A stretch of DNA of 64,000 nucleotides, from the IMG/VR virus record IMGVR_UViG_3300015263_000377; one strand, 5' to 3'. Source of the stretch: an uncultured virus (IMG/VR IMGVR_UViG_3300015263_000377). Taxonomy: Duplodnaviria > Heunggongvirae > Uroviricota > Caudoviricetes. The notes below the pieces were generated by a model. It ran no database searches. It was not told where the DNA came from and saw only the letters and a list, made by a program, of their open reading frames with translations. The translations under genes were made by a program, and so were the position numbers. Shown here piece after piece: positions 1 to 64,000 of this stretch. Numbering within the stretch: the stretch's first letter is position 1; every line of letters starts with the position of its first letter.

Positions 1-183
1 TCAACAAACTGGTTCCACTTCGGGTCGGTGAAGACCTCGCACCGGAACGCGGGGCCACCCCCCCGCTTGAGAGACGCGGTTCGGAGGAGGGTCTTGACCT
101 CAAGGGGTAGGTTCACGTCTGAGCTGAATTACAAGGGGATCCTCGGTCACAACCGAAATCGACACGAGGCTCAAAAAAACCGC

Positions 184-213
184 TTGACGATCCACGGGGG
201 CGGGTCGTAGGGT
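184..213 (+). promoter_or_regulatory. Sigma70-like promoter heading the tRNA operon
   Basis: TTGACG (184-189), 18-nt spacer, TAGGGT (208-213), with an A-tract just upstream (UP-like). Confidence 0.6.
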
Positions 214-263
214 GCAAGAGTCAACGTGCCCTCACGGGGGCGCTAACAGGAGACCGACACTCA

Positions 264-437
264 ATGCTCCGCATGTCGCAAGAAACACTCTCAGCCAGGA
301 CGCTCGAAGCGTCGGCGGAGTCGTGTCTCTTGGCGGCCAGTGTCGAGAGCGGTCTCTTTGCGGGTCTCGATACGGCCCTGATCCAGCCCTGGTATCCCAC
401 CTCCAAGCGTCATGCCAATCCGGAGGTGGGACCATAG
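264..437 (+). CDS. 57-aa leader peptide (uORF) MLRMSQET...HANPEVGP*
   Basis: AGGAG at 248-252, ATG 264, in-frame TAG 435-437, directly followed by alternative hairpins. Below the ORF-track length cutoff. Confidence 0.55.
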   Translation: MLRMSQETLSARTLEASAESCLLAASVESGLFAGLDTALIQPWYPTSKRHANPEVGP

Positions 438-515
438 GGCGGCTAGCTGAGTCTACGGATGATCCGTAACTAGCGAGGCCGCCCTGGGAAACCCAGAGGC
501 GGCCTTCGACGTTTC
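437..515 (+). terminator. Attenuator-like terminator/antiterminator
   Basis: Hairpin GAGGCCGCC-CTGGG-AAA-CCCAG-A-GGCGGCCTTC (475-507) with a weak T tract. GGGCGGC (437-443) can alternatively pair with GCCGCCC (478-484). Confidence 0.55.
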
Positions 516-583
516 AGGGTCTTGAATTTCTCGCCCGGCCGGTTTGAAACCGGGTCCGGGTGCCCAGAGAGAGTTGTTCCCTA

Positions 584-663
584 CGCTCGGATTCGAGCCA
601 CGGGAGACGTGTACCCAGAGTGTTTCAAGCGCTCGTCAACGAGCCACAGGAGACGTGTATCCA
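584..663 (+). repeat. Two direct repeats of a double-hairpin unit, 46-nt period
   Basis: CGCTCG-N4-CGAGC-CACRGGAGACGTG-TAYCCA at 584-617 and 630-663. Confidence 0.8.
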
Positions 664-707
664 ATGAACCGCGAAAGCTATCGCAGCTCCGACTCGCCAT
701 ATCTCAT

Positions 708-790
708 GGGGTCGGGGTTAGTCCTCGGAAGGCTACTGTCGCTGTAAACGACGGGCTTAATGCTAGGTGGTTCGACTCCACACGGCCCCA
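708..790 (+). tRNA. tRNA-Tyr(GTA), atypical D arm
   Basis: Acceptor GGGGTCG/CGGCCCC, loop CT-GTA-AA, long variable arm, GGTTCGACTCC. Confidence 0.75.
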
Positions 791-864
791 CTGATTCAAG
801 AAGGATTCAAGACCATGAAACTCAAACGCAAGAGCAAGCCCGCGAAAGGCGGGCCAAAAGAGAA

Positions 865-936
865 GGAGGGTTAGCATCCGGGTGATGCAGCGGACTTTTA
901 ATCCGAGAGAGGCGGGTTCGACCCCCGTGCCCTCCA
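865..936 (+). tRNA. tRNA-Lys(TTT)
   Basis: Cloverleaf, CGGA-CT-TTT-AA-TCCG, GGTTCGA T arm. Confidence 0.85.
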
Positions 937-958
937 CCGAGCCAGAACGGCTCGACAT

Positions 959-1032
959 GGGTGCGTGGTGGCAACGGAAAACATACTCGGCTCTTACCCG
1001 ATGAGATGAGGGTTCGACTCCCTCCGCACCTA
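959..1032 (+). tRNA. tRNA-Lys(CTT)
   Basis: TCGG-CT-CTT-AC-CCGA, T arm GAGGGTTCGACTCCCTC. Confidence 0.85.
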
Positions 1033-1037
1033 CGACA

Positions 1038-1108
1038 TTCCGGTTTCCCTCGGAGGGACGGCGGTTTCTGAGGCCGCTCGGGCAGGGTTCGACACCCTGG
1101 ACCGGAAC
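1038..1108 (+). tRNA. tRNA-Gln(CTG)-like, reduced D arm
   Basis: TTCCGGT/ACCGGAA acceptor, GCGGT-TT-CTG-AG-GCCGC, T arm CAGGGTTCGACACCCTG. Confidence 0.65.
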
Positions 1109-1342
1109 CGAGGAGAGGGCAACCTCTCCACGATCATTGACAACCTAACAGGACTTGGAAAGCGTGCATCGCCCTCACGGGTGAAGCAGCCGTGCCGTGA
1201 TCGACCCCAGAGTATAGTTGGGGGCTCCAGCGACCGGGACTGCGATGTGGCGTTCCTCTCCTGCTGTAGAGTGAAAAGGTGAGGTCGATCCCGCAAGGGT
1301 GAGACCGAACCGGGGAGGTTCGTGGCAACACGTTCCTCTTTT

Positions 1343-1419
1343 TGCGAGGCTTATGTGCTGGTACATTGGGGTGGCTGTTAACCACTCTTCCGCTGGTTCG
1401 ATTCCGGCCCTCGCAGCCA
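1343..1419 (+). tRNA. tRNA-Asn(GTT)
   Basis: GTGG-CT-GTT-AA-CCAC, G73, encoded CCA. Confidence 0.85.
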
Positions 1420-1420
1420 T

Positions 1421-1492
1421 TCACGGGTAGCCAAGAGGTAAGGCAGGTGGCTGTTAACCACCCTACCGCTGGTTCGATCCCAGCCCCGTGAG
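1421..1492 (+). tRNA. tRNA-Asn(GTT)
   Basis: Canonical cloverleaf, GGTGG-CT-GTT-AA-CCACC. Confidence 0.92.
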
Positions 1493-1553
1493 CCGCCGAC
1501 GACGAGCTTAGGCCCCCGAGAGGGCTCAGCCTACGACTCGTAGTCGGACCAAT

Positions 1554-1608
1554 GTGCCCGAAGCTCAGTGGCGAGCAGCGGCCTGTTGTTCGATTCCTTC
1601 CGGGTACG
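1554..1608 (+). pseudogene. Internally deleted tRNA (Asn-like GTT)
   Basis: Acceptor GTGCCCG/CGGGTAC and D arm intact, but the sequence jumps from CT-GTT straight to GTTCGATTCC; 3' anticodon strand, variable loop and 5' T stem are missing. Confidence 0.7.
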
Positions 1609-1654
1609 CAAAGCATAATGCAACTCGCTAAGCTACTTGTTAGCTCGCGGGGGT

Positions 1655-2017
1655 GTGGCTACTCCTGAGCAACGCCGTAGGTACATGGTTTGGATGGTCT
1701 CGGAGTCCCGGCGCAAGCTGAAACTCCGGGCGGTTGAGTACAAGGGAGGAAAGTGCATCCTCTGCGGGTACAACAAGTGCGTCGCGGCTCTGGTTTTTCA
1801 CCATCTGGACGACGCCGAGAAGGATTTTCAAGTAGGCTCGAATCTCCGTTCGTGGGAGAGGGTGAAGGCCGAGGCCGACAAGTGCATCTTGGTCTGCGCC
1901 AACTGTCACGCTGAGATCCACGCCGAAGAGGCCGAGGGCAAACGAGCGGCGCTGGAGGCTGAGTTCCAAGCGATACGAGAGGCCATAGGGCCTCGGAGGA
2001 AGACCGCCAAACGGTGA
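1655..2017 (+). CDS. HNH endonuclease-like protein
   Basis: GGKCILCGY...FHH...KCILVCANCHAEIH (CxxC...HH...CxNCH). Confidence 0.85.
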   Translation: MATPEQRRRYMVWMVSESRRKLKLRAVEYKGGKCILCGYNKCVAALVFHHLDDAEKDFQVGSNLRSWERVKAEADKCILVCANCHAEIHAEEAEGKRAALEAEFQAIREAIGPRRKTAKR

Positions 2018-2040
2018 AGCTCTTGTCTCTTCCCTTCAAC

Positions 2041-2493
2041 ATGAGCCTCGGTCTTGTGAAGCGCGTGGTGGCTCGTTGGGTTGCGGCGCAAGCTGACGAC
2101 GAAGACGAACCCCATGACCCCGCCAACGGGGTGCTCCACAAGTGGCAGCTCGACTCCTTGGAGAACAAGGCCGCGTGGAAGGGTTACAAGTACAGCCTCT
2201 CCGTGTGGACCTGGGACGCGTCGACCTACGACGACTCGGACGAGCCCAACGACTGGGGTGACCAGACGAAGCACGGACCTCGTCTAACGATGGACGAAGT
2301 GCTCGAAGCCATCGGGAAGGCCCCGTTCAAGTGGGGCGAGTGGACCGACTCCTCCAAGGAGTCCTTCCAGAGCAAGGTCAAGAAGACCAAGAAGACGGTC
2401 ACCCAAGCGATCGTCAACATCGAGCGTGTCGATGGCAAACGGCTCTCTTATGAAGAGCGCGAGCACATCGAAGACACGATGAAACTGAAGTAA
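2041..2493 (+). CDS. Hypothetical protein with N-terminal LVKRVVARW motif
   Basis: Clean ORF; N-terminal motif shared with other ORFs in the window. Confidence 0.75.
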   Translation: MSLGLVKRVVARWVAAQADDEDEPHDPANGVLHKWQLDSLENKAAWKGYKYSLSVWTWDASTYDDSDEPNDWGDQTKHGPRLTMDEVLEAIGKAPFKWGEWTDSSKESFQSKVKKTKKTVTQAIVNIERVDGKRLSYEEREHIEDTMKLK

Positions 2494-2494
2494 C

Positions 2495-2566
2495 GCCCGT
2501 AAAGCCTAGATGGTGAGGCGCCGCTCTCGTAAGGCGGAGAATCCGGTTCGATTCCGGGTACGGGCT
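2495..2566 (+). tRNA. tRNA-Thr(CGT)
   Basis: CCGCT-CT-CGT-AA-GGCGG, T arm CCGGTTCGATTCCGG. Confidence 0.88.
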
Positions 2567-2598
2567 CTACTGGTGACCTACTTATGTGGTGAGTAGGT

Positions 2599-3090
2599 AT
2601 GCCTCGCGAGAAGTACACCAAAGAGATCCTCGAAACAGCCGTCAGATCAAGCACTACAATGGTGGAAGTGCTTAGAAATCTTGGGGTTACCAATTACTCA
2701 GGAAGTCTGCACGTCCATCTGAAGAAGAAGATCGAGGCTTTAGGGATCGACGTATCCCACATGCGTACAGGCAGGGATTGGTCTAAAGGACAGCATTCTT
2801 GGAAGAAGAAGCCGTGGGAGGAGATCCTACGTGTGACGGACACCGGGAAGAGAGGTCAAACATACCAACTTCGCCGGGCTTTACTTGAAAGCGGAGCACC
2901 TCATCGTTGTGACTCGTGTGGTCTAGGGCCGGAATGGAATGGGCGCCCTCTTGTCCTTCAACTTGATCATCGAGACGGGGACTGGGCGAACCACACAAAA
3001 GAAAACCTCCGGTTCTTGTGCCCTAATTGCCACTCTCAAACAGAAACATACGGAAAACGTTCCAAAAACGCGGGTGTAGCTCAGAGGTAG
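2599..3090 (+). CDS. HNH endonuclease with N-terminal DNA-binding helix
   Basis: CDSCG...LQLDHRDGDWANHTKENLRFLCPNCHSQT; stop codon lies inside the downstream tRNA-Gly. Confidence 0.9.
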   Translation: MPREKYTKEILETAVRSSTTMVEVLRNLGVTNYSGSLHVHLKKKIEALGIDVSHMRTGRDWSKGQHSWKKKPWEEILRVTDTGKRGQTYQLRRALLESGAPHRCDSCGLGPEWNGRPLVLQLDHRDGDWANHTKENLRFLCPNCHSQTETYGKRSKNAGVAQR

Positions 3091-3141
3091 AGCGTCTCGT
3101 TGCCAACGAGAAGATCGCCGGTTCGATCCCGGTCACCCGCT
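3070..3141 (+). tRNA. tRNA-Gly(GCC)
   Basis: GCGGGTGTAGCTCAG start, TCTCG-TT-GCC-AA-CGAGA, T73. Confidence 0.93.
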
Positions 3142-3142
3142 C

Positions 3143-3219
3143 CGCAGGGAGGCTAGACATAGCTGCCAGCGACGGCTCATAACCCTCGCCATGTCGGTGC
3201 AACACGACCCCTGCAACCA
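3143..3219 (+). tRNA. tRNA-Met(CAT), initiator-like, divergent
   Basis: C1:A72 mismatch, CT-CAT-AA loop, odd T loop TGCAACA, encoded CCA. Confidence 0.65.
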
Positions 3220-3264
3220 CGTGAAGGATCCTTTCATCGGGCTTGGTGTAACGTAGAGGAAGCC

Positions 3265-3624
3265 ATGGCGACCATCGAAGACCTACGAGCCCTAGTGGAT
3301 GCGCAAGTACCGAGCCTGTCGGACGCTTTGAGGACCGAGATTTCTGAGGTCGCCTTCCGGCTTTCGATCACGCATCCGGATACGAACGCGAATGTGGTGG
3401 CGAAGGCCATTACGATCGTACCGATCCCCCCGGCCGCTCCAGCGGCCCCGACCCCGCTCACCTTTGAACAAGAGGTGACCACACTTCTCGACGGTCAGGT
3501 CCCAGCGCTTTCGGACACCGAGAAGACGGTGGCTCAAAGTTTGGTGACCAAAGTGAAGGCGAAGAACCCAAGTGCGGACGCTGCCACATGCGTACGCATG
3601 GCTCTTTCGAGAATCGCCCTCTAG
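3265..3624 (+). CDS. Hypothetical protein with internal duplication (L.D.QVP.LSD twice)
   Basis: ORF with GAGGA RBS and upstream GGTGTA motif. Confidence 0.7.
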   Translation: MATIEDLRALVDAQVPSLSDALRTEISEVAFRLSITHPDTNANVVAKAITIVPIPPAAPAAPTPLTFEQEVTTLLDGQVPALSDTEKTVAQSLVTKVKAKNPSADAATCVRMALSRIAL

Positions 3625-3660
3625 CTGTCAGATCAGGAAGCCTTCGGGCGTCCTAAGCTC

Positions 3661-3724
3661 GGGTCGAATGCAGGGTGGGACTACACACCCATTCGTAGAG
3701 TCTTGCCCGATTTCTTGTCGACCC
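3661..3724 (+). ncRNA. Y-RNA-like scaffold copy 1 (minimal, no tRNA cargo)
   Basis: GGGTC-GAATG...GGGACTACA...GTC...CTTG-TCGACCC with terminal stem. Confidence 0.7.
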
Positions 3725-3728
3725 TCCG

Positions 3729-3802
3729 TGTCGGGATGGAGCAGCGGTAGCTCGTCGGTTTCATACGCCGAAGGACGTTGGTTCAATTCCAACTCCCGAC
3801 CC
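3729..3802 (+). tRNA. tRNA-Met(CAT), initiator-like D arm
   Basis: TGGAGCAGCGGTAGCTCG D arm as in fMet; TCGGT-TT-CAT-AC-GCCGA. Confidence 0.8.
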
Positions 3803-3850
3803 CGCCGACGCAGGAAGCCATCTTCGGGTGGCCTACTGCCGAGGCCAAAT

Positions 3851-3925
3851 GGCCCCATCGTCTACGTTTGGCTAGGACATCAGGTTCTCAACCTGAAAAA
3901 GCGGGATCGACACCCGCTGGGGCTG
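3851..3925 (+). tRNA. tRNA-Glu(CTC)
   Basis: TCAGG-TT-CTC-AA-CCTGA; T loop ATCGACA. Confidence 0.85.
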
Positions 3926-3927
3926 CC

Positions 3928-3992
3928 GGATCGAATGCTGCTCGCGGACTACATCTGGAAAAATGCACGTCTCGGGCGATTCTTGTCGGTCC
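3928..3992 (+). ncRNA. Y-RNA-like scaffold copy 2 (minimal)
   Basis: GGATC-GAATG...GGACTACAT...GTC...CTTG-TCGGTCC. Confidence 0.7.
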
Positions 3993-4019
3993 ACTTTTCA
4001 TTGGTGTCTCACTTGGAGC

Positions 4020-4295
4020 ATGGTGCTCAGAGTCGAAGACTTCGTGTTCACGTTTGACGAGGCGGTCACCCGCCACGAGACCTTCGACAACCGACCGGAC
4101 TACTACGGGGTCATCTTCCACACGGAAGACGGCTACCGGCACGAGGTCATAAGCTCGAAGCTCGGGGTGAGGGTCCTCATCAACCACAAGACCTGGCTCG
4201 GGTACGGAGAGGACGTCCCCTTCCACGAGGGGACCTTCTGGAAGCTCCCGGCCGGGGTTCACGCGGAACGTTCGCCCTGTTCGTCTACTGGCTAG
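4020..4295 (+). CDS. Hypothetical protein
   Basis: GGAG RBS, GGTGTC motif upstream; stop lies inside tRNA-Glu. Confidence 0.65.
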   Translation: MVLRVEDFVFTFDEAVTRHETFDNRPDYYGVIFHTEDGYRHEVISSKLGVRVLINHKTWLGYGEDVPFHEGTFWKLPAGVHAERSPCSSTG

Positions 4296-4345
4296 GATGC
4301 TTGGTTTTCACCCAGGCGAAAGGGGATCGAAACCCCTACAGGGCA
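4274..4345 (+). tRNA. tRNA-Glu(TTC)
   Basis: CTTGG-TT-TTC-AC-CCAGG, acceptor GCCCTGT/ACAGGGC. Confidence 0.88.
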
Positions 4346-4488
4346 CTACGCGGGGAGTAGAATCGGAAGATGCGGTGGAGGTAACCAACGCAGCCGAGGT
4401 AGCTCCCGCAACGGGCAAAGGGAAGGCCCGTGCCTCTTCGTCGGTCCGGTTAGGGCCGTGACCCGAAGAGGCGAACACGACCCACCAT

Positions 4489-4564
4489 GCCGAGGTAGCT
4501 CAAATGGTAGAGCAGCGGACTGAAAATCCGCGTGTAGCCGGTTCGATCCCGGCCCTCGGCACCA
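4489..4564 (+). tRNA. tRNA-Phe(GAA)
   Basis: Canonical; GCGGA-CT-GAA-AA-TCCGC, encoded CCA. Confidence 0.96.
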
Positions 4565-4565
4565 T

Positions 4566-4647
4566 CCACCGCGAGCGGAGCTGGTAGACCCCACCCGGCT
4601 GATAACCGGGGCCGCAAGGCCGCAGAGTTCGATTCTCTGGCGGTGGA
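4566..4647 (+). tRNA. tRNA-Ile(GAT) with extra variable hairpin
   Basis: CCCGG-CT-GAT-AA-CCGGG followed by a GCC-GCAA-GGC arm. Confidence 0.7.
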
Positions 4648-4719
4648 CCGATGCGAGGACCGGAGGACCCTCGGGGAACTTTGGATCCCCGGTGATCACT
4701 GGATCAAGACCTCGCGTTC

Positions 4720-4863
4720 GACGCTGAATGTCGTCGGGACTACAACCCCCGCCACGAGTCCCGGAGCCTCGGTTCCGAGCTTCGTGGGGGGTTACGGTTG
4801 TGGCCGCCCTCCAAAAGCGGACCCGCTTCCGTGCTGAAAGTCTCAGCACCCCTTGTCAGCGTC
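4720..4863 (+). ncRNA. Y-RNA-like scaffold copy 3
   Basis: GACGCT-GAATG...GGGACTACA...GTC...CTTG-TCAGCGTC; cargo includes a CT-CCA-AA anticodon-like hairpin (4804-4820). Confidence 0.7.
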
Positions 4864-4866
4864 AAT

Positions 4867-4940
4867 GCCCTCGTAGTCTTCTGGTGATGACGCCTGCCTG
4901 TCGAGCAGGGTCGAGGAGGGTTCGATTCCCTTCGGGGGCG
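4867..4940 (+). tRNA. tRNA-Asp(GTC)
   Basis: CCTGC-CT-GTC-GA-GCAGG, G73. Confidence 0.88.
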
Positions 4941-5132
4941 CTATTCGTCGTCAGGGTCTTGTTCGGGGGCTACCTTCATGCGGATGCTCGAAGGCGGGCA
5001 CTCGATGACCTGGTCCCAAAGAGGTAACCCCTCTTTGCATATTGTGCAGACGAAAGGCTGGGGAGGCACCTGATCCGAAAAGGACCACTGCCAACCGCAT
5101 GACCCGCATTGAAGGTCGAGAGCCTCAGCCAT
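4941..5132 (-). CDS. Small zinc-ribbon protein
   Basis: CGSC...CTIC pair in 63 aa. Confidence 0.55.
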   Translation of the reverse strand: MAEALDLQCGSCGWQWSFSDQVPPQPFVCTICKEGLPLWDQVIECPPSSIRMKVAPEQDPDDE

Positions 5133-5167
5133 CTTACCAAGAGAGATCCAAAAACGGATCCTGAAGG

Positions 5168-5635
5168 TCAGACGATCTTATCTAGGACTTTCACCCACAT
5201 GGGGTAGCGTCGTTTCAACTCGACCGCTTCGAGGAAGTACGCCGCGAAACAGTCCGCAAATGCCTCATCCATGTTGAACTGACCGTAGGGGAGATTCGCG
5301 GTATCCCAAGGATCCACGTCGACCTCGGCGAGATCGCTCACCAACCTCGACAAGCCGTACTCGCTGAGACGCCAATGCCCCAGCTCGTGTGCGAAGACGA
5401 AGTCTCTCGTTTTTTCGTCTAATTTCCAGAACTTCGGGTATAGTTGAATCTCGTTCCCAGCCTGTCGAGCCTCGGGGTGGCTTCCGCTCCCCCCGCTTGA
5501 CTTGTCCACTACCTTCGGTGGAGCATAGCGCTTCAACTTCGGGTACCTCCCGAAGAAGTCCTTGGTGAAGGTCGCCGCATCCTCGGTGGTCTTGGCGAGG
5601 AAACGCCTCGCTACACGTCGAGCAAGATCACTCAT
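5168..5635 (-). CDS. Zincin-like metallopeptidase domain protein with N-terminal RRVARRF motif
   Basis: FAHELGH...DEAFA (HExxH plus downstream E). Confidence 0.75.
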
Positions 5636-5746
5636 CCTGCTACCGCAACGGTATCAGAACAAATGGTAGCCTCTGGAGCCGGGTGGTCCGGCGAGGCAAG
5701 GAGAGAGAAGACAGAAAGAGGGGACTGGCACTCCCCGATCACGCCA

Positions 5747-6922
<1,176 letters not shown>

Positions 6923-6964
6923 AACGAAGGTCTGCCTCTAAATAGCTTATGGTTATTTAGAGGC

Positions 6965-7429
6965 ATGGCCGACCTTCGCAAGTGTCCCCGGTGCCCTGAA
7001 CCCAAGCCAGTCTCCGAGTTCAACTGGCGATCCAAGGCGAAAGGCAGGCTTCAAAGTCTCTGTAGAGACCACCAACGCCAGCGAAACCTCGTCCACTACC
7101 GAGACCACCCTGGCTCATATAAGCGTCGCGCAGTAACCCACAGAAGGACTCTTAGGCAGCAATACACGAACTGGCTTTTTCAACATCCCTGTGTTGACTG
7201 CGGGGAGGGGGATCCGGTCGTTCTTGACGCCGATCATGTCCGTGGGGAAAAGAAACGAGGCGGGATAAGCCGCATGCTTAAGTGTGGGTGTAGTTGGCAA
7301 GCCGTTCTGAAGGAACTTGAAAAGTGTGAGGTCAGGTGCGCCAACTGCCATCGACGAAAGACCTCACGCGAAAGGGACTGGAAGTCCCGGATTCAATATG
7401 TAGATTTAGGGGTATCAGCTAGCGGTTAA
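6965..7429 (+). CDS. HNH endonuclease
   Basis: CPRC...PCVDCGE..VLDADH...KCEVRCANCHRRKT; stop inside tRNA-Trp. Confidence 0.88.
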   Translation: MADLRKCPRCPEPKPVSEFNWRSKAKGRLQSLCRDHQRQRNLVHYRDHPGSYKRRAVTHRRTLRQQYTNWLFQHPCVDCGEGDPVVLDADHVRGEKKRGGISRMLKCGCSWQAVLKELEKCEVRCANCHRRKTSRERDWKSRIQYVDLGVSASG

Positions 7430-7479
7430 GCTGCCGGTTTCCAAGTCCGGTCACGGGAGTTCGAGTCTCTCTGCCCCTG
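7408..7479 (+). tRNA. tRNA-Trp(CCA)
   Basis: AGGGGTA/TGCCCCT acceptor, G73, loop TT-CCA-AG. Confidence 0.8.
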
Positions 7480-7481
7480 CC

Positions 7482-7641
7482 GCGACGAATGCAGTTGAGG
7501 ACTACATCGCTTCATACGCGGGAGGTCACGAGGTTCGAGTCCTCGTTCCCGCCACCAAGCGCCGTCGAAAGCCGACGTTTGGTAGCGGGATAGCTCAGAG
7601 GTAGAGCGCCTAAAAGTTGTCTTCGCACCTCTTGTCGTCGC
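7482..7641 (+). ncRNA. Y-RNA-like scaffold copy 4 carrying a circularly permuted tRNA(CAT)
   Basis: Scaffold motifs flank a tRNA 3' half (7508-7557, with anticodon loop, T arm and ACCA) followed by a 5' half (7584-7610). Confidence 0.85.
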
Positions 7642-7644
7642 TAT

Positions 7645-7718
7645 CAAGGCGTGGCTCAATCTGGTAGAGCACTCGGCTGGGGGCTGAGCGATTGCAGGTT
7701 CAAATCCTGTCGCCTTGA
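7645..7718 (+). tRNA. tRNA-Pro(GGG)
   Basis: C1, CTCGG-CT-GGG-GG-CTGAG, GGTTCAAATCC. Confidence 0.9.
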
Positions 7719-7751
7719 CTGATTCTTGGTGTAGTGTGTCAGAAGATCCCT

Positions 7752-7826
7752 TGGGGCATCGTCCAATGGCTAGGACGCGAGATTTTGGTTCTCGTTATCT
7801 AGGTTCGAGTCCTAGTGCCCCAGCCA
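7752..7826 (+). tRNA. tRNA-Gln(TTG)
   Basis: TGGGGCA start, CGAGA-TT-TTG-GT-TCTCG, GCCA end. Confidence 0.92.
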
Positions 7827-7836
7827 GCAAGATTCT

Positions 7837-7915
7837 TGGGGAATAGCTCAGTAGGCAGAGCGGGAGGCTTTGACCCTCCGTCATCGCGGGGGTTCGAGTC
7901 CCTCTTCCCCAACCA
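7837..7915 (+). tRNA. tRNA-Gln(TTG)
   Basis: GGAGG-CT-TTG-AC-CCTCC, encoded CCA. Confidence 0.88.
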
Positions 7916-7920
7916 GTTTC

Positions 7921-8037
7921 AACGCGGTCGAATGCCGTTCGGGTATACATCCTACCATTCACGGAAGGCGGGGTTCGATTCCTCCCTAAACCAAAGAGGC
8001 TGGTGCCTCGTACTCGGCATCTCTTGTCGATCTCGTT
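7921..8037 (+). ncRNA. Y-RNA-like scaffold copy 5
   Basis: GGTC-GAATG...GGGTATACAT...T arm GGGGTTCGATTCCTC...GTACTCG...CTTGTCGATC; compensatory change in the inner helix. Confidence 0.72.
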
Positions 8038-8046
8038 GAAATTCAT

Positions 8047-8123
8047 CTAGGTGTGGCTCAATCTGGTAGAGCGCTCGGTTCGGGTCCGAGAGACTGGAGG
8101 TTCAAATCCTCTCACCTAGACCA
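8047..8123 (+). tRNA. tRNA-Pro(CGG)
   Basis: CTCGG-TT-CGG-GT-CCGAG, encoded CCA. Confidence 0.93.
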
Positions 8124-8150
8124 TACTTCCTTTGGTGTATCGACAGCGTA

Positions 8151-8738
8151 GTGAGCGACCGCCAAAGCGTCAGTGAGAACAAGGATTGGTGTACCCCTCC
8201 CGAGTACACGGCGAAGATCCGCGACTTCTTTGGCGGGGTCATCCACTTGGATCCGTGCTCCAACACGGAGTCCTCCGTTGGTGCCCTCACTACCTACCAG
8301 CTCCCTACGGACGGCCTCAACGAGTCATGGGACTTCCCCACGATCTACGTCAACCCTCCGTACGGTTACGACAGAGCACGAGGTACGAGAATCGGAACGT
8401 GGGTCCGCAGGTGTTCCGTCGCTCATGTAGAACACGGTAGCGAAATCATCTCGCTCATCCCTACAGCGACCAACACGGCCTACTGGCAAGACCTCGTTTT
8501 CAAGTACACCCACGCCGTGTGCTTCATTCGAGAGCCTCGCGTGAAGTTCTACGTCAAGCGAGGGGAAAAGACGAAGGGAGCCCCAATGGCGTGCTCGTTC
8601 CTCTACTGGGGAACGAGGGTTGAAGCCTTCTGTTCGGCCTTCGGTGGACACTTCGGGACGTGCTTCCCAACCGAAGGGGCTGCCTTCGAGAGAGCTTCGT
8701 TGTTTGACACGTTACTCGATCTTATTGAAGATGAATAG
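8151..8738 (+). CDS. Phage DNA N6-adenine methyltransferase (Dam-like)
   Basis: DWCTPP, LDPCS, DGL..SW, YVNPPY, LIP..TNT.YWQ. Confidence 0.88.
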   Translation: MSDRQSVSENKDWCTPPEYTAKIRDFFGGVIHLDPCSNTESSVGALTTYQLPTDGLNESWDFPTIYVNPPYGYDRARGTRIGTWVRRCSVAHVEHGSEIISLIPTATNTAYWQDLVFKYTHAVCFIREPRVKFYVKRGEKTKGAPMACSFLYWGTRVEAFCSAFGGHFGTCFPTEGAAFERASLFDTLLDLIEDE

Positions 8739-8743
8739 ACCAT

Positions 8744-8825
8744 GCGAAGGTGGCGGAATGGCAGACGCACTAGGTTGAGGGCCTAGCGGTTAACAGCCGT
8801 GGGGGTTCAAGTCCCCCTCTTCGCA
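8744..8825 (+). tRNA. tRNA-Leu(GAG)
   Basis: GGCGGAATGGCAGACGC D arm, CTAGG-TT-GAG-GG-CCTAG, long variable arm. Confidence 0.93.
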
Positions 8826-8827
8826 CT

Positions 8828-8920
8828 GAGACGAATGACTGTGGGGACTACATGGATCGGCCCAGGGTTCGAGACCCAGCCCGCAAGGGTGGCCTACGTC
8901 TCCGCTCCACTTGTCGTCTC
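8828..8920 (+). ncRNA. Y-RNA-like scaffold copy 6
   Basis: GAGAC-GAATG...GGGACTACAT...GGGTTCGAGACCC...GTC...CTTG-TCGTCTC. Confidence 0.75.
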
Positions 8921-8927
8921 GCTTCTT

Positions 8928-9089
8928 GGGGCTGTGGCCGAAAGGATAGGCGATCGTAAAAACGGAACGGTACCCCGTAAGGGGGCCTGCGAAGTAGTTG
9001 AGGCACACGTCAACAGGGTGATGCTCGGGTTGACCTCTACCTCGACAAATTGGCTCAAGGTTGCGGATGCACCGGCTCCTCGCCCCACC
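8928..9089 (+). ncRNA. Structured RNA with tRNA-like ends and a long non-tRNA insert
   Basis: GGGGC/GCCCC-A-CC ends, D-arm-like GCC-GAAAGGATA-GGC, internal stems TTGAGG/CCTCGA and GTCAAC/GTTGAC, no T loop. Confidence 0.45.
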
Positions 9090-9101
9090 GGGTAACTTGT
9101 G

Positions 9102-9191
9102 GGGGCTGGCCGAAACTGCCGAGGGAGGGAAGCGCGTTTCCTACACGAGACCTTTACGCAGACTATGCGGGTTCGACTCCCGCCAGCTCCA
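9102..9191 (+). pseudogene. Degenerate tRNA (Val-like, 6-nt CTACAC loop)
   Basis: Acceptor GGGGCTG/CAGCTCC-A and a good T arm, but an irregular D region and a 6-nt anticodon loop. Confidence 0.55.
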
Positions 9192-9206
9192 CTGCTTCTT
9201 GAAAAT

Positions 9207-9290
9207 GCTCAGATGGCGGAATTTGGCAGACGCACCGGATTCAGGTTCCGGCGCCCTCGTGGTGTGCGGGTTCGACTCCCGCTCTGAGCA
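9207..9290 (+). tRNA. tRNA-Leu(CAG)
   Basis: CCGGA-TT-CAG-GT-TCCGG, class II. Confidence 0.94.
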
Positions 9291-9292
9291 CC

Positions 9293-9444
9293 CGTCGTGA
9301 ATGACGCAGAGGACTACATTGGAAAGCCGGCGCCCGAAAGGGCTTGGGGGTTCGACTCCCTCCTCTGACCTTCGGGTTAGAGTGGCGGAACGGCAGACGC
9401 ACCGGAGCCGCAAGGCTGTTGTCTTCGCACCCCTTGTCACGACG
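9293..9444 (+). ncRNA. Y-RNA-like scaffold copy 7 with permuted class II (Leu-type) tRNA domain
   Basis: Order: variable arm GCCC-GAAA-GGGC, T arm, acceptor CTCTGACC-TTCG-GGTTAGAG, Leu-type D arm GGCGGAACGGCAGACGC. Confidence 0.85.
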
Positions 9445-9468
9445 ATCCTTTTATCCCGTAGGTGTAGC

Positions 9469-10812
9469 GTGAAGCTCATCGCCCGCGTCGTGAGCCGGTA
9501 CCTCAAGGCGGTTTCAACACCGCTGCCGTCTTCGTTTCCGGAGACGGAGATTGGGCTCATGACGGCCGACGAGTTCCTGAAGTTCAGGAACCCGGACTCG
9601 AAGAGTCACCCGAGCGATTCGTACGACTTCGACATCTTCATGATGAACCGGGACCACCCCAGGTGGTCCGGCTCCGTGGGTTCCTACGGGAGCGAGATGG
9701 TCCGGGTCGAGGAGTTAAGTGCAGGCTTCCGGGTCCTCGACTCCGAGGACAAGCTGATCGGGATCATTCACAACGGGGTCGCGTACTACGACCGTCCGCA
9801 GTCCAGAAGGCGCATTCCTACCGCCGTGATGGGGCATCGGGACGAGCGCAAAGACCTCGGGGTGAAGACCTGGAAGCAGGTCAAGTACCTGTCGGAAGTC
9901 GCTCCGCTGGTCAGCCCGATCGCCAAGAAGAACGAAACCGAGTACCCCGTCCTCCTCCAGCACATCATCGTGAAGGGGGAGCCGATGACCGTACGGGCCG
10001 AGAAGACCCCCAAAGAGGATGCTCACGTCACGTTGGTTATCCTCAACTCGGAAGGGTTCAAGGTCGCACAGGCGGCGGACGAGTGGGGGGCGACCCTGCT
10101 CACGGTTGCTCAGGAGTATCGGGGCAAGGGTCTCGGCAAGATCATCGGTCAATACTGGTACGACTACAACCCATCCTCCTCCTCGGGAGGCTTCACGGAC
10201 GCTGGGCGCAAGAACGCCCTAGCGCTTTGGAAGGACCGGGTACGGGAGTTTACCGCCCGAGGGTGGTACTCCGAGCTGGTCCGTCAAGGACGGCTCTCCA
10301 AGGCCCGGTTGAGGGAGATCCTCTCGGGGGTAGGGGAGAGAGTCGAAAGAGTCCTAGAGACGAAGCCAGAGGCCAAGGTGAAGCCCACGGGGGACATCCT
10401 GGTCTACGTGGACGACGACATCTCGTTCATCGTCTACGACCGGGCGTTCTTGGAGGAACAGGACGACCGATTCATCCACGGTTTTGGGTTCTTCCGGGAC
10501 AGCCCACACGTGGGAGTCTTCATCTACCGCATCGAGTACGACCGAGCCTTCGCGGACCTCACGACCCGTGTGGCCCTTCAGATGGCTCGGGACAGCGGGG
10601 ATGACCTGTACGACGGCGAGGGGTACCACGACCTCGTAGAAGCCGAAGGGATCCCAGGAGTCGTTCGTGATGGGGACTACCTCAAGGTGACGAGGGATCT
10701 TCTTCCGGTGAAGGCGCTGGCAGCCAAAGAGCGCAGCATCCGTCGTCGTTCGGACGAGTACGGCGAGAAGCTGACGATGCTGCTGGAGTTGGCCGAAGCC
10801 AAGTGGAACTAG
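9469..10812 (+). CDS. Large protein with N-terminal IARVVSRY motif and a GNAT-like acetyl-CoA motif
   Basis: LTVAQEYRGKGLGKII resembles GNAT motif A. The ORF-track start at 9301 runs through an RNA gene, so GTG 9469 is preferred. Confidence 0.7.
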   Translation: MKLIARVVSRYLKAVSTPLPSSFPETEIGLMTADEFLKFRNPDSKSHPSDSYDFDIFMMNRDHPRWSGSVGSYGSEMVRVEELSAGFRVLDSEDKLIGIIHNGVAYYDRPQSRRRIPTAVMGHRDERKDLGVKTWKQVKYLSEVAPLVSPIAKKNETEYPVLLQHIIVKGEPMTVRAEKTPKEDAHVTLVILNSEGFKVAQAADEWGATLLTVAQEYRGKGLGKIIGQYWYDYNPSSSSGGFTDAGRKNALALWKDRVREFTARGWYSELVRQGRLSKARLREILSGVGERVERVLETKPEAKVKPTGDILVYVDDDISFIVYDRAFLEEQDDRFIHGFGFFRDSPHVGVFIYRIEYDRAFADLTTRVALQMARDSGDDLYDGEGYHDLVEAEGIPGVVRDGDYLKVTRDLLPVKALAAKERSIRRRSDEYGEKLTMLLELAEAKWN

Positions 10813-10820
10813 CTTGAAAT

Positions 10821-10894
10821 CAGGGTGTACCTCAATCTGGTAGAGGGCGAGCTTTGGGTGCTCGACGTTGCAGGTTCGATTCCTGTCACCCTGA
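10821..10894 (+). tRNA. tRNA-Pro(TGG)
   Basis: CGAGC-TT-TGG-GT-GCTCG. Confidence 0.9.
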
Positions 10895-10900
10895 CTGATT

Positions 10901-10989
10901 GGAAAGCGAACCGGCCAGGGGGCCGGGCCTGCCTCGAAAACAGTGCGGTCGGTGATGAGCCGGCTGGGGATCGAGACCTCCGCTTTCCG
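10901..10989 (+). tRNA. tRNA-Ser(CGA), atypical D/T loops
   Basis: GGAAAGC/GCTTTCC-G, loop CT-CGA-AA, long variable arm. Confidence 0.72.
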
Positions 10990-10994
10990 CTGTT

Positions 10995-11079
10995 GGAAGA
11001 TGAACCGCTCAGGGAGCGGACCCGCTTGGAAGGCGGCGTGGTCCCGCAAGGGGCTGGGGGTCGGGACCTCCATCTTCCG
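10995..11079 (+). tRNA. tRNA-Ser(GGA), atypical D/T loops
   Basis: GGAAGAT/ATCTTCC-G, CCGC-TT-GGA-AG-GCGG, T loop GTCGGGA. Confidence 0.75.
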
Positions 11080-11166
11080 CTGGTTCGACGGAGCATGGCT
11101 ACCGCAAGGAGTCATTTTCGTGGGTCCTCGGGTCCACGAGAGCCGCAACCTCCGCCGAGCCGACTT

Positions 11167-11252
11167 GGAAGTGGAATCGCTCATGGGAGCGGGCCTCGTT
11201 GCTCAAGGGTGCGAGGGTGAAAGCCCTTGGGGGTCGGGACCTCCAACTTCCG
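11167..11252 (+). tRNA. tRNA-Ser(GCT), atypical
   Basis: Same family as the neighbouring Ser genes; loop TT-GCT-CA, weak anticodon stem. Confidence 0.65.
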
Positions 11253-11254
11253 CT

Positions 11255-11330
11255 GTGACGTGAGGGAGCTGGTGAACCCGGCCGTGTGTGAAGCGGTCTT
11301 TGACGGGGTAAGAACCCGTACGTCACCCCA
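11255..11330 (+). tRNA. tRNA-His(GTG), divergent
   Basis: GTGACGT/ACGTCAC, C73 plus CCA, GCCGT-GT-GTG-AA-GCGGT, T loop TAAGAA. Confidence 0.65.
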
Positions 11331-11651
11331 ATGAAAAGTGCTCGATGACGTAAGGCGGGACGAGTTTAGCGTCGATGTACCGGCGTTGAATCTCGGACGG
11401 TACAGAACCAAAGCCCGTTATAGCCCCTCGGCACTGACGGGCTTCGCACGAGCACCGAAGAACCCACGCATCGGACTCCTCCGTGCTCGTGGTCGAGTAA
11501 TCAAACGTCAGCTCTTCCCCCGCTGACGAGGGATGTCGGCCATCCTCACGACGGGGCCGCCGAACTTCAACACGACCTCGTAGGGCTCGAAACGTCGGAG
11601 GGTGTAAACGCCCTCCCCTTTGGCAGCGGACTTCCGAACTTCGAGGTCCAT
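11323..11651 (-). pseudogene. SET-domain/post-SET protein with central deletion and frameshift
   Basis: One frame gives MDLEVRKSAAKGEGVYT...; another gives GEELTFDY...CSCEARQCRG (SET C-terminus plus post-SET). The NHSC core is absent. Confidence 0.7.
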
Positions 11652-11678
11652 GCCTGACGATCCTCAAAACAAGAACAT

Positions 11679-11753
11679 GGTGTCTGTAGCCAAGTGGTAA
11701 GGCGACGCGTTGTGACCGCGTTATGCGCGGGTTCGATCCCCGTCAGACACCCC
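11679..11753 (+). tRNA. tRNA-His(GTG)
   Basis: G-1 and C73, ACGCG-TT-GTG-AC-CGCGT. Confidence 0.92.
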
Positions 11754-11754
11754 C

Positions 11755-11882
11755 ACGGCGAATGAAGCATTGGACTACATCAACCAGGCGGTCGCGGGTT
11801 CGAGTCCCGCTCGCGGCTTCGGCCGCGATAGCTCAGTTGGCAGAGCACCCGGCACAACGTCTGTGCGCACACTTGTCGCCGT
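11755..11882 (+). ncRNA. Y-RNA-like scaffold copy 8, classic YrlA topology
   Basis: T arm GCGGGTTCGAGTCCCGC, acceptor TCGCGGC-TTCG-GCCGCGA, D arm GCTCAGTTGGCAGAGC inside a GGCGAATG...CTTGTCGCC stem. Confidence 0.88.
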
Positions 11883-11972
11883 TATCCTCTCAGGGTTTTC
11901 CTGACACGCCTCACCAGTGTAACCTGACGTAATTTCTTTGATATTACGCTTAAGGGTGGGGTGACTGCTGTG

Positions 11973-12848
11973 ATGGCAAAGCAGAAGACTCCAGGTTTCT
12001 CTGGGGCTGTTTCAGTCAGTACGCTGCCTGAAGTCATCCAGTTGTACGTCTACTCCAACACCGTGGGTGTGCTTGAGATTCAAGCCGAGGATGGGAAGGG
12101 TCAGATTTGGTTCAACGGTGGTGAGATCATCCGAGCGTCCAGCTCCGGTCCTGACGAGGACAAGGACGGCGAGGAAGCCTTCTATGAGATCATGACATGG
12201 GAGGCCGGCGAGTTTCAGATGAAGCCGGGTCTGCTACCCACCGCCCGGAACGTCAACTCGGATTGGCAACAGTTGGTCATTGAAAGCGGGCGTCGTGCAG
12301 ATGAGATGAAGAGGTCCCAAAAGAAAGCCAAGAGGGCCGGGTGGACGCAGCGACCCCCTTCGTCCCCCAACCCGCCGACCCCACCCACCCCGTTGAAGGT
12401 GGAGCCGGTGCCCGATCCGGAGGTTTCGTGGGACATTCAGTTTGATGATGTAGAAGACCCGAAGGACCAGAAAGAGGAGTTCAATCTCATGAACGTCAAG
12501 GATGCTCTTGCTAAGTTGGCCAATCTGGACGGTTTTGTGGGGGCTTGCCTTGTCGATTCAGACAGCGGCATGTCTCTCGGCACCGAGGGTGGGAACGGAC
12601 TGAACCTGGAGGTTGCCGCTGCGGGCAACACGGAGGTCGTCCGAGCCAAGCGCAAGGCGGCCAAGAACCTGAACCTGAAGGACGACATCGAGGACATCCT
12701 CATCACCCTCGGGAAGCAGTACCACTTGATTCGCCCCCTCAAGGTGAAGCCGGCCATCTTCTTCTACGTGGCCCTCGACCGCTCCAAGGCGAACCTCGCC
12801 ATGGCTCGCATCGGTCTGGCCGACGTGGAGGGTGACCTCCAGCTCTGA
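11973..12848 (+). CDS. DUF4388 (PatA_N-like) domain fused via a Pro-rich linker to a Roadblock/LC7-like domain
   Basis: FSG.....LPEVIQL....TVGVLEI...GQIWF.GGEIIRA...GEEAFYEIMTWEAGEF; C-terminus LDGFVGACLVDSDSGM...IEDILITLGKQYHLIRPL...LDRSKANLAMAR. Confidence 0.8.
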   Translation: MAKQKTPGFSGAVSVSTLPEVIQLYVYSNTVGVLEIQAEDGKGQIWFNGGEIIRASSSGPDEDKDGEEAFYEIMTWEAGEFQMKPGLLPTARNVNSDWQQLVIESGRRADEMKRSQKKAKRAGWTQRPPSSPNPPTPPTPLKVEPVPDPEVSWDIQFDDVEDPKDQKEEFNLMNVKDALAKLANLDGFVGACLVDSDSGMSLGTEGGNGLNLEVAAAGNTEVVRAKRKAAKNLNLKDDIEDILITLGKQYHLIRPLKVKPAIFFYVALDRSKANLAMARIGLADVEGDLQL

Positions 12849-12871
12849 CCCCTACGAACGGGGTCTTTCAT

Positions 12872-12953
12872 GTCCCCGTAGCCTAGTGGATAAGGCGCTG
12901 GTTTCCTAAACCAGTGGCGCAAGCCATCGCAGGTTCGAGTCCTGCCGGGGACG
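12872..12953 (+). tRNA. tRNA-Arg(CCT), with small variable hairpin
   Basis: CTGGT-TT-CCT-AA-ACCAG, A20 in D loop. Confidence 0.88.
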
Positions 12954-13313
12954 CTATCGGAAGTCTGGGTGCCTTTTCAGGATCTTGCCCAGCTTCCGCA
13001 TGGCGTTGTGTTCGATCTGCCGGATGCGTTCACGGGTGAGGTCCATGATCTCGCCCACTTCTTCGAGTGTGGCGCCATGACGATCGGCTACGTCGAGCAC
13101 ACAGCTAGCCGTGGCGAAACGACCCACCTCACGAACGAGGCTGTATTCGCACATGACCCACGGACAAGGGCGCTCCGTGTTCTCCCCACCGGGGAGACAA
13201 TCGCCTCGGGTGCGTGGAGCCGACCCCTCCGGTAGCTCGATCGGGGGCGGCTCGTGGTCCGCCCCTTCGTTCTGAAGCACCGGAAGGTGGACTTTCGCAG
13301 CGGCCATCATCAT
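12954..13313 (-). CDS. Sigma70 region-4 HTH protein with Cys-rich N-terminus
   Basis: TLEEVGEIMDLTRERIRQIEHNAMRKL; RTRGDC...PCPWVMC...SC. Confidence 0.8.
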   Translation of the reverse strand: MMMAAAKVHLPVLQNEGADHEPPPIELPEGSAPRTRGDCLPGGENTERPCPWVMCEYSLVREVGRFATASCVLDVADRHGATLEEVGEIMDLTRERIRQIEHNAMRKLGKILKRHPDFR

Positions 13314-13345
13314 CCCCTCGTACACCAAGGGTGTATGAAGAGGCT

Positions 13346-13816
13346 ATGGAACAGCTTCCCGACTCCGAGCGAGATTGGCTCAAAGCTCTCCAAGAGAGCT
13401 TGTGGCCCAAGAACCGGAAGAACGACAGCCCGGTGAAGCTGGAAGCCCACAGGTTACTCACATACGAGGAGCGAGACCGGCTTTTCAAGGACATCGAGAC
13501 ATTCGGTCTGGTCGTCGAGATGTTCTCTTCCAACATGTTCGGGGGTTACGGGATCGCCATCTACGCACACGAGCTGTACCCTCACACGGGTCCGGACCAC
13601 CTCGTTACCATCACGGAAGACAATCTTCCACCACCCTCCCGACTTGAACGGGCTTCTGGGGACGCGCCGCCCGAACCACCCAAGAAGGTACCAGGCTGCG
13701 GTCGCGACGACGCGTGGGAGCTGTTCTCCAAGTACACGCACACAGACCAGATGAAAGTGTGGGTGAAGCAATACAAGCTCGAAGCCCCGAGGTCGCAGAG
13801 CTACTACGACTACTGA
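13346..13816 (+). CDS. Hypothetical protein
   Basis: ORF following GGTGTA motif and GAGG. Confidence 0.65.
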   Translation: MEQLPDSERDWLKALQESLWPKNRKNDSPVKLEAHRLLTYEERDRLFKDIETFGLVVEMFSSNMFGGYGIAIYAHELYPHTGPDHLVTITEDNLPPPSRLERASGDAPPEPPKKVPGCGRDDAWELFSKYTHTDQMKVWVKQYKLEAPRSQSYYDY

Positions 13817-13881
13817 TCGCCCCTCTGTAGTAAATTGGATGGGTAGGTGTCCGGTTTTCTTGTAGTTCGTTCCCTACAGGC

Positions 13882-14550
13882 ATGAGTTTGGGTAACGGCA
13901 ACGGCGACGACAAGAACGGGCGTTACGAGCCCGTTCCCCGCCTGGATCAAGCATTGGAGACCGTTGCCGAACGGATCCGCGAGAAAGCGGAGGTGATGCG
14001 TGGGCTTGCTCCCGACGAGGAGCCTTTGGATCTGGACGACTGGAAGTCGTCTCTCAAAACGAACCAAGAAGCCCTACAAAAGATTCACCAAGGGCTCGTG
14101 GTCATCGCGGAAACGGCTGAGGCGGCGGTAGAGGCTATGCTCCTCGTGGCTCGGGACCAAAAGTCCCACATGAGTCGGTCGGCTCCCGCGATCGATGCTG
14201 TTCTGATCACCAAGGACCAGATCGAAGCCATCGGGTCCAAGGTGGCCGTCTGCGAAGCCTTCGTGAACCAGGTCGACGAGATGGTCGCGGAGGACCACAA
14301 GACCTTGGGTCTTGTGCGTCGGGACATCCACGACATCAAGGTGGACCTTCAGTTGATGAAGGAGCAGGTCTCGATGCTCCCGGCGATGAAAGAGATGCTC
14401 GGGGACATCATCGCCCGGCTCCCCGAGGACAAGCCAGAAGACGGAATTTCTCGCTTGGAGGCGATGCTTGGGGATATCATCCAACGGCTTCCTGACCCGG
14501 AACAAGCAACTGACGTCAGAAAGCGGAGAACACCTCCCAAAAAGAAGTAA
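13882..14550 (+). CDS. Coiled-coil hypothetical protein
   Basis: Heptad-rich ORF with duplicated MLGDII.RLP segment. Confidence 0.7.
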   Translation: MSLGNGNGDDKNGRYEPVPRLDQALETVAERIREKAEVMRGLAPDEEPLDLDDWKSSLKTNQEALQKIHQGLVVIAETAEAAVEAMLLVARDQKSHMSRSAPAIDAVLITKDQIEAIGSKVAVCEAFVNQVDEMVAEDHKTLGLVRRDIHDIKVDLQLMKEQVSMLPAMKEMLGDIIARLPEDKPEDGISRLEAMLGDIIQRLPDPEQATDVRKRRTPPKKK

Positions 14551-14554
14551 CTAT

Positions 14555-14625
14555 TGGGGAATCGTCTAATGGCAGGACAACGGATTCTGGCTCCGTTTAT
14601 CTAGGTTCGAGTCCTAGTTCCCCAG
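14555..14625 (+). tRNA. tRNA-Gln(CTG)
   Basis: ACGGA-TT-CTG-GC-TCCGT. Confidence 0.93.
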
Positions 14626-14654
14626 CAAAATTCCCCTTGTTCTGAGGGCCTTGT

Positions 14655-15863
14655 ATGTACGACTACGACCGCCGCCTTGCGAGGGTGACCCGACCTTTCG
14701 ATGCTCGAAAGGTCGCGGAGATCCAGAAGGACTTGGCGACCTTCCTGTCGAACATCGACCGGGTAAAGTCTCCCGCTGACTTGGAGCGTCTGGAGAAGCT
14801 AGCCCTCTCTTGGGGTAAAGAGTTTCGCAAGGACTACGACAACCTCATCTTGTTCCTCCGGGACCAGGCGATTAATGACCCCAAGGTCAAAAGTATTGAC
14901 CGTCAGATGGACGTTTGGCGGCGAAAGGGGGTCAACTACATCTTCAATGCCTACTCGGCCGTCAGTTCAATCCCTAGCGACTGGGAGTATTGGACGGGGG
15001 ACGGGAAATGGACCTGGAAGCGGAAGTTGGAGAAGGCGCTGGCGCAGCTCCCCGACGCAGCCAAGTGGTTGGAGTCGATCAAGAAGCGCAAGATCGTCCC
15101 CGTTGTACCTGACGTGACGGAACACCTCACTCGGCTTGAAGGGTTCAACGTCAAGCTGGTCGGTTACGACGAAAACGACCCGGACCATGCTGGTGCGATG
15201 GGGCGCCTCAAGGCTGGCTTGAAGCAATACCGCCAGAAGGCGAGCCGGGTCTTCCCTACGCTTCTCCGGCACGCATTCCCCATGACGGTCCGTTTCGATG
15301 TGGAGGACATACTCGGTGCGGCCGGGTATGGGGGTTCAGGATCCATCGAGTTGTTCCCGTTGAACATACGGTCGGTAGACATGATCGTCTACACGGTCGC
15401 TCACGAGATGACGCACGTTGTGGACGATCTGCTTCCGCAAGGCGCCCGAGCCTTCTGGATTCAGATGTTCAAGGGGGACCTTGGTGAGATCGACCTCAAC
15501 GATGTCCTCAAGGCTTGGCCGGTGAACGCTCCGAATTGGATGGGGCAAAACTTGAAGGACACGGACCCCGTGTTCTACCTTCAGGTCCAGGCTCTCATGT
15601 CCGAGCACACGAAGCCACCGAAGGAGCTGAAAGACAACTGGACCCGCGATGCTCTTGAGGCGTACTTGGCGAACGGTGGCAACCCAAAGGTGCAGGTCCA
15701 CATGCACCCGATCACGGCCTACGGGACGTCCGCGCCAAATGAGGCGCTCGCAGAGGCCATCGCCCTCTTGGTAACTCACGGTCCGCGAGCGCTTGATCCA
15801 CAAGTCACCCTTTGGTTGAAAAACGTCTTTCCTGGTCAGCTCAAACTGGCCAGTTTCGTCTAA
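14655..15863 (+). CDS. HExxH metallopeptidase-domain protein with N-terminal MYDYDRR motif
   Basis: VAHEMTH...ITAYG...NEALAE. Confidence 0.75.
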   Translation: MYDYDRRLARVTRPFDARKVAEIQKDLATFLSNIDRVKSPADLERLEKLALSWGKEFRKDYDNLILFLRDQAINDPKVKSIDRQMDVWRRKGVNYIFNAYSAVSSIPSDWEYWTGDGKWTWKRKLEKALAQLPDAAKWLESIKKRKIVPVVPDVTEHLTRLEGFNVKLVGYDENDPDHAGAMGRLKAGLKQYRQKASRVFPTLLRHAFPMTVRFDVEDILGAAGYGGSGSIELFPLNIRSVDMIVYTVAHEMTHVVDDLLPQGARAFWIQMFKGDLGEIDLNDVLKAWPVNAPNWMGQNLKDTDPVFYLQVQALMSEHTKPPKELKDNWTRDALEAYLANGGNPKVQVHMHPITAYGTSAPNEALAEAIALLVTHGPRALDPQVTLWLKNVFPGQLKLASFV

Positions 15864-15866
15864 CCC

Positions 15867-15920
15867 CTCCGGGGTCTTCCACGTCTGGTTCGCCAGGCTG
15901 AGAACACGCCGGAGTTTTTT
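15867..15920 (+). terminator. Putative intrinsic terminator
   Basis: CTCCGG/CCGGAG closing stem followed by a T-run. Confidence 0.4.
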
Positions 15921-15921
15921 C

Positions 15922-15994
15922 GGGGCTGTAGCTCAGTTGGGAGAGCATCTGCGTGGCACGCAGAGGGTCGCCGGTCCGATTCCGGCCAGCTCCA
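15922..15994 (+). tRNA. tRNA-Ala(GGC)
   Basis: G3:U70, TCTGC-GT-GGC-AC-GCAGA. Confidence 0.9.
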
Positions 15995-16001
15995 CGAATA
16001 C

Positions 16002-16074
16002 GGGACCGTAGCTCATCTGGGAGAGCGCACCCTTCGCACGGGTGAGGTGGGGTGTTCGAGTCACCTCGGTTCCA
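16002..16074 (+). tRNA. tRNA-Ala(CGC)
   Basis: G3:U70, CACCC-TT-CGC-AC-GGGTG. Confidence 0.9.
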
Positions 16075-16078
16075 CTAT

Positions 16079-16151
16079 GGGGTCGTGTGATGGGTTCACG
16101 GATCTGCCTTGCAAGCAGGTCTTGCGAGTTCGATTCTCGACGGCTCCACCA
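16079..16151 (+). tRNA. tRNA-Ala(TGC)
   Basis: G3:U70, CTGC-CT-TGC-AA-GCAG, encoded CCA. Confidence 0.85.
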
Positions 16152-16167
16152 ACGGTGTACCCGAGGC

Positions 16168-16461
16168 ATGACGCCTCAACAGGTACGTGACGCACTCGAC
16201 ATCTACGAGAAAGCCCTTTGGGGAGAGGAAGCCAATCCGGTCCGAGCGGACCTGGACAGGGTGAACCTCACGGGCACGGCTCAACGTGACCACCTCCTTT
16301 GGATGTGCGTAGAGACCCGCAAGATCCTCGACCACGTGGCCGGGGACAAGGATGACCGAGGGACCATCGAGAAGGCGATGCGGTGGCTTGGGTTCATCCA
16401 AGGGGGTCTCTGGAGCCAAGGCTTCTACAGCATCGAAGACATGAAGAATCACAATAGATAA
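16168..16461 (+). CDS. Hypothetical protein (EKAMRWLGFIQG motif)
   Basis: ORF after GGTGTA and GAGG. Confidence 0.75.
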   Translation: MTPQQVRDALDIYEKALWGEEANPVRADLDRVNLTGTAQRDHLLWMCVETRKILDHVAGDKDDRGTIEKAMRWLGFIQGGLWSQGFYSIEDMKNHNR

Positions 16462-16464
16462 CGC

Positions 16465-16540
16465 GCCGCTTAAGCATCAATGGTGATGCCCCCGTTTTGT
16501 AAGCGGGTCCAGACGGGTTCGATTCCCGTGGGCGGCTCCA
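16465..16540 (+). tRNA. tRNA-Thr(TGT)
   Basis: CCCGT-TT-TGT-AA-GCGGG, encoded CCA. Confidence 0.88.
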
Positions 16541-16541
16541 C

Positions 16542-16612
16542 GCGGGTATTGCTCGAAGGTCGAGCGTCAGGTTTCCACCCTGAAGGCGAGGGTTCAATTC
16601 CCTCTACCCGCT
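16542..16612 (+). tRNA. tRNA-Gly(TCC)
   Basis: TCAGG-TT-TCC-AC-CCTGA, T73. Confidence 0.88.
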
Positions 16613-16616
16613 CTAC

Positions 16617-16690
16617 GCCCGTGAGGCTCCTGTGGAGGGGCACCTGCATGGTAAGCAGGTTTGAAGTGGGTTCGACTCCCATCGCGGGCT
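16617..16690 (+). tRNA. tRNA-Thr(GGT)
   Basis: CCTGC-AT-GGT-AA-GCAGG. Confidence 0.85.
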
Positions 16691-16709
16691 CAAATTGGTG
16701 TATAGCTGA

Positions 16710-17321
16710 ATGATGCGTTGGCTCGCTCTTGCGCTGGTCGTCATTTCGGGGTGCCTCAAGCCCACCCCGCCCTCGGAGCCTCCTCCGCAAACGGTGAGTG
16801 TGACCGCCCCCGAGGGGGAAGACGCCGGGACGATCCCTCCGTATGACCGGGACGAGTGGGGGCGTTGGGTTGACGCCGACAAGGACTGCCAAGACACAAG
16901 GCAGGAAGTCCTCATCGCTGAGAGTGAGGTTTCGGTCACCTTCACGGACCCGACGAAGCCGTGTCGAGTCGCAACGGGCAAGTGGACCGACCCCTACTCG
17001 GGCCAGGTCTACACGGACCCTGGTGACCTCCACGTAGATCATGTGGTGGCGCTGGAAGAAGCCCACAACGCCGGGGGGTGGGCTTGGACGAGGGAGCAGA
17101 AGAGGGCCTACGCCAACGACCTCGACAACCCCCACCACCTTCAGGCGTCCAGCCGGTCTTCCAACACCTCGAAGGGCTCTCGTCCTCCGACCGAGTGGAT
17201 GCCGCCCAACGAAGCCTACCGCTGCGAGTACCTGCGAAGGCGGATCACGATCTTGCGGAAGTACAAGTTGAAGTACGACCCTGACCAGTACATCGACTTG
17301 TTGTCTGCCAACTGCAAGTGA
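16710..17321 (+). CDS. Lipoprotein with DUF1524 (His-Me finger) nuclease domain
   Basis: Signal peptide with lipobox ISGC; YDRDEW..W.D.D.DC.DTRQEVL, W.DPY, DHVVAL..A...G, N.SKG..P.EWMPPN. Confidence 0.85.
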   Translation: MMRWLALALVVISGCLKPTPPSEPPPQTVSVTAPEGEDAGTIPPYDRDEWGRWVDADKDCQDTRQEVLIAESEVSVTFTDPTKPCRVATGKWTDPYSGQVYTDPGDLHVDHVVALEEAHNAGGWAWTREQKRAYANDLDNPHHLQASSRSSNTSKGSRPPTEWMPPNEAYRCEYLRRRITILRKYKLKYDPDQYIDLLSANCK

Positions 17322-17392
17322 GCTACGGTAGTCGAAACCGCTCAGGGGGATGACCTGGGCTTCAAGCGCCTCTTCGGAGGCTGGAGTCCCCC

Positions 17393-17716
17393 ATGCAGAA
17401 CATCACGATCGGTCGTTACGAAGCGGATCCCGAGGCCCAAGGCGTCGTCAAGTCGGAAGACGAGCGCTGGCAAGTCGTCGTAGACAAGGATGGTTTCCCG
17501 CACTTCTACGTGCAGGTCAACATCCGGGACGACGATGGGAAGCTCGTGAAGGGCTTGTTCAACCTCGACGACATCCTCGGCCCCAACCTCAACTCCGTTC
17601 GCGAGTTGATGGAAGAGGGTGAGTTCGGGGGGTCTTTGACCCCCGAAGAGGAAGAGGAAGCCCACAAAGAGTGGCTTGAGCGGAAGGCCAAGCTCGGCAT
17701 TCCCTGCCCTCGGTAA
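17393..17716 (+). CDS. Hypothetical protein
   Basis: GGAG RBS, acidic ORF, followed by a hairpin-T4 terminator at 17721-17744. Confidence 0.7.
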   Translation: MQNITIGRYEADPEAQGVVKSEDERWQVVVDKDGFPHFYVQVNIRDDDGKLVKGLFNLDDILGPNLNSVRELMEEGEFGGSLTPEEEEEAHKEWLERKAKLGIPCPR

Positions 17717-17744
17717 CGTCAGGCCCGGCTGGTCCGGGCCTTTT

Positions 17745-17817
17745 GCGGGTGTAGCCTCAACGGTGAGGCGCTAGTTTCCCAAGCTAGAGTCGGCGGGTTC
17801 GATCCCCGTCACCCGCT
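17745..17817 (+). tRNA. tRNA-Gly(CCC)
   Basis: CTAGT-TT-CCC-AA-GCTAG. Confidence 0.9.
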
Positions 17818-17824
17818 CAGTTTC

Positions 17825-17896
17825 GAGCCCGTTCGCTGGGGCGGTGCAACGGCTGCAACCCGTTGAATGAGGGTTCAATCCCCTCCGGGCTCTCCA
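17825..17896 (+). tRNA. tRNA-Cys(GCA)
   Basis: AACGG-CT-GCA-AC-CCGTT, T73, encoded CCA. Confidence 0.85.
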
Positions 17897-17922
17897 ACTT
17901 CTTCCGATACCGAACGCTAGGC

Positions 17923-18213
17923 ATGTACGACTACGACCGTCGAGCTTCGGAGACTCTCTCCCCTTCCGAGGTCGGCAGGCTTCCGGTTGGTTCGATCGTA
18001 GCGGTGGAAGGCAGCTTCTTCGCGGTCGTCCCTGGTGGGCTCGCTCCGGTCTCGATGCTCCCTGAGAAGGCTGGGGTTGGGGTGCCCGAAGGGGAGCCTG
18101 TCAGCCAGTGGGGCAACGTCGAATGGGTCTTGGTCTCCAAGGGGCATGGCAAGGTACCGACCCACAGTACGGCTCAACGAGCCGCGATCACGTGGTCGAG
18201 AAGCCATCGTTAG
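17923..18213 (+). CDS. Hypothetical protein with N-terminal MYDYDRR motif
   Basis: Shared N-terminal motif. Confidence 0.65.
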   Translation: MYDYDRRASETLSPSEVGRLPVGSIVAVEGSFFAVVPGGLAPVSMLPEKAGVGVPEGEPVSQWGNVEWVLVSKGHGKVPTHSTAQRAAITWSRSHR

Positions 18214-18230
18214 GTGTACCTACGAGGGCG

Positions 18231-18776
18231 ATGGCCAAGCTCTTCGACCCGCCCTTCAACCCCGAAACGACGACGATCGCCCAAGCGAGGAAGATGCTTC
18301 AAGAGCACGCCTTGAAGGGCGCCATCTGCCCGTGCTGCCGGCAAGAGGTCAAGATGTACACGCGGGAGATCAACTCCACGATGGCGTACACGCTGATCAT
18401 CCTGCACCGGCACTTCTCGGAGGACAAGGGTTGGCTCCACGTTCCGAGCTACCTCTCTCAGATGAGCGTCATCGGGTCGGCGGTTCGAGGCGGAGACTTC
18501 GCCAAGCTCCGCTACTGGGGTCTTCTGGAGCCCAAGCCGGTCGAGAAGAAGTCGGACAAGCGCAAGGATGGCAGCAAGCGGGTCGGCTTCTACCGGATGA
18601 CGGAGAAGGGCCACAAGTTCGTGCTTGGGGAGGTCACGGTCCCGAAGGTGGCGTTGATCTACAACGGCAAGCACCACGGGTTCGCACCCGGAGAGGTCAC
18701 CATCAAGGAGTGCCTCGGAAACGAGTTCAACTACGACGACCTCATGGCGGGCAAGCTCGGGGGGATCGTCGTCTGA
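18231..18776 (+). CDS. Hypothetical protein (CPCC, possible winged helix)
   Basis: CPCC...AKLRYWGLLE...GFYRMTEKG..F. Confidence 0.75.
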   Translation: MAKLFDPPFNPETTTIAQARKMLQEHALKGAICPCCRQEVKMYTREINSTMAYTLIILHRHFSEDKGWLHVPSYLSQMSVIGSAVRGGDFAKLRYWGLLEPKPVEKKSDKRKDGSKRVGFYRMTEKGHKFVLGEVTVPKVALIYNGKHHGFAPGEVTIKECLGNEFNYDDLMAGKLGGIVV

Positions 18777-18783
18777 CAGTTTT

Positions 18784-18857
18784 GCCCCTGTAGCTCAACA
18801 GGACAGAGCAAGCGCCTTCTAAGCGCGAGGCTGGGAGTTCGATTCTCCCCAGGGGTG
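18784..18857 (+). tRNA. tRNA-Arg(TCT)
   Basis: GCGC-CT-TCT-AA-GCGC. Confidence 0.9.
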
Positions 18858-18918
18858 CCCAATCTCTCCGATCCCCCACAAGTTGTTGTCCAACTCCGTC
18901 GCGGTGTAAGGTCGGGCC

Positions 18919-19689
18919 ATGAGCAATCCGATCTGCTTCGCCCTCGACGGAATGAACGGTGCCGGCGCCTCGCGTTACGTCGAGATGCTGGAGGAGCACG
19001 TGGGGGCGTTCAAGGTGGGGTTGGAGTTGTTCATTCGGACAGGGAAGCTCCCGAAGACCTCGAAGCCGGTCATTCTCGACCTCAAGCTCCACGACATCCC
19101 GGAGACCGTCTCGCGGGCCGTGGCGGCGGGCTGCGACGCAGGGGCCAAGTTCATGACGCTCCACGTCCAACAGCGCGAAGCCTTGAAGCAGGCGGTGGCT
19201 GTAGCGGCCCCGTACGGCTGCACCCTCCTTGGGGTGACGGTCCTCACGTCGATGACCCAGCAGGATTGTGAGGATCTTCGCTTCAAGGGTTTCAATACGA
19301 ACCCAGAGAGCCCTGGCGAACCGAGAACGAGCCACCCGTTTATCGGGATGCGAGTGCAGCACCTCGCTGACTTCGGCTACGGCTGCGGTCTCCGAGGCTT
19401 CGTCTGTTCTCCACAAGAAGTCGGCTCTCTCCACACGAAGCACCCGGATGCCTTCTACCTCGTCCCAGGGGTGCGACCTCTTGGCTCAGCCGTTGGGGAC
19501 CAGAGGCGGACAGGGACGCCCGGTGGGGCCGTCATCGACGGGGCCAGCCTCATCGTCATCGGACGCCCCATCCGTGACGCAGAAGACCCGGTGGAAGCGG
19601 CAAAGGCCATCCTTGCCGAAGTCCGAGAGGCAGAGCGCACCGAAGAGAACGCTCGTGCGGGAGCCCGAGCGTTGGATCGACACTGCTAG
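18919..19689 (+). CDS. pyrF: Orotidine-5'-phosphate decarboxylase
   Basis: FALD, FKVGLELF, LDLKLHDIPETV, VTVLTS, VCSPQE, PGVRP, DQRR, VIGRPI. Confidence 0.95.
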   Translation: MSNPICFALDGMNGAGASRYVEMLEEHVGAFKVGLELFIRTGKLPKTSKPVILDLKLHDIPETVSRAVAAGCDAGAKFMTLHVQQREALKQAVAVAAPYGCTLLGVTVLTSMTQQDCEDLRFKGFNTNPESPGEPRTSHPFIGMRVQHLADFGYGCGLRGFVCSPQEVGSLHTKHPDAFYLVPGVRPLGSAVGDQRRTGTPGGAVIDGASLIVIGRPIRDAEDPVEAAKAILAEVREAERTEENARAGARALDRHC

Positions 19690-19883
19690 GTCGGAGAGCC
19701 AAACGGCTCCTCTGTAAACTCGACGTCTACATCGTCAAAGAAGTAGGTCAACGCCCTCTTGACGTTTTCCCTAGCCTCATCCATGGTTGAGCCCTCGGCG
19801 TGGCAGCCTGGAACAGCGTAAATGCTGGCCATCCACCCCGTTTCGGACATCCCGTAGGTGATGTTGAATTTACGTACGGCCAT
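19686..19883 (-). CDS. HicB-like antitoxin domain protein (orphan)
   Basis: GWMAS...VPGCHAEGSTMDEARENVKRAL matches the HicB N-terminal fold pattern. Confidence 0.8.
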   Translation of the reverse strand: MAVRKFNITYGMSETGWMASIYAVPGCHAEGSTMDEARENVKRALTYFFDDVDVEFTEEPFGSPT

Positions 19884-19920
19884 CTTGACCAAGATGGCGC
19901 ATCGGGACTTTTTCAAGTTC

Positions 19921-19997
19921 GTCCCCATCGTCTAGCTGGCCAAGGACACGACCCCCTCAAGGTCGGAACAGCGGTTCGATTCCGCTTGGGGACGCCA
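19921..19997 (+). tRNA. tRNA-Glu(CTC)
   Basis: GTCCCCATCGTCTAG start, CGACC-CC-CTC-AA-GGTCG (C33), GCCA end. Confidence 0.9.
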
Positions 19998-20025
19998 CGG
20001 TTCTTTTTATCCTATGGGAGTTGGC

Positions 20026-20340
20026 ATGAGCTACTCCTACGACCGAACAGGATCCTCAATCCCGAGCTACAAAGGTAAGGTGCTTGCTCCCGGATCTACT
20101 GCGGACACGTGGATCTTGGAGGGTTATAAGTGTCGGGTCATCTGCAAGGGTCAAGAAGGTCGTGGCTGGAAGGCAAAGCTCCTCGGCGATGGTGACCCGT
20201 TCTTGCCGGGGGAGACCTACGGGCGCGACCTGGAGGACGTGATCAGCAAAATCCTCCACGTTGAGTACCAACGAGTCAAAGGTATCCACCATCGAGCCAA
20301 CGAACTTGAAAAGGCGCTCGACTCTCTCGGCGGAGAGTAG
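20026..20340 (+). CDS. Hypothetical protein with N-terminal MSYSYDRT motif
   Basis: Shared N-terminal motif. Confidence 0.68.
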   Translation: MSYSYDRTGSSIPSYKGKVLAPGSTADTWILEGYKCRVICKGQEGRGWKAKLLGDGDPFLPGETYGRDLEDVISKILHVEYQRVKGIHHRANELEKALDSLGGE

Positions 20341-20354
20341 GTGTAACCCCCAGG

Positions 20355-20594
20355 ATGGCAAACCTTGGGATCAACACGATTGAGCCGGTTGTGGATACCC
20401 AACCGCTCTGGAATGCGCTCGTGCAGGTCACGAGCATGAAGTTCCTCCCGAAGTACGTTCGGGAGTTTACCGTCAAGAAGCTCCGGGCCGACATCAAAGC
20501 GGCTCAGAAGGCGCTCAAGGAAGCGGAGAGGAGGCTCGATGAGTTCTCCCCTCCGCCCCCGAGGAAGCGTCGCGTGAAGAAAACGTCCTCCTAG
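20355..20594 (+). CDS. Small basic hypothetical protein
   Basis: After GGTGTA motif; stop inside tRNA-Arg. Confidence 0.6.
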   Translation: MANLGINTIEPVVDTQPLWNALVQVTSMKFLPKYVREFTVKKLRADIKAAQKALKEAERRLDEFSPPPPRKRRVKKTSS

Positions 20595-20660
20595 CTCAAT
20601 GGATAGAGCACACGCTTGCGGAGCGTGAGGTTGCTGGTTCGAGTCCAGCGGGGGACGCCA
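20585..20660 (+). tRNA. tRNA-Arg(GCG)
   Basis: CACGC-TT-GCG-GA-GCGTG, encoded CCA. Confidence 0.9.
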
Positions 20661-20661
20661 T

Positions 20662-20738
20662 AGCCCTGTAGCTCAGTTGGAAAGAGCGCCGGTCTACGAA
20701 ACCGGGACTTTGCGGAGGTTCGAGTCCTCTCAGGGCTG
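20662..20738 (+). tRNA. tRNA-Arg(ACG)
   Basis: CCGGT-CT-ACG-AA-ACCGG. Confidence 0.9.
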
Positions 20739-20765
20739 CTAGTGTTTCTATGTTAAGGTTGAAGC

Positions 20766-21011
20766 ATGAGCTACGACTACGACCGTCGAACCGCTGCTAC
20801 CCGTGTCAAAATCAACAAGCCGAGCGAAGGCAAGAACGGCTACATCGCGTTCTTCAACGGCAAGCAGGCCGAGGTCTACGCGGACACCAAGCTCAAGGCT
20901 CTGGAGCTTGCCCGAGCGCATTTCAAGGCGCCGAAGAGCAAGCAGCACATGGTCCACGTAGAGCTGTCCGAGTCGGACGGTAAACAAGTCACCCACAAAC
21001 CAGACTTCTGA
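20766..21011 (+). CDS. Hypothetical protein with N-terminal MSYDYDRR motif
   Basis: Shared N-terminal motif; clean codon usage. Confidence 0.72.
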   Translation: MSYDYDRRTAATRVKINKPSEGKNGYIAFFNGKQAEVYADTKLKALELARAHFKAPKSKQHMVHVELSESDGKQVTHKPDF

Positions 21012-21014
21012 AAT

Positions 21015-21088
21015 GTGCCTGTAGCTCAACTGGATAGAGCACCACCCTCCGAAGGTGGCGGTTGAGGGTTCGACTCCCTCTGGGCACG
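21015..21088 (+). tRNA. tRNA-Arg(CCG)
   Basis: CCACC-CT-CCG-AA-GGTGG. Confidence 0.94.
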
Positions 21089-21271
21089 CTAACGCCGTCT
21101 ACGTAACGGTTCCGGGTCAGGCTCCATAGGCGGAGGCCCTGCGTCCCGTATCTTGGTGACCGTCTCTACGATCCCCGGTTCGGTTAGAGGCGGGGCCGGT
21201 GGGCACCCCGTGAGGGCGATGACCAAGAGAACGAGACGCCTCATACTTTCAAAATTGAATCAAAGTTTCAT

Positions 21272-21345
21272 GCCCCTTTAGCTCAACTGGATAGAGCGTT
21301 GGTCTTCGGAACCAAAGGTTGAGGGTTCGACTCCTTCAAGGGGCG
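21272..21345 (+). tRNA. tRNA-Arg(TCG)
   Basis: TTGGT-CT-TCG-GA-ACCAA. Confidence 0.93.
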
Positions 21346-21347
21346 CT

Positions 21348-21469
21348 GTGCCGAATGCTTGCTGGGATTACATCTCTACGAAAGATACGAGCTGGGTTCG
21401 ACTCCCAGAACGGCGACTCTGACGCCGTGGCCGGATGCCTGGAAACGTCTTGGCTCTTCTTGTCGGCAC
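21348..21469 (+). ncRNA. Y-RNA-like scaffold copy 9
   Basis: GTGCC-GAATG...GGGATTACAT, ATCT-CTACGAA-AGAT hairpin, T arm CTGGGTTCGACTCCCAG, GTC...CTTG-TCGGCAC. Confidence 0.8.
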
Positions 21470-21472
21470 TAT

Positions 21473-21542
21473 CGCGGCGACCCATGGACGGGGCCGGTCT
21501 CTCATAAGGATCTGGAAGAGGTTTCAAGCACCTCCGTCGCGA
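21473..21542 (+). tRNA. tRNA(CAT), Met or Ile2, divergent
   Basis: GGTCT-CT-CAT-AA-GGATC, acceptor CGCGGCG/CGTCGCG-A. Confidence 0.65.
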
Positions 21543-21549
21543 CTATCTT

Positions 21550-21620
21550 GCCCCCGTACGCTGGGCGTGGGCTAGCCCTACAAGCTGGCCTGGCCGGTTC
21601 GATCCCGGACGGGGGTACCA
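21550..21620 (+). tRNA. tRNA-Val(TAC), short D arm, C33
   Basis: CTAGC-CC-TAC-AA-GCTGG, encoded CCA. Confidence 0.72.
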
Positions 21621-21621
21621 T

Positions 21622-21702
21622 CGGCACGTGGCGGAATGGCAGACGCAGTGGGTTTAGGTTCCACCGGGTGAAACCGTAGGGGTTCGAGTCCCCTCGTGCC
21701 GA
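21622..21702 (+). tRNA. tRNA-Leu(TAG)
   Basis: GTGGG-TT-TAG-GT-TCCAC, class II. Confidence 0.92.
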
Positions 21703-21765
21703 CTGTTTTGGATCTTCTTGTATTTCAATTTAGAGGAGGGTCAGTGATCCTCCTCGGAGGTTGGA

Positions 21766-22068
21766 ATGGCGGTACGCTCTTGGCGGGCTGGGAACAAGCA
21801 ACCCAAGGACCGAGAGGCTCAGAAGAAGCAAAAAAAGTCCTTGGAGGATGAATGCAAGGACCGCCTCGTTCAGATGCACGATGCACGGCGTGAGAAGCTG
21901 GAACAGATCAAGAGGGAGCAGTACCGACAGCAAGAGGACGAGGTGATGGCAGCGACGTACGGTCCCAACTGGAGGACGAGGTACCTAGCGCATGATCCTC
22001 TCCCGACCCATCACTCGGAGACCAGGATCAAGGTTCAACCCGATGAAGGTGAGCTGAAAGCAGGGTAG
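21766..22068 (+). CDS. Hypothetical charged protein
   Basis: GGAGG RBS. Confidence 0.65.
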   Translation: MAVRSWRAGNKQPKDREAQKKQKKSLEDECKDRLVQMHDARREKLEQIKREQYRQQEDEVMAATYGPNWRTRYLAHDPLPTHHSETRIKVQPDEGELKAG

Positions 22069-22107
22069 GTATGAGCTTCAAGATACGTTGTGGCGGAGTC
22101 CGTCTTT

Positions 22108-22179
22108 CCGCCACAACGCTCCGGTCGAGCTGCGGGCTCTTATAAGGTCTGCGGCCCAGTTCAACTCTGGGGTGGCGGA
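22108..22179 (+). tRNA. tRNA-Ile(TAT)
   Basis: CCGCCAC/GTGGCGG-A, GGGCT-CT-TAT-AA-GGTCT, T arm CCAGTTCAACTCTGG. Confidence 0.72.
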
Positions 22180-22187
22180 CCCCATAC

Positions 22188-22259
22188 GCGAGGTTCGTTC
22201 TCGGGGAGAACACCGTCTCGACAAGGCGGATCAGACAGGTTCGAGTCCTGTACCTCGCA
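22188..22259 (+). tRNA. tRNA-Val(GAC), C33
   Basis: CCGTC-TC-GAC-AA-GGCGG. Confidence 0.82.
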
Positions 22260-22265
22260 CTACTT

Positions 22266-22341
22266 GGTGCCGAAGTGATCGGTTATCCTGGTCCGTCTGA
22301 TAAACGGACCGCACTGGGTTCAACTCCCAGAGGCACCACCA
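22266..22341 (+). tRNA. tRNA-Ile(GAT)
   Basis: TCCGT-CT-GAT-AA-ACGGA, encoded CCA. Confidence 0.85.
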
Positions 22342-22342
22342 T

Positions 22343-22428
22343 GCTCAGATGGCGGAACTGGCAGACGCCCCGGATTCAAATCCCGGTGCCCTTGTGGCGT
22401 GAGGGTTCGACCCCCTCTCTGAGCACCA
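22343..22428 (+). tRNA. tRNA-Leu(CAA)
   Basis: Leu-type body similar to 9207-9290; loop TT-CAA-AT; encoded CCA. Confidence 0.85.
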
Positions 22429-22429
22429 T

Positions 22430-22514
22430 GCCCGTGTGGCGGAACGGTATACGCAGCGGTTTTAAACTCCGTGGCTCCTTCGAGGGCGTGAGGGTTCGAT
22501 TCCCTCGGCGGGCA
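22430..22514 (+). tRNA. tRNA-Leu(TAA)
   Basis: Loop TT-TAA-AC, class II. Confidence 0.88.
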
Positions 22515-22561
22515 CCTTGCGCTATTCGCCCCTCCGGTGTACTTTCAGAGCGACCCAAATT

Positions 22562-22911
22562 GGGGGTGAACTGGTTTCGACGGAGAGGAGTAGAGAGTGT
22601 TCGCGTGCAGGCGGGTAACCTACGGCCCGGCTTGATCAAAAAGCGTGGGTGGCATAACTGCCAACGACAACGCCGTCCAGGCTGCGGCCTGAACAAGACG
22701 AAGGGTGAGGAGTTCGAGTAGCCCCGAGTCAAACCACACGAATCAGCCAACCCTTGTCGCCAACGTGGGGTTGAACGTCTGAAGTGGCCGGGTACCTGGG
22801 TAGCCCGTTACAGCTCTCGGAAAGGCCGCTGATACGCCTCAAGGTCAGCTACGCACGTAGAGGATGCTTTCAAGGACTTTTCGGACTCGGGTTCGATTCC
22901 CGACACCTCCA
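22562..22911 (+). ncRNA. ssrA: tmRNA, tag peptide ANDNAVQAAA* (22660-22692)
   Basis: GGGGGTGAACTGGTTTCGAC 5' end, ATAACTGCC resume motif, 3' GACTCGGGTTCGATTCCCGACACCTCCA with G3:U70. Confidence 0.95.
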
Positions 22912-22929
22912 CTAAGTATCGAGAATGTT

Positions 22930-23136
22930 ATGCGACTTCTTTCGTCCTTCGACCCACCCGCTGACGGGTGTGAGACCTTCCCCGTAGAGCCGGACTTGTT
23001 CCGGGCTTACGCCGAGTGGAAGAAGAAGACTCGATGCGAAGTCTTGGGTAGGGATGTTGTCTCCGTGGCCTACGGCCAAGCCGTCCTTGTCTGGTACCGG
23101 CGCCCCAAGAAGAGGGCTCGCGGTAGAGCGTCGTAG
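22930..23136 (+). CDS. Small hypothetical protein
   Basis: ORF directly after tmRNA. Confidence 0.5.
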   Translation: MRLLSSFDPPADGCETFPVEPDLFRAYAEWKKKTRCEVLGRDVVSVAYGQAVLVWYRRPKKRARGRAS

Positions 23137-23254
23137 CCGACGCTCCCGCCCTCTCGTAAGATGTCAGATGACGCCCATGGTGGGCGTCTCCAACCTGGCC
23201 ATCGAACAAGAAAGAGGGCCGTCATGAGAAAGAGAAGGCGAAGGTAGGTGCATC

Positions 23255-23818
23255 ATGGAGACTCGAACCCTGCTCCTCAACAGTTGGGGCCTCCCTCACG
23301 CGATCCTTAACTGGGAAGAGGCGATCTGCCTCGTGTACCAGGACAAGGCCATCGCGTTGGAGGAGTACGAAGAGACGGTGTGCTCGCCGAGCACGGCGTA
23401 CTTCATCCCCGCCGTGCTCCAGCTCAAAGAGCCGGTACGCGGCTACAAGAAGGGTATCAAGTTCTCCCGCATCAACGTCTTCACTCGTGACGGGTTCCGG
23501 TGCCAATACTGCGGTGGACGTTTCACCATGAGGCAACTGAACTACGACCACGTTCTCCCTCGCAGGCAGGGAGGAAAGACCCTCTGGGAGAACATCGTGA
23601 CCTCCTGCTACCCGTGCAACGACCGAAAGGGCGGACGCACGCCGGAGCAGGCGGGCATGAAGCTACTCCGCAAGCCAGCCAAGCCGCATTCCCTCCCCCT
23701 TCACCCGGTCTTCATTGACGCTGGGAAGATCCCGGAGGCGTGGGGTCCGTACCTGGACCTCTCGAAAGCGCATCCCCACGGCGATGGGTTCTACATCGTC
23801 GGGGCTACGGCGGCGTAA
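23255..23818 (+). CDS. HNH endonuclease (McrA-like)
   Basis: TLLLN...FSRINVFTRDGFRCQYCG...NYDHVLPRRQGGKTLWENIVTSCYPCNDRKGGRTPEQAGM. Confidence 0.93.
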   Translation: METRTLLLNSWGLPHAILNWEEAICLVYQDKAIALEEYEETVCSPSTAYFIPAVLQLKEPVRGYKKGIKFSRINVFTRDGFRCQYCGGRFTMRQLNYDHVLPRRQGGKTLWENIVTSCYPCNDRKGGRTPEQAGMKLLRKPAKPHSLPLHPVFIDAGKIPEAWGPYLDLSKAHPHGDGFYIVGATAA

Positions 23819-24058
23819 CCGACTCCTGAAAGGGAGACCTACTGGCCCCGGTGAGGCCCCCGCTCAAAAAGAGCGGGGGCCTCGTCGTCATTTGGTGTAT
23901 GATGTGTATCCGGGACCGCGCTTCGGCTTGGGTCTCTTTGACGGAGCCGCACCATTTGGTTTGGGCGAAGTCGCGGACGTAACGGAAATCTGTCGGGTTT
24001 TGGGAGGTCGTCCAACCTCCGCGACTTGGCGTCCACGTTCACGATTTTGGTGAGAACC

Positions 24059-25669
24059 ATGGAACTGAAGGCTCAATTTACCTACGAATCCGTCCGCCAC
24101 GACCAGGATACCGACCTCCACCTCGTGGTGAGTCTCACGGCCCCTAAGAGCGATTGGCAGGCGAAACGCCCTCCGATCTGCGTCGTTCCTGTCCTCGACA
24201 TCTCGGGGTCGATGCAGGGGGCGAAGCTCGACTACGCGAAGCAGAGCATCCTGAAGCTCATCGAGCACCTGTCCGCAGAGGACTACCTCGGGCTCGTCAG
24301 CTTCTCCTCGCAAGCCAGGGTGGATGCCAAGCCCGTCCCGATGACCTCGGAGAACAAGGACGCTCTCCGGGCGATCGTCCACAAGTACCACACGGAAGGG
24401 TCGACCAACTTCTCCGGGGGTATGCTTCTCGGCTTCCAGGTGGCGAACGAGATGGACCTCCCCGAGTCGACCATCTGCCGCGTCATCATGTTCACGGACG
24501 GAGCCCCGACGCATGGCGTCACGGACGACGCCGGGCTCCAAACGCTCATCGAGAAGCAAGGCGGAAGGGCGTCCATGTCGGCCTTCGGGTACGGAAGGGA
24601 CGCCAAGCAAACCCTCCTTGAAAACCTCGCCTCCAAGGGCAAGGGCAACTACGCCTTCGTCGAGGACCCTGACAGCGCCCTCGCCGCCTTCGGGAAGGAG
24701 CTGGGTGGCCTTTTGAGCACGTACGCTCAGGACATCGTGGTCGAGATCGCACCGCACAACGGGCACCAGATCGTCGAAGTCCTCTCGGATGCCGACGTCG
24801 AGGAAGAGGTCACGGGCGAGGTGGAGGTCAAGGTGCCTCACGTCTTGAGCGAGGAGACCATCAACCTTGTGTTGGCCATGAAGATGGCTCAGACGAAGCA
24901 ACCGGGACCTCGCCAAGTCAACGCCGTAGATGTGAAGCTCCGGTACCAAGTCATCGACTCGGACGGGAAGCTGGTCGCCAAGACGGGTGAAGCCAAGGGT
25001 AAGATCCAGTTCGTCAAGGATGGGGACCAGCAGAAGACCCCCACCAAGGAGGTTGACGAGATCGTGGCCCGAGCCCAGCTCACGAGGGCTCAAGATGCGG
25101 CCGAGCAGGCGGCCTCTCGCGGGGACTTCGTGTCAGCGGCAGCCTTCTTCAACGACGTCCAAAAGGGGATCGCCGATCGAGGTCACGTGGGGGTGGCCGC
25201 CGTAGCTGGGCACGTCAACGCCATGTACCTCAATGCTGAGTCCTACCGGCATACGGAGGGTAACCGCCGTGGGCTCCGACGAGCGATGTCACGAGGGGCT
25301 GGTACCTCCAGGCTCTCGGCTTCCGACGAGTCGGTGCTCCGCTCGAATGGTTACTCGGTCTCCAACGCCCAGCAGGATCTCATGGTCCAGAACTTCGTGG
25401 CGCCGGATCCAGCGGCCCCCGCTCCGACCCCAGCTACGCCCGACGACCTCGCGGGTGTGGGGGTCGTCGTTGGGGCTGGCATTGCGGACCTCGGTGCCGG
25501 GATGTCTTGGACGGGAGGCGGTACCGTTACCTCCAACAGCATCCTCATGGGTCCTGCGCCACTCACCGGGCCGGCTCCTCTCGGAACGGGCGAGCTTCAA
25601 GCCTCCCCTGCGCCCGCTGATAAACCCAAGCCGAAGAAGCTCGGGAAGTCTCGTAGCAAGCGCTGGTAA
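24059..25669 (+). CDS. von Willebrand factor A domain protein
   Basis: MIDAS motif LDISGSM, GSTN, MFTDG, FGYG. Confidence 0.9.
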   Translation: MELKAQFTYESVRHDQDTDLHLVVSLTAPKSDWQAKRPPICVVPVLDISGSMQGAKLDYAKQSILKLIEHLSAEDYLGLVSFSSQARVDAKPVPMTSENKDALRAIVHKYHTEGSTNFSGGMLLGFQVANEMDLPESTICRVIMFTDGAPTHGVTDDAGLQTLIEKQGGRASMSAFGYGRDAKQTLLENLASKGKGNYAFVEDPDSALAAFGKELGGLLSTYAQDIVVEIAPHNGHQIVEVLSDADVEEEVTGEVEVKVPHVLSEETINLVLAMKMAQTKQPGPRQVNAVDVKLRYQVIDSDGKLVAKTGEAKGKIQFVKDGDQQKTPTKEVDEIVARAQLTRAQDAAEQAASRGDFVSAAAFFNDVQKGIADRGHVGVAAVAGHVNAMYLNAESYRHTEGNRRGLRRAMSRGAGTSRLSASDESVLRSNGYSVSNAQQDLMVQNFVAPDPAAPAPTPATPDDLAGVGVVVGAGIADLGAGMSWTGGGTVTSNSILMGPAPLTGPAPLGTGELQASPAPADKPKPKKLGKSRSKRW

Positions 25670-25687
25670 TCATTAGCGTTCTGAGTG

Positions 25688-25722
25688 AAAACGGGGCTGC
25701 TTAGGTGGCCCCGTTTCCTTTT
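25688..25722 (+). terminator. Intrinsic terminator
   Basis: AAACGGGGCTGC-TTAG-GTGGCCCCGTTT followed by CCTTTT. Confidence 0.7.
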
Positions 25723-25738
25723 GGTGTAGGTATCCTCA

Positions 25739-26313
25739 ATGCAAAAGCCCGAAATTTACCTGTCTGTCGATGTGGAAGCCGATGGTCCCATCCCCGGCCC
25801 TCACTCGATGCTCTCTTTTGGAGCGGCGGCCTTCTTGTTGGGTGAAGACGAACCCATCGGCACCTTCCAGGCGAACCTAGAGGAACTACCGGGAGCGTCG
25901 ATGGACCCGGTGACCAAGACCGAGTTTTGGGACAAGAACCCCGAGGCTTGGGTCGTGTGCCGGAAGGATCCGCGACCGATAGAGCCTACGCTGAGGGACT
26001 TTCAAGGTTGGTGCCTCGACCTTCCAGGTAAGGCCGTGTTCATCGGATACCCGGCGACCTTCGACTTCATGTTCCTGTACTGGTACCTCGTGAAGTACGG
26101 TATTAGGAGCCCGTTCGGCTTCTCTGGTCGTGACCTCACGAGCTACGTCGCGGGGTACCTTGGGTGTGAGTTCCGCGAGGCCACCAAGGGCAAGATGCCC
26201 AAAGAGTGGTTCCCGGAGAACAAGCAACCCATGTGGCTCTGGATGACGCGATCGAGCAGGGCAAGCTCTTCATGAACGCCATGAGGGCTCGTCGTGGGGA
26301 GAGTTGGGGATGA
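25739..26313 (+). CDS. DEDDh 3'-5' exonuclease (Rv2179c-like), frameshifted near 26225
   Basis: SVDVEADGPIPG, FDFMF; the ExoIII motif THVALDDAIEQG continues in another frame to TGA 26313. Confidence 0.82.
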
Positions 26314-26552
26314 GCGCAAGGCCGGGGGTGTGCGGGATCTGCGGGGTAGCCGTAGTACAACCGGAGACCCCCTCTGCCGGCTGGAACGACGGACACTTCT
26401 TCGAGCGCAAGCTCAAGGCGAATCAGGCGAAGACCACGGAGCTGGTTCTTGTTCGAGTCCGCTGCATGAGACACAAGGAACCGTCCGACCATCGCGAGTA
26501 CGACAAGGATGGCAACGTCGTGGATGGCCGTCGCCACGACGGGTGGTGTTGA
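26310..26552 (+). CDS. Small Cys/His-containing hypothetical protein
   Basis: ATGA overlap with the upstream stop; CGIC...C..H. Confidence 0.6.
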   Translation: MSARPGVCGICGVAVVQPETPSAGWNDGHFFERKLKANQAKTTELVLVRVRCMRHKEPSDHREYDKDGNVVDGRRHDGWC

Positions 26553-26556
26553 ATCT

Positions 26557-26642
26557 GGAAGGGGAACCAGCCGGGGCGCTGGCGCGGTTTTGAAAACCGA
26601 TGGGCGGGGAAACTCGCTGGGGGTCGGGACCTCCTCCTTCCG
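26557..26642 (+). tRNA. tRNA-Ser(TGA), atypical D/T loops
   Basis: CGGT-TT-TGA-AA-ACCG, same family as the Ser genes at 10.9-11.2 kb. Confidence 0.78.
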
Positions 26643-26689
26643 CTAGACCTCCCCCGCTCTCTACAGCAGGTGTACCTCAAGGTAAGGTC

Positions 26690-27563
26690 ATGCCTTGGGT
26701 CATCGAACACGGACTCGTAGAGTCGGTACTCCCGACCCTCCCGTCAGAGTCCTTTGATGGAGTGTTTTGTGACCCTCCCTACAACCTCTCGACCGAAGGG
26801 TGGGATGACTTCGGGCGGCAGCGAGCTTACCAATCTCGCGGAGAAGGTTACGGGAACAAGGGCAAAATAAAGGGCTACGGTCGAGGGGGAACCCCCCAAG
26901 ACCGGGAGTCTTTTAGGCGCAAGTCCAACCTAGCCTTCCAAGGCTGGGTCACTCAATGGGCGACAGAAGCTCTCCGGGTAGTAAAGCCTGGAGCTTGGCT
27001 TATCGCGTTTGGTTCTCCGCGTACGGTACATCGTCTAGCGGCCGGGGTTGAGGATGCGGGTTGGGAGATTCGCGACTCATTGCCTTGGGTTCATGACGGT
27101 GGAGTCCCCAAAAACCGCCGAACCGAGTTGCTCCCAACCCACGAACCCGTCGTCCTCGCCCGCCGCCCCCTTGCGGAAAGCACGGTTCTACGGAACGTGG
27201 AGAAGTGGGGGGTTGGGGATCTGCGAACCGATGGCAATCAGCACCCGGCCAACGTGATTCATTGCCCGAAGCCTTCGGCTCTGGAGCGAGCTGAATCTAC
27301 GCACCCTACCCCCAAACCAGTAATCCTTTGCCGTGACCTCGCTCAAGTCATCTTGCCGGCGTCGCGGTGCGGGCGGCTGCTCGTTCCGTTTTCCGGTTCT
27401 GGGTCAGAGATTGTCGGAGCCATCCAGGCGGGTTGGGGTGATGGTGTTGGGGTGGAACAGACGCTACCGTATGTTGAAACCGCCCGCCGAAGAATCGCTC
27501 GCCTGGCGGGGGTGGCGGCCCCGGCCTCGGGTACCGTGTTCGACCTCATGATGGATCTGTGCG

Positions 27564-27580
<17 letters not shown>
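26690..27580 (+). CDS. Site-specific DNA methyltransferase (N4-C/N6-A, beta class)
   Basis: FCDPPY, LRVVKPG, HPTPKP, LVPFSGSGS. Confidence 0.9.
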
Positions 27581-29626
<2,046 letters not shown>

Positions 29627-29651
29627 GATCTAGTTATCCGGGGTCTTGGGT

Positions 29652-30047
29652 GTGAGCAAACGCCGCCTACAGATCAACGGACAGTACCCCTATCGGATGA
29701 CCCGCAACGAGGTCCCCAAGCTCACTATCGCGCTTCTGGCCGTCACAAAGAACCAAGCTCTCATCGAAGGGCTTATGGTCGGTGAGGTTCCTTGCATCAG
29801 GATCCACAACAACGGAGGGGACGTCAACATCTTGGTCCGCACGGAAGACTGGGCCAAGATCGTCCCCTACCTGAAAGACGGTACCTTGGCTACCGAGCTT
29901 GTACCTGTAACCAAGCCGGTGCCTCTACACCCCAACACGCACAACAACGCGTCCGTTGGGGACGTTTGGAACCGAGAGCTGTACAACCGAATCCAAACGT
30001 TGTTGAACAACCTGTTCCCAACCGAGTTCCCCACCTCCAATCTCTAG
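29652..30047 (+). CDS. Hypothetical protein
   Basis: ORF; TAT motif 17 nt upstream of GTG. Confidence 0.65.
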   Translation: MSKRRLQINGQYPYRMTRNEVPKLTIALLAVTKNQALIEGLMVGEVPCIRIHNNGGDVNILVRTEDWAKIVPYLKDGTLATELVPVTKPVPLHPNTHNNASVGDVWNRELYNRIQTLLNNLFPTEFPTSNL

Positions 30048-30054
30048 GAGCGCT

Positions 30055-30282
30055 ATGAGCGTCGATCCCAAAGGGACAACCCCCGGTTTGAAGGCAGAGA
30101 CCAAAGAACCGAAGGTTCACCACATGAAGTGCCGCAACGAAGACTGCCCTTCGATGCAGGTCACCGAGATCCCAACGGGAGGGGCGCCCGAAGGCGCTGG
30201 TGCCGCTCACAACCGCTTGTATCAATGCGTGACGTGTCACCTTACCTGGACACTAGGGGTAGGGGGGTCAGTCAACATCTAA
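30055..30282 (+). CDS. Small zinc-ribbon protein
   Basis: AGGAG RBS; CRNEDC...YQCVTC..TW. Confidence 0.7.
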   Translation: MSVDPKGTTPGLKAETKEPKVHHMKCRNEDCPSMQVTEIPTGGAPEGAGAAHNRLYQCVTCHLTWTLGVGGSVNI

Positions 30283-30313
30283 TCTCCTTGTCGGGGCCAT
30301 CCCTACTGCCGGG

Positions 30314-31000
30314 ATGGATCTCACAGACCTCAGAGCCTTCGAGGCCGACACAGCAGCCATAGTTCCGGGCTTCCAGCTCGCGTGGAAGGACAAGTCGTCC
30401 AGCCAAAAGCTGCTCGGGGCAATCATGAAGCCGTTCAACCCCGGCTTCATGACCTCCTACACGACGACCTTCTACCCGAAGGTCTACTTTCCCACGCAAG
30501 AGCGTTACGAGAGTGACCCGACACGGTCATTTATGACGCTTGCGCATGAGCGGGTCCACTTGCTGGACACGAAGGCTAGTCCGCTCGGCTTCAGGCTCAG
30601 CTACATCTACCCGCAAGTCCTCTTCGTACCGTTCGTGATCGTCGGGGTCGTGCTCGCTGTCTTCTTCGGGTGGTGGTCTCTCATCGCCTTCGGGCTCGGT
30701 CTTCTGTGCCTTGCCCCTTGGCCGTCTCCGGGTCGAGTGAGGTTGGAGCAACGTGGCTACGCCATGTCTCTCGCCACCCTCTACTGGCTCACGGGGGACA
30801 TCTCGTTCGCCCGCAAGGACTCCATCCGCAAGCAGTTCTTGACGATGGCCTACTTCAAGATGTCGTGGAGCCCGAAGGCGATCGACAAGTGGCTGACGGA
30901 TACGGAGGTTGCGATCCGCAACGGTACCCTAGCGGCCAACGATCCGGTCTACGGGGACGTTCTCAAGTTTCTACAGTCTCGGGGTAAAGCACGCGCATGA
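30314..31000 (+). CDS. Membrane protein with HExxH motif (putative zinc metallopeptidase)
   Basis: LAHERVH, two hydrophobic helices, downstream EQRGY. Confidence 0.72.
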   Translation: MDLTDLRAFEADTAAIVPGFQLAWKDKSSSQKLLGAIMKPFNPGFMTSYTTTFYPKVYFPTQERYESDPTRSFMTLAHERVHLLDTKASPLGFRLSYIYPQVLFVPFVIVGVVLAVFFGWWSLIAFGLGLLCLAPWPSPGRVRLEQRGYAMSLATLYWLTGDISFARKDSIRKQFLTMAYFKMSWSPKAIDKWLTDTEVAIRNGTLAANDPVYGDVLKFLQSRGKARA

Positions 31001-31200
31001 GCGACGTTCCCGAGCCCCGTACTGGTTTGATGCGGTGTACCCAAACGGGGTGCGGTGGGGTTCTAGGTCAGAGCGGACAGGAAGTGTTCCGCATGGTCTG
31101 CGGCTTCTGCGGGCAGAACTACTTCGTTCGGCTCGTGTTGGAGCCCGTGGACCCGAAGCCAGCATCGAACCTCCTCCCCCCGGTGGGTCGTGCTGAGTGA
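30997..31200 (+). CDS. Small zinc-finger protein
   Basis: CTQTGC...CGFC; translationally coupled. Confidence 0.6.
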   Translation: MSDVPEPRTGLMRCTQTGCGGVLGQSGQEVFRMVCGFCGQNYFVRLVLEPVDPKPASNLLPPVGRAE

Positions 31201-32140
31201 TGTTCAAGGTCAAACACAGGCCGTAGCTTACCTACGGCGGGTGGTCGAAGGCCACCTTACTTCGCCCCTGCTCTTCGTTGGGGAAGAGGGTACAGGGAGG
31301 AAGTTCTCCGTCATGGCAGCGATCAAAGAGATCGTCGCCAGGCAACGAGGCAAGGATAGCCCGGAGTACCTACAGGTTGAGCAGTCAGCTCACCCTGACG
31401 TGGCCTTGGTGACGGCTCCGGCCGACAAGGAGATCGGTGTTGATGCGATTCGGGATGTTGTCTCGCAGTCGCAATCGTACCCCACGTCCGCCCCAAATCG
31501 GTTCTTCATCATCGACGGAGCCGACCGCATGACGGCCCCGGCCTCGAACGCGATCCTCAAGACGCTTGAGGAGCCCCCCGCCCTCTCTCGCTTCTTTATG
31601 CTCGCCGAGTCTTACGACCGCGTACTACCCACGATTCGCTCGCGCTGTGGGCGGGTCGGTTGTCAAAAACTCAGCGAATCGTTCGTGTTTGAGCAGCTCT
31701 CCAAGTACGAATCGAACCCCGATAAAGCACTTGTCTACGCTCGTATGGGTGAAGGTTCGGTAGGTAGAGCCGCTCGCTACTGGGGAGCCAACCGAATCCT
31801 CTTTCGCGATCGGGTCCTTGGATTGCTGCATTCCAGCACAACCGGGGACTTATCGTCGGCCTTCGCCTCTTTGGATGAGCTGACGAAAGAGCTTAATCTC
31901 GTCCTGAAATTCCTTTGTTTCGTAGTTCATGACGTGCTGGTGGTGCGCGTCGATCCGAACCGGGCCATCAACCAGGATGTACTTGAGGACGTAGCTGCCA
32001 TGCGAAATCGAGTGAAGGATGATACGTGGCAGCGTCTTTGGTCCAACCTGAGAACCGTATGGTCTCGGAACGAATCCTCGTACGTTAACCTTGGCTTTCA
32101 AATCAAGTCGGCGTTGGCAGACGCGTTCTGCGGCGGGTGA
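31190..32140 (+). CDS. holB: DNA polymerase III delta' subunit
   Basis: LLFVGEEGTGR, HPDV, IGVDAIR, ADRMT...NAILKTLEEPP, LPTIRSRC. Confidence 0.92.
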   Translation: MLSDVQGQTQAVAYLRRVVEGHLTSPLLFVGEEGTGRKFSVMAAIKEIVARQRGKDSPEYLQVEQSAHPDVALVTAPADKEIGVDAIRDVVSQSQSYPTSAPNRFFIIDGADRMTAPASNAILKTLEEPPALSRFFMLAESYDRVLPTIRSRCGRVGCQKLSESFVFEQLSKYESNPDKALVYARMGEGSVGRAARYWGANRILFRDRVLGLLHSSTTGDLSSAFASLDELTKELNLVLKFLCFVVHDVLVVRVDPNRAINQDVLEDVAAMRNRVKDDTWQRLWSNLRTVWSRNESSYVNLGFQIKSALADAFCGG

Positions 32141-32144
32141 GGTC

Positions 32145-33128
32145 ATGGGGTACCGCTTCACCACGCCCGTCACTGTGTCTTATGGGGAAGAGAGCTTTTT
32201 CCTAGACCGAGACCTCAACTCGTTCCGTGACCAGCCCAACCGTTCGGTGGTCGTTCTTGATGGAGCGAACACCAATGACGCCGAGCTGGCATCCACGTGC
32301 GCAACGTTGATCGTCGACCTGGACGATCCCGCCAGTACGAAGCCTAGAGCGGTCGTCGTAGACAACGCTCACAAGTTCAAGCCTGAGAAGGCCATGAAGG
32401 CGTACTTGGAAGGCAAAGGCCCCAAGGATCTCGGGTGCGTTTTGGCCCTTGTGGTCCGAGGGGATAAGCCCCTCGTCTTCTGGTCGAAGCTCGGGGACAA
32501 GGTCACCTTGTTGGAGCGCAAGAAGCTCAAGACCTTCGACTCCAACAACGAGGTCGTGAAGTGGATCGAGCAAGAGGTGAAGCTCGCCAAGCTCACGATC
32601 GACTACCGCACGGCGAACATCATGTTTCATGCGGGAGGAGGAGACCTCTACCGCCTCGCCAGTGAGATCCAAAAGCTCCGGCTCATTGTACCTGCGGGTA
32701 CCGCGATCACGCTCGACCACCTCAAGCTAGTGATGACCCCCGGTTCCAACGTGGACCAGTGGACCGTCGCCGACGCAGCCTTCGACAAGAACACCAAGAA
32801 GGCTCTGAACGCCCTCTCCTCGCTCTACAAGTTCGTGGCCGAGGACCCGGCCATCTCCGTCTTGTACGCGATGATGAAGCAGGCGGAGCGTCTGTTCGTC
32901 ACCCGGTCCCTACTCGACTCAGGTGTAGCTCATGACGAGATCGCCTCTCGTATTGGGTTCCACCCGTACCGTTTCAAACAGACCCTTCTCCAGCAAGCGG
33001 GGAAGCACAGCAAGCGGAAGCTCGCCTCTGTGATGCAGAACCTATGCAAATTAGATGTAGACCTGAAAAGCACCAGCCGCTCAAAGAGGACGCTCGTTGA
33101 GATGGCGATTCTCGATCTTGCTAGCTGA
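32145..33128 (+). CDS. holA: DNA polymerase III delta subunit
   Basis: YGEESFF, GGDLYRLASEIQKL, HPYR, L.KLD.DLKS. Confidence 0.85.
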   Translation: MGYRFTTPVTVSYGEESFFLDRDLNSFRDQPNRSVVVLDGANTNDAELASTCATLIVDLDDPASTKPRAVVVDNAHKFKPEKAMKAYLEGKGPKDLGCVLALVVRGDKPLVFWSKLGDKVTLLERKKLKTFDSNNEVVKWIEQEVKLAKLTIDYRTANIMFHAGGGDLYRLASEIQKLRLIVPAGTAITLDHLKLVMTPGSNVDQWTVADAAFDKNTKKALNALSSLYKFVAEDPAISVLYAMMKQAERLFVTRSLLDSGVAHDEIASRIGFHPYRFKQTLLQQAGKHSKRKLASVMQNLCKLDVDLKSTSRSKRTLVEMAILDLAS

Positions 33129-33143
33129 AGGAGTTGGGCACTC

Positions 33144-35084
33144 ATGATGATCGTCTCAAAGACGCAGCAACCGAATCCGTTTCGGTTTACCAAGGACTTC
33201 CTCAGCCCCTACTATCGTGCTGGGGATCCGTTCCAGTCTCTACTGGCGCGGTCGACATACTTGACCAAGTATTGTCGAGACCGGGAGACGTGGACGGACA
33301 CGGTTCGCCGAGTCGTCGAGTCGAACATCTCCTACGCGCTCAATCGAGATGAGAAGGAAGCCCAACTCCTCTTCCATCTTTTCTGGACGGGTCAGGCGCT
33401 CCCTCCAGGTCGAGGTCTTTGGACTGGCGGCATCGAGGGTATCCCTGCCGACGCTCGATTCAACTGTTGGTACACGACCCTCTACGGCATCGACGATTGG
33501 TGCTGGACGGCCAACTGCCTCATGCTCGGAGGTGGGGTCGGGGTCGGGCTCAACGACATCGGGTCACTCCCAGTCGTTCAACGTGAACCCGGAGCTAGGT
33601 TCTCGGTTCGGTGCTTCGAGAACCACCCGGACATCACCGAGGTCAACCCCAACGGAAAGGACTTCCTCAACGGGCAGACTCCCATCTACACGGTCCCCGA
33701 CTCCCGTGAAGGCTGGGTAGAGGCGCTTCGTAGGGTCCTCACCGCTGCTTTCACGGCTCGGGACCTCATCGTCGATGTCTCTCAGGTCCGGGCGCGTGGG
33801 CTTCCGATCCGCACCTTCGGTGGGATTGCTTGTGGCCCCGGCCCGCTCACGAACCTTCTTCGTTCGGCTTGGGACATCGTTCGGGGTGCAGCGGGACGCC
33901 GCCTCAACTCTGTCGAAGCTCTCGACATCACCAACTTCATCGGCCTCTGTATCAAGGCCGGCAACGTCCGCCGCTCCGCCCTCATCGTGCTCGGGGATGC
34001 CGACGACCAGCCGTTCCGCGATGCCAAGAAGGACTGGGACAAGGTCACGAGCCACCGGCACACGTCCAACAACTCGATCACCTTCCGGTCTTGGGAGCAG
34101 ATCGAGCGGTTCGATTGGCGGTCTCTCGTCGAGGACAACTCCGAATTCGGAGAGCCTGGCATCCTGAATCTACCTCTCGGGTGGAAGACGGATCCTGGCG
34201 CCAGGGGGGTCAACCCGTGCGGGGAGCAACTCCTCCACGATCGGGAGGCGTGCAACCTCGCCGAAGTCTTCCCGGCCAAGTTCGAGGATTCGACTGATCC
34301 GGACACCGTGTTCCGGCTCATCACCCGCTACTGCCTTCGCCAGCGGCTTTCTCCGCTCACGGATGACAGAAGCCGCGAGGTGGGCTTCAACAACATGCGT
34401 GTTGGCGTCGGCTTGGGGGGTCTCTGCGACTTCAAATGGGACGGAGCCCAGCTTCGACACTGGTACGGCTCATGTCGTGAAGAGGCCACGAAGTACGCCT
34501 CGGAACTTGGCGTCAATGCCCCCATCACGGTCACCACCGTCAAGCCCTCGGGGACCATCTCGCTCCTCAACGGCTCAAGCCCCGGCATCCACGCCCCGTA
34601 CGCCGACTACTACATTCGTCGTACGAGGATCGCCAAGAACGACCCCATGGCTGGAGCCATGATCGAGGCAGGTGTCCCCTACGAGGAGGACATCTACGAC
34701 AAGACGGGGCACACGTTGGTCTTCGCGTTCCCAACGAAGTCCTCCAACACGGGGATCACGGTCCAAAACGAGACGATCCGCCAGCAATTCGAGCGCCAGA
34801 AGGGTGTTCAGGATGCGTGGGCGGACAACGCTGTCAGTGCGACCCTTTCCTTCACCGAAGAAGAAAAGGGCGAGCTGGCCTCGTGCCTGAAGGAGTACGT
34901 CCCTTTCCTCAAGTCCACGTCCTGCCTCCCCAAGAAGCACGGGTACCAGCAGGCGCCGTACGAGCAAATCTCGCAGGAAGTGTACGAAAACATGTACGGC
35001 AAGATCAACCACGCCCACCCGCTCGTTCGGGGCGGGGACATGGAAGCCGAGGAGTGCCAAGGAGGCGTTTGCCCGATTCGGTAG
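33144..35084 (+). CDS. nrdJ: Class II (B12-dependent) ribonucleoside-triphosphate reductase
   Basis: PPGRGLW, FNC, GNVRRSA, NPCGEQ, CNLAE, TTVKPSGTIS, C-terminal ECQGGVCPIR. Confidence 0.93.
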   Translation: MMIVSKTQQPNPFRFTKDFLSPYYRAGDPFQSLLARSTYLTKYCRDRETWTDTVRRVVESNISYALNRDEKEAQLLFHLFWTGQALPPGRGLWTGGIEGIPADARFNCWYTTLYGIDDWCWTANCLMLGGGVGVGLNDIGSLPVVQREPGARFSVRCFENHPDITEVNPNGKDFLNGQTPIYTVPDSREGWVEALRRVLTAAFTARDLIVDVSQVRARGLPIRTFGGIACGPGPLTNLLRSAWDIVRGAAGRRLNSVEALDITNFIGLCIKAGNVRRSALIVLGDADDQPFRDAKKDWDKVTSHRHTSNNSITFRSWEQIERFDWRSLVEDNSEFGEPGILNLPLGWKTDPGARGVNPCGEQLLHDREACNLAEVFPAKFEDSTDPDTVFRLITRYCLRQRLSPLTDDRSREVGFNNMRVGVGLGGLCDFKWDGAQLRHWYGSCREEATKYASELGVNAPITVTTVKPSGTISLLNGSSPGIHAPYADYYIRRTRIAKNDPMAGAMIEAGVPYEEDIYDKTGHTLVFAFPTKSSNTGITVQNETIRQQFERQKGVQDAWADNAVSATLSFTEEEKGELASCLKEYVPFLKSTSCLPKKHGYQQAPYEQISQEVYENMYGKINHAHPLVRGGDMEAEECQGGVCPIR

Positions 35085-35160
35085 AGACCTACCGAAAATC
35101 GTCCAGTTTGAGCCCCCTCCGGTGTTACTAGAGGGGGCTCGACTCATTTGGAGGCTGGAC

Positions 35161-35484
35161 ATGACTCAGGGTAAGGACAAGATGGGCGTCTACCTCGTGG
35201 AAGGCGTCGTAGAGCAGGACCCCATGACGGATCGCTTCGTGGTCCGTACCGAAGATCAGTCCGGGCGCCCCTTCTCGTTCGACGTGCAATCCGCCCTGGA
35301 GACCTTCAAAGGCCGTGAGATCAGGGTCGTTCTCGCCCCCCTTGCCACCATCGAAGAGTTGGAAGCGATGGTGAAGGCCCAGCAAGAGGCGGGTGAGAAG
35401 GTCGAGGTCGGGGAGCCGTCGCAAGGTCAGAAGATCGAGATCACATCTGCGATGCAGGGCGGGACCAAAGGGAAATTGGGATGA
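35161..35484 (+). CDS. Hypothetical protein
   Basis: GGAGG RBS; coupled to ligA. Confidence 0.7.
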   Translation: MTQGKDKMGVYLVEGVVEQDPMTDRFVVRTEDQSGRPFSFDVQSALETFKGREIRVVLAPLATIEELEAMVKAQQEAGEKVEVGEPSQGQKIEITSAMQGGTKGKLG

Positions 35485-37370
35485 CCGACGAGGAGCGCAG
35501 AGCCCGAATCGCCGAGCTTGAAGGGCTCATCGGTAAGGCTCGAAACGACTACTACAACAAGCAACCCAACGTCACCGATGAGGTTTACGACGCTTGGGTT
35601 GACGAGTTGTCCATGCTCGACGCGGTCAACCGCGTTGTCGTTCAAGTCGGCGCCGCTCCCGTTTCTGAATGGAAGAAGGTCAAACACGACCACCCGATGG
35701 GATCGCTCAACAAGGTCAACGCCTTGGAGGAGATGACGGACTGGGTCAATTCCTACGCTCCCGGAGAGGCTCTGCTCGTTACGGAGAAGCTCGACGGGAG
35801 CAGCGTTCAAGTCCGATACTTCAACGGCAAGCTCGTTCAGGCTGCAACACGAGGGGATGGGCATACAGGCGAGGAAATCACGGCCAACGTTCTCAAAATG
35901 AAGGGTATTTTCCCTCGCCTCCCCAAGAAGCTCAACCTCGTACTTCGCGGTGAAATCGTACTGCTCAAGAGCGACCACGAGGCGTGGTTCAAGGACGACT
36001 ACGCCAACACCCGTAACGCAGCCAGCGGCATTTCCAAGAGGTATGATGGGCGTGGGTGTGACCACCTCACGGTCATGTTCTACCACGTGGCTGAGGGTGC
36101 CAACTTCACCACGGAGGAGGACCAGTTCAGGTACCTTCAAGAGCTTGGTTTCGTGACCCCCTGGTGGTCGCTATCCGGCATGTGGATGGGGATCAAGACC
36201 CCTCACGACATCTGGGTGGACTACCAGCAAGGTAAGCGGGACCGGCTGGATTACGACATCGACGGGTTGGTCGTCCGGGTCAACAACCTCGCCAAACAGC
36301 TCGCGCTAGGTGAGAAGGACTTGCGACCCAAGGGGGCCGTGGCGTTCAAGTTTGCCCCTGTCACGCGGGAAACCATCGTCCGCCAGATTCTCCGCCAGAC
36401 GGGAGGTACCGGCCGAATCACCCCCGTCGCCGTCTTCGACTCCGTGAATTTGATGGGGGCTCAGGTAACGAACGCCAGCCTCTACAACTGGAAGTACATC
36501 AAAGACCTCGGCCTCGATGTAGGTTCCCGCGTTCTCGTGGCCCGAGCGAACGACGTTATCCCGCGTGTAGTGTCCCTTGTCCGAGGTTCGGGGTCGGTCA
36601 ACCAACCCCCCGCCACCTGCGACGTTTGTGGTGCAAACGTTGTCCAAGACGGGGAGTACCATGTGTGCCCCAACTGGACGGGGTGCCCAGCGCAGGTTAC
36701 CGGCCGCCTTTCTCAGTGGATCGCCACCCTCAACGTTCTGGAGTGGGGTGACACCCTCTTGGAGAAGCTCGTCTCTACAGGGCTCGTAAAATCTGTTCCG
36801 GACCTTTACCTTCTGACGGAAGAACAGGTGGCTGGACTTGACCGCATGGGACCGAAGGTCGCGGCAAAGGTACTGGCGAACCTCAACGAGAAGAAAGACC
36901 TCCCCTTGGAGACCGTTCTCGGGGCTCTTTCGATCCCAGGTGTTGCGGTGAGCACGATCAAGATGGTGATGGAGGCTGGGATCGATACCCTCGACGCCAT
37001 CCGTGACGCATCTCTCGAACAGCTCATGAAGGTGACCGGGCTCGGCCCAGTCAAGGCGGAGTCCCTCTTCACTTGGCTCAAGAACCACGGGCACGTGGTG
37101 GACGAACTACAGCTTGCTGGCGTATCGATCATTGACCGAGTGAAGGGCAGACTCACCGGCATGACGTTCTGTTTCACGGGCACAATGGCTCGCAAGCGCC
37201 CCGAGCTAGAATCCTTGGTCACCTCCAACGGAGGTGTGGTGAAGTCCTCCGTGACCAAGAAGCTCAGCTACCTCGTGGCCGCCGACAGCTCTACGACGAA
37301 GGCGGCTACCGCCCGGAAGTACGGCACCAAGGTCATCACAGAGGACGAGTTCCTCCAACTGGTCGGGTAG
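35481..37370 (+). CDS. ligA: NAD-dependent DNA ligase
   Basis: YY...D..YD, EKLDG, TRGDG, RGE, DGLVVR, GRITPVA, Zn finger, HhH, BRCT (FCFTG). Confidence 0.96.
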   Translation: MTDEERRARIAELEGLIGKARNDYYNKQPNVTDEVYDAWVDELSMLDAVNRVVVQVGAAPVSEWKKVKHDHPMGSLNKVNALEEMTDWVNSYAPGEALLVTEKLDGSSVQVRYFNGKLVQAATRGDGHTGEEITANVLKMKGIFPRLPKKLNLVLRGEIVLLKSDHEAWFKDDYANTRNAASGISKRYDGRGCDHLTVMFYHVAEGANFTTEEDQFRYLQELGFVTPWWSLSGMWMGIKTPHDIWVDYQQGKRDRLDYDIDGLVVRVNNLAKQLALGEKDLRPKGAVAFKFAPVTRETIVRQILRQTGGTGRITPVAVFDSVNLMGAQVTNASLYNWKYIKDLGLDVGSRVLVARANDVIPRVVSLVRGSGSVNQPPATCDVCGANVVQDGEYHVCPNWTGCPAQVTGRLSQWIATLNVLEWGDTLLEKLVSTGLVKSVPDLYLLTEEQVAGLDRMGPKVAAKVLANLNEKKDLPLETVLGALSIPGVAVSTIKMVMEAGIDTLDAIRDASLEQLMKVTGLGPVKAESLFTWLKNHGHVVDELQLAGVSIIDRVKGRLTGMTFCFTGTMARKRPELESLVTSNGGVVKSSVTKKLSYLVAADSSTTKAATARKYGTKVITEDEFLQLVG

Positions 37371-37371
37371 T

Positions 37372-39597
37372 ATGCGGTCGATCCGTGGTCGCGTGTGGAA
37401 CGTCATCCACAAGAGCGATGACTTCTACATCTTCTCCATCGAGCCTGCGGGTCGAGACGGGTACGAGTATGGTCGCAAAGTCGTCTGCAAGGGCCGCATC
37501 TTCGGCATAGAGCAGATCACTCCCGGCGTCTCTCTTGAGGTCTTTGGCAACTGGACGAACCACCCAAGATTCGGGCAACAGTTCGACCTCCACGGGTGGG
37601 GGCCATGGGCGGACACGGAGATGGGTGTCGAAGCCTTCCTCCGGGTTTGCCTGGGGTTGGAGGAAGCCCCCATCGCTATCCTCGTGGACACCTTCGGGGT
37701 GGACCTCTTCCGGGTCCTCTCGGAAGAGCCTGAGAAGCTCCGAGGCTTGTCCGGCTTCACGGATGAATCCATCGACCAGCTCTTGGAGACTTGGGCATAC
37801 GCCCGCACGAGTGCCGAGCTATCCGCCTTCTTCTCGGACCACACGGTCAACTCGAACCAAATGAAGGCCCTCTTCGACACCTTTGGTGCCGAAGCCAAGA
37901 AGATCCTTCAGGAAAACCCTTACCGCCTCTTGGAAGTTGAGGGCTTCTCTTTCGGCGAGGTTGATGAAGTTGCCGAAAAGATGGGTTTGGACCGAGAGGA
38001 CCCTAGACGTTTCGAGGGTGCTGCTCTTTGGGTGCTCCGGGAGGCCGCTCGCTCGGGGCACCTTTGCGTTCGACGAGGGGATATCGCCACGCAGCTCAGA
38101 GAGCTGCTACGAGGGTCAGAGATCGATCCCTTTGGGGATGTCGACCTCACAGGGGAGTTGAACAAGGCGGTTGCCCGGTTGGTTGACCGCGACGGAGTGA
38201 AGGTCGATCCAAGCGTCGGGGTCTATCTACCCAACCACTTCAGGCATGAAAGACAATCAGCCGAGAACCTAGCTCGGTTCTTGACGCCCTTGCAGCTCGA
38301 CGTGGAGCCTACCGAGTTCCTCAAGACGTACGAGACCATCTACCAAATCTCGCTCTCGGAGGCACAGCGAGACGCTGTTCAGAAGCTCCTCAGCAGTCGG
38401 GTGCTGGTCCTTACCGGATTGCCGGGGACTGGCAAGACGACCGTTGTAAAGACCTTCGTGAACCTATTCGAGCAGGCGGGTATCTCGTTCCGGCTTATGG
38501 CTCCTACCGGCATCGCCTCCAAGCGGTTGTCCGAGGTGACAGGGCATGCAGCGGCCACCATCCACCGGACCTTTCGGTATGACGGAGACCATTGGGGCTA
38601 CGGCATCACCAACAAGTTCCCCATCGGAGCGGTCATCGTCGATGAGATGTCGATGGTCGACCAAGAGCTGTTCTTCCGGATCCTCGATGCTTTGGAAGAG
38701 GGTACCATCTTGGTGTTCGTCGGGGACGACGCACAGCTACCGTCTGTAGGTCCCGGCAACGTTCTCCGTGAGTTGATTCGATGCCCTGAGATCCCGACCG
38801 TCAGGCTTACTCAAATCTTCCGTCAGGCTGAGGCCAGCGACATCATCCTCAACTCCCATCGGATCAATAGGGGTGATGCCATCGTTCCTGGCGGGACCGA
38901 ATCTGACTTCCGCTTCGTGGCGATCTCGGATGAGGAGAAGCTCGTGGACCTGGCTGTCAAGATGGCGGTCAAACTGAAGGGGCGGGACGCCAACTTCCAA
39001 GTGCTCTCCCCGAAGTACGATGGTGTCGTCGGAGTCAACAACTTGAACGACAAGCTCCGGGAAGTCCTCAACCCAGGAGGGGATGGGAAGAGGGAGCTAA
39101 CGATCGGCACTCTCCGTTTCCGCGAGGGTGACCGCGTCATGGTCATCCGAAACGACTACGAGCTAGGGGTCTACAACGGGGACATGGGGAAGCTCATGTC
39201 AATCCACACGGACCACCTCACTGTTAGGGTCCACGGGGCTGGGGAAGACGGGCTGGACATGCTCGTGGAAATCCCTCGGCGTGAGGTTGGTCAGAAGCTC
39301 CGGCTCGCGTACGCCATCACGGTCCACAAGTGCCAAGGCTCGGAGTTTGACACGGTGATCCTCCCCATCGTTCGTACGCAAGGGCGGATGCTCCAGAGAA
39401 ACCTGTTCTATACAGCCGTGACGCGGGCCAAGAAGCGGGTCTGGTTGCTTGGGGACAACTTGGCCGTGTCGAAAGCCATCGCTAACGACAAGGTCTTGCA
39501 GCGGAACACCGGGTTTGAGCGAGCCATCACCTCAGCCGTACAGGCTCTCCGAACGCCCGTAGAATCAAACCCCATGCAAGAATCTGCCTCTCCGTAG
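37372..39597 (+). CDS. recD2: RecD2-like SF1B helicase
   Basis: HPRFGQQF, ENPYRL, GLPGTGKT, VDEMSM, GDDAQLPSVGPG, IFRQ, YAITVHKCQGSEF, YTAVTRAK. Confidence 0.95.
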   Translation: MRSIRGRVWNVIHKSDDFYIFSIEPAGRDGYEYGRKVVCKGRIFGIEQITPGVSLEVFGNWTNHPRFGQQFDLHGWGPWADTEMGVEAFLRVCLGLEEAPIAILVDTFGVDLFRVLSEEPEKLRGLSGFTDESIDQLLETWAYARTSAELSAFFSDHTVNSNQMKALFDTFGAEAKKILQENPYRLLEVEGFSFGEVDEVAEKMGLDREDPRRFEGAALWVLREAARSGHLCVRRGDIATQLRELLRGSEIDPFGDVDLTGELNKAVARLVDRDGVKVDPSVGVYLPNHFRHERQSAENLARFLTPLQLDVEPTEFLKTYETIYQISLSEAQRDAVQKLLSSRVLVLTGLPGTGKTTVVKTFVNLFEQAGISFRLMAPTGIASKRLSEVTGHAAATIHRTFRYDGDHWGYGITNKFPIGAVIVDEMSMVDQELFFRILDALEEGTILVFVGDDAQLPSVGPGNVLRELIRCPEIPTVRLTQIFRQAEASDIILNSHRINRGDAIVPGGTESDFRFVAISDEEKLVDLAVKMAVKLKGRDANFQVLSPKYDGVVGVNNLNDKLREVLNPGGDGKRELTIGTLRFREGDRVMVIRNDYELGVYNGDMGKLMSIHTDHLTVRVHGAGEDGLDMLVEIPRREVGQKLRLAYAITVHKCQGSEFDTVILPIVRTQGRMLQRNLFYTAVTRAKKRVWLLGDNLAVSKAIANDKVLQRNTGFERAITSAVQALRTPVESNPMQESASP

Positions 39598-39647
39598 AGC
39601 CATCCGGTGTCTTTGTGGGGTCTGATCCCCCACCTTCGAGGCACCGC

Positions 39648-40739
39648 ATGGAACTGAAACGTGTTGAGCAGATTTACGACGAAATCTTCGGCATGGCGAT
39701 CGAGCTGGAACCCGATCCCACGGTGCTCGGCCCCCGGTACATCAACCAAGTGGTTGCCACGTGTCGCAACTACCAGAACCGGGTCACGGCCATCCTGCTC
39801 GAAATCCAGCGAGAGAAGCGAGGGGTTGCCAAGGATCTCGCTGCCGAGAAGGCCGGGTATCAGGTCGAGCTGAGCCAACTCCTCGCGGAGAACGCTGCGA
39901 TCAAGGCCGCTCCGAATATCAAGGACCGTGAGGCTCAGGCCAACGTTCTTCTTGCGGCTCGGGTGTCTCGTATCAGCGAACTGGATCAGCAGCTTCTTGA
40001 CTTGGAGACGATCGAGAAGGCGGTCCGACTTCGACACCAAGAGCTTGTTCGGACGAGCGACAACATCAAGACCCAACGCTCCCTGCTCCTGGCCGACCGG
40101 GTTACGGGGACTGGGTACGGGGACGAGTTTAGCGGTCCCCGTGACAGCAAGGGTCGGCCCTTGCCAGTCGACGATGGGATCGACGAGGATGAGATCCAGC
40201 GCCTCTTGTCTCAAGAGTCGAACACGTCTGAGGCGGACAACTCAGACGAGGGTGAGGCTCCCGTTGAGGCGAAGCCTGAGCCCGAGGCGAAGCCGGAACC
40301 CAAGGCCGAGGCGAAGCCGGAACCCAAGGCCGAACCCGTAGTAGAGGTGAAGCCCGAGCCCAAGCCTGAACCCGAACCTGTGGTAGAGGCGAAGCCTGAG
40401 CCTGTTGAAACCAAGCCGGAACCAAAAGCGGTACCAGATCCGATCGACGACATTCTCGCCGAGGTCGCTGCCGGGTCGTCCGCGACGCCAGAAGCAGCTC
40501 CGAAACCTGCGGTGAAAACCGAGGCCGTGGAGCAGAAGGCTCCTGAAACCTCGTCGTCTGTCGCGGAATCGGAAGTCGCTGCCTTTCTTGACAAGGAAGA
40601 AGCGCCAAAAACAAACGGCACTTCCTCAAAGAACGGTAAAACGGCTGACAAGAAAGCAGAGGCTCCGAAACCAGCGAAGTCTGCGCCTGCTAGCGGGGAT
40701 GACGACTTCGACTTCTCGGACATCCTCAAGAACCTCTGA
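39648..40739 (+). CDS. Coiled-coil protein with EPK/EAK repeat linker and acidic tail
   Basis: N-terminal coiled coil, (E/V)AKPEP repeats, C-terminus DDDFDFSDILKNL. Confidence 0.75.
   Translation: MELKRVEQIYDEIFGMAIELEPDPTVLGPRYINQVVATCRNYQNRVTAILLEIQREKRGVAKDLAAEKAGYQVELSQLLAENAAIKAAPNIKDREAQANVLLAARVSRISELDQQLLDLETIEKAVRLRHQELVRTSDNIKTQRSLLLADRVTGTGYGDEFSGPRDSKGRPLPVDDGIDEDEIQRLLSQESNTSEADNSDEGEAPVEAKPEPEAKPEPKAEAKPEPKAEPVVEVKPEPKPEPEPVVEAKPEPVETKPEPKAVPDPIDDILAEVAAGSSATPEAAPKPAVKTEAVEQKAPETSSSVAESEVAAFLDKEEAPKTNGTSSKNGKTADKKAEAPKPAKSAPASGDDDFDFSDILKNL
40262..40430 (+). repeat. In-frame imperfect tandem repeats (GAGGCGAAGCCKGARCCC)
   Basis: Repeated EAKPEP(K) codons. Confidence 0.8.
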
Positions 40740-40912
40740 TCGGTTTTCAGCTTGTGTGGTGTACCCAACAGAGCGGTACGCCACCCGACCAGTAAGTCCG
40801 AGGGTCACCTCAAACCAACGTCCAAGTTGGTGTGCCGCACGTAGCAAGTCCACAACCAGCCTTTCCGGCAATCCCTCAGTGAGTATCCGGGAGGCACGTT
40901 CAAGGAGCTGCC

Positions 40913-41767
40913 ATGAGCGACGATATCGATTTGGATGATGACATTGGTTTTGGTGACGAGGACAAGGGCAAGGTCAACTCGAACCAGACCGACTGGTACA
41001 AGGGAGAGAAGGGTCGTACGGACCGCGTCGCTCTCGTGTACTTCAACAGCTTCGAGGTGACGCAGCTTCGGAAGGCTGTTCGCCAGAAGCCGGACCTCAA
41101 CGAAGAGCAGCGCAAGGCTCTCGTCGCGAAGGTCCGTCAGACGTTGGCCGAGAAGCTCGGAAAGAGCGTCGACCAGCTCGATCAGGTTGACCTTCTCGAC
41201 ACGAGCGAAGCGCGTGTGAAGACCGTCTCGTCGTCTTTCAAGAAGGACATCGGGTACGTCACGTGGCCGAAGAACGTGACACCCGAGGAGTTGAAGGTCT
41301 GGAGCAAGCTGGGCGAGAAGCGGGACTACGTCATCACGCTCCTCCTCATCTACCCGACTGACCGGGAGGGTGAGGTGGACAAGGACGCGCTCGGCAAGAA
41401 GTGGCAGATCAAGCCCTGGCGCTTCTCTCCGGACAAGTACGACGTGCTTCGGAAGATCAACAGGGGTCTTCAAGAGGGTGGAAGCTCCCTTTCCGGGATC
41501 GACCTCCACCTGTCGTGCTCCGATACCCAGTTCCAGAAGATCACGATCACCCAGGCAGGGCCGGCGATCTACCTCCGGAACGAGCCGTTCAAGCGGCGCA
41601 TCTTGGAGAAGGCCATCACCTTCTACGGGGACAAGCTCAAGCCCTTCCGGGAGATGAGCACAGACGAGCTTCGCGAGAAGCTGGGGTTGCCGGGTGGCGG
41701 CGGTACTGCGGCGCCGGGCTCGGACTTCTCCAACGAGGACTTCTCCAACGTCCTCGGTAACGTCTGA
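40913..41767 (+). CDS. Probable phage single-stranded DNA-binding protein (gp32-like)
   Basis: Position before the resolvase and recA, strong AAGGAG RBS, aromatic residues, acidic termini. Inferred; no diagnostic motif. Confidence 0.5.
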   Translation: MSDDIDLDDDIGFGDEDKGKVNSNQTDWYKGEKGRTDRVALVYFNSFEVTQLRKAVRQKPDLNEEQRKALVAKVRQTLAEKLGKSVDQLDQVDLLDTSEARVKTVSSSFKKDIGYVTWPKNVTPEELKVWSKLGEKRDYVITLLLIYPTDREGEVDKDALGKKWQIKPWRFSPDKYDVLRKINRGLQEGGSSLSGIDLHLSCSDTQFQKITITQAGPAIYLRNEPFKRRILEKAITFYGDKLKPFREMSTDELREKLGLPGGGGTAAPGSDFSNEDFSNVLGNV

Positions 41768-41831
41768 GTAGGAGGCGAGGCGAGGGGGTCGGGGGTCTTA
41801 CCCGACCTTCGGCCCCCGTCTCCGTAAACGG

Positions 41832-42488
41832 ATGTTCCTGTCCCTTGGGCTGGACCCGTCGCTGACGGGTTTCGGATGGTGCCTGCATGACGCCGACGCC
41901 TTCGGTAAGAAGCGCGTTGTCGACAAGGGGCGCTTTGCGAGCCCGTCCAGTGACGTGTTCGTCGAAAGGTACATGGGCCTCCGTGAGTGCGTCGGAGACC
42001 TGATCGACGATTGGCCTGAAATTCAAATCGTCGGGGTCGAGTCACCCCCGTTCGGGGAACTGTGGTCCGAGGGTCTCTATGGTCTGTTCCTCTATGTAAA
42101 TGAGGCGATCTACACCCGCCGAAAGGACGTGGTGTACTTCGACCCATCGACGGTCAAGTCCCTTGCCAAAGAGGACCCGACCGTCCGTAGAGGGAAGATG
42201 TTCAAGGCCGATATGGTGGCGATGGCGAAAGCTGATACCGGGATCTCTCGGTGGAATAGCGACGAAGCCGACGCCTACCATATCGCTAGATTTGCCGCCC
42301 GCTTTTGGCTCCTTCTTGAAGGTCGTATCGACAAGGACGTACTTCTCCCATCGGAGGCGCACACGTTCCTCAAGGAAAAGACCTACTCTAAGGGCCGGCA
42401 TGCGGGCGAGACGCGCCAACTCGGGACCTTGTACCGAGAGGATGAGCGTTTCTTCAGATTTTCCAAACTCCCGGAGTCCCCGCCATGA
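41832..42488 (+). CDS. RuvC-like Holliday junction resolvase
   Basis: LGLDPSLTGFGW, VGVE, PSTVKS, K..MV, DEADAY.IA. Confidence 0.85.
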   Translation: MFLSLGLDPSLTGFGWCLHDADAFGKKRVVDKGRFASPSSDVFVERYMGLRECVGDLIDDWPEIQIVGVESPPFGELWSEGLYGLFLYVNEAIYTRRKDVVYFDPSTVKSLAKEDPTVRRGKMFKADMVAMAKADTGISRWNSDEADAYHIARFAARFWLLLEGRIDKDVLLPSEAHTFLKEKTYSKGRHAGETRQLGTLYREDERFFRFSKLPESPP

Positions 42489-43735
42489 CCACCAAAGCCG
42501 CTGCCGCCAAGAAGCCAACCAAGCCGTCCGATGTAATGAAGCTCACGCTCGCTCACATCGCCAAGGTCACGGGCCAGAAGCCCACCAACTCGATCACGAC
42601 AACGTTCCCGCACATCCCCTCGGGGATTATCCAGATCGACAACCTCCTCGGGGGTACCCCGCTCCCTGACGGTAGCGGCATGATCTGTCCTGGTTACGCT
42701 CGTGGTCGGGTCATCGAGGTCTTCGGTGCAGAGTCGAGCGGGAAGACCACCCTCGCCCTCGGAGCCGTCGCTGCCACCCAGAAGGCTGGTGGTACCAGCA
42801 TGTACCTCGACTTCGAGAACGCCATCCACCACGGGTACGCCAAGGCGATCGGCGTCAAGTTCGACAACAAGCAGTCCACCTGCTTCGCCCCCGACAACCT
42901 TGAGGAAGGGTACAAGATGCTCTACCTCGCCATCCACCACGGATTTGACCTCGTCGTGGTCGACTCTGTTGCGGCGATGGTCCCCAAGTCTGAGCTGGAC
43001 AAGAAGCTCGACGAAGAGGCCCGCATCGGCGCCCTTGCCCGCGCCATGAGCCAGAACCTCTCCAAGATGGTTCAGTGGCTCAAGGACAAGAACACGGTCG
43101 TCATGCTCATCAACCAGACCCGTTCCTTGATCAAGGCGGGCAGCCACGCTGGGGAGGATGACAACACGGCTGGGGGTAAGGCCGTCAAGTTCTACGCGAG
43201 CCACCGCCTCAAGCTCACGAGGACTCGTTCGGACTACATCGAGACCAAGGATCCGGTGACGCTCAAGAAGAAGCGGATCCCCTTCGGTAACGTCGTCCAG
43301 ATCAAGGTCGCCAAGAACAAGCTCGACGGCAAGCAAGGCCACAACGCCGAGGTCTTCATCCGCTACGGCCATGGGCTCGACGAGTACCTGTCCCTCATCG
43401 AGTCGGCGATCCCTCGCAAGCTCATCAAGCAATCGGGGTCGAGCTACGAGTTCAACGGCGAGGCGTTTCGAGGCAAGAACCAAGTCCGTCAGTACCTCGT
43501 GGACAACCCCAAAGCCGCCGCCGACCTCCGTAAGAAGGTCAACGCAGCTCTACTCTCTGAGGCTCCGCAGACGATCCAAGGGAACGTCGAAGACGAGGAC
43601 ATCGTTTCGGACGGTCGGGAGGACATCGGGGATGACGACCTCGCCGATGACACCGTGGACACGGAGGCCATCGACAACTTGATCGCTGAGGTGGAAGTCG
43701 AGGGTATGGAGGCGGCTCCTGCTGAGGGAGCGTAA
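42485..43735 (+). CDS. recA: RecA recombinase
   Basis: GRVIEVFGAESSGKTT, VVVDSVAAMVPKSE, LINQTR, GGKAVKFYAS.R, KNK. Confidence 0.95.
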   Translation: MTTKAAAAKKPTKPSDVMKLTLAHIAKVTGQKPTNSITTTFPHIPSGIIQIDNLLGGTPLPDGSGMICPGYARGRVIEVFGAESSGKTTLALGAVAATQKAGGTSMYLDFENAIHHGYAKAIGVKFDNKQSTCFAPDNLEEGYKMLYLAIHHGFDLVVVDSVAAMVPKSELDKKLDEEARIGALARAMSQNLSKMVQWLKDKNTVVMLINQTRSLIKAGSHAGEDDNTAGGKAVKFYASHRLKLTRTRSDYIETKDPVTLKKKRIPFGNVVQIKVAKNKLDGKQGHNAEVFIRYGHGLDEYLSLIESAIPRKLIKQSGSSYEFNGEAFRGKNQVRQYLVDNPKAAADLRKKVNAALLSEAPQTIQGNVEDEDIVSDGREDIGDDDLADDTVDTEAIDNLIAEVEVEGMEAAPAEGA

Positions 43736-44961
43736 TGGTTGAGGTCGAAATACGGGGGTTTCAATCAATCGAGCAAGTCTCGATTCGTATTGACGGCTTT
43801 ACAGCCCTTGTTGGTCGCTCCAACATCGGGAAGTCAGCCGTGGTGAGGGCCATCAAGTGCGCCCTCACCAACTCCCTCGGGACCTCGTTCGTACGCCATA
43901 CCACCTACTGCGCTCGGTCCGTTCGTGGGGCCAAGACGTGCAAGTGTCAGACGACGGTTCGCCTCAAGGCAGAAGGGTTTGACCTTCTCTGGGAGAAGGG
44001 TGACTCCGTCAACAAATACACGTTCAACGGGCAGGTCTACGACAAGCCTGGGCAGGGCATCCCCGACTTCCTCATCACGAGCGGCTTCGCTCCAGTCAAA
44101 GTTGGGGATGACGTCGGCAGCATCCAGGTTGCGGACCAGTTCTTCCCCATCTTCCTGCTCAACCAGTCTGGGCCAGCCGTAGCGGAGGCCATCTCCGATG
44201 TGGCTCGTCTTGACCGGGTGACCGCTGCCACGAAGATGGTGGAGAAGGATCGACGGGAAGTCGTATCTACCAAGAAGATCCGCGAGAAGGATGCGGAGGA
44301 GCTTCGTGTTCGACTTGCCGCGTACGATGGCCTAGACGCGGCTCTCGACAAGACGGAGTCAGCCGTCCGTGCTCTGGTTAGGGTGGAATCAGAGGCTCAA
44401 CGCGTCACCGTGTTGGACCGATACATCACCACGACCGGGGCTCTGGTTGCTCGACTCAAAGCGCTCTGGGAGATCAACTCGGTAGCAGTACCCGACTTGG
44501 AGACCGTCCTCACACAGTCCAAGAAGGCGACGCTGCTCACAAAGTTCGCCAACGAATTAAACAGACGGGTGGAGGACTTCAAGAACCTTTCATGGGTCGA
44601 CAAGTTCCTCGGTTTGGTTCCCGCCATCGAGGGACTCCAAGAGGTCATCGACAAGATCCGCCAACTGGACAAGTGGATCCAACGGATGCGCTCCTACAAG
44701 GCGAGGTTCACCGCTCTTGAGGCAGCGGAGAAGATCATCTTGCCGGCGCTCGACCCTCTCGAAACGAACCGGGACAAGCTCCGGGAGCTGACGCGGTTCG
44801 CTTCCAAACATACCTCCATCACGAAGTCGATTCAGCAGGTTCAGGCCGAGCTGGACGCTACCGAGGCGGAGGAGAAGCTCGTTCAAGGCGAGGTGGACGC
44901 TCTCGGCGTGTGCCCAACCTGTACGCAGCCGGTTCAATCGGGGCGTCACCTCCATGCCTAG
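43735..44961 (+). CDS. SbcC/Rad50-like ATPase, N-terminal half
   Basis: FQS, Walker A GRSNIGKS, Q-loop, coiled coil, ends at zinc hook CPTC; no Walker B. Confidence 0.85.
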   Translation: MVEVEIRGFQSIEQVSIRIDGFTALVGRSNIGKSAVVRAIKCALTNSLGTSFVRHTTYCARSVRGAKTCKCQTTVRLKAEGFDLLWEKGDSVNKYTFNGQVYDKPGQGIPDFLITSGFAPVKVGDDVGSIQVADQFFPIFLLNQSGPAVAEAISDVARLDRVTAATKMVEKDRREVVSTKKIREKDAEELRVRLAAYDGLDAALDKTESAVRALVRVESEAQRVTVLDRYITTTGALVARLKALWEINSVAVPDLETVLTQSKKATLLTKFANELNRRVEDFKNLSWVDKFLGLVPAIEGLQEVIDKIRQLDKWIQRMRSYKARFTALEAAEKIILPALDPLETNRDKLRELTRFASKHTSITKSIQQVQAELDATEAEEKLVQGEVDALGVCPTCTQPVQSGRHLHA

Positions 44962-45931
44962 ACTCGCCTTCCTCACGAGGACGGACGTTCATGTCTCGGA
45001 TCGGAGCCCCATTTCTTGGAAGGGTGACTACCCAGCCGAGATTTGGAGCAACCTCGAACAGATTGGCGCCATCGCTAAGGCTAGAGAAGCCACGGCCGTT
45101 CTCGATGCGGGGGACTACTTCCACGTCAAGGCGTCGTCGAAAAACTCGCATGCCTTAGTGGAGAAGTCAGCTCGCGTTCACCGGGGTTACCCATGCCCCG
45201 TATACGAAATCGAAGGCAACCACGACATCTCGTTCAACAACCTGGAGACCCTGGGGAAGCAACCTCTGGGCGTCTTGTATGCCAGCGGCGTGTTCCACCA
45301 ACTCCGGGAGCAGGTCTTCAACGACGGAAACCTTCAAGTACGGGTCGTAGGAGTCCCTTACAGCCCGACTCGAACCCTGGACGACCTGCTCAAGATCCAG
45401 AAGCAGCCTGGCGATACCCACCTCATCGCGATGGTCCACGCTCTCGCCGGTAAGAAGCCCCCAGCTCAAGCAGAGGACTTCTTCAACGAGCCCGTGTTCC
45501 CGTACGAGGCCCTCATAAGCCGCAACGGCCCCGATGCGTGGTGCTTTGGGCACTGGCACAAGGACCAAGGAGTAGAGGTCATCCACGGCCGCCAGTTCAT
45601 CAACGTCGGGGCTGTCTCACGTGGAGCCCTCGTAAGGGAGAACCTTCAACGAACCCCGCAGGTAGCTCTCGTCGAGATCGATGGGGGTGATGTCAAGGTG
45701 ACGGTCATCCCGCTCTCCGTTGCTCCCGCCGAGGAGGTCTTCGACCTGGAGAAGAAGGCCGCCCAAGAGAAGGAACGTCGGGACATCGATCAGTTCGTTC
45801 TCCAGCTTCTCTCAGATGGGGTGATCGACCCCAACTCCTCCATCGAAGCCAACATCCGGGGCCTGAATTTCGCCGACAACGTGCGAGAGGAAGCTCTCCG
45901 TTACCTGGAACTTGTCGACTCCGTAGGGTGA
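44954..45931 (+). CDS. SbcD/Mre11-like metallophosphoesterase nuclease
   Basis: TDVH, AGDYFH, GNHD, VH, GHWH. Confidence 0.9.
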   Translation: MPRLAFLTRTDVHVSDRSPISWKGDYPAEIWSNLEQIGAIAKAREATAVLDAGDYFHVKASSKNSHALVEKSARVHRGYPCPVYEIEGNHDISFNNLETLGKQPLGVLYASGVFHQLREQVFNDGNLQVRVVGVPYSPTRTLDDLLKIQKQPGDTHLIAMVHALAGKKPPAQAEDFFNEPVFPYEALISRNGPDAWCFGHWHKDQGVEVIHGRQFINVGAVSRGALVRENLQRTPQVALVEIDGGDVKVTVIPLSVAPAEEVFDLEKKAAQEKERRDIDQFVLQLLSDGVIDPNSSIEANIRGLNFADNVREEALRYLELVDSVG

Positions 45932-45937
45932 CCCACC

Positions 45938-46891
45938 GTGTACCTCTCCTATTCCGGGTTCAAGATGTACGGCGAATGCCCGTTCGCTTATTGGAACAGA
46001 TACGTCAACAAGACGTTGGTTTCCGCCGAGAACGGGGTGAACGCGCTCTACGGGAGCACCGTGGGTCTGGTCTTCGAGGCGTTCTATCGAGACCGTCTTT
46101 GGCGCCGGGTGGACTACCTGGACTACCTCCTATCGCTCGTTGAGCCGTCACTCGACATGGCGATGAAGGACCAGAAGGGTCGCGTGTACGACTGGCACGA
46201 CGAGAAGTCGAACTACCACAGCCGCGAGGAAGTCATCTCCGCTGCGAAGGAAGCTGTCCCCCGAGGGGTCAAGACGATCCGCCAGAACCGCCTTCTGGGC
46301 ACTCATGCGGTGGCTGAGATGAAGCTCGACCATCGTTTCGCTGAGCACATGATTGGGGGTCGCGCCGACTTCGTGATCAAGCGTATCGCCCCCCACGAGG
46401 ATCTCGTGATCCTCGATGGTAAGGGCTCCAAGTGGCGGGAGAAGTACGTCGATGGCAAGGAGTTGAAGCCCGGCCAGAAGATCCAAGGTACGCAGCTCAA
46501 GTGGTACGCCATGCTTCACCGAGCCAAGTTGAACGTGATCCCTGACAAGATCGGGTACGTCTTCTGGATGTTCGAGGACGAGCGGGCCATCGAGTGGGTC
46601 CAGTTCACGAACGCGGACCTCAACGCCCTCCAGAACGAGATCCTGGCCACGATGAATCGCATCGGGTCATCCGTCTCTGAGCTAGAGAAGGTTTCCGGGC
46701 TCATCCAAAGTCACGATGAGCTTCGACAGGAAAGGTTCCCGGCGCAAGCTGGGGATCACTGCCGTCTCTGCGCCTACGTGGAACGTTGCGAAGATGGGGC
46801 CAAGAAGGTGGCTTCATTTCGGCGCAAGTCCCGAGTAGCACTTCCGAAACCCGGTGTAGTAGAACCAGGTCTATGCCTTGACGACGAGTGA
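45938..46891 (+). CDS. PD-(D/E)XK nuclease (AddB/RecB-like)
   Basis: LSYS...CP, E...GRADF...LDGK, QLKWY, C-terminal HCRLCAY...C. Confidence 0.85.
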   Translation: MYLSYSGFKMYGECPFAYWNRYVNKTLVSAENGVNALYGSTVGLVFEAFYRDRLWRRVDYLDYLLSLVEPSLDMAMKDQKGRVYDWHDEKSNYHSREEVISAAKEAVPRGVKTIRQNRLLGTHAVAEMKLDHRFAEHMIGGRADFVIKRIAPHEDLVILDGKGSKWREKYVDGKELKPGQKIQGTQLKWYAMLHRAKLNVIPDKIGYVFWMFEDERAIEWVQFTNADLNALQNEILATMNRIGSSVSELEKVSGLIQSHDELRQERFPAQAGDHCRLCAYVERCEDGAKKVASFRRKSRVALPKPGVVEPGLCLDDE

Positions 46892-46899
46892 GGACCCCC

Positions 46900-47175
46900 A
46901 TGCGCTCCCCAGAAGAACTAAACGAGAAGATCCAAGACCTTCAAACGCGGCACGGCCACCTCATAAAACGCAAGGCGGAGTTGGGTGGTGAGCTTCGATC
47001 CAAGCGGGATGAGCTAGCCGCTCTCGTCAAGGAGATCCAGGCGGCGGGGTATAACCCCAAAACGCTCGTCGAGGACCGCAACAAGGTGCAGCAAGAGCTT
47101 GAGTCTCTCATCGAGGAGTTCGAGAAGGGCCTTGTGGAAGCCGAGACCAACCTGAGCGCTTACGACAAGAAGTGA
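46900..47175 (+). CDS. Small coiled-coil protein
   Basis: Heptad pattern throughout; GAGGA RBS. Confidence 0.75.
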   Translation: MRSPEELNEKIQDLQTRHGHLIKRKAELGGELRSKRDELAALVKEIQAAGYNPKTLVEDRNKVQQELESLIEEFEKGLVEAETNLSAYDKK

Positions 47176-47182
47176 GGAACAG

Positions 47183-48424
47183 ATGAAAATCAAACTCAAC
47201 GCGTCGAATTTGATCGCAGCGCTCGACCTCGTCAAGATCGTCAAGCCGCGACCCGTGACCCCTCAAGGGGGAGCCGGGTACCTCTTCGTGGTGACCGGGC
47301 TCGATTGCCAGGTCTACTCTCGGAACGATCAGTGTGTCGCCCGAGCCAACCTCAAGCTGGAGGAGTCGGACGGGGACGGCCAGTTCGTCTACCCGGCCGA
47401 GTACATCGAAGCTCTCAACTACCTCGATGGGCAAAACCTCACCTTCGAGGCGGAAGCTAAGGAGGATGAGCGGTTCATCGTTCGCTACGAAGCGGGCAAC
47501 GGTGCTCGTACGGAGCGAAGCTCATTCAGTCCACGGCTCCTCTCGACGTGTGATGACGATCTGAAGGCCACCACGACGACGTACGACTACCCCACGGCCA
47601 TTCTCAGGCAGGCCATCGACATGGCGAAGCCGTTTATGGCAGAGGCTTCGGACACCAAGGCGGAAGAGCAGTACAAGGCGGTTCAGGTGTTCGACGGCTC
47701 GAAGCCTGAACACGCCAAGGGTGACGGTCACCTCTTCGCAGCCGACTCCGTTCGCGCCTACTACTTCTGGTGCGACGCCTTCGCCGGCAAAGGTGTCGAG
47801 GTCCACGGACAACACCTCGGCCCCCTCCAGCAGTTTCTCAGCAAGAGCGCTGGCAAGGTGACGTTCCGAATCGGCTCTCACTTCACGTTCTTGGAGAACG
47901 TTTCGGGTCAGGTGCTCGGTTGGCCCAAGCACGCCAAGAGCCATCCCCAGTTCAAATACTACGCTCTCAAGAACGACAAGAACATCTTTCTCATCGACAA
48001 GGTCCAATTCCTCAACTCACTCAAGTACACGCGTAGTGAGTTGGACAAGGACCGCGACAAGATCAAGATCATCTTCAACCACGAGAGGCGTCAGCTTCAG
48101 TTCGGCGTTTCGGAAGGGACGTCCAAGACGGACAGCATCCCGGTCAGGGTTCGCCCCAAGAAAGAGGGTGAAACGGAGATGATCGAGGCCCGTGACTGGA
48201 GCTTCAACATCAACCTGAACCACATGATCGACCTCGTGGAGAAGGTCAAGAACAACGAGGTCGAGTTCCACATCCTGATCGTCCCAGCGTCGGCGGACCG
48301 CAAGGAAGTGGGTATGTTCCGCACGATCGATGACTTTCACCTGGACGAAAGCGGCAACGTGACCGTCGAACCAGAAGGTACGTTCTCATGCCGAGTGACC
48401 CGCTTCATGCCGTCGAAGGAGTAG
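47183..48424 (+). CDS. Probable DNA polymerase III beta sliding clamp
   Basis: MKIKLNASNLIAAL start, FAADSVR, C-terminal FMP; size and co-occurrence with holA/holB/dnaX. Confidence 0.65.
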   Translation: MKIKLNASNLIAALDLVKIVKPRPVTPQGGAGYLFVVTGLDCQVYSRNDQCVARANLKLEESDGDGQFVYPAEYIEALNYLDGQNLTFEAEAKEDERFIVRYEAGNGARTERSSFSPRLLSTCDDDLKATTTTYDYPTAILRQAIDMAKPFMAEASDTKAEEQYKAVQVFDGSKPEHAKGDGHLFAADSVRAYYFWCDAFAGKGVEVHGQHLGPLQQFLSKSAGKVTFRIGSHFTFLENVSGQVLGWPKHAKSHPQFKYYALKNDKNIFLIDKVQFLNSLKYTRSELDKDRDKIKIIFNHERRQLQFGVSEGTSKTDSIPVRVRPKKEGETEMIEARDWSFNINLNHMIDLVEKVKNNEVEFHILIVPASADRKEVGMFRTIDDFHLDESGNVTVEPEGTFSCRVTRFMPSKE

Positions 48425-49080
48425 ACGGCTGGGCGCAACGGGTCAGGCATCTACAGACCTCCGCGATTCGCCTCAAGACGATGCGAGATCAACTCTCTCG
48501 GGAGTTGGTCTCTAAAGAGGTGGAGATCGCGGAGCTAGCCCGTCGCCAAGAAGTCCTCACCAAAGTCGCGGAACTATACCGGGTCCTCATGGACCAGATG
48601 GTCATGGGTCAGGTGCGCACCATCGAGACCATCGTGTCCGAGGGCCTTCGTACGATCTTCTTCGACCAAGACCTCAGCTTCCGGGCCGAAGTGTCGCAGA
48701 AGTACAACAAGATCGCGGTCGAGTTCTACATCTGCCAAGGCGACCCGGACAACGGTGGAATCAAAGGCTCCCCTCTCGACTCGTTCGGGGGTGGTCCGTC
48801 AAGCATCGCCAGCCTCATTCTTCGGATCCTCACCCTCCTCCGGCTGAAACGGCAGCGCACGTTGTTGCTTGATGAGACTCTCGCGGCTGTCTCCGATGAC
48901 TACATCGAGGCGACGGGACAGTTTCTCCAAAAACTAGCGGCCACGAGTGATCTGTCTCTGCTCATGGTAACCCACAAGCCCGCTTTCATTGACCACGCGA
49001 CTCTCTCGTACCACGGGGACTCGAAGACCCAAGGTGTAAGGCAGGAGTTCGTGGTGAAAAAGCTGCGGAGCGTATCGTGA
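48388..49080 (+). CDS. SbcC/Rad50-like ATPase, C-terminal half
   Basis: Short coiled coil, signature SFGGG, Walker B LLLDE, H-loop MVTH; no Walker A. Confidence 0.85.
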   Translation: MPSDPLHAVEGVDGWAQRVRHLQTSAIRLKTMRDQLSRELVSKEVEIAELARRQEVLTKVAELYRVLMDQMVMGQVRTIETIVSEGLRTIFFDQDLSFRAEVSQKYNKIAVEFYICQGDPDNGGIKGSPLDSFGGGPSSIASLILRILTLLRLKRQRTLLLDETLAAVSDDYIEATGQFLQKLAATSDLSLLMVTHKPAFIDHATLSYHGDSKTQGVRQEFVVKKLRSVS

Positions 49081-49697
49081 GAGGCGAGCCCGAAGTTCGG
49101 GTTCGCCTCAACCAGCTCCTAGCGGAAGAGGTGAACAAGCGGATTGCGGAGGCTTCGGAGAGGCTTCCGCATCGCTGCGTTCACAACCACCGTCATCCGC
49201 TCGACCAACGCAAGCAAGTGGATGGGGAGCCCAACGAAGGCTACAACCGTATCGCGAACGGACGAGGGCTCCCCGTCATCCAGACCATCGGTCTTTGCAT
49301 GCTCGGCTCGGACGACCCCGAGACCTGGGGTGGTACCATTTGCGAGGACCCGATTGACGCGAAAAGGTGTCCGGACTTCAAGCCTGCGAAGCTCAAGGCG
49401 GACCTGCTCAAAGAGTTTCGCGAGCAGCTCCGGGACGAGGCGTGGGCTCGGGAGCATCTACCCGAGGTCTTCGCCCTCATGTGGCTCTTGGAAGAAACTG
49501 AAGCGAAGGAACAACCTCAGATCGTTGAGACTCAGGAGAAGATCGACGAGCTGGTAGGGGAAGCCGAGGCTCCCCCTGTTCCCGTGGAAGCCGCTGAGGC
49601 TACGATCCCCGAAGCTCCCGTGGAAACCGTTGTGCCGTGGTGGAAGGCTTGGCTCCTCCGCCTTCTCGGAGCGGAGCCTAAGAGGCTCCGGAGTTGA
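49077..49697 (+). CDS. Hypothetical protein (Cys cluster)
   Basis: Coupled ORF; CVHN...LC...IC...CPDF. Confidence 0.7.
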   Translation: MRGEPEVRVRLNQLLAEEVNKRIAEASERLPHRCVHNHRHPLDQRKQVDGEPNEGYNRIANGRGLPVIQTIGLCMLGSDDPETWGGTICEDPIDAKRCPDFKPAKLKADLLKEFREQLRDEAWAREHLPEVFALMWLLEETEAKEQPQIVETQEKIDELVGEAEAPPVPVEAAEATIPEAPVETVVPWWKAWLLRLLGAEPKRLRS

Positions 49698-50263
49698 ACT
49701 TTTCCGCTCTTTCCCACTTGCTCGTGACGGAGCGGCTCCGCCAACGCGCAGCGAGCGCCGGGGGTTTCTCTGTTCCGGCTATGGAGGAGCGGCAAGTCCC
49801 GGAAAACGTCGAAACTCTCTTGGTCACGAACATGCGTGGCCTCTTTTTGCCTAGCAAGCGTGGGGCGGCGGGGAACGCTCGGTACGCCTTCTTTATGTGC
49901 CCTCCGTCCCATGAGAACGACGTGTTGGAGCGGCTCTACAGCACCGTTCTACAGCTCGCCACCACTTCCGGGTGGGCCAATGTATTTGGGGGGATCCCAG
50001 AAGCCCTAGCCGCCATGAACAAGTCGAACACCCCCCCGAAGACCATCGTGGTCCCATCGGACCACGAGCTTTCGGAAGGGGAGTCCGTTTCGATCCAAGG
50101 TCTACAGGTGGTTGTAGGCCCACTTCCTCAAGGATGTGCTCTAGTTGCTGCCAGTCCTCCAGCCCTCGGTGTCTATACCAGGGTCGGGGACTATCTCGGT
50201 CTCCAGTTCTACAACGTCCCCCGGACGTTGATGGTGGTGCGACCGAATGACAGCCTGGGTTGA
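49694..50263 (+). CDS. Hypothetical protein
   Basis: Coupled ORF (TTGA overlap). Confidence 0.6.
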   Translation: MNFSALSHLLVTERLRQRAASAGGFSVPAMEERQVPENVETLLVTNMRGLFLPSKRGAAGNARYAFFMCPPSHENDVLERLYSTVLQLATTSGWANVFGGIPEALAAMNKSNTPPKTIVVPSDHELSEGESVSIQGLQVVVGPLPQGCALVAASPPALGVYTRVGDYLGLQFYNVPRTLMVVRPNDSLG

Positions 50264-50945
50264 GACGCTCGTAGAGTACGCGCAAAAGGGGGTGGACGAA
50301 CGCGTCCGTGAAGCCCTCTGGTCCCGTGGCGCCTCAGACGAGCAGATCGATCTCCTTCGGGTAGGTTACCTAGACAGGAAGCTCCCGGAGGCCGAGTACC
50401 CCGAGGAGTTTTTGGAGTGGTGCTGGAAGGGTCGCAAGCTCCAAGACTGCTACGTCTTCCCGCTCACCAACCCTCTTGGTGAGATTCAGGGGTTTCAATT
50501 CAGGGGTGTGGAGCGGGAAGGTGGGATCTACTCGGACTACCTCCTCACGCACGCAGAGCCAGTCTTTTTCGGGCTAGGTCAAGCCATGCCTTCAATTTGG
50601 GAGACCGAGTCAGCTCTCCCAGTGGAAGGGGTCTTCGACTTCTTTCCAACGCAGCGCGTTGTACCTTTCACGATTGCCACCTTGACCGCCAAGGTCAGTG
50701 ATGTACTCCTCCGCACCTTCAAGCGTCTTGTAAAGCGCACCTACCTCTTTTATGATAATGATGCGATCGGCCGTAAAGCGTGCGCCACATTCCGCAAAGA
50801 ATGCGGGGACTTATTTGAGGTTCGTATTCCCGAGTACCCCGTAGGGCTCACCCTGCGAGGCAAACCAGTCAAAGACCCCGGTGACCTCTGGGAAGCGTGG
50901 GGCGACGACCGATTCAAGCCGTATCTTCTAGCGCAAATGGAGTGA
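50247..50945 (+). CDS. DnaG-like primase catalytic/TOPRIM core (no zinc-binding domain)
   Basis: L.SRG, FPL, GFQFR, VEGVFD, YDNDAIG, KDPGD. Confidence 0.85.
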   Translation: MTAWVETLVEYAQKGVDERVREALWSRGASDEQIDLLRVGYLDRKLPEAEYPEEFLEWCWKGRKLQDCYVFPLTNPLGEIQGFQFRGVEREGGIYSDYLLTHAEPVFFGLGQAMPSIWETESALPVEGVFDFFPTQRVVPFTIATLTAKVSDVLLRTFKRLVKRTYLFYDNDAIGRKACATFRKECGDLFEVRIPEYPVGLTLRGKPVKDPGDLWEAWGDDRFKPYLLAQME

Positions 50946-50947
50946 AC

Positions 50948-51439
50948 ATGGGTCAGACGTACGAAAACGCCGAGGGAGTGGAGTCTATCGCAAGCCAGCT
51001 CATCCCTGCGCACCACCCGGAATTGGCGACAGCTCGGTTCCGCTACGTCTTCAAGGAGAAGGCTGGCAAGAAGGGTGGCAAGGTCGTCTACGGCACGGTC
51101 AAGAAGTGCAGCGACCTCATGATCTTCCTCATCGAATCAGACTACCTCATCGAAGTCGCCTTGGATGCCTGGAACCCCCTCGACGGACCCAAGCGGACGG
51201 CTCTCGTCGATCATCTCTTGGAGCGCTGCTTCGGGGAAGAGGACGAGGAGACGGGGGACATGAAGTGGAAGCTCCGGGAGCCCGACGTACAGGAGTTCTC
51301 GACCATCCTCCGTAGGCACGGAGCCTGGAACGACGACCTCGTCAACTTCGTCTCGGTCGCGAACACCCTGGACCTCAGCTACATGACGGCTGGGGTAGAT
51401 GCTCAACAGACCCAAACGACTGGAGCCGCCGCTCACTGA
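50948..51439 (+). CDS. Phage putative metallopeptidase-family protein, degenerate HExxH
   Basis: G.VKK...DYLIEV...W..L...RTALVDHLL.RC...PDVQEF..ILRRHG. Confidence 0.65.
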   Translation: MGQTYENAEGVESIASQLIPAHHPELATARFRYVFKEKAGKKGGKVVYGTVKKCSDLMIFLIESDYLIEVALDAWNPLDGPKRTALVDHLLERCFGEEDEETGDMKWKLREPDVQEFSTILRRHGAWNDDLVNFVSVANTLDLSYMTAGVDAQQTQTTGAAAH

Positions 51440-51452
51440 GTGAGGTTTCATC

Positions 51453-52960
<1,508 letters not shown>

Positions 52961-52974
<14 letters not shown>

Positions 52975-54982
52975 GTGGGTGGTCCTAGAGTTGTCCCCTC
53001 AAGGGGAGGATGAGGACCCCGAAGTCCTCTCCTCAGCCCTTGTGCGTCTGATTCGAGACAAGGCGGTCGAGATTTTCATCCCGGCTTCAATTTCGATTCA
53101 AGGGGACAGTCGAGTCATCCACAAGCTGATCGACAACTATGTGTTCATCCGTAGAACACTACCAGACAACGCCTTCCTCCGTCTGGAAGGCACGAAGTAC
53201 ATCTCCTCTGTCTTGACGATCGCCCGCTCCGACAAGAAGACGACGGTGCGGGAGATGGCCTGCGTCCAAGACTCCGATATCGAGCGGATGCGAAAGCAGA
53301 TCCACGTCGAGACGGAGCAAGGGATCGAAGTCGGGGACGAAGTCCAGGTGATGAGCGGCGCCTACAAGGGCATCAACGGCCGTATCATCGAGGAGATCCC
53401 GGAGAACGACAGCGTTCAAGTATTCATCAAGCTCAGGTCGAAAGAGGCCATCGTCACCCTCCCGAGGAGCTTCCTTCGGTTCGTTTCCAAGGATCAGTCG
53501 GATCTCCCGACCTTCTCTCCGTTCCTCACCAAAATCGAGAGGATCCGCGATTGGGTTCGGGCCGTGCGACCCCTTTTGGTCTGGGATCCGCTCAGCATTC
53601 AACCCTTGGAACACGCCATCAAGAGGTACGCGAACGTTGAGCTGGCGATGCGGTGGTGGCACCGCCGAGACCCCCTCCTAGAGCAGATGCGGCTCATTGA
53701 GCGTGTACGTCAAACCCCTGACGCTGACCTAGCGCCCCTGCTCCGCAAACACGAGGAGTTTAGTCTCGTAAACGGGTGGCTTCGCCAGGATCGGAGCCTG
53801 GTCTTCCTTGGGATCAAGACACGTCATGAGCGCGTGAAGCACATGACCTCGATCATACAAAAGAACCCCGGCTTCTTCTACTCCGTGTCTACGGACCCCG
53901 TGGTGAGCCAGTCTGAAACGCAAATTCTAAACGGGTTCAACGAGCGGGTAAAGACGAAGCAACGCGAGACCCAATGGCTTCAAGACGTTGTGCGGCGACT
54001 TGACTCCATCGCTAGGGACCTGGACAACATCGAAGCGCTCACGTGGAGGAGACCGGACATGTTCGAGAACATCATCATCGACGGGCACAACCTCGCCTAC
54101 CGAGTCGCCAACGCTCTGGGTGTGATGAAGACCCCCCTCACGGACTCCGATGGCAACCCAACCGGGATGGTCTTCGGGTTCCTCAAAAGCCTTACCAGCT
54201 ACAAGAAGCGGTTCCCAAACGCGAAGGTCTACGTGGTTTGGGATGGATCACCCCAACGCCGCATTGAAATGTTCCCAGGTTACAAATTGAAGCGTCGCCA
54301 AAAGCGGGCATCCAACGGCGCAACGACACCTGATAACCAAATGACCCGACTCAGGAACATCCTTCCGACACTGGGGGTCACTCAGGCGTTCAACAAGGAC
54401 GAAGAGACCGACGACATCATTGCGTGTCTGGTCAGGGGAAAACTCAAAGGACAACGCAACGTTATCGTCTCCACGGACCAAGACTTCCTACAACTGGTGA
54501 CACTTACCGATATTGTGCTAGCACCCAAGGTCGGAAATCGACAAGAGACCCTTTACGACCGGGATAAAGTCGTGGAAGAATATGGGGTCACGCCTGAATC
54601 TTTGGTCCAGCTTCGGGCGTTGCTGGGTGACACTTCGGACGAGATACCGGGCATCCCTATGGTGTCCGACAAAATCCTCACGGGGCTCTTGAAGAACTAC
54701 GGCACTGTTGAAGACATGTTGGCATCGAACCTGTCGGGAACCACCCCGAAACAGTATGCCAAGATCCGTTCAGCGGGGGACCAAGTTCGTCTCAATTTGA
54801 AACTCATGACGCTCCTCACGGACCTTCCGTTCGAGGAGATCCCGCCAACCCCCGATGCGAAGACAGCCTCCGAGACCATAGGGGGTCTCAACATCCAGGC
54901 TGACCCGATCGTGGACCCGTTCTTCCAAACTTCAGTTGGTTTCGTGAAGCAGCAACAAGGGCAGTTCAATTTCGAGAGCTGA
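52961..54982 (+). CDS. NusG (NGN+KOW) domain fused to a 5'-3' exonuclease/flap endonuclease (PolA N-terminal type)
   Basis: WVVL...IFIP...KLIDNYVFI...VGDEVQVMSGAYKGINGRI; C-terminal IIDGHNLAYR, VVWDG, YK..R, ETDDII, STDQDFLQL, LLGDTSDEIPGI. Confidence 0.85.
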
Positions 54983-54999
54983 CGGGAGGAGAGGGCATC

Positions 55000-55635
55000 A
55001 TGAGCGGTGGCTACGTCTTTTCGGTCGATCCGGCAGAACTTGCCAACCGATTCGCAGCCCCCGATGAGCCCTTATTCGACGAGTTGGAAGAGGAGGAAGA
55101 GGGTGACGACGCCCAGCCCTTGCTCTCAACGCTCAGCTTCGAGAACGAGATCAAGCCGCTACTCGACCGGATTCCGGAACGCGAAGCGGACTTGATTGAC
55201 CTGTACTACATCCAAAAGAAGCGTCAGGCGGACATCGCCGAAATCTTCGGGGTGACGCAGGCGGCTATCAGCTACCGACTCGACCGAGGACTCCAGCGAA
55301 TTCGATTCCTCCTGTCTATCCCCCAAGTCAGCGAGGAGGAGATGCGCCGCGACCTCCCCGACGTACCGTTCAAACCCATCGACGTGAACATCTTGGTCGG
55401 CATGTGGCAGACCACGTGTCAGTCAGAAGTCGCTAGTCGGCTCGGTCTTACGCAGGGCAGAGTTCGGCACCGCTTCTTTGGCGCCGTGACCACGCTGGAG
55501 AAACGAGCTGGGGAGGATTCTCGGTTCTCTCGGTACAGCAAGGTCTTCTCTTCGATCGCGTCCAAGAAATTCAACATCTTGCGCGAGGTCAAATTGCCCC
55601 AGTGGTCGAACAGGGGTGGGGACGGGTGCTTCTAA
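55000..55635 (+). CDS. Sigma-factor-like protein with two region-4 HTH motifs
   Basis: IPEREADLIDLYY...QADIAEIFGVTQAAISYRL; CQSEVASRLGLTQGRVRHRF. Confidence 0.75.
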   Translation: MSGGYVFSVDPAELANRFAAPDEPLFDELEEEEEGDDAQPLLSTLSFENEIKPLLDRIPEREADLIDLYYIQKKRQADIAEIFGVTQAAISYRLDRGLQRIRFLLSIPQVSEEEMRRDLPDVPFKPIDVNILVGMWQTTCQSEVASRLGLTQGRVRHRFFGAVTTLEKRAGEDSRFSRYSKVFSSIASKKFNILREVKLPQWSNRGGDGCF

Positions 55636-55682
55636 GCTAAGAGCCCGTTTCTTCTTATGGCGTGCGGTTCAAGAGGAACCGC

Positions 55683-56585
55683 ATGCCGCTTGTCTCGAAC
55701 CTTCGGGCACACGACCACAAGTTCGAGTTTGCCACGGCCGCTGGTAAGTGGGAGTGGACGACTCGGTTGGACGTGTCGCAATCGAACCCCCTCTACTCGG
55801 TTCGGGACATCAAGTCACCGTACGGGTTACTGAGGGACTCCATCCCCATCCCCGGCGAGGTTGTCTCGGCGATGGCCGAGTCGATCGACGAGTTGAAGTC
55901 CAACTTCGCTCCGAACATCCTGCTCGGACCTCCGACGTTGCTCAACTTCACGGTCGACGAAGGACGTGGTTTTGCCGAGCCCGAGGTGGTTCTCATCACC
56001 AACGACGGAGTCTACGGCTCGCTTCTAGGGGTCACCCTCACCACATCGGCGGCGTATGTTCGGGTAACCCCAGCGAACGTTGGGAACCTCGCCCTGAACG
56101 AGTCCGGTCAGTTTCAAATCGAGGTGGATGCGACGGATCTGCTTGCTACCAGCAGCCCGTACAACGAAACCATCGCGATTCAAGACCCCTCAGCGACCAA
56201 CAACCCGCAGACGTTTCCTGTCACCATCACGGTTCGGCCGAAGGCAACCATCTACACGAACCCAACGGTACTCAACTTCAGTGTTGTCAAACCGTTGTCC
56301 GGGTCCTTCCCGTCGATCCCGACCCAAACCTTCACGGTCCAAAACACTGGGTTGGTAGGATCGGTTCTGGACTTCCAGGTTCAGAAGCTCACGGGGCTCT
56401 CCGACTGGCTCACGAGCTTCCTTCCGTCTTCGGGCACGCTTCTCTCTAGCGAGTCGACCGATATCACGGTCACGGTCGTACCCCCGGACAACCTGTTGCA
56501 AGGGACCTATTCGGAGAAGCTCCGCGTTTCTGGTTACAGCTCCAACAGCTACCAGGACGTTGAGATTGTCCTTGTCGTAACGTGA
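55683..56585 (+). CDS. Structural protein with tandem BACON/Ig-like domains
   Basis: Thr/Ser/Val-rich; PT.LNF, YVRVTP, WL...SSGTL, GTY repeats. Confidence 0.7.
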   Translation: MPLVSNLRAHDHKFEFATAAGKWEWTTRLDVSQSNPLYSVRDIKSPYGLLRDSIPIPGEVVSAMAESIDELKSNFAPNILLGPPTLLNFTVDEGRGFAEPEVVLITNDGVYGSLLGVTLTTSAAYVRVTPANVGNLALNESGQFQIEVDATDLLATSSPYNETIAIQDPSATNNPQTFPVTITVRPKATIYTNPTVLNFSVVKPLSGSFPSIPTQTFTVQNTGLVGSVLDFQVQKLTGLSDWLTSFLPSSGTLLSSESTDITVTVVPPDNLLQGTYSEKLRVSGYSSNSYQDVEIVLVVT

Positions 56586-56592
56586 GGTCAGG

Positions 56593-56865
56593 ATGAGTAA
56601 CAAGGACTTCGACATCGGCTCCATGTTCCAGGTCCAAGCCTCCCACGGCCTGGACGCCTTCTTCGCTCGTGAGCCTCAAATGGTCACCCCAACGGGGCGT
56701 CGGAAGGTGGCATCGATCCAAGACCTCGCCTCGTTCACGAGGTTGAGCAACGACACGCTCATCCACAAGGCCGAGAAGGACTTGTGGGCCATCAAGCGTG
56801 AGGCGGACGGCTCGATGGTCATTGAGCGCCAGTTCGACGACAACGGAAAGCCTCTCCGGTACTGA
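56593..56865 (+). CDS. Hypothetical protein (morphogenesis region)
   Basis: Clean ORF with RBS. Confidence 0.75.
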   Translation: MSNKDFDIGSMFQVQASHGLDAFFAREPQMVTPTGRRKVASIQDLASFTRLSNDTLIHKAEKDLWAIKREADGSMVIERQFDDNGKPLRY

Positions 56866-56875
56866 GGAGGATCCC

Positions 56876-58363
56876 TTGAGTACCCAGCAAAAGGTCCGGC
56901 TGATCATCGCCAAGTCTGGCGGGTTCTTCAAGAGCGAGGATGACGACTCCCCGTCCCCGCCGCCGCCCTTTATCGGGGGATCGGATGGCCTGAAACGGAA
57001 CATCCCCAAGAACCACGACTTCGACCCCAAGGCCCTGAAGCCGCTCGCGAGGATGCTCTTCTCGTCCAGCGTGTCGCTCGGACATGCGGTCGCTGCCTAC
57101 AAGGAATTCACCCGGCTCAAGTCTGCCCGAATCTCACCGGACGGAATGCTTGGTGGTCGAGGTTACGTCACCAAGGTCAAGGACATCCGCAGCAAGCTCC
57201 AGCAGGCTTGTGAGCTGCTCTCTTCGATTACGGATACGGTTCACGACGAGATCAACGCCCCTCACTGGCAACCGAGCCTAGCTGAGCTTGGGGCGAACGA
57301 TGCCGAGGACGTGACCGAGTTCATGGAGGAGGCCGAGGAGGTTCTTGAGGACCCGGAGGCGTTTGGGGAGAAGGAAGTCCAAGAGATCGAGAAGAAGAAC
57401 GATGGCCCAGGGGGTACGCCGAACACCAAGCCCAAGCCCAAGTCGAAGTCGAAGACCAAGACGAAGGACAAAAGCTCTGAGCTGCCTGGCGGTGGGGATG
57501 CCGGCAACGAAGCTATCCCTCAAGGGGAGTCTTTCAAGCAGCATGTGAAGAACGCCATGCAGAAGCAGGCGAACAGCTCTGTTTCCCCAGCCACCCTCCC
57601 AGGCCCTCGGGTAGACCACCTCGACCGAGGAGAGCAAACGGGGCCGTACGGGTCATACAACCGGGATGAGCCTCTCACGGAAGATGCGTGGGGTCTCAGC
57701 GAAGGGGTAGACGACGAGTACGACTACGAATCGGACTTCTCCAACAACTTGCTCGACAAGACTGGTCTTGAAGCATGGGGGGAGTCAGCGATCCCTGACG
57801 CGACCAGCGACCCCACGGAGACGGAAGGGCGGGACTTCGGCATCGGTTACGGAGCCAAAGGACGAGGCACCGAGGGTTACGGCACCAAGTCGCCAGACGG
57901 CCGAGGCGTTTACGGCCCCTCCAGCGACCTCCCGAACGATCCCGGCGCCCCCACCCGAGATACGGAAGAGGGGGCCGGTCCGTATCTGGACGGCGTCGAG
58001 CGTAACGTTTGGGCGGGTTGTGGGTGCGGGCCTCAAGCAGAATCCAAGCTCCCGTTTGACGGCCCGGATCCAGTCGCTAGGTCGGACTACTTCGAGGGTA
58101 ACAAGGGCAACCAATTCAACGTGACCCACCAAGGGGAGCACGTTCATGATTGGCGTATGTTGCCGGATGACGGGTCGTCGAGGGTGCCGGGCGACCAAGT
58201 GCCACCCCTCTACAACTACGACCGAGATTTGATGGACGTTGGGCAGAGTCTCGAACACCAAGACCCTCCGTACGTCAAGTACGACTGGACCACGCACAAC
58301 TACCGCAACGACATTCAAGATGTCTTCCGGCACGAAGACGATGACAGAGGTTCCAATGGCTGA
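56876..58363 (+). CDS. Hypothetical acidic, low-complexity protein (morphogenesis region)
   Basis: GAGGAGG RBS before TTG 56876. Confidence 0.75.
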   Translation: MSTQQKVRLIIAKSGGFFKSEDDDSPSPPPPFIGGSDGLKRNIPKNHDFDPKALKPLARMLFSSSVSLGHAVAAYKEFTRLKSARISPDGMLGGRGYVTKVKDIRSKLQQACELLSSITDTVHDEINAPHWQPSLAELGANDAEDVTEFMEEAEEVLEDPEAFGEKEVQEIEKKNDGPGGTPNTKPKPKSKSKTKTKDKSSELPGGGDAGNEAIPQGESFKQHVKNAMQKQANSSVSPATLPGPRVDHLDRGEQTGPYGSYNRDEPLTEDAWGLSEGVDDEYDYESDFSNNLLDKTGLEAWGESAIPDATSDPTETEGRDFGIGYGAKGRGTEGYGTKSPDGRGVYGPSSDLPNDPGAPTRDTEEGAGPYLDGVERNVWAGCGCGPQAESKLPFDGPDPVARSDYFEGNKGNQFNVTHQGEHVHDWRMLPDDGSSRVPGDQVPPLYNYDRDLMDVGQSLEHQDPPYVKYDWTTHNYRNDIQDVFRHEDDDRGSNG

Positions 58364-60371
58364 TCTCGGCGATCTCACCAACTTCTTGAAAGAGGGCTCC
58401 GTCGCCGACCTCGATTGGCTCGATGTCGATGAACAGCAGTATCGGGACCTGGACAAGCTCCCGAAGCAAAACCTCGACATCTCCCCGGACCTCCAGGCCA
58501 TGTGGGATCACAAGGACCAGCCGGCAGGGGCTTATCTCGTCCCGAACAAGGACAAGGTTCCGTCGCTGTCTGCCTTGAGCGAGGCTCACCAGGGTAAGCA
58601 AGCGGCAGTGGAGCAGGTCATCAAGGTGGCTCGCTACACGCTCATGCAGACGACCAACCTGGGGCAGTTGAAGCAGGCGCTCACGTCCAGGTTCGATACG
58701 GACCTCATCACGAACGCCAAGACCGCTCTTGCCTCGGTTCTGCGGGAGCGTGGGCTACTTGGTCGGTACTACGTGTCGGCCGCCGACTTCACCAACTGCG
58801 CACAGTCGTCGAAGACGTTGACCACGTTCGTCAGGCGTTACGCCGCTGACGCCCGTTTCGTGGTCGCCAAGAGCGATTGCCAAGGGTGCATCCACAATTC
58901 CGCCGACACATGTGGAGTCTTCAAGAAGAAGATCGTTCTGGAGGTTCCCTACACGCCTGAGTTGGCTGACGCGGTCGAGCGTTCTCAGTCGGCCAAGGGG
59001 AAGCAAGTTCAGGCGTCCTCCACAGATCCCCGTGGTCGTATTCAGGCGGCGTATCTCGCCAAGGATGTGACTGTTGCGGGGTCGGTAGAGACCCCGAAGC
59101 CCGTGGTCGATCCGGCTCGCCAACTCCGCCAAGCGTCGGCTCCGGGCAAGGTTCACCTCCCTGTTTTCCAGACCGAAGCGCAACGCCTTCTGGCCTCTGA
59201 GCAGGCGTGGCAGCCTCCGACCCCCGAGGGAAAGACGGCTGGGGTCAAGACCGGGGAGGACCGGACGGCCTTTGAGGTCACGTCGCTTCTTCGTCGAGAG
59301 ATGCTCAAGGGGCGTAGCGTCCCCGAGCTGGTTCATGCTCTGAAGCTCTCCTTCTCGGTTTCAGACCTCAAGAACACGGCCTCCCATTGGCGGCCCTTGA
59401 TCGATCAAGCGGGCCTCTACGGGACCGTCTACGCTACGCAGGACTCCTTTGACGACTGCGGGGTTGGAGCAGACTTCTTCGCGAAGCATAACCCCACCGT
59501 CAAGGCGATCGTGGCTGGGGGTAAGTGCAACGGGTGCATCTACAACAAGATGTCCCGCTGCCTCATCTACGGCCGCCCCCTCGCGGCGAACACCGAAACC
59601 CCCCTGACGGATGAGACCGTCAAGCAAGTCATCTGGGAGCACCGTCTGGCGGGCAAGCTGGAGACGGGTGCGGAGAAGATCGCTTGGGGTCCGACGCCCA
59701 AGGAAGCCCTGAAGGCCATCTACAGGGTCGCCTCTCAGGTAGGTAAGGCTGACTCTACGCCAATGCGATCATACGTCGAGCAAGCCTTCCGTGGTGCAGA
59801 TCATGGGCACGTCACGGCGGGCCTCACGAAGCGGGAAATCGTCAAGACGGCCGCCCGATACTTGAACGAGGGCCTTTACGGCACCCAACTTGGGGCGGTC
59901 CTCAAGCGCCAGTTCGATCCCCGAGACATCAAGGCGGCGGCTCCGGAGTTGAAGACCATCTTGGCGGAGCAAGGTCTCCAGGGGATCTACTACGTAGATC
60001 CGATGGTCTACGGGGACTACGCGAAGGGTTGCGAGGAAGGGGCAAGGCTCCACCGTTCGCGTCTCGTCCCCTACGTCAAGTTGGGGTCCAAGTGCTCTAG
60101 CTGCGTGCTTCAAACGAAGGTCGGCTACTGCTCCAAGTACAACAAGGATCTGGTCAACGAGCCGCCGTACGCCGACAAGAAGGCTCAACAGCAGGAGATC
60201 CTCTCCTCGGGTCAATCGACGGAGATCAACCTCGCCAGCCTCATGCAAAACACCAAGTCAATCGTCGCGGAATTCGGCATGAAGTCCGGGATTGAGATCG
60301 ACTTGAACCCGGAGCCGACGAAGGCTGCTCCGGTCTCTGTCGAGCTGGGGGGTCACAAGATCGACCTGTAG
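58356..60371 (+). CDS. Large protein with three Cys-rich repeats
   Basis: Three copies of GL.G..Y......C...CxxC-x7/8-C. Confidence 0.8.
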   Translation: MADLGDLTNFLKEGSVADLDWLDVDEQQYRDLDKLPKQNLDISPDLQAMWDHKDQPAGAYLVPNKDKVPSLSALSEAHQGKQAAVEQVIKVARYTLMQTTNLGQLKQALTSRFDTDLITNAKTALASVLRERGLLGRYYVSAADFTNCAQSSKTLTTFVRRYAADARFVVAKSDCQGCIHNSADTCGVFKKKIVLEVPYTPELADAVERSQSAKGKQVQASSTDPRGRIQAAYLAKDVTVAGSVETPKPVVDPARQLRQASAPGKVHLPVFQTEAQRLLASEQAWQPPTPEGKTAGVKTGEDRTAFEVTSLLRREMLKGRSVPELVHALKLSFSVSDLKNTASHWRPLIDQAGLYGTVYATQDSFDDCGVGADFFAKHNPTVKAIVAGGKCNGCIYNKMSRCLIYGRPLAANTETPLTDETVKQVIWEHRLAGKLETGAEKIAWGPTPKEALKAIYRVASQVGKADSTPMRSYVEQAFRGADHGHVTAGLTKREIVKTAARYLNEGLYGTQLGAVLKRQFDPRDIKAAAPELKTILAEQGLQGIYYVDPMVYGDYAKGCEEGARLHRSRLVPYVKLGSKCSSCVLQTKVGYCSKYNKDLVNEPPYADKKAQQQEILSSGQSTEINLASLMQNTKSIVAEFGMKSGIEIDLNPEPTKAAPVSVELGGHKIDL

Positions 60372-60428
60372 GGCTGAGAATCTAGCGATCGGGGCGGGTT
60401 GATACTCTTGTTATGCCTGCTCTAAGGC

Positions 60429-61052
60429 ATGTCCCTCGCCTTGATCGCCCGTGTGGCAGCCCGATTCACCCTCCCACGGGAATCGTACTTACCGAAAGAG
60501 GTACGGGGTACGCCCCCCAACGTTGACCCTCAAGGGACGGACTTGGCGATCTGGACGTACGAGTCTCCCAATGTGCGGACGGGAGAACCCCTCCTTCTAG
60601 CCATCGCGTTTGCCGCCAAGCAGAACAAACCGATGTTCCACAACTCGTTTCGGAGCGAGGCGAGTAGGCAGGCGGCTATCAGGGATGCCATCGACTCGCG
60701 TAAACGGGTCCTTGAGTACAAGCAAAAGCAGCTTGAGGAGCGCCGTAACTACCAACACGGCATCCAAGTCGGAGAGATTTACAACACCTCTTGGGGTTAC
60801 GACCAGACCAACGTGGACTTCTACGAGGTGGTCGAGATCCGGGGGAAGGACATCCTTGTTCGTGAGGTCGCGAAGCGCGAGGTCAGCACGGACAAGAATG
60901 TCACCATGGTTGCCCCCCAGCAGGGCAAGTACGTGAGCGGTCCGGTTCGGGCTCGCCCGACCCCTGGGGGTTCCTTCAAGGTGGATGGTCACAACGCTCA
61001 CAAGTGGAGCGGGAAGCCTGTCTACGAGACGACCTCTGGTTGGGGGCACTGA
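60429..61052 (+). CDS. Hypothetical protein with N-terminal IARVAARF motif
   Basis: C-terminal SWGYDQTNVDFYEVV; shared N-terminal motif. Confidence 0.78.
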   Translation: MSLALIARVAARFTLPRESYLPKEVRGTPPNVDPQGTDLAIWTYESPNVRTGEPLLLAIAFAAKQNKPMFHNSFRSEASRQAAIRDAIDSRKRVLEYKQKQLEERRNYQHGIQVGEIYNTSWGYDQTNVDFYEVVEIRGKDILVREVAKREVSTDKNVTMVAPQQGKYVSGPVRARPTPGGSFKVDGHNAHKWSGKPVYETTSGWGH

Positions 61053-61054
61053 AC

Positions 61055-61441
61055 GTGTCCGACGCCCTCATCCTTCGGGTAGCAGCCCGGTTCCTCCACG
61101 CCGACCAGCCTCCTGGCCAGCGTAAGAAGGACAAGGACTTGGTGAAGCCTGTCAACCGACCCAAAGGCATCGACCGCTCCATCGTCAAGGAGCACGGCAA
61201 GCCAATGGATGAAGGCCATGATGAAACCGTCTCCCCCAACCGAAGAGACCTTCGACCCGAGGATGTATTCAGCCCTAAGCCCGACCAAACCAGTGTCCGC
61301 AACTTGGCTGAAACTGGCAAAGACCTAGCCGAAGTCATCAAGAAGCAAATTCCCAAAGACAAAGGCTATGCTACTGTAAAGAACCTCTCCCAATACCTCA
61401 TTGAAACTGAGGGTGGGGGCGGCACTAAATCGGTGAAGTGA
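61055..61441 (+). CDS. Hypothetical protein with N-terminal ILRVAARF motif
   Basis: Shared N-terminal motif. Confidence 0.72.
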   Translation: MSDALILRVAARFLHADQPPGQRKKDKDLVKPVNRPKGIDRSIVKEHGKPMDEGHDETVSPNRRDLRPEDVFSPKPDQTSVRNLAETGKDLAEVIKKQIPKDKGYATVKNLSQYLIETEGGGGTKSVK

Positions 61442-61448
61442 GGAGACC

Positions 61449-62039
61449 ATGAAGAAGGACGGAACAGAGCGCGTGGAAGCGGTGCTTCACTTGCTCCCGG
61501 AGCAAGACGCTCCTCACGGCGCCGACAGTCATCGTCTGGAGGGGGTCAAACGAGGTCGAGGTCGACCCCGCAAGATCGAGCGCAAGCCGACCACGAGCGA
61601 CCTTGAGTACCACGCGGAGATGACGCGGGCTCGGGAGGCGTTCATCTCTTCGGACCCGGTCCTCAAGAAGATCGAGGAGCACGGGGATGCCCTGGACGTT
61701 CTCTTCCTCATCAAGAAAGAGGTCGCAGCGGAGGCAGCAAGCCTTCACTTCGAGCGGATCGAAACGCAGAAGCGAGGCAAGGAGACGGGGCAAGTCTCAA
61801 CTCGTCGCATCGAAGCGCTCAAGAAGATCGCCGACATCGAGTTGAAGATCAAAGAGATCGACTCGGAGTCCATCAACCTGAGCAGCGAGCGCATGCAGAA
61901 GCTCTTCACCATGTGGGTCGAGACGATGCGTGAGGTAGCACAGGAGACGCTCCCGGAAGAGGCTATGAACCTCTTTTTCAACCGCTTCGCCTCCGTGATG
62001 GAAGGGTGGGAGGAACGAGCTACGAACACCTTGAGGTGA
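61449..62039 (+). CDS. Probable terminase small subunit with AT-hook
   Basis: KRGRGRPRK, helical body, directly upstream of terL; function inferred from position. Confidence 0.55.
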   Translation: MKKDGTERVEAVLHLLPEQDAPHGADSHRLEGVKRGRGRPRKIERKPTTSDLEYHAEMTRAREAFISSDPVLKKIEEHGDALDVLFLIKKEVAAEAASLHFERIETQKRGKETGQVSTRRIEALKKIADIELKIKEIDSESINLSSERMQKLFTMWVETMREVAQETLPEEAMNLFFNRFASVMEGWEERATNTLR

Positions 62040-62043
62040 CCTC

Positions 62044-64000
62044 GTGGCTCGCGAAAAGAAGCAACAGTCCAACCTAGCCCATATGATCCGTAGCGCCGGG
62101 CATCGTGCCCGTGCGCTTACGGAGACGGCGGCTGTCAATGGGGTTGACCTAGCTACCGTCACGGTCAACGGTCGGACGCAACGTATTTTCAACGTGCTTC
62201 AGTATGTCGAGTCCCCGTGGGGGCTCAACATGAAGCTGTTTCCAGTACAGCGGTTCATCGTAAAGCTGTACTACCACATGCCTCTGGATGACACGCTCCC
62301 GGAGGACGAGAATCGTCGGATCAAAATCTCCGACATGTTCAACACGAAGACGTTGTACACCTTCACTGAGAAGGAGTACCTGCACTACCTCTACAACGAA
62401 GGTCGGTGCAACATCGGGGAGCAGGACCACCTCCGTAGACAGCTCACCCTCCCCATCGGTCGCCGTGCTGGGAAGACCACCCTATCGGCTGTTTTTGCGA
62501 GTTACGAGCTTTACAGGCTCCTCTCGTTGGGCAACCCGCAAGCGTACTACGGGCTCCCCAACGGCAACCGAATCCAAATCATCTCGGTCGCCACGGACAA
62601 GGACCAGGCGGGTCTCCTCTTCAATGACGTGACCTCGCACATGGCGAAGTGCGAGTATTTCCAGCCGTACATCGCCAACAACACGCTCTCCTACGTCCAG
62701 CTCCGAACCCCCTACGACATTGAGAGGTTCGGGCCTACGGTCCGTCACTCGGACGGTAAGTTCACTTCGTTCAACGGCAAGGCGAGCATCCGCGTCACCT
62801 TCAAGGCCAGCATTTCAAAGGGTCTTCGAGGGTCCGGTAACATCGTCATCATCCTCGACGAGATCGCCCACTTTCAGGACAAGGGTAAGTCGAGCGCCAA
62901 GGACATCTACGACGCCATCACGCCGTCAACCGCTGCCTTCTCCCCAAAGGACCCTGCAACGGGGCTCCCTATCAATGGATCGGCAACGGAGTCCGAAGCT
63001 CGAATCATCTGCATCTCCTCGCCTCTAAACAAGGCGGGTAAGTTCTACGAGCTGTACCACCTCGGCATGAGCCGAGGGCCTGGCTCGGACAACATGCTCG
63101 TCATCCAGGCGCCGACCTGGGAGGTCAACCCGACCGTCCCAACGAGCTACTACAAGGAGAAGTACCACGAGGACCCCTCCGTCTTCATGACGGAGCACGG
63201 TGCCCTCTTCTCCGACCGCGTTCGTGGTTGGATCGAACGTGAAGCGGACCTCATCGAGTGCATCCAAAAGGAGCTTCGTCCCAAGACGTACGGACCTCCG
63301 CGCTTCCCTCATCAAATGGGGATCGACGTAGGGCTCATCAACGACGGTACGACCGTCGCGATCACTCATACCGAGGGTGCCAACATCATCCTCGACTACC
63401 ACGAGGCTTGGTACGCAGGCATGTCGTGGAGGGAAGCCAACCCCCACCTCACCTCTCCTTTCACTGACTACGCCAAAACCCTGGAGAACGTAGAGCGACT
63501 TGACTTCGAGGAGATCGCCAACTGGATCCACCTCCTCACCAAGAAGTTCTACATCTCGGCTGGGTTGTTCGACCGTTGGAACGGGCTCCCGCTCGAAGAG
63601 GCGCTCCACAAGAAGGGCTTGAAGCAGTTCAAGAGTGAGTTTTTCAAGCCTGATACGACGAGCAAGATGTACCAGGCGACGAAGCTACTCATGTTCGACA
63701 AGCGCATCACGCTCTACGACTATCCGCTACCTTCGCAAGCGGAGGCTCAATCCAAGCACTCGCCGCTCATCGAGGAGATCCTCAGTCTCCAGGCTACGCA
63801 GCGGGCTAGGAACCAGATCATCGTAGAGGCTCCTCAGATTCAAGGGGCTCATGATGACGTGACGGACGCCCTTGTACGAGCCATCTGGCTCTCTTTGGAG
63901 CGGATCAGCAACCTCAAGATCACGGCCCCTCGGAACTACCCGACCCAACCGAGGGGGCCGGCTTCTATGACCCACTATCAGCGGGCTAGGATGCGCCAGC
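62044..64000 (+). CDS. Terminase large subunit (runs off the window; absent from the ORF track)
   Basis: LFPVQ, Walker A IGRRAGKTT, ATDKDQA, GLRG, Walker B IILDEIAHF, ISSP, nuclease MGIDVG and HDDVTDA. Confidence 0.92.
   Translation, partial: MAREKKQQSNLAHMIRSAGHRARALTETAAVNGVDLATVTVNGRTQRIFNVLQYVESPWGLNMKLFPVQRFIVKLYYHMPLDDTLPEDENRRIKISDMFNTKTLYTFTEKEYLHYLYNEGRCNIGEQDHLRRQLTLPIGRRAGKTTLSAVFASYELYRLLSLGNPQAYYGLPNGNRIQIISVATDKDQAGLLFNDVTSHMAKCEYFQPYIANNTLSYVQLRTPYDIERFGPTVRHSDGKFTSFNGKASIRVTFKASISKGLRGSGNIVIILDEIAHFQDKGKSSAKDIYDAITPSTAAFSPKDPATGLPINGSATESEARIICISSPLNKAGKFYELYHLGMSRGPGSDNMLVIQAPTWEVNPTVPTSYYKEKYHEDPSVFMTEHGALFSDRVRGWIEREADLIECIQKELRPKTYGPPRFPHQMGIDVGLINDGTTVAITHTEGANIILDYHEAWYAGMSWREANPHLTSPFTDYAKTLENVERLDFEEIANWIHLLTKKFYISAGLFDRWNGLPLEEALHKKGLKQFKSEFFKPDTTSKMYQATKLLMFDKRITLYDYPLPSQAEAQSKHSPLIEEILSLQATQRARNQIIVEAPQIQGAHDDVTDALVRAIWLSLERISNLKITAPRNYPTQPRGPASMTHYQRARMRQ

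Follow-up and report, generated by a model that had tools for sequence, protein, structure and literature searches.

A NusG-type transcription factor joined in one reading frame to a flap-endonuclease-type 5' nuclease in huge phages

An uncultured phage with a genome of about half a megabase (IMG/VR record IMGVR_UViG_3300015263_000377) encodes a 673-aa protein in which NGN and KOW domains of the NusG type are followed, in the same reading frame, by a helical spacer and a PolA/FEN-type 5' nuclease. This architecture and its catalytic residues are conserved among relatives, the gene lies between dnaX and a gene for a sigma-70 region-4-only protein, and in the complete relatives the same protein holds both the sole NusG and the sole FEN, the latter being found only with the NusG gene. 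The best reading, to which we give a probability of roughly 40%, is that the protein is a specialised NusG acting as a tether between a flap nuclease and the RNA polymerase of the host. The first-pass annotation, made from the letters of the sequence, knew of no characterised protein with this architecture, and our literature search likewise returned no paper describing a NusG-FEN fusion; the words "nuclease" and "fused" are both absent from the review PMC7819879. The sole status of the NusG and the FEN, the way in which the FEN accompanies the NusG gene, the natural splits at Met367 and the lack of conservation of an internal Shine-Dalgarno sequence are new findings here.

Results

Architecture of the protein

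Within the window, that is, the whole stretch of 64,000 nucleotides that was analysed, the open reading frame contains no internal stop and encodes NGN and KOW domains (aa 1-176), a helical spacer (aa 187-362) and the nuclease (aa 367-655). The coordinates and domain boundaries of the first-pass annotation, including a complete FEN that begins at Met367, all proved correct. The AF2 model (mean pLDDT 84.7) places the NGN at aa 1-118, the KOW at 121-176, helices at 187-362 and the FEN at 368-655, although the relative arrangement of the domains is uncertain at a pTM of 0.57, and the spacer block has pLDDT values of 44-89. In PHROGs the protein matches phrog_107 (exonuclease) and phrog_6386 (transcription antiterminator). 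The nearest public record, G001, carries an identical gene (2022 of 2022 bases), and six short, poorly matching contigs from public DNA sets of one study aligned to the window, none of them spanning the gene. A search for sequencing runs turned up DNA contig sets of that study and no RNA data set.

Table 1 Features of the gene, the encoded protein and their surroundings (positions in the window)
Feature	Position	Strand	Remarks
DnaN-type beta sliding clamp, phage	47183..48424	+	Profile matches 1vpk (1.1e-6) and 8dt6 (2.1e-6)
dnaX-type clamp-loader gene	51453..52974	+	Upstream neighbour; frame broken by a run of 32 C at 52603-52634
NusG-linker-FEN gene	52961..54982	+	GTG start; 673 aa; 14-nt overlap with the dnaX 3' end; full-length homologues
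NGN domain, aa 1-118	52961..53314	+	Pfam NusG; N-terminus profile against PDB; AF2 pLDDT 83-97
KOW domain, aa 119-176	53315..53488	+	Pfam KOW; best-conserved stretch of the protein
Post-KOW helix, aa 185-206	53513..53578	+	SPFxxKxxRxRxW; conserved, identity 0.44
Variable helical spacer, aa 207-366	53579..54058	+	AF2 long helices at aa 258-301 and 313-362
Internal Shine-Dalgarno sequence, GGAGGAG	54045..54051	+	7 nt 5' of ATG 54059 (Met367)
PolA/FEN-type 5' nuclease, aa 367-655	54059..54925	+	Helical arch and H3TH domain; Pfam, Foldseek
C-terminal motif, aa 645-655	54893..54925	+	[IV][QKN][PA][ED]x[IL][LIV]xxFF; family-specific, conserved
Low-confidence tail, GFxK, stop codon	54926..54982	+	GFxK in 68 of 120 sequences
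Sigma-70 region-4-only protein, 211 aa	55000..55635	+	Pfam Sigma70_r4 at aa 54-102; region 2 absent

By sequence comparison the N-terminal half belongs to the NusG/Spt5 family, the KOW following directly upon the NGN. The Pfam NusG/NGN model (PF02357) is passed narrowly at aa 6-110 (23.2 bits against a cut-off of 22.2), KOW (PF00467) matches aa 124-155 with 25.1 bits (cut-off 22.3), and aa 4-168 match the NusG structure 2lq8 in the PDB (4.2e-7). When a profile of 37 N-termini of the family was compared with the PDB, ten out of ten matches were NusG/Spt5 chains, 2lq8 being the best (1.9e-10), and Pfam found NusG in 23 and KOW in 26 of these 37 N-termini. The model forms a five-strand barrel in the KOW (aa 127-176), and the NusG chain 9a56_B is among its Foldseek matches. 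The NCBIfam subfamily cut-offs are not reached by the N-terminus (UpxY, 38.6 against 100; nusG, 37.4 against 135.7; LoaP, 27 against 125; RfaH, 22.7 against 144.5). W6, P41, Y60 and F62 are invariant in the NGN domain in the family alignment; by analogy with RfaH and NusG, W6, Y60 and F62 would lie on the polymerase-facing hydrophobic face.

The nuclease half matches both Pfam domains of its family, 5_3_exonuc_N at aa 371-542 (98.7 bits, cut-off 34.3) and 5_3_exonuc at aa 543-625 (60.2 bits, cut-off 40), and the Pol I 5' nuclease 6vde in the PDB (1.2e-26). Foldseek returned the Mycobacterium smegmatis flap endonuclease 6c36 (E 8.5e-18, target TM 0.78), and the nearest folds are those of FenA, ExoIX, T5 D15 and the Taq 5' nuclease domain, with target TM values up to 0.78-0.82. 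D374, E481, E482, D484, D506 and D508, together with Y441, K442 and R445, are invariant over 120 sequences, and conservation in this set is at least 90% for D428, D485, D557 and D560; the ligand positions of Taq align to D374, D428, E482, D484, D485, D506, D508, D557 and D560. The metal-binding carboxylate set is complete, and both halves of the protein look functional. In the C-terminal motif, F654 is present in 107 and F655 in 100 of the 120 sequences. For a conceivable docking of this motif on the phage beta clamp, a complex prediction of the clamp with aa 367-673, run without controls, scored 0.00 and 0.00 where the mark is 0.32, an outcome that speaks neither for nor against binding.

Relatives share with the query, on average, an identity of 0.51 in the NGN, 0.71 in the KOW, 0.52 in the FEN and 0.20 in the spacer, and the KOW keeps a constant length of 58 aa across 119 relatives while the spacer ranges from 83 to 163 aa. 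Judged from this pattern, the NGN-KOW end and the FEN end are both under selection. The post-KOW helix is present in fused and split forms of the protein and missing from forms that consist of the NusG part only, one of which (L067) has an ORF that stops short of the helix. A comparison of the spacer with the Protein Atlas gave no usable match by features, and by structure only generic helical-repeat proteins at TM 0.27-0.38.

The first-pass annotation had further pointed to a strong internal Shine-Dalgarno sequence before position 54059, from which the nuclease might also be made alone. The signal is present in this phage and its closest relatives but does not hold for the family: of 38 distinct fused loci, 14 show pairing with the anti-Shine-Dalgarno sequence of -6 kcal/mol or stronger at the Met367 position, compared with 29 of 38 at the starts of the sigma gene and 15.5% at random in-frame sites, and 9 of the 38 fused loci have no start codon at the equivalent position. 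One run of these counts was made without 17 fused loci, on which a motif regular expression failed, and a second without 11 that were left unmapped by local alignment. The counts rule out internal translation of the nuclease alone as a family trait; in this phage, the nuclease may also be translated from Met367.

Fused, split and NusG-only relatives

Among the matches listed, 117 of 120 homologues align over 91% or more of the query, with identities of 37-71%. A stop before position 54059 in relatives had been named at the outset as the sign of an indel artefact or a strain-specific read-through. What the relatives have is one continuous NusG-FEN frame in 61 of 69 viral loci from many samples, and of the best 150 representatives, 53 are 500 aa or longer, 52 of which contain the FEN domain.

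Splits exactly at Met367 occur in three loci, and about seven short proteins are likewise divided at this position. In the split forms the FEN gene comes immediately after the NusG half, and in one locus (L047) the two overlap at an ATGA. The split forms are nested in fused clades of the tree, with at least three separate occurrences, so that the splits are secondary and give no support to the fusion as a read-through. Their existence also means that the covalent link between NusG and FEN is not indispensable.

Related huge phages contain 13 NusG-only loci in which the order dnaX-NusG-sigma-4 is unchanged; the search for such loci gave 12 with protein P0210 as query and none with P0194 or P0214. 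PF02739, the FEN profile, matched in none of six records of NusG-only phages, and PolA was found in four of the six. These phages contain no FEN at all and have NusG in the same slot, so the FEN comes and goes with the NusG gene. The FEN-bearing forms make up one clade (support 0.91; 180 leaves and 5 short intruders) nested among the NusG-only forms, and since the root of the tree is arbitrary, it is compatible with both gain and loss of the FEN. A 202-kb phage record that is 94% complete (L063) contains a stand-alone FEN, without any NusG, that is related to the fused ones and shares their C-terminal FF motif. Among INPHARED proteins, 206 records match the FEN part only and none covers 80% or more of the query; no cultured phage there has the fusion.

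Gene content and gene neighbourhood

In each of the five complete relatives (407-529 kb), PF02739 and NusG match exactly once, both in the same ORF, and none of the five has a FEN away from the NusG gene. All five encode PolA in a separate ORF and without a 5' nuclease. RNase HI was found in none of six records. Profile searches found RNA polymerase beta in none of the five complete relatives and beta' in none of six records, so the host polymerase is the likely target. The profile of single-subunit RNA polymerase (PF00940) matched none of six records, and its control was also without a match.

The first-pass annotation had placed the gene beside a sigma-like gene at the boundary between replication and morphogenesis, and this description is borne out. 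A replication and recombination block lies upstream, with dnaX as the adjoining gene in 61 of 69 loci; downstream come the Sigma70_r4 gene and then a structural and terminase block. Of the 69 loci, 65 have the sigma-4 gene downstream of NusG, as do 12 of 12 NusG-only loci, and the match of its product to a 165-position ECF sigma model is limited to positions 101-162. The phage encodes its own beta clamp (AF2 pLDDT 93.9; Foldseek 8dt6_B, E 3.7e-18, TM 0.73-0.80) and a full clamp loader. A consensus scan of positions 46000-64000 yielded 2 promoter-like and 12 terminator-like sites, at or below the 3.1 and 15.7 expected from shuffled sequence, and is thus uninformative. Neither a late promoter nor a recruitment element came to light.

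In dnaX, we considered a programmed frameshift at the run of 32 C and ruled it out, as G001 has ordinary sequence and a continuous ORF at this place. A run of 16 C occurs in none of the 74 loci examined, and the 32-C run is a defect of the assembly type, 330 nt upstream of the NusG-linker-FEN gene.

Discussion

In the reading that we prefer, the protein would be a huge phage's specialised NusG paralogue, with an active flap endonuclease attached through a spacer that is long, helical and variable. The NGN would dock on the host RNA polymerase at the clamp helices of beta', as NGN domains of the NusG family do, and the highly conserved KOW would bind a conserved host partner. The FEN may then travel with the transcribing polymerase, or be delivered by it, to the DNA just behind, and there cut 5' flaps and RNA-DNA junctions where transcription and replication meet. 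Candidate substrates would be transcripts turned into primers, RNA 5' tails left after encounters between replisome and polymerase, and displaced strands, in genomes of about 0.4-0.5 Mb that are replicated by a PolA without a 5' nuclease of its own. FEN-family enzymes require a free 5' end or a flap, and an intact R-loop behind the polymerase has neither, so only some of the structures that arise in such conflicts would be FEN substrates. What we infer here is the binding to RNA polymerase, the nature of the substrate and the advantage that a tether would bring.

A possible but rather doubtful alternative is that the two halves have independent jobs, the NusG as an ordinary antiterminator of long operons and the FEN as a remover of Okazaki primers, and that the fusion serves co-expression only. 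A replication role for the FEN is suggested by the complete relatives, where PolA lacks a 5' nuclease and there is no other FEN or RNase HI, but FEN is entirely missing from sister phages whose replication genes are of the same PolA type, so this replisome does not always need a FEN from the phage. The poorly conserved spacer of variable length, the repeated splits and the stand-alone FEN with the same C-terminal motif also speak for independent jobs. The fusion is nevertheless retained in most lineages down to about 37% identity, the genes remain adjacent and overlapping where it is split, and the FEN is never away from the NusG gene in the complete relatives.

We consider it unlikely that the protein couples late transcription to replication in the way that T4 does with the unrelated parts gp45, gp33 and gp55. 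In that case a late-gene device would be formed by the NusG part together with the adjacent sigma-4 protein, with the FEN mainly as a sensor of, or an anchor on, replication intermediates such as nicks, flaps and clamps left behind on the lagging strand, and only where DNA is replicating would RNA polymerase be turned to the structural genes. The place of the gene exactly at the border of the replication and structural-terminase blocks, with the sigma-4 gene behind it, speaks for this proposal, and the specialised NusG paralogues LoaP, TaA and UpxY are encoded beside their target operons (PMC7819879). The sigma-like protein is without region 2, and in NusG the NGN contacts the beta' subunit, with KOW as an adaptor (PMC2995049). 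The phage also has its own clamp and clamp loader, and the T4 sliding clamp acts as a transcription activator (PMC7892883). On the other hand, the invariant catalytic residues favour a working nuclease over a mere DNA-binding module, NusG-only relatives have the same sigma-4 partner and no FEN, and neither a late promoter nor a recruitment element has come to light.

Less probable still is a two-piece, sigma-like late device made of the NusG module and the sigma-4-only protein, in which the NGN would occupy the site at the beta' clamp helices normally held by sigma region 2, the sigma-4 protein would sit on the beta flap, and a flap nuclease acquired by one large clade would read replication intermediates. 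If it were true, late transcription would be licensed by, and physically coupled to, ongoing DNA replication, and the device would be a functional counterpart of T4's clamp, gp33 and gp55 made of altogether different parts.

Besides R-loop removal and replication-coupled late transcription, the first-pass annotation had offered torpedo-like termination. In torpedo-type termination or RNA decay, the nascent transcript would be degraded 5'-to-3' and the polymerase dislodged. A 5'-to-3' nuclease on an elongation factor does invite the analogy with Rat1/Xrn2 and RNase J1. However, the enzyme is a structure-specific nuclease of the PolA/FEN type, as its nearest folds indicate, and this type is unrelated to Xrn or RNase J. 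Its substrates are flaps and duplex 5' ends rather than free single-stranded RNA, which makes the torpedo the least likely of the three roles that were originally proposed, and we think it very improbable. Finally, despite the assembly-type 32-C run in the same window, an artefact of assembly or an indel, or a strain-specific read-through of two genes, is refuted by the relatives with their continuous frames and by the identical independent record G001, and we give it practically no weight.

How transcription and replication are reconciled is a long-standing question, usually studied via collisions and R-loops in cells. NusG is, to our knowledge, the one transcription factor common to all cellular life, and it normally acts by recruiting partners via its KOW. 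Here, a virus has hard-wired a replication nuclease to it and has kept the combination across a very large and diverse group of the biggest known phages, which suggests that transcription and DNA replication in these phages are physically connected in a way that has not been studied. Should the tether act as proposed, it would provide a natural system for the study of transcription and replication on one template and a ready-made nuclease guided by RNA polymerase. The NusG-only phages without FEN, the fused phages and the natural splits form a comparison set that makes the question testable.

The protein shares the NGN-KOW core with the specialised paralogues RfaH, LoaP, UpxY, TaA and ActX, and UpxY, NusG, LoaP and RfaH are its best NCBIfam matches. 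Like LoaP, TaA and UpxY (PMC7819879), it is encoded beside a long operon block that it could serve, and the genome on which it lies is a mobile one. Unlike these paralogues, it scores far below the subfamily cut-offs and has about 500 additional residues, comprising the post-KOW helix, the spacer and the nuclease. With housekeeping NusG/Spt5 it has the fold and the family in common, as seen from the PDB profile and the Foldseek match, but it is phage-encoded and divergent, and its nuclease is a built-in cargo where NusG recruits Rho or ribosomal protein S10. The T4 gp45/gp33/gp55 system is an analogy of working only, in that a replication protein is tied to accessory factors of RNA polymerase at the late switch (PMC7892883); there is no homology, and the replication part is a clamp in T4 and a nuclease here. 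With FenA, ExoIX/Xni, T5 D15 and the Pol I 5' nuclease the phage FEN shares both Pfam domains, the fold, the acidic ligands and the arch residues, and it differs from stand-alone FENs and the Pol I domain in being joined to a transcription factor and in carrying the family-specific C-terminal FF motif.

The fusion gene and its domains

The 673-residue protein joins NusG-like NGN and KOW domains through a helical spacer to a PolA/FEN-type 5' nuclease (FEN). The first-pass annotation had described this in-frame fusion from the sequence alone; its ORF coordinates and domain limits proved correct by Pfam, PDB and AF2, and the GGAGGAG and the ATG of Met367 that it named are both present. PHROGs matches comprise one exonuclease family and one 'transcription antiterminator' family. 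Against PDB sequences, the C-terminal half resembles Pol I 5' nuclease domains and stand-alone FENs (6vde, 1.2e-26; Taq, 3.8e-24; FenA, 5.4e-15), and the N-terminal 170 residues match NusG 2lq8 (4.2e-7). The AF2 model, computed with 120 homologues as input (mean pLDDT 84.7, pTM 0.57; domain packing uncertain), is confident for the NGN (1-118), the KOW barrel (121-176) and the FEN (368-655); the helical region 187-362 is of mixed confidence and holds two very long helices (258-301 and 313-362). Foldseek matched the FEN to the M. smegmatis flap endonuclease (E 8.5e-18, TM on target 0.78), with further matches to ExoIX, T5 D15 and Taq, and to NusG chain 9a56_B for the N-terminus.

Positions of the fusion gene, its domains and other features of the window
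Feature	Position	Strand	Details
NusG-FEN fusion ORF	52961..54982	+	GTG start, 673 aa, uninterrupted
NusG/NGN	aa 6-110		Pfam 23.2 bits, cut-off 22.2
KOW	aa 124-155		Pfam 25.1 bits, cut-off 22.3
5_3_exonuc_N	aa 371-542		Pfam 98.7 bits, cut-off 34.3
5_3_exonuc	aa 543-625		Pfam 60.2 bits, cut-off 40
GGAGGAG	54045-54051	+	7-nt spacing to ATG 54059 (Met367)
Sigma-4 protein	55000-55635		211 aa; sigma-70 region 4 at aa 54-102, without region 2
dnaX, two ORFs	51453..52733, 52597..52974
Poly-C run in dnaX	52603-52634		32 nt
Phage metallopeptidase	50897-51439		PF18894
Toprim protein	50247-50945		232 aa
DnaN-type beta sliding clamp	47183-48424		413 aa; no Pfam or PHROG match; by profile and fold
Clamp-loader delta'	31190-32140		farther 5' than replication block
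Clamp-loader delta	32091-33128		farther 5' than replication block
Class II (B12-dependent) ribonucleotide reductase	33144-35084
GroEL-type chaperonin	27962-29626
tmRNA	22562-22912	+	tag ANDNAVQAAA
OMP decarboxylase	18919-19689
EF-Tu	5663-6922
46 tRNA genes	708-22912	+	most anticodon families

The fused frame is kept in relatives

The nearest public record (G001) carries the fusion gene with 2022 of 2022 bases identical; this viral contig of 83,250 bp has a completeness rating of 17%, so that its genome should be near 0.5 Mb. A protein search found 214 proteins; among the 120 listed, which sit on contigs up to 512 kb, 117 align over 91% or more of the query's length with identities of 37-71%, and many homologues bear the JGI automatic name '5'-3' exonuclease/transcription antitermination factor NusG'. 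From a scan of viral contigs, 269 confirmed relatives were reduced to 69 distinct loci, many of which are near-duplicates from related samples, so locus counts overstate independent lineages. The first-pass annotation had named a stop ahead of 54059 in relatives as the sign of an artefact; one continuous frame of 568-688 aa was found in 61 of the 69 loci (one of them cut by the contig end), the others being split (3), FEN only (4; 1 close, 3 distant) or NusG only (1). With this and the identity in G001, we regard an artefactual fusion as practically dismissed. Among cultured phages, none of 206 matching INPHARED records covers at least 80% of the query.

Both ends of the protein are conserved. 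Mean identity to the query across 119 relatives is 0.51 for the NGN, 0.71 for the KOW, which is exactly 58 aa in all of them, and 0.52 for the FEN; it is 0.44 for the helix right behind the KOW (SPFxxKxxRxRxW) and falls to 0.20 in the remainder of the spacer, whose length varies from 83 to 163 aa. The acidic metal ligands aligned to Taq (D374, D428, E482, D484, D485, D506, D508, D557 and D560) are invariant or present in 90% or more of 120 sequences, and Y441, K442 and R445 of the arch never vary, so the nuclease should be active. Judged from these alignments, selection acts on both ends of the fusion, and the NusG module, above all the KOW, would so be maintained for a conserved partner. All 10 PDB matches of the N-terminal profile are NusG/Spt5 chains (best 1.9e-10) and the scores lie far under the NCBIfam cut-offs of the named subfamilies (UpxY 38.6/100, NusG 37.4/135.7, LoaP 27/125, RfaH 22.7/144.5), which places it in the NusG family but outside the described subfamilies.

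Gene neighbourhood

The gene had been placed at the replication/morphogenesis boundary beside a sigma-like gene, and the surroundings agree. On its 5' side lies a replication/recombination block encoding NAD ligase, RecD2-like helicase, RuvC-like, RecA/UvsX, SbcCD-like and PD-(D/E)XK nuclease proteins, the DnaN-type clamp, an ATPase, a short DnaG-type Toprim protein, a metallopeptidase and dnaX; on its 3' side the sigma-4 gene is followed by genes for conserved proteins of unknown function, one of which has an Ig-like domain, and then by the large terminase. Relatives widely share the order Toprim - metallopeptidase - dnaX - NusG-FEN - sigma-4 - two conserved proteins: dnaX is found at 61, sigma-4 at 65 and the next gene at 61 of the 69 loci. 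The clamp profile matches 1vpk (1.1e-6) and 8dt6 (2.1e-6), and its AF2 model (pLDDT 93.9) superposes on bacterial clamps with Foldseek TM 0.73-0.82; together with delta, delta' and dnaX it makes up a full bacterial-type clamp and loader in a phage.

Several neighbours have features of their own. The sigma-4 protein has a second HTH near aa 139-158, an acidic N-terminus and a conserved C-terminus (FNILxExKLPxW) common also to the distant NusG-only locus L067. The Toprim protein matches the DnaG catalytic centre alone (model positions 202-327 of 414), and no zinc-binding or helicase-binding part of DnaG was detected in it; the metallopeptidase gene always follows, inside the replication block. 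The poly-C run shifts the frame of dnaX in the window. At this position G001 has ordinary Pro/Ala/Gln codons in one continuous dnaX ORF, and none of 74 loci examined has a run of 16 C; the run is probably an assembly defect and not a programmed frameshift. Farther away, the tRNA genes and tmRNA, interleaved with EF-Tu, Dam-like methylase and HNH genes, form a translation-gene island that is very large by phage standards.

NusG-only, split and stand-alone forms

Thirteen loci on contigs from huge phages (up to 536 kb), L067 and twelve more, encode a NusG-only protein of ~175-225 aa that ends right behind the KOW, with neither spacer nor FEN, in the order dnaX - NusG - sigma-4 (12/12). Sigma-4 follows the NusG gene at 65 of 69 fused-type and 12 of 12 NusG-only loci; across all the forms compared, the pair appears to be the old, constant unit. 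No PF02739 FEN was found anywhere in six NusG-only records, which include a 536-kb one rated 100% complete and a 402-kb one with terminal repeats; PolA was present in 4/6 and RNase HI in 1/6.

An exhaustive NGN-KOW profile search gave 661 representatives at E <=1e-3 (83 at <=1e-30). In the best 150 of these 661, local HMMs for the fusion protein detected the FEN on 52 of the 53 proteins that are 500 aa or longer; of the shorter proteins, twelve had the spacer without the FEN and eighty-four had neither. In a FastTree phylogeny (250 NGN-KOW sequences, 171 columns), a single clade (support 0.91) gathers the 180 FEN-bearing or split forms, together with five short proteins, and sits among NusG-only forms; because the tree is arbitrarily rooted, one gain of the FEN is the simpler reading, not a proven one. 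Six relatives (P0196, P0213, P0228, P0255, P0259 and P0277) have the module C-terminally, behind 95-325 extra residues (P0196: 541 aa, module at 326-492, no FEN by HMM); these represent other fusions or else wrongly called start codons.

At the split loci L037, L047 and L054, the NusG-plus-spacer ORF stops and the FEN ORF runs in another frame from the Met367 equivalent, the halves of L047 overlapping as ATGA. A search for shorter proteins found 8, namely seven NusG-plus-spacer halves and one truncated fusion. In a tree rooted on L067, the split forms occupy three positions (six in one clade, L047 by the fused P0072, and P0128 by P0106; supports 0.83-0.87). The joint between the NusG part and the FEN is, by these alignments, Met367, and in these huge-phage genomes the FEN occurs only as an appendage or immediate 3' neighbour of NusG. 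A stand-alone FEN (L063; 322 aa, 38% identical) starts at the Met367 position and has the family C-terminal FF motif; its record (202 kb, 94% complete) has no NusG-like gene. This FEN, at 10004-10972 of a high-GC phage, contains an Arg/Glu/Ser-rich insertion at ~aa 118-140 (ERDRERSPSASWEREREREEDR) not seen across the fused family.

The internal start at Met367

Met367 precedes the first catalytic Asp by 7 residues, at the point where stand-alone FENs start, and its column is M in 79 and V in 13 of 120 sequences. In 38 distinct fused loci, which are not independent (11 unmapped loci were left out), the codon at this position reads ATG in 26, GTG in 2, TTG in 1 and a non-start in 9. Anti-SD pairing of -6 kcal/mol or stronger was found at the internal site in 14/38 versus 29/38 at the true start of sigma-4, and at 15.5% of 760 random in-frame sites; the excess over this background may partly reflect purine-rich codons of the spacer's charged end. 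A clade of ~nine loci, counted from 33 loci after 17 with a failed motif match were left out, has GAGGT at the sigma-4 gene and no SD at the internal site. The suggestion of a nuclease-only start therefore holds in part: the ribosome-binding motif with its spacing exists here, making such a product possible in this phage, but it is not a conserved feature of the family. Met367 is best read, from the sequences, as the former start of a FEN gene.

What the fusion may do

Five relatives have complete genomes of 407-529 kb, four of them bearing terminal repeats. In each, the fused ORF is the sole PF02739 and sole NusG match; family A polymerase is on a separate ORF in all five, and neither family B polymerase nor DnaE was found among them. 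Pfam models detected the RNA polymerase beta domain in 0/5 and beta' in 0/6, implying, as far as these models see, that the phage uses the host RNA polymerase, on which the NusG module would act; very divergent phage enzymes may escape the models. RNase HI was absent from 6 records and sigma region 2 occurred elsewhere in the genome in 3/6. A search for T7-type RNA polymerase gave no match, but its positive control was silent too, so it carries no weight.

We tentatively favour, at a probability of about 0.4, a polymerase-tethered flap nuclease acting at transcription-replication junctions. NusG-family NGN domains dock on the beta' subunit (PMC2995049), and the NGN of the fusion would do likewise, while the KOW would hold a conserved host partner. 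The spacer, with two predicted helices of ~45 residues, would be several nanometres long and could bring DNA behind the polymerase, or next to it, within range of the FEN. Since a FEN requires a 5' end or flap, fitting substrates would be displaced 5' strands and the 5' RNA tails of RNA-DNA hybrids, which arise where a transcript serves as primer or a replisome collides with the polymerase; Pomerantz and O'Donnell (2008) reportedly found that a replisome can restart on mRNA.

That the halves have two unrelated jobs and are merely co-expressed is unlikely, though the strongest competitor, and is weakened by the FEN-free sister phages and by the unbroken adjacency of the halves after splitting. 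Somewhat less probable still is a replication-licensed late-transcription device working with the sigma-4 protein, by analogy with the logic of T4. Torpedo termination misfits the enzyme family of the nuclease and is very improbable.

Comparison with known NusG proteins

No description of a NusG-FEN fusion was found in full-text literature outside subscription journals on NusG with phages or with flap/exonucleases, and public databases hold automatic names alone for these proteins. In a NusG review (PMC7819879), the words 'nuclease' and 'fused' are absent and the sole extra NusG domain discussed is T. maritima DII. According to the same review, LoaP, TaA and UpxY adjoin their target operons. 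We rate the fusion as a paralogue of NusG that brings its own nuclease as cargo.
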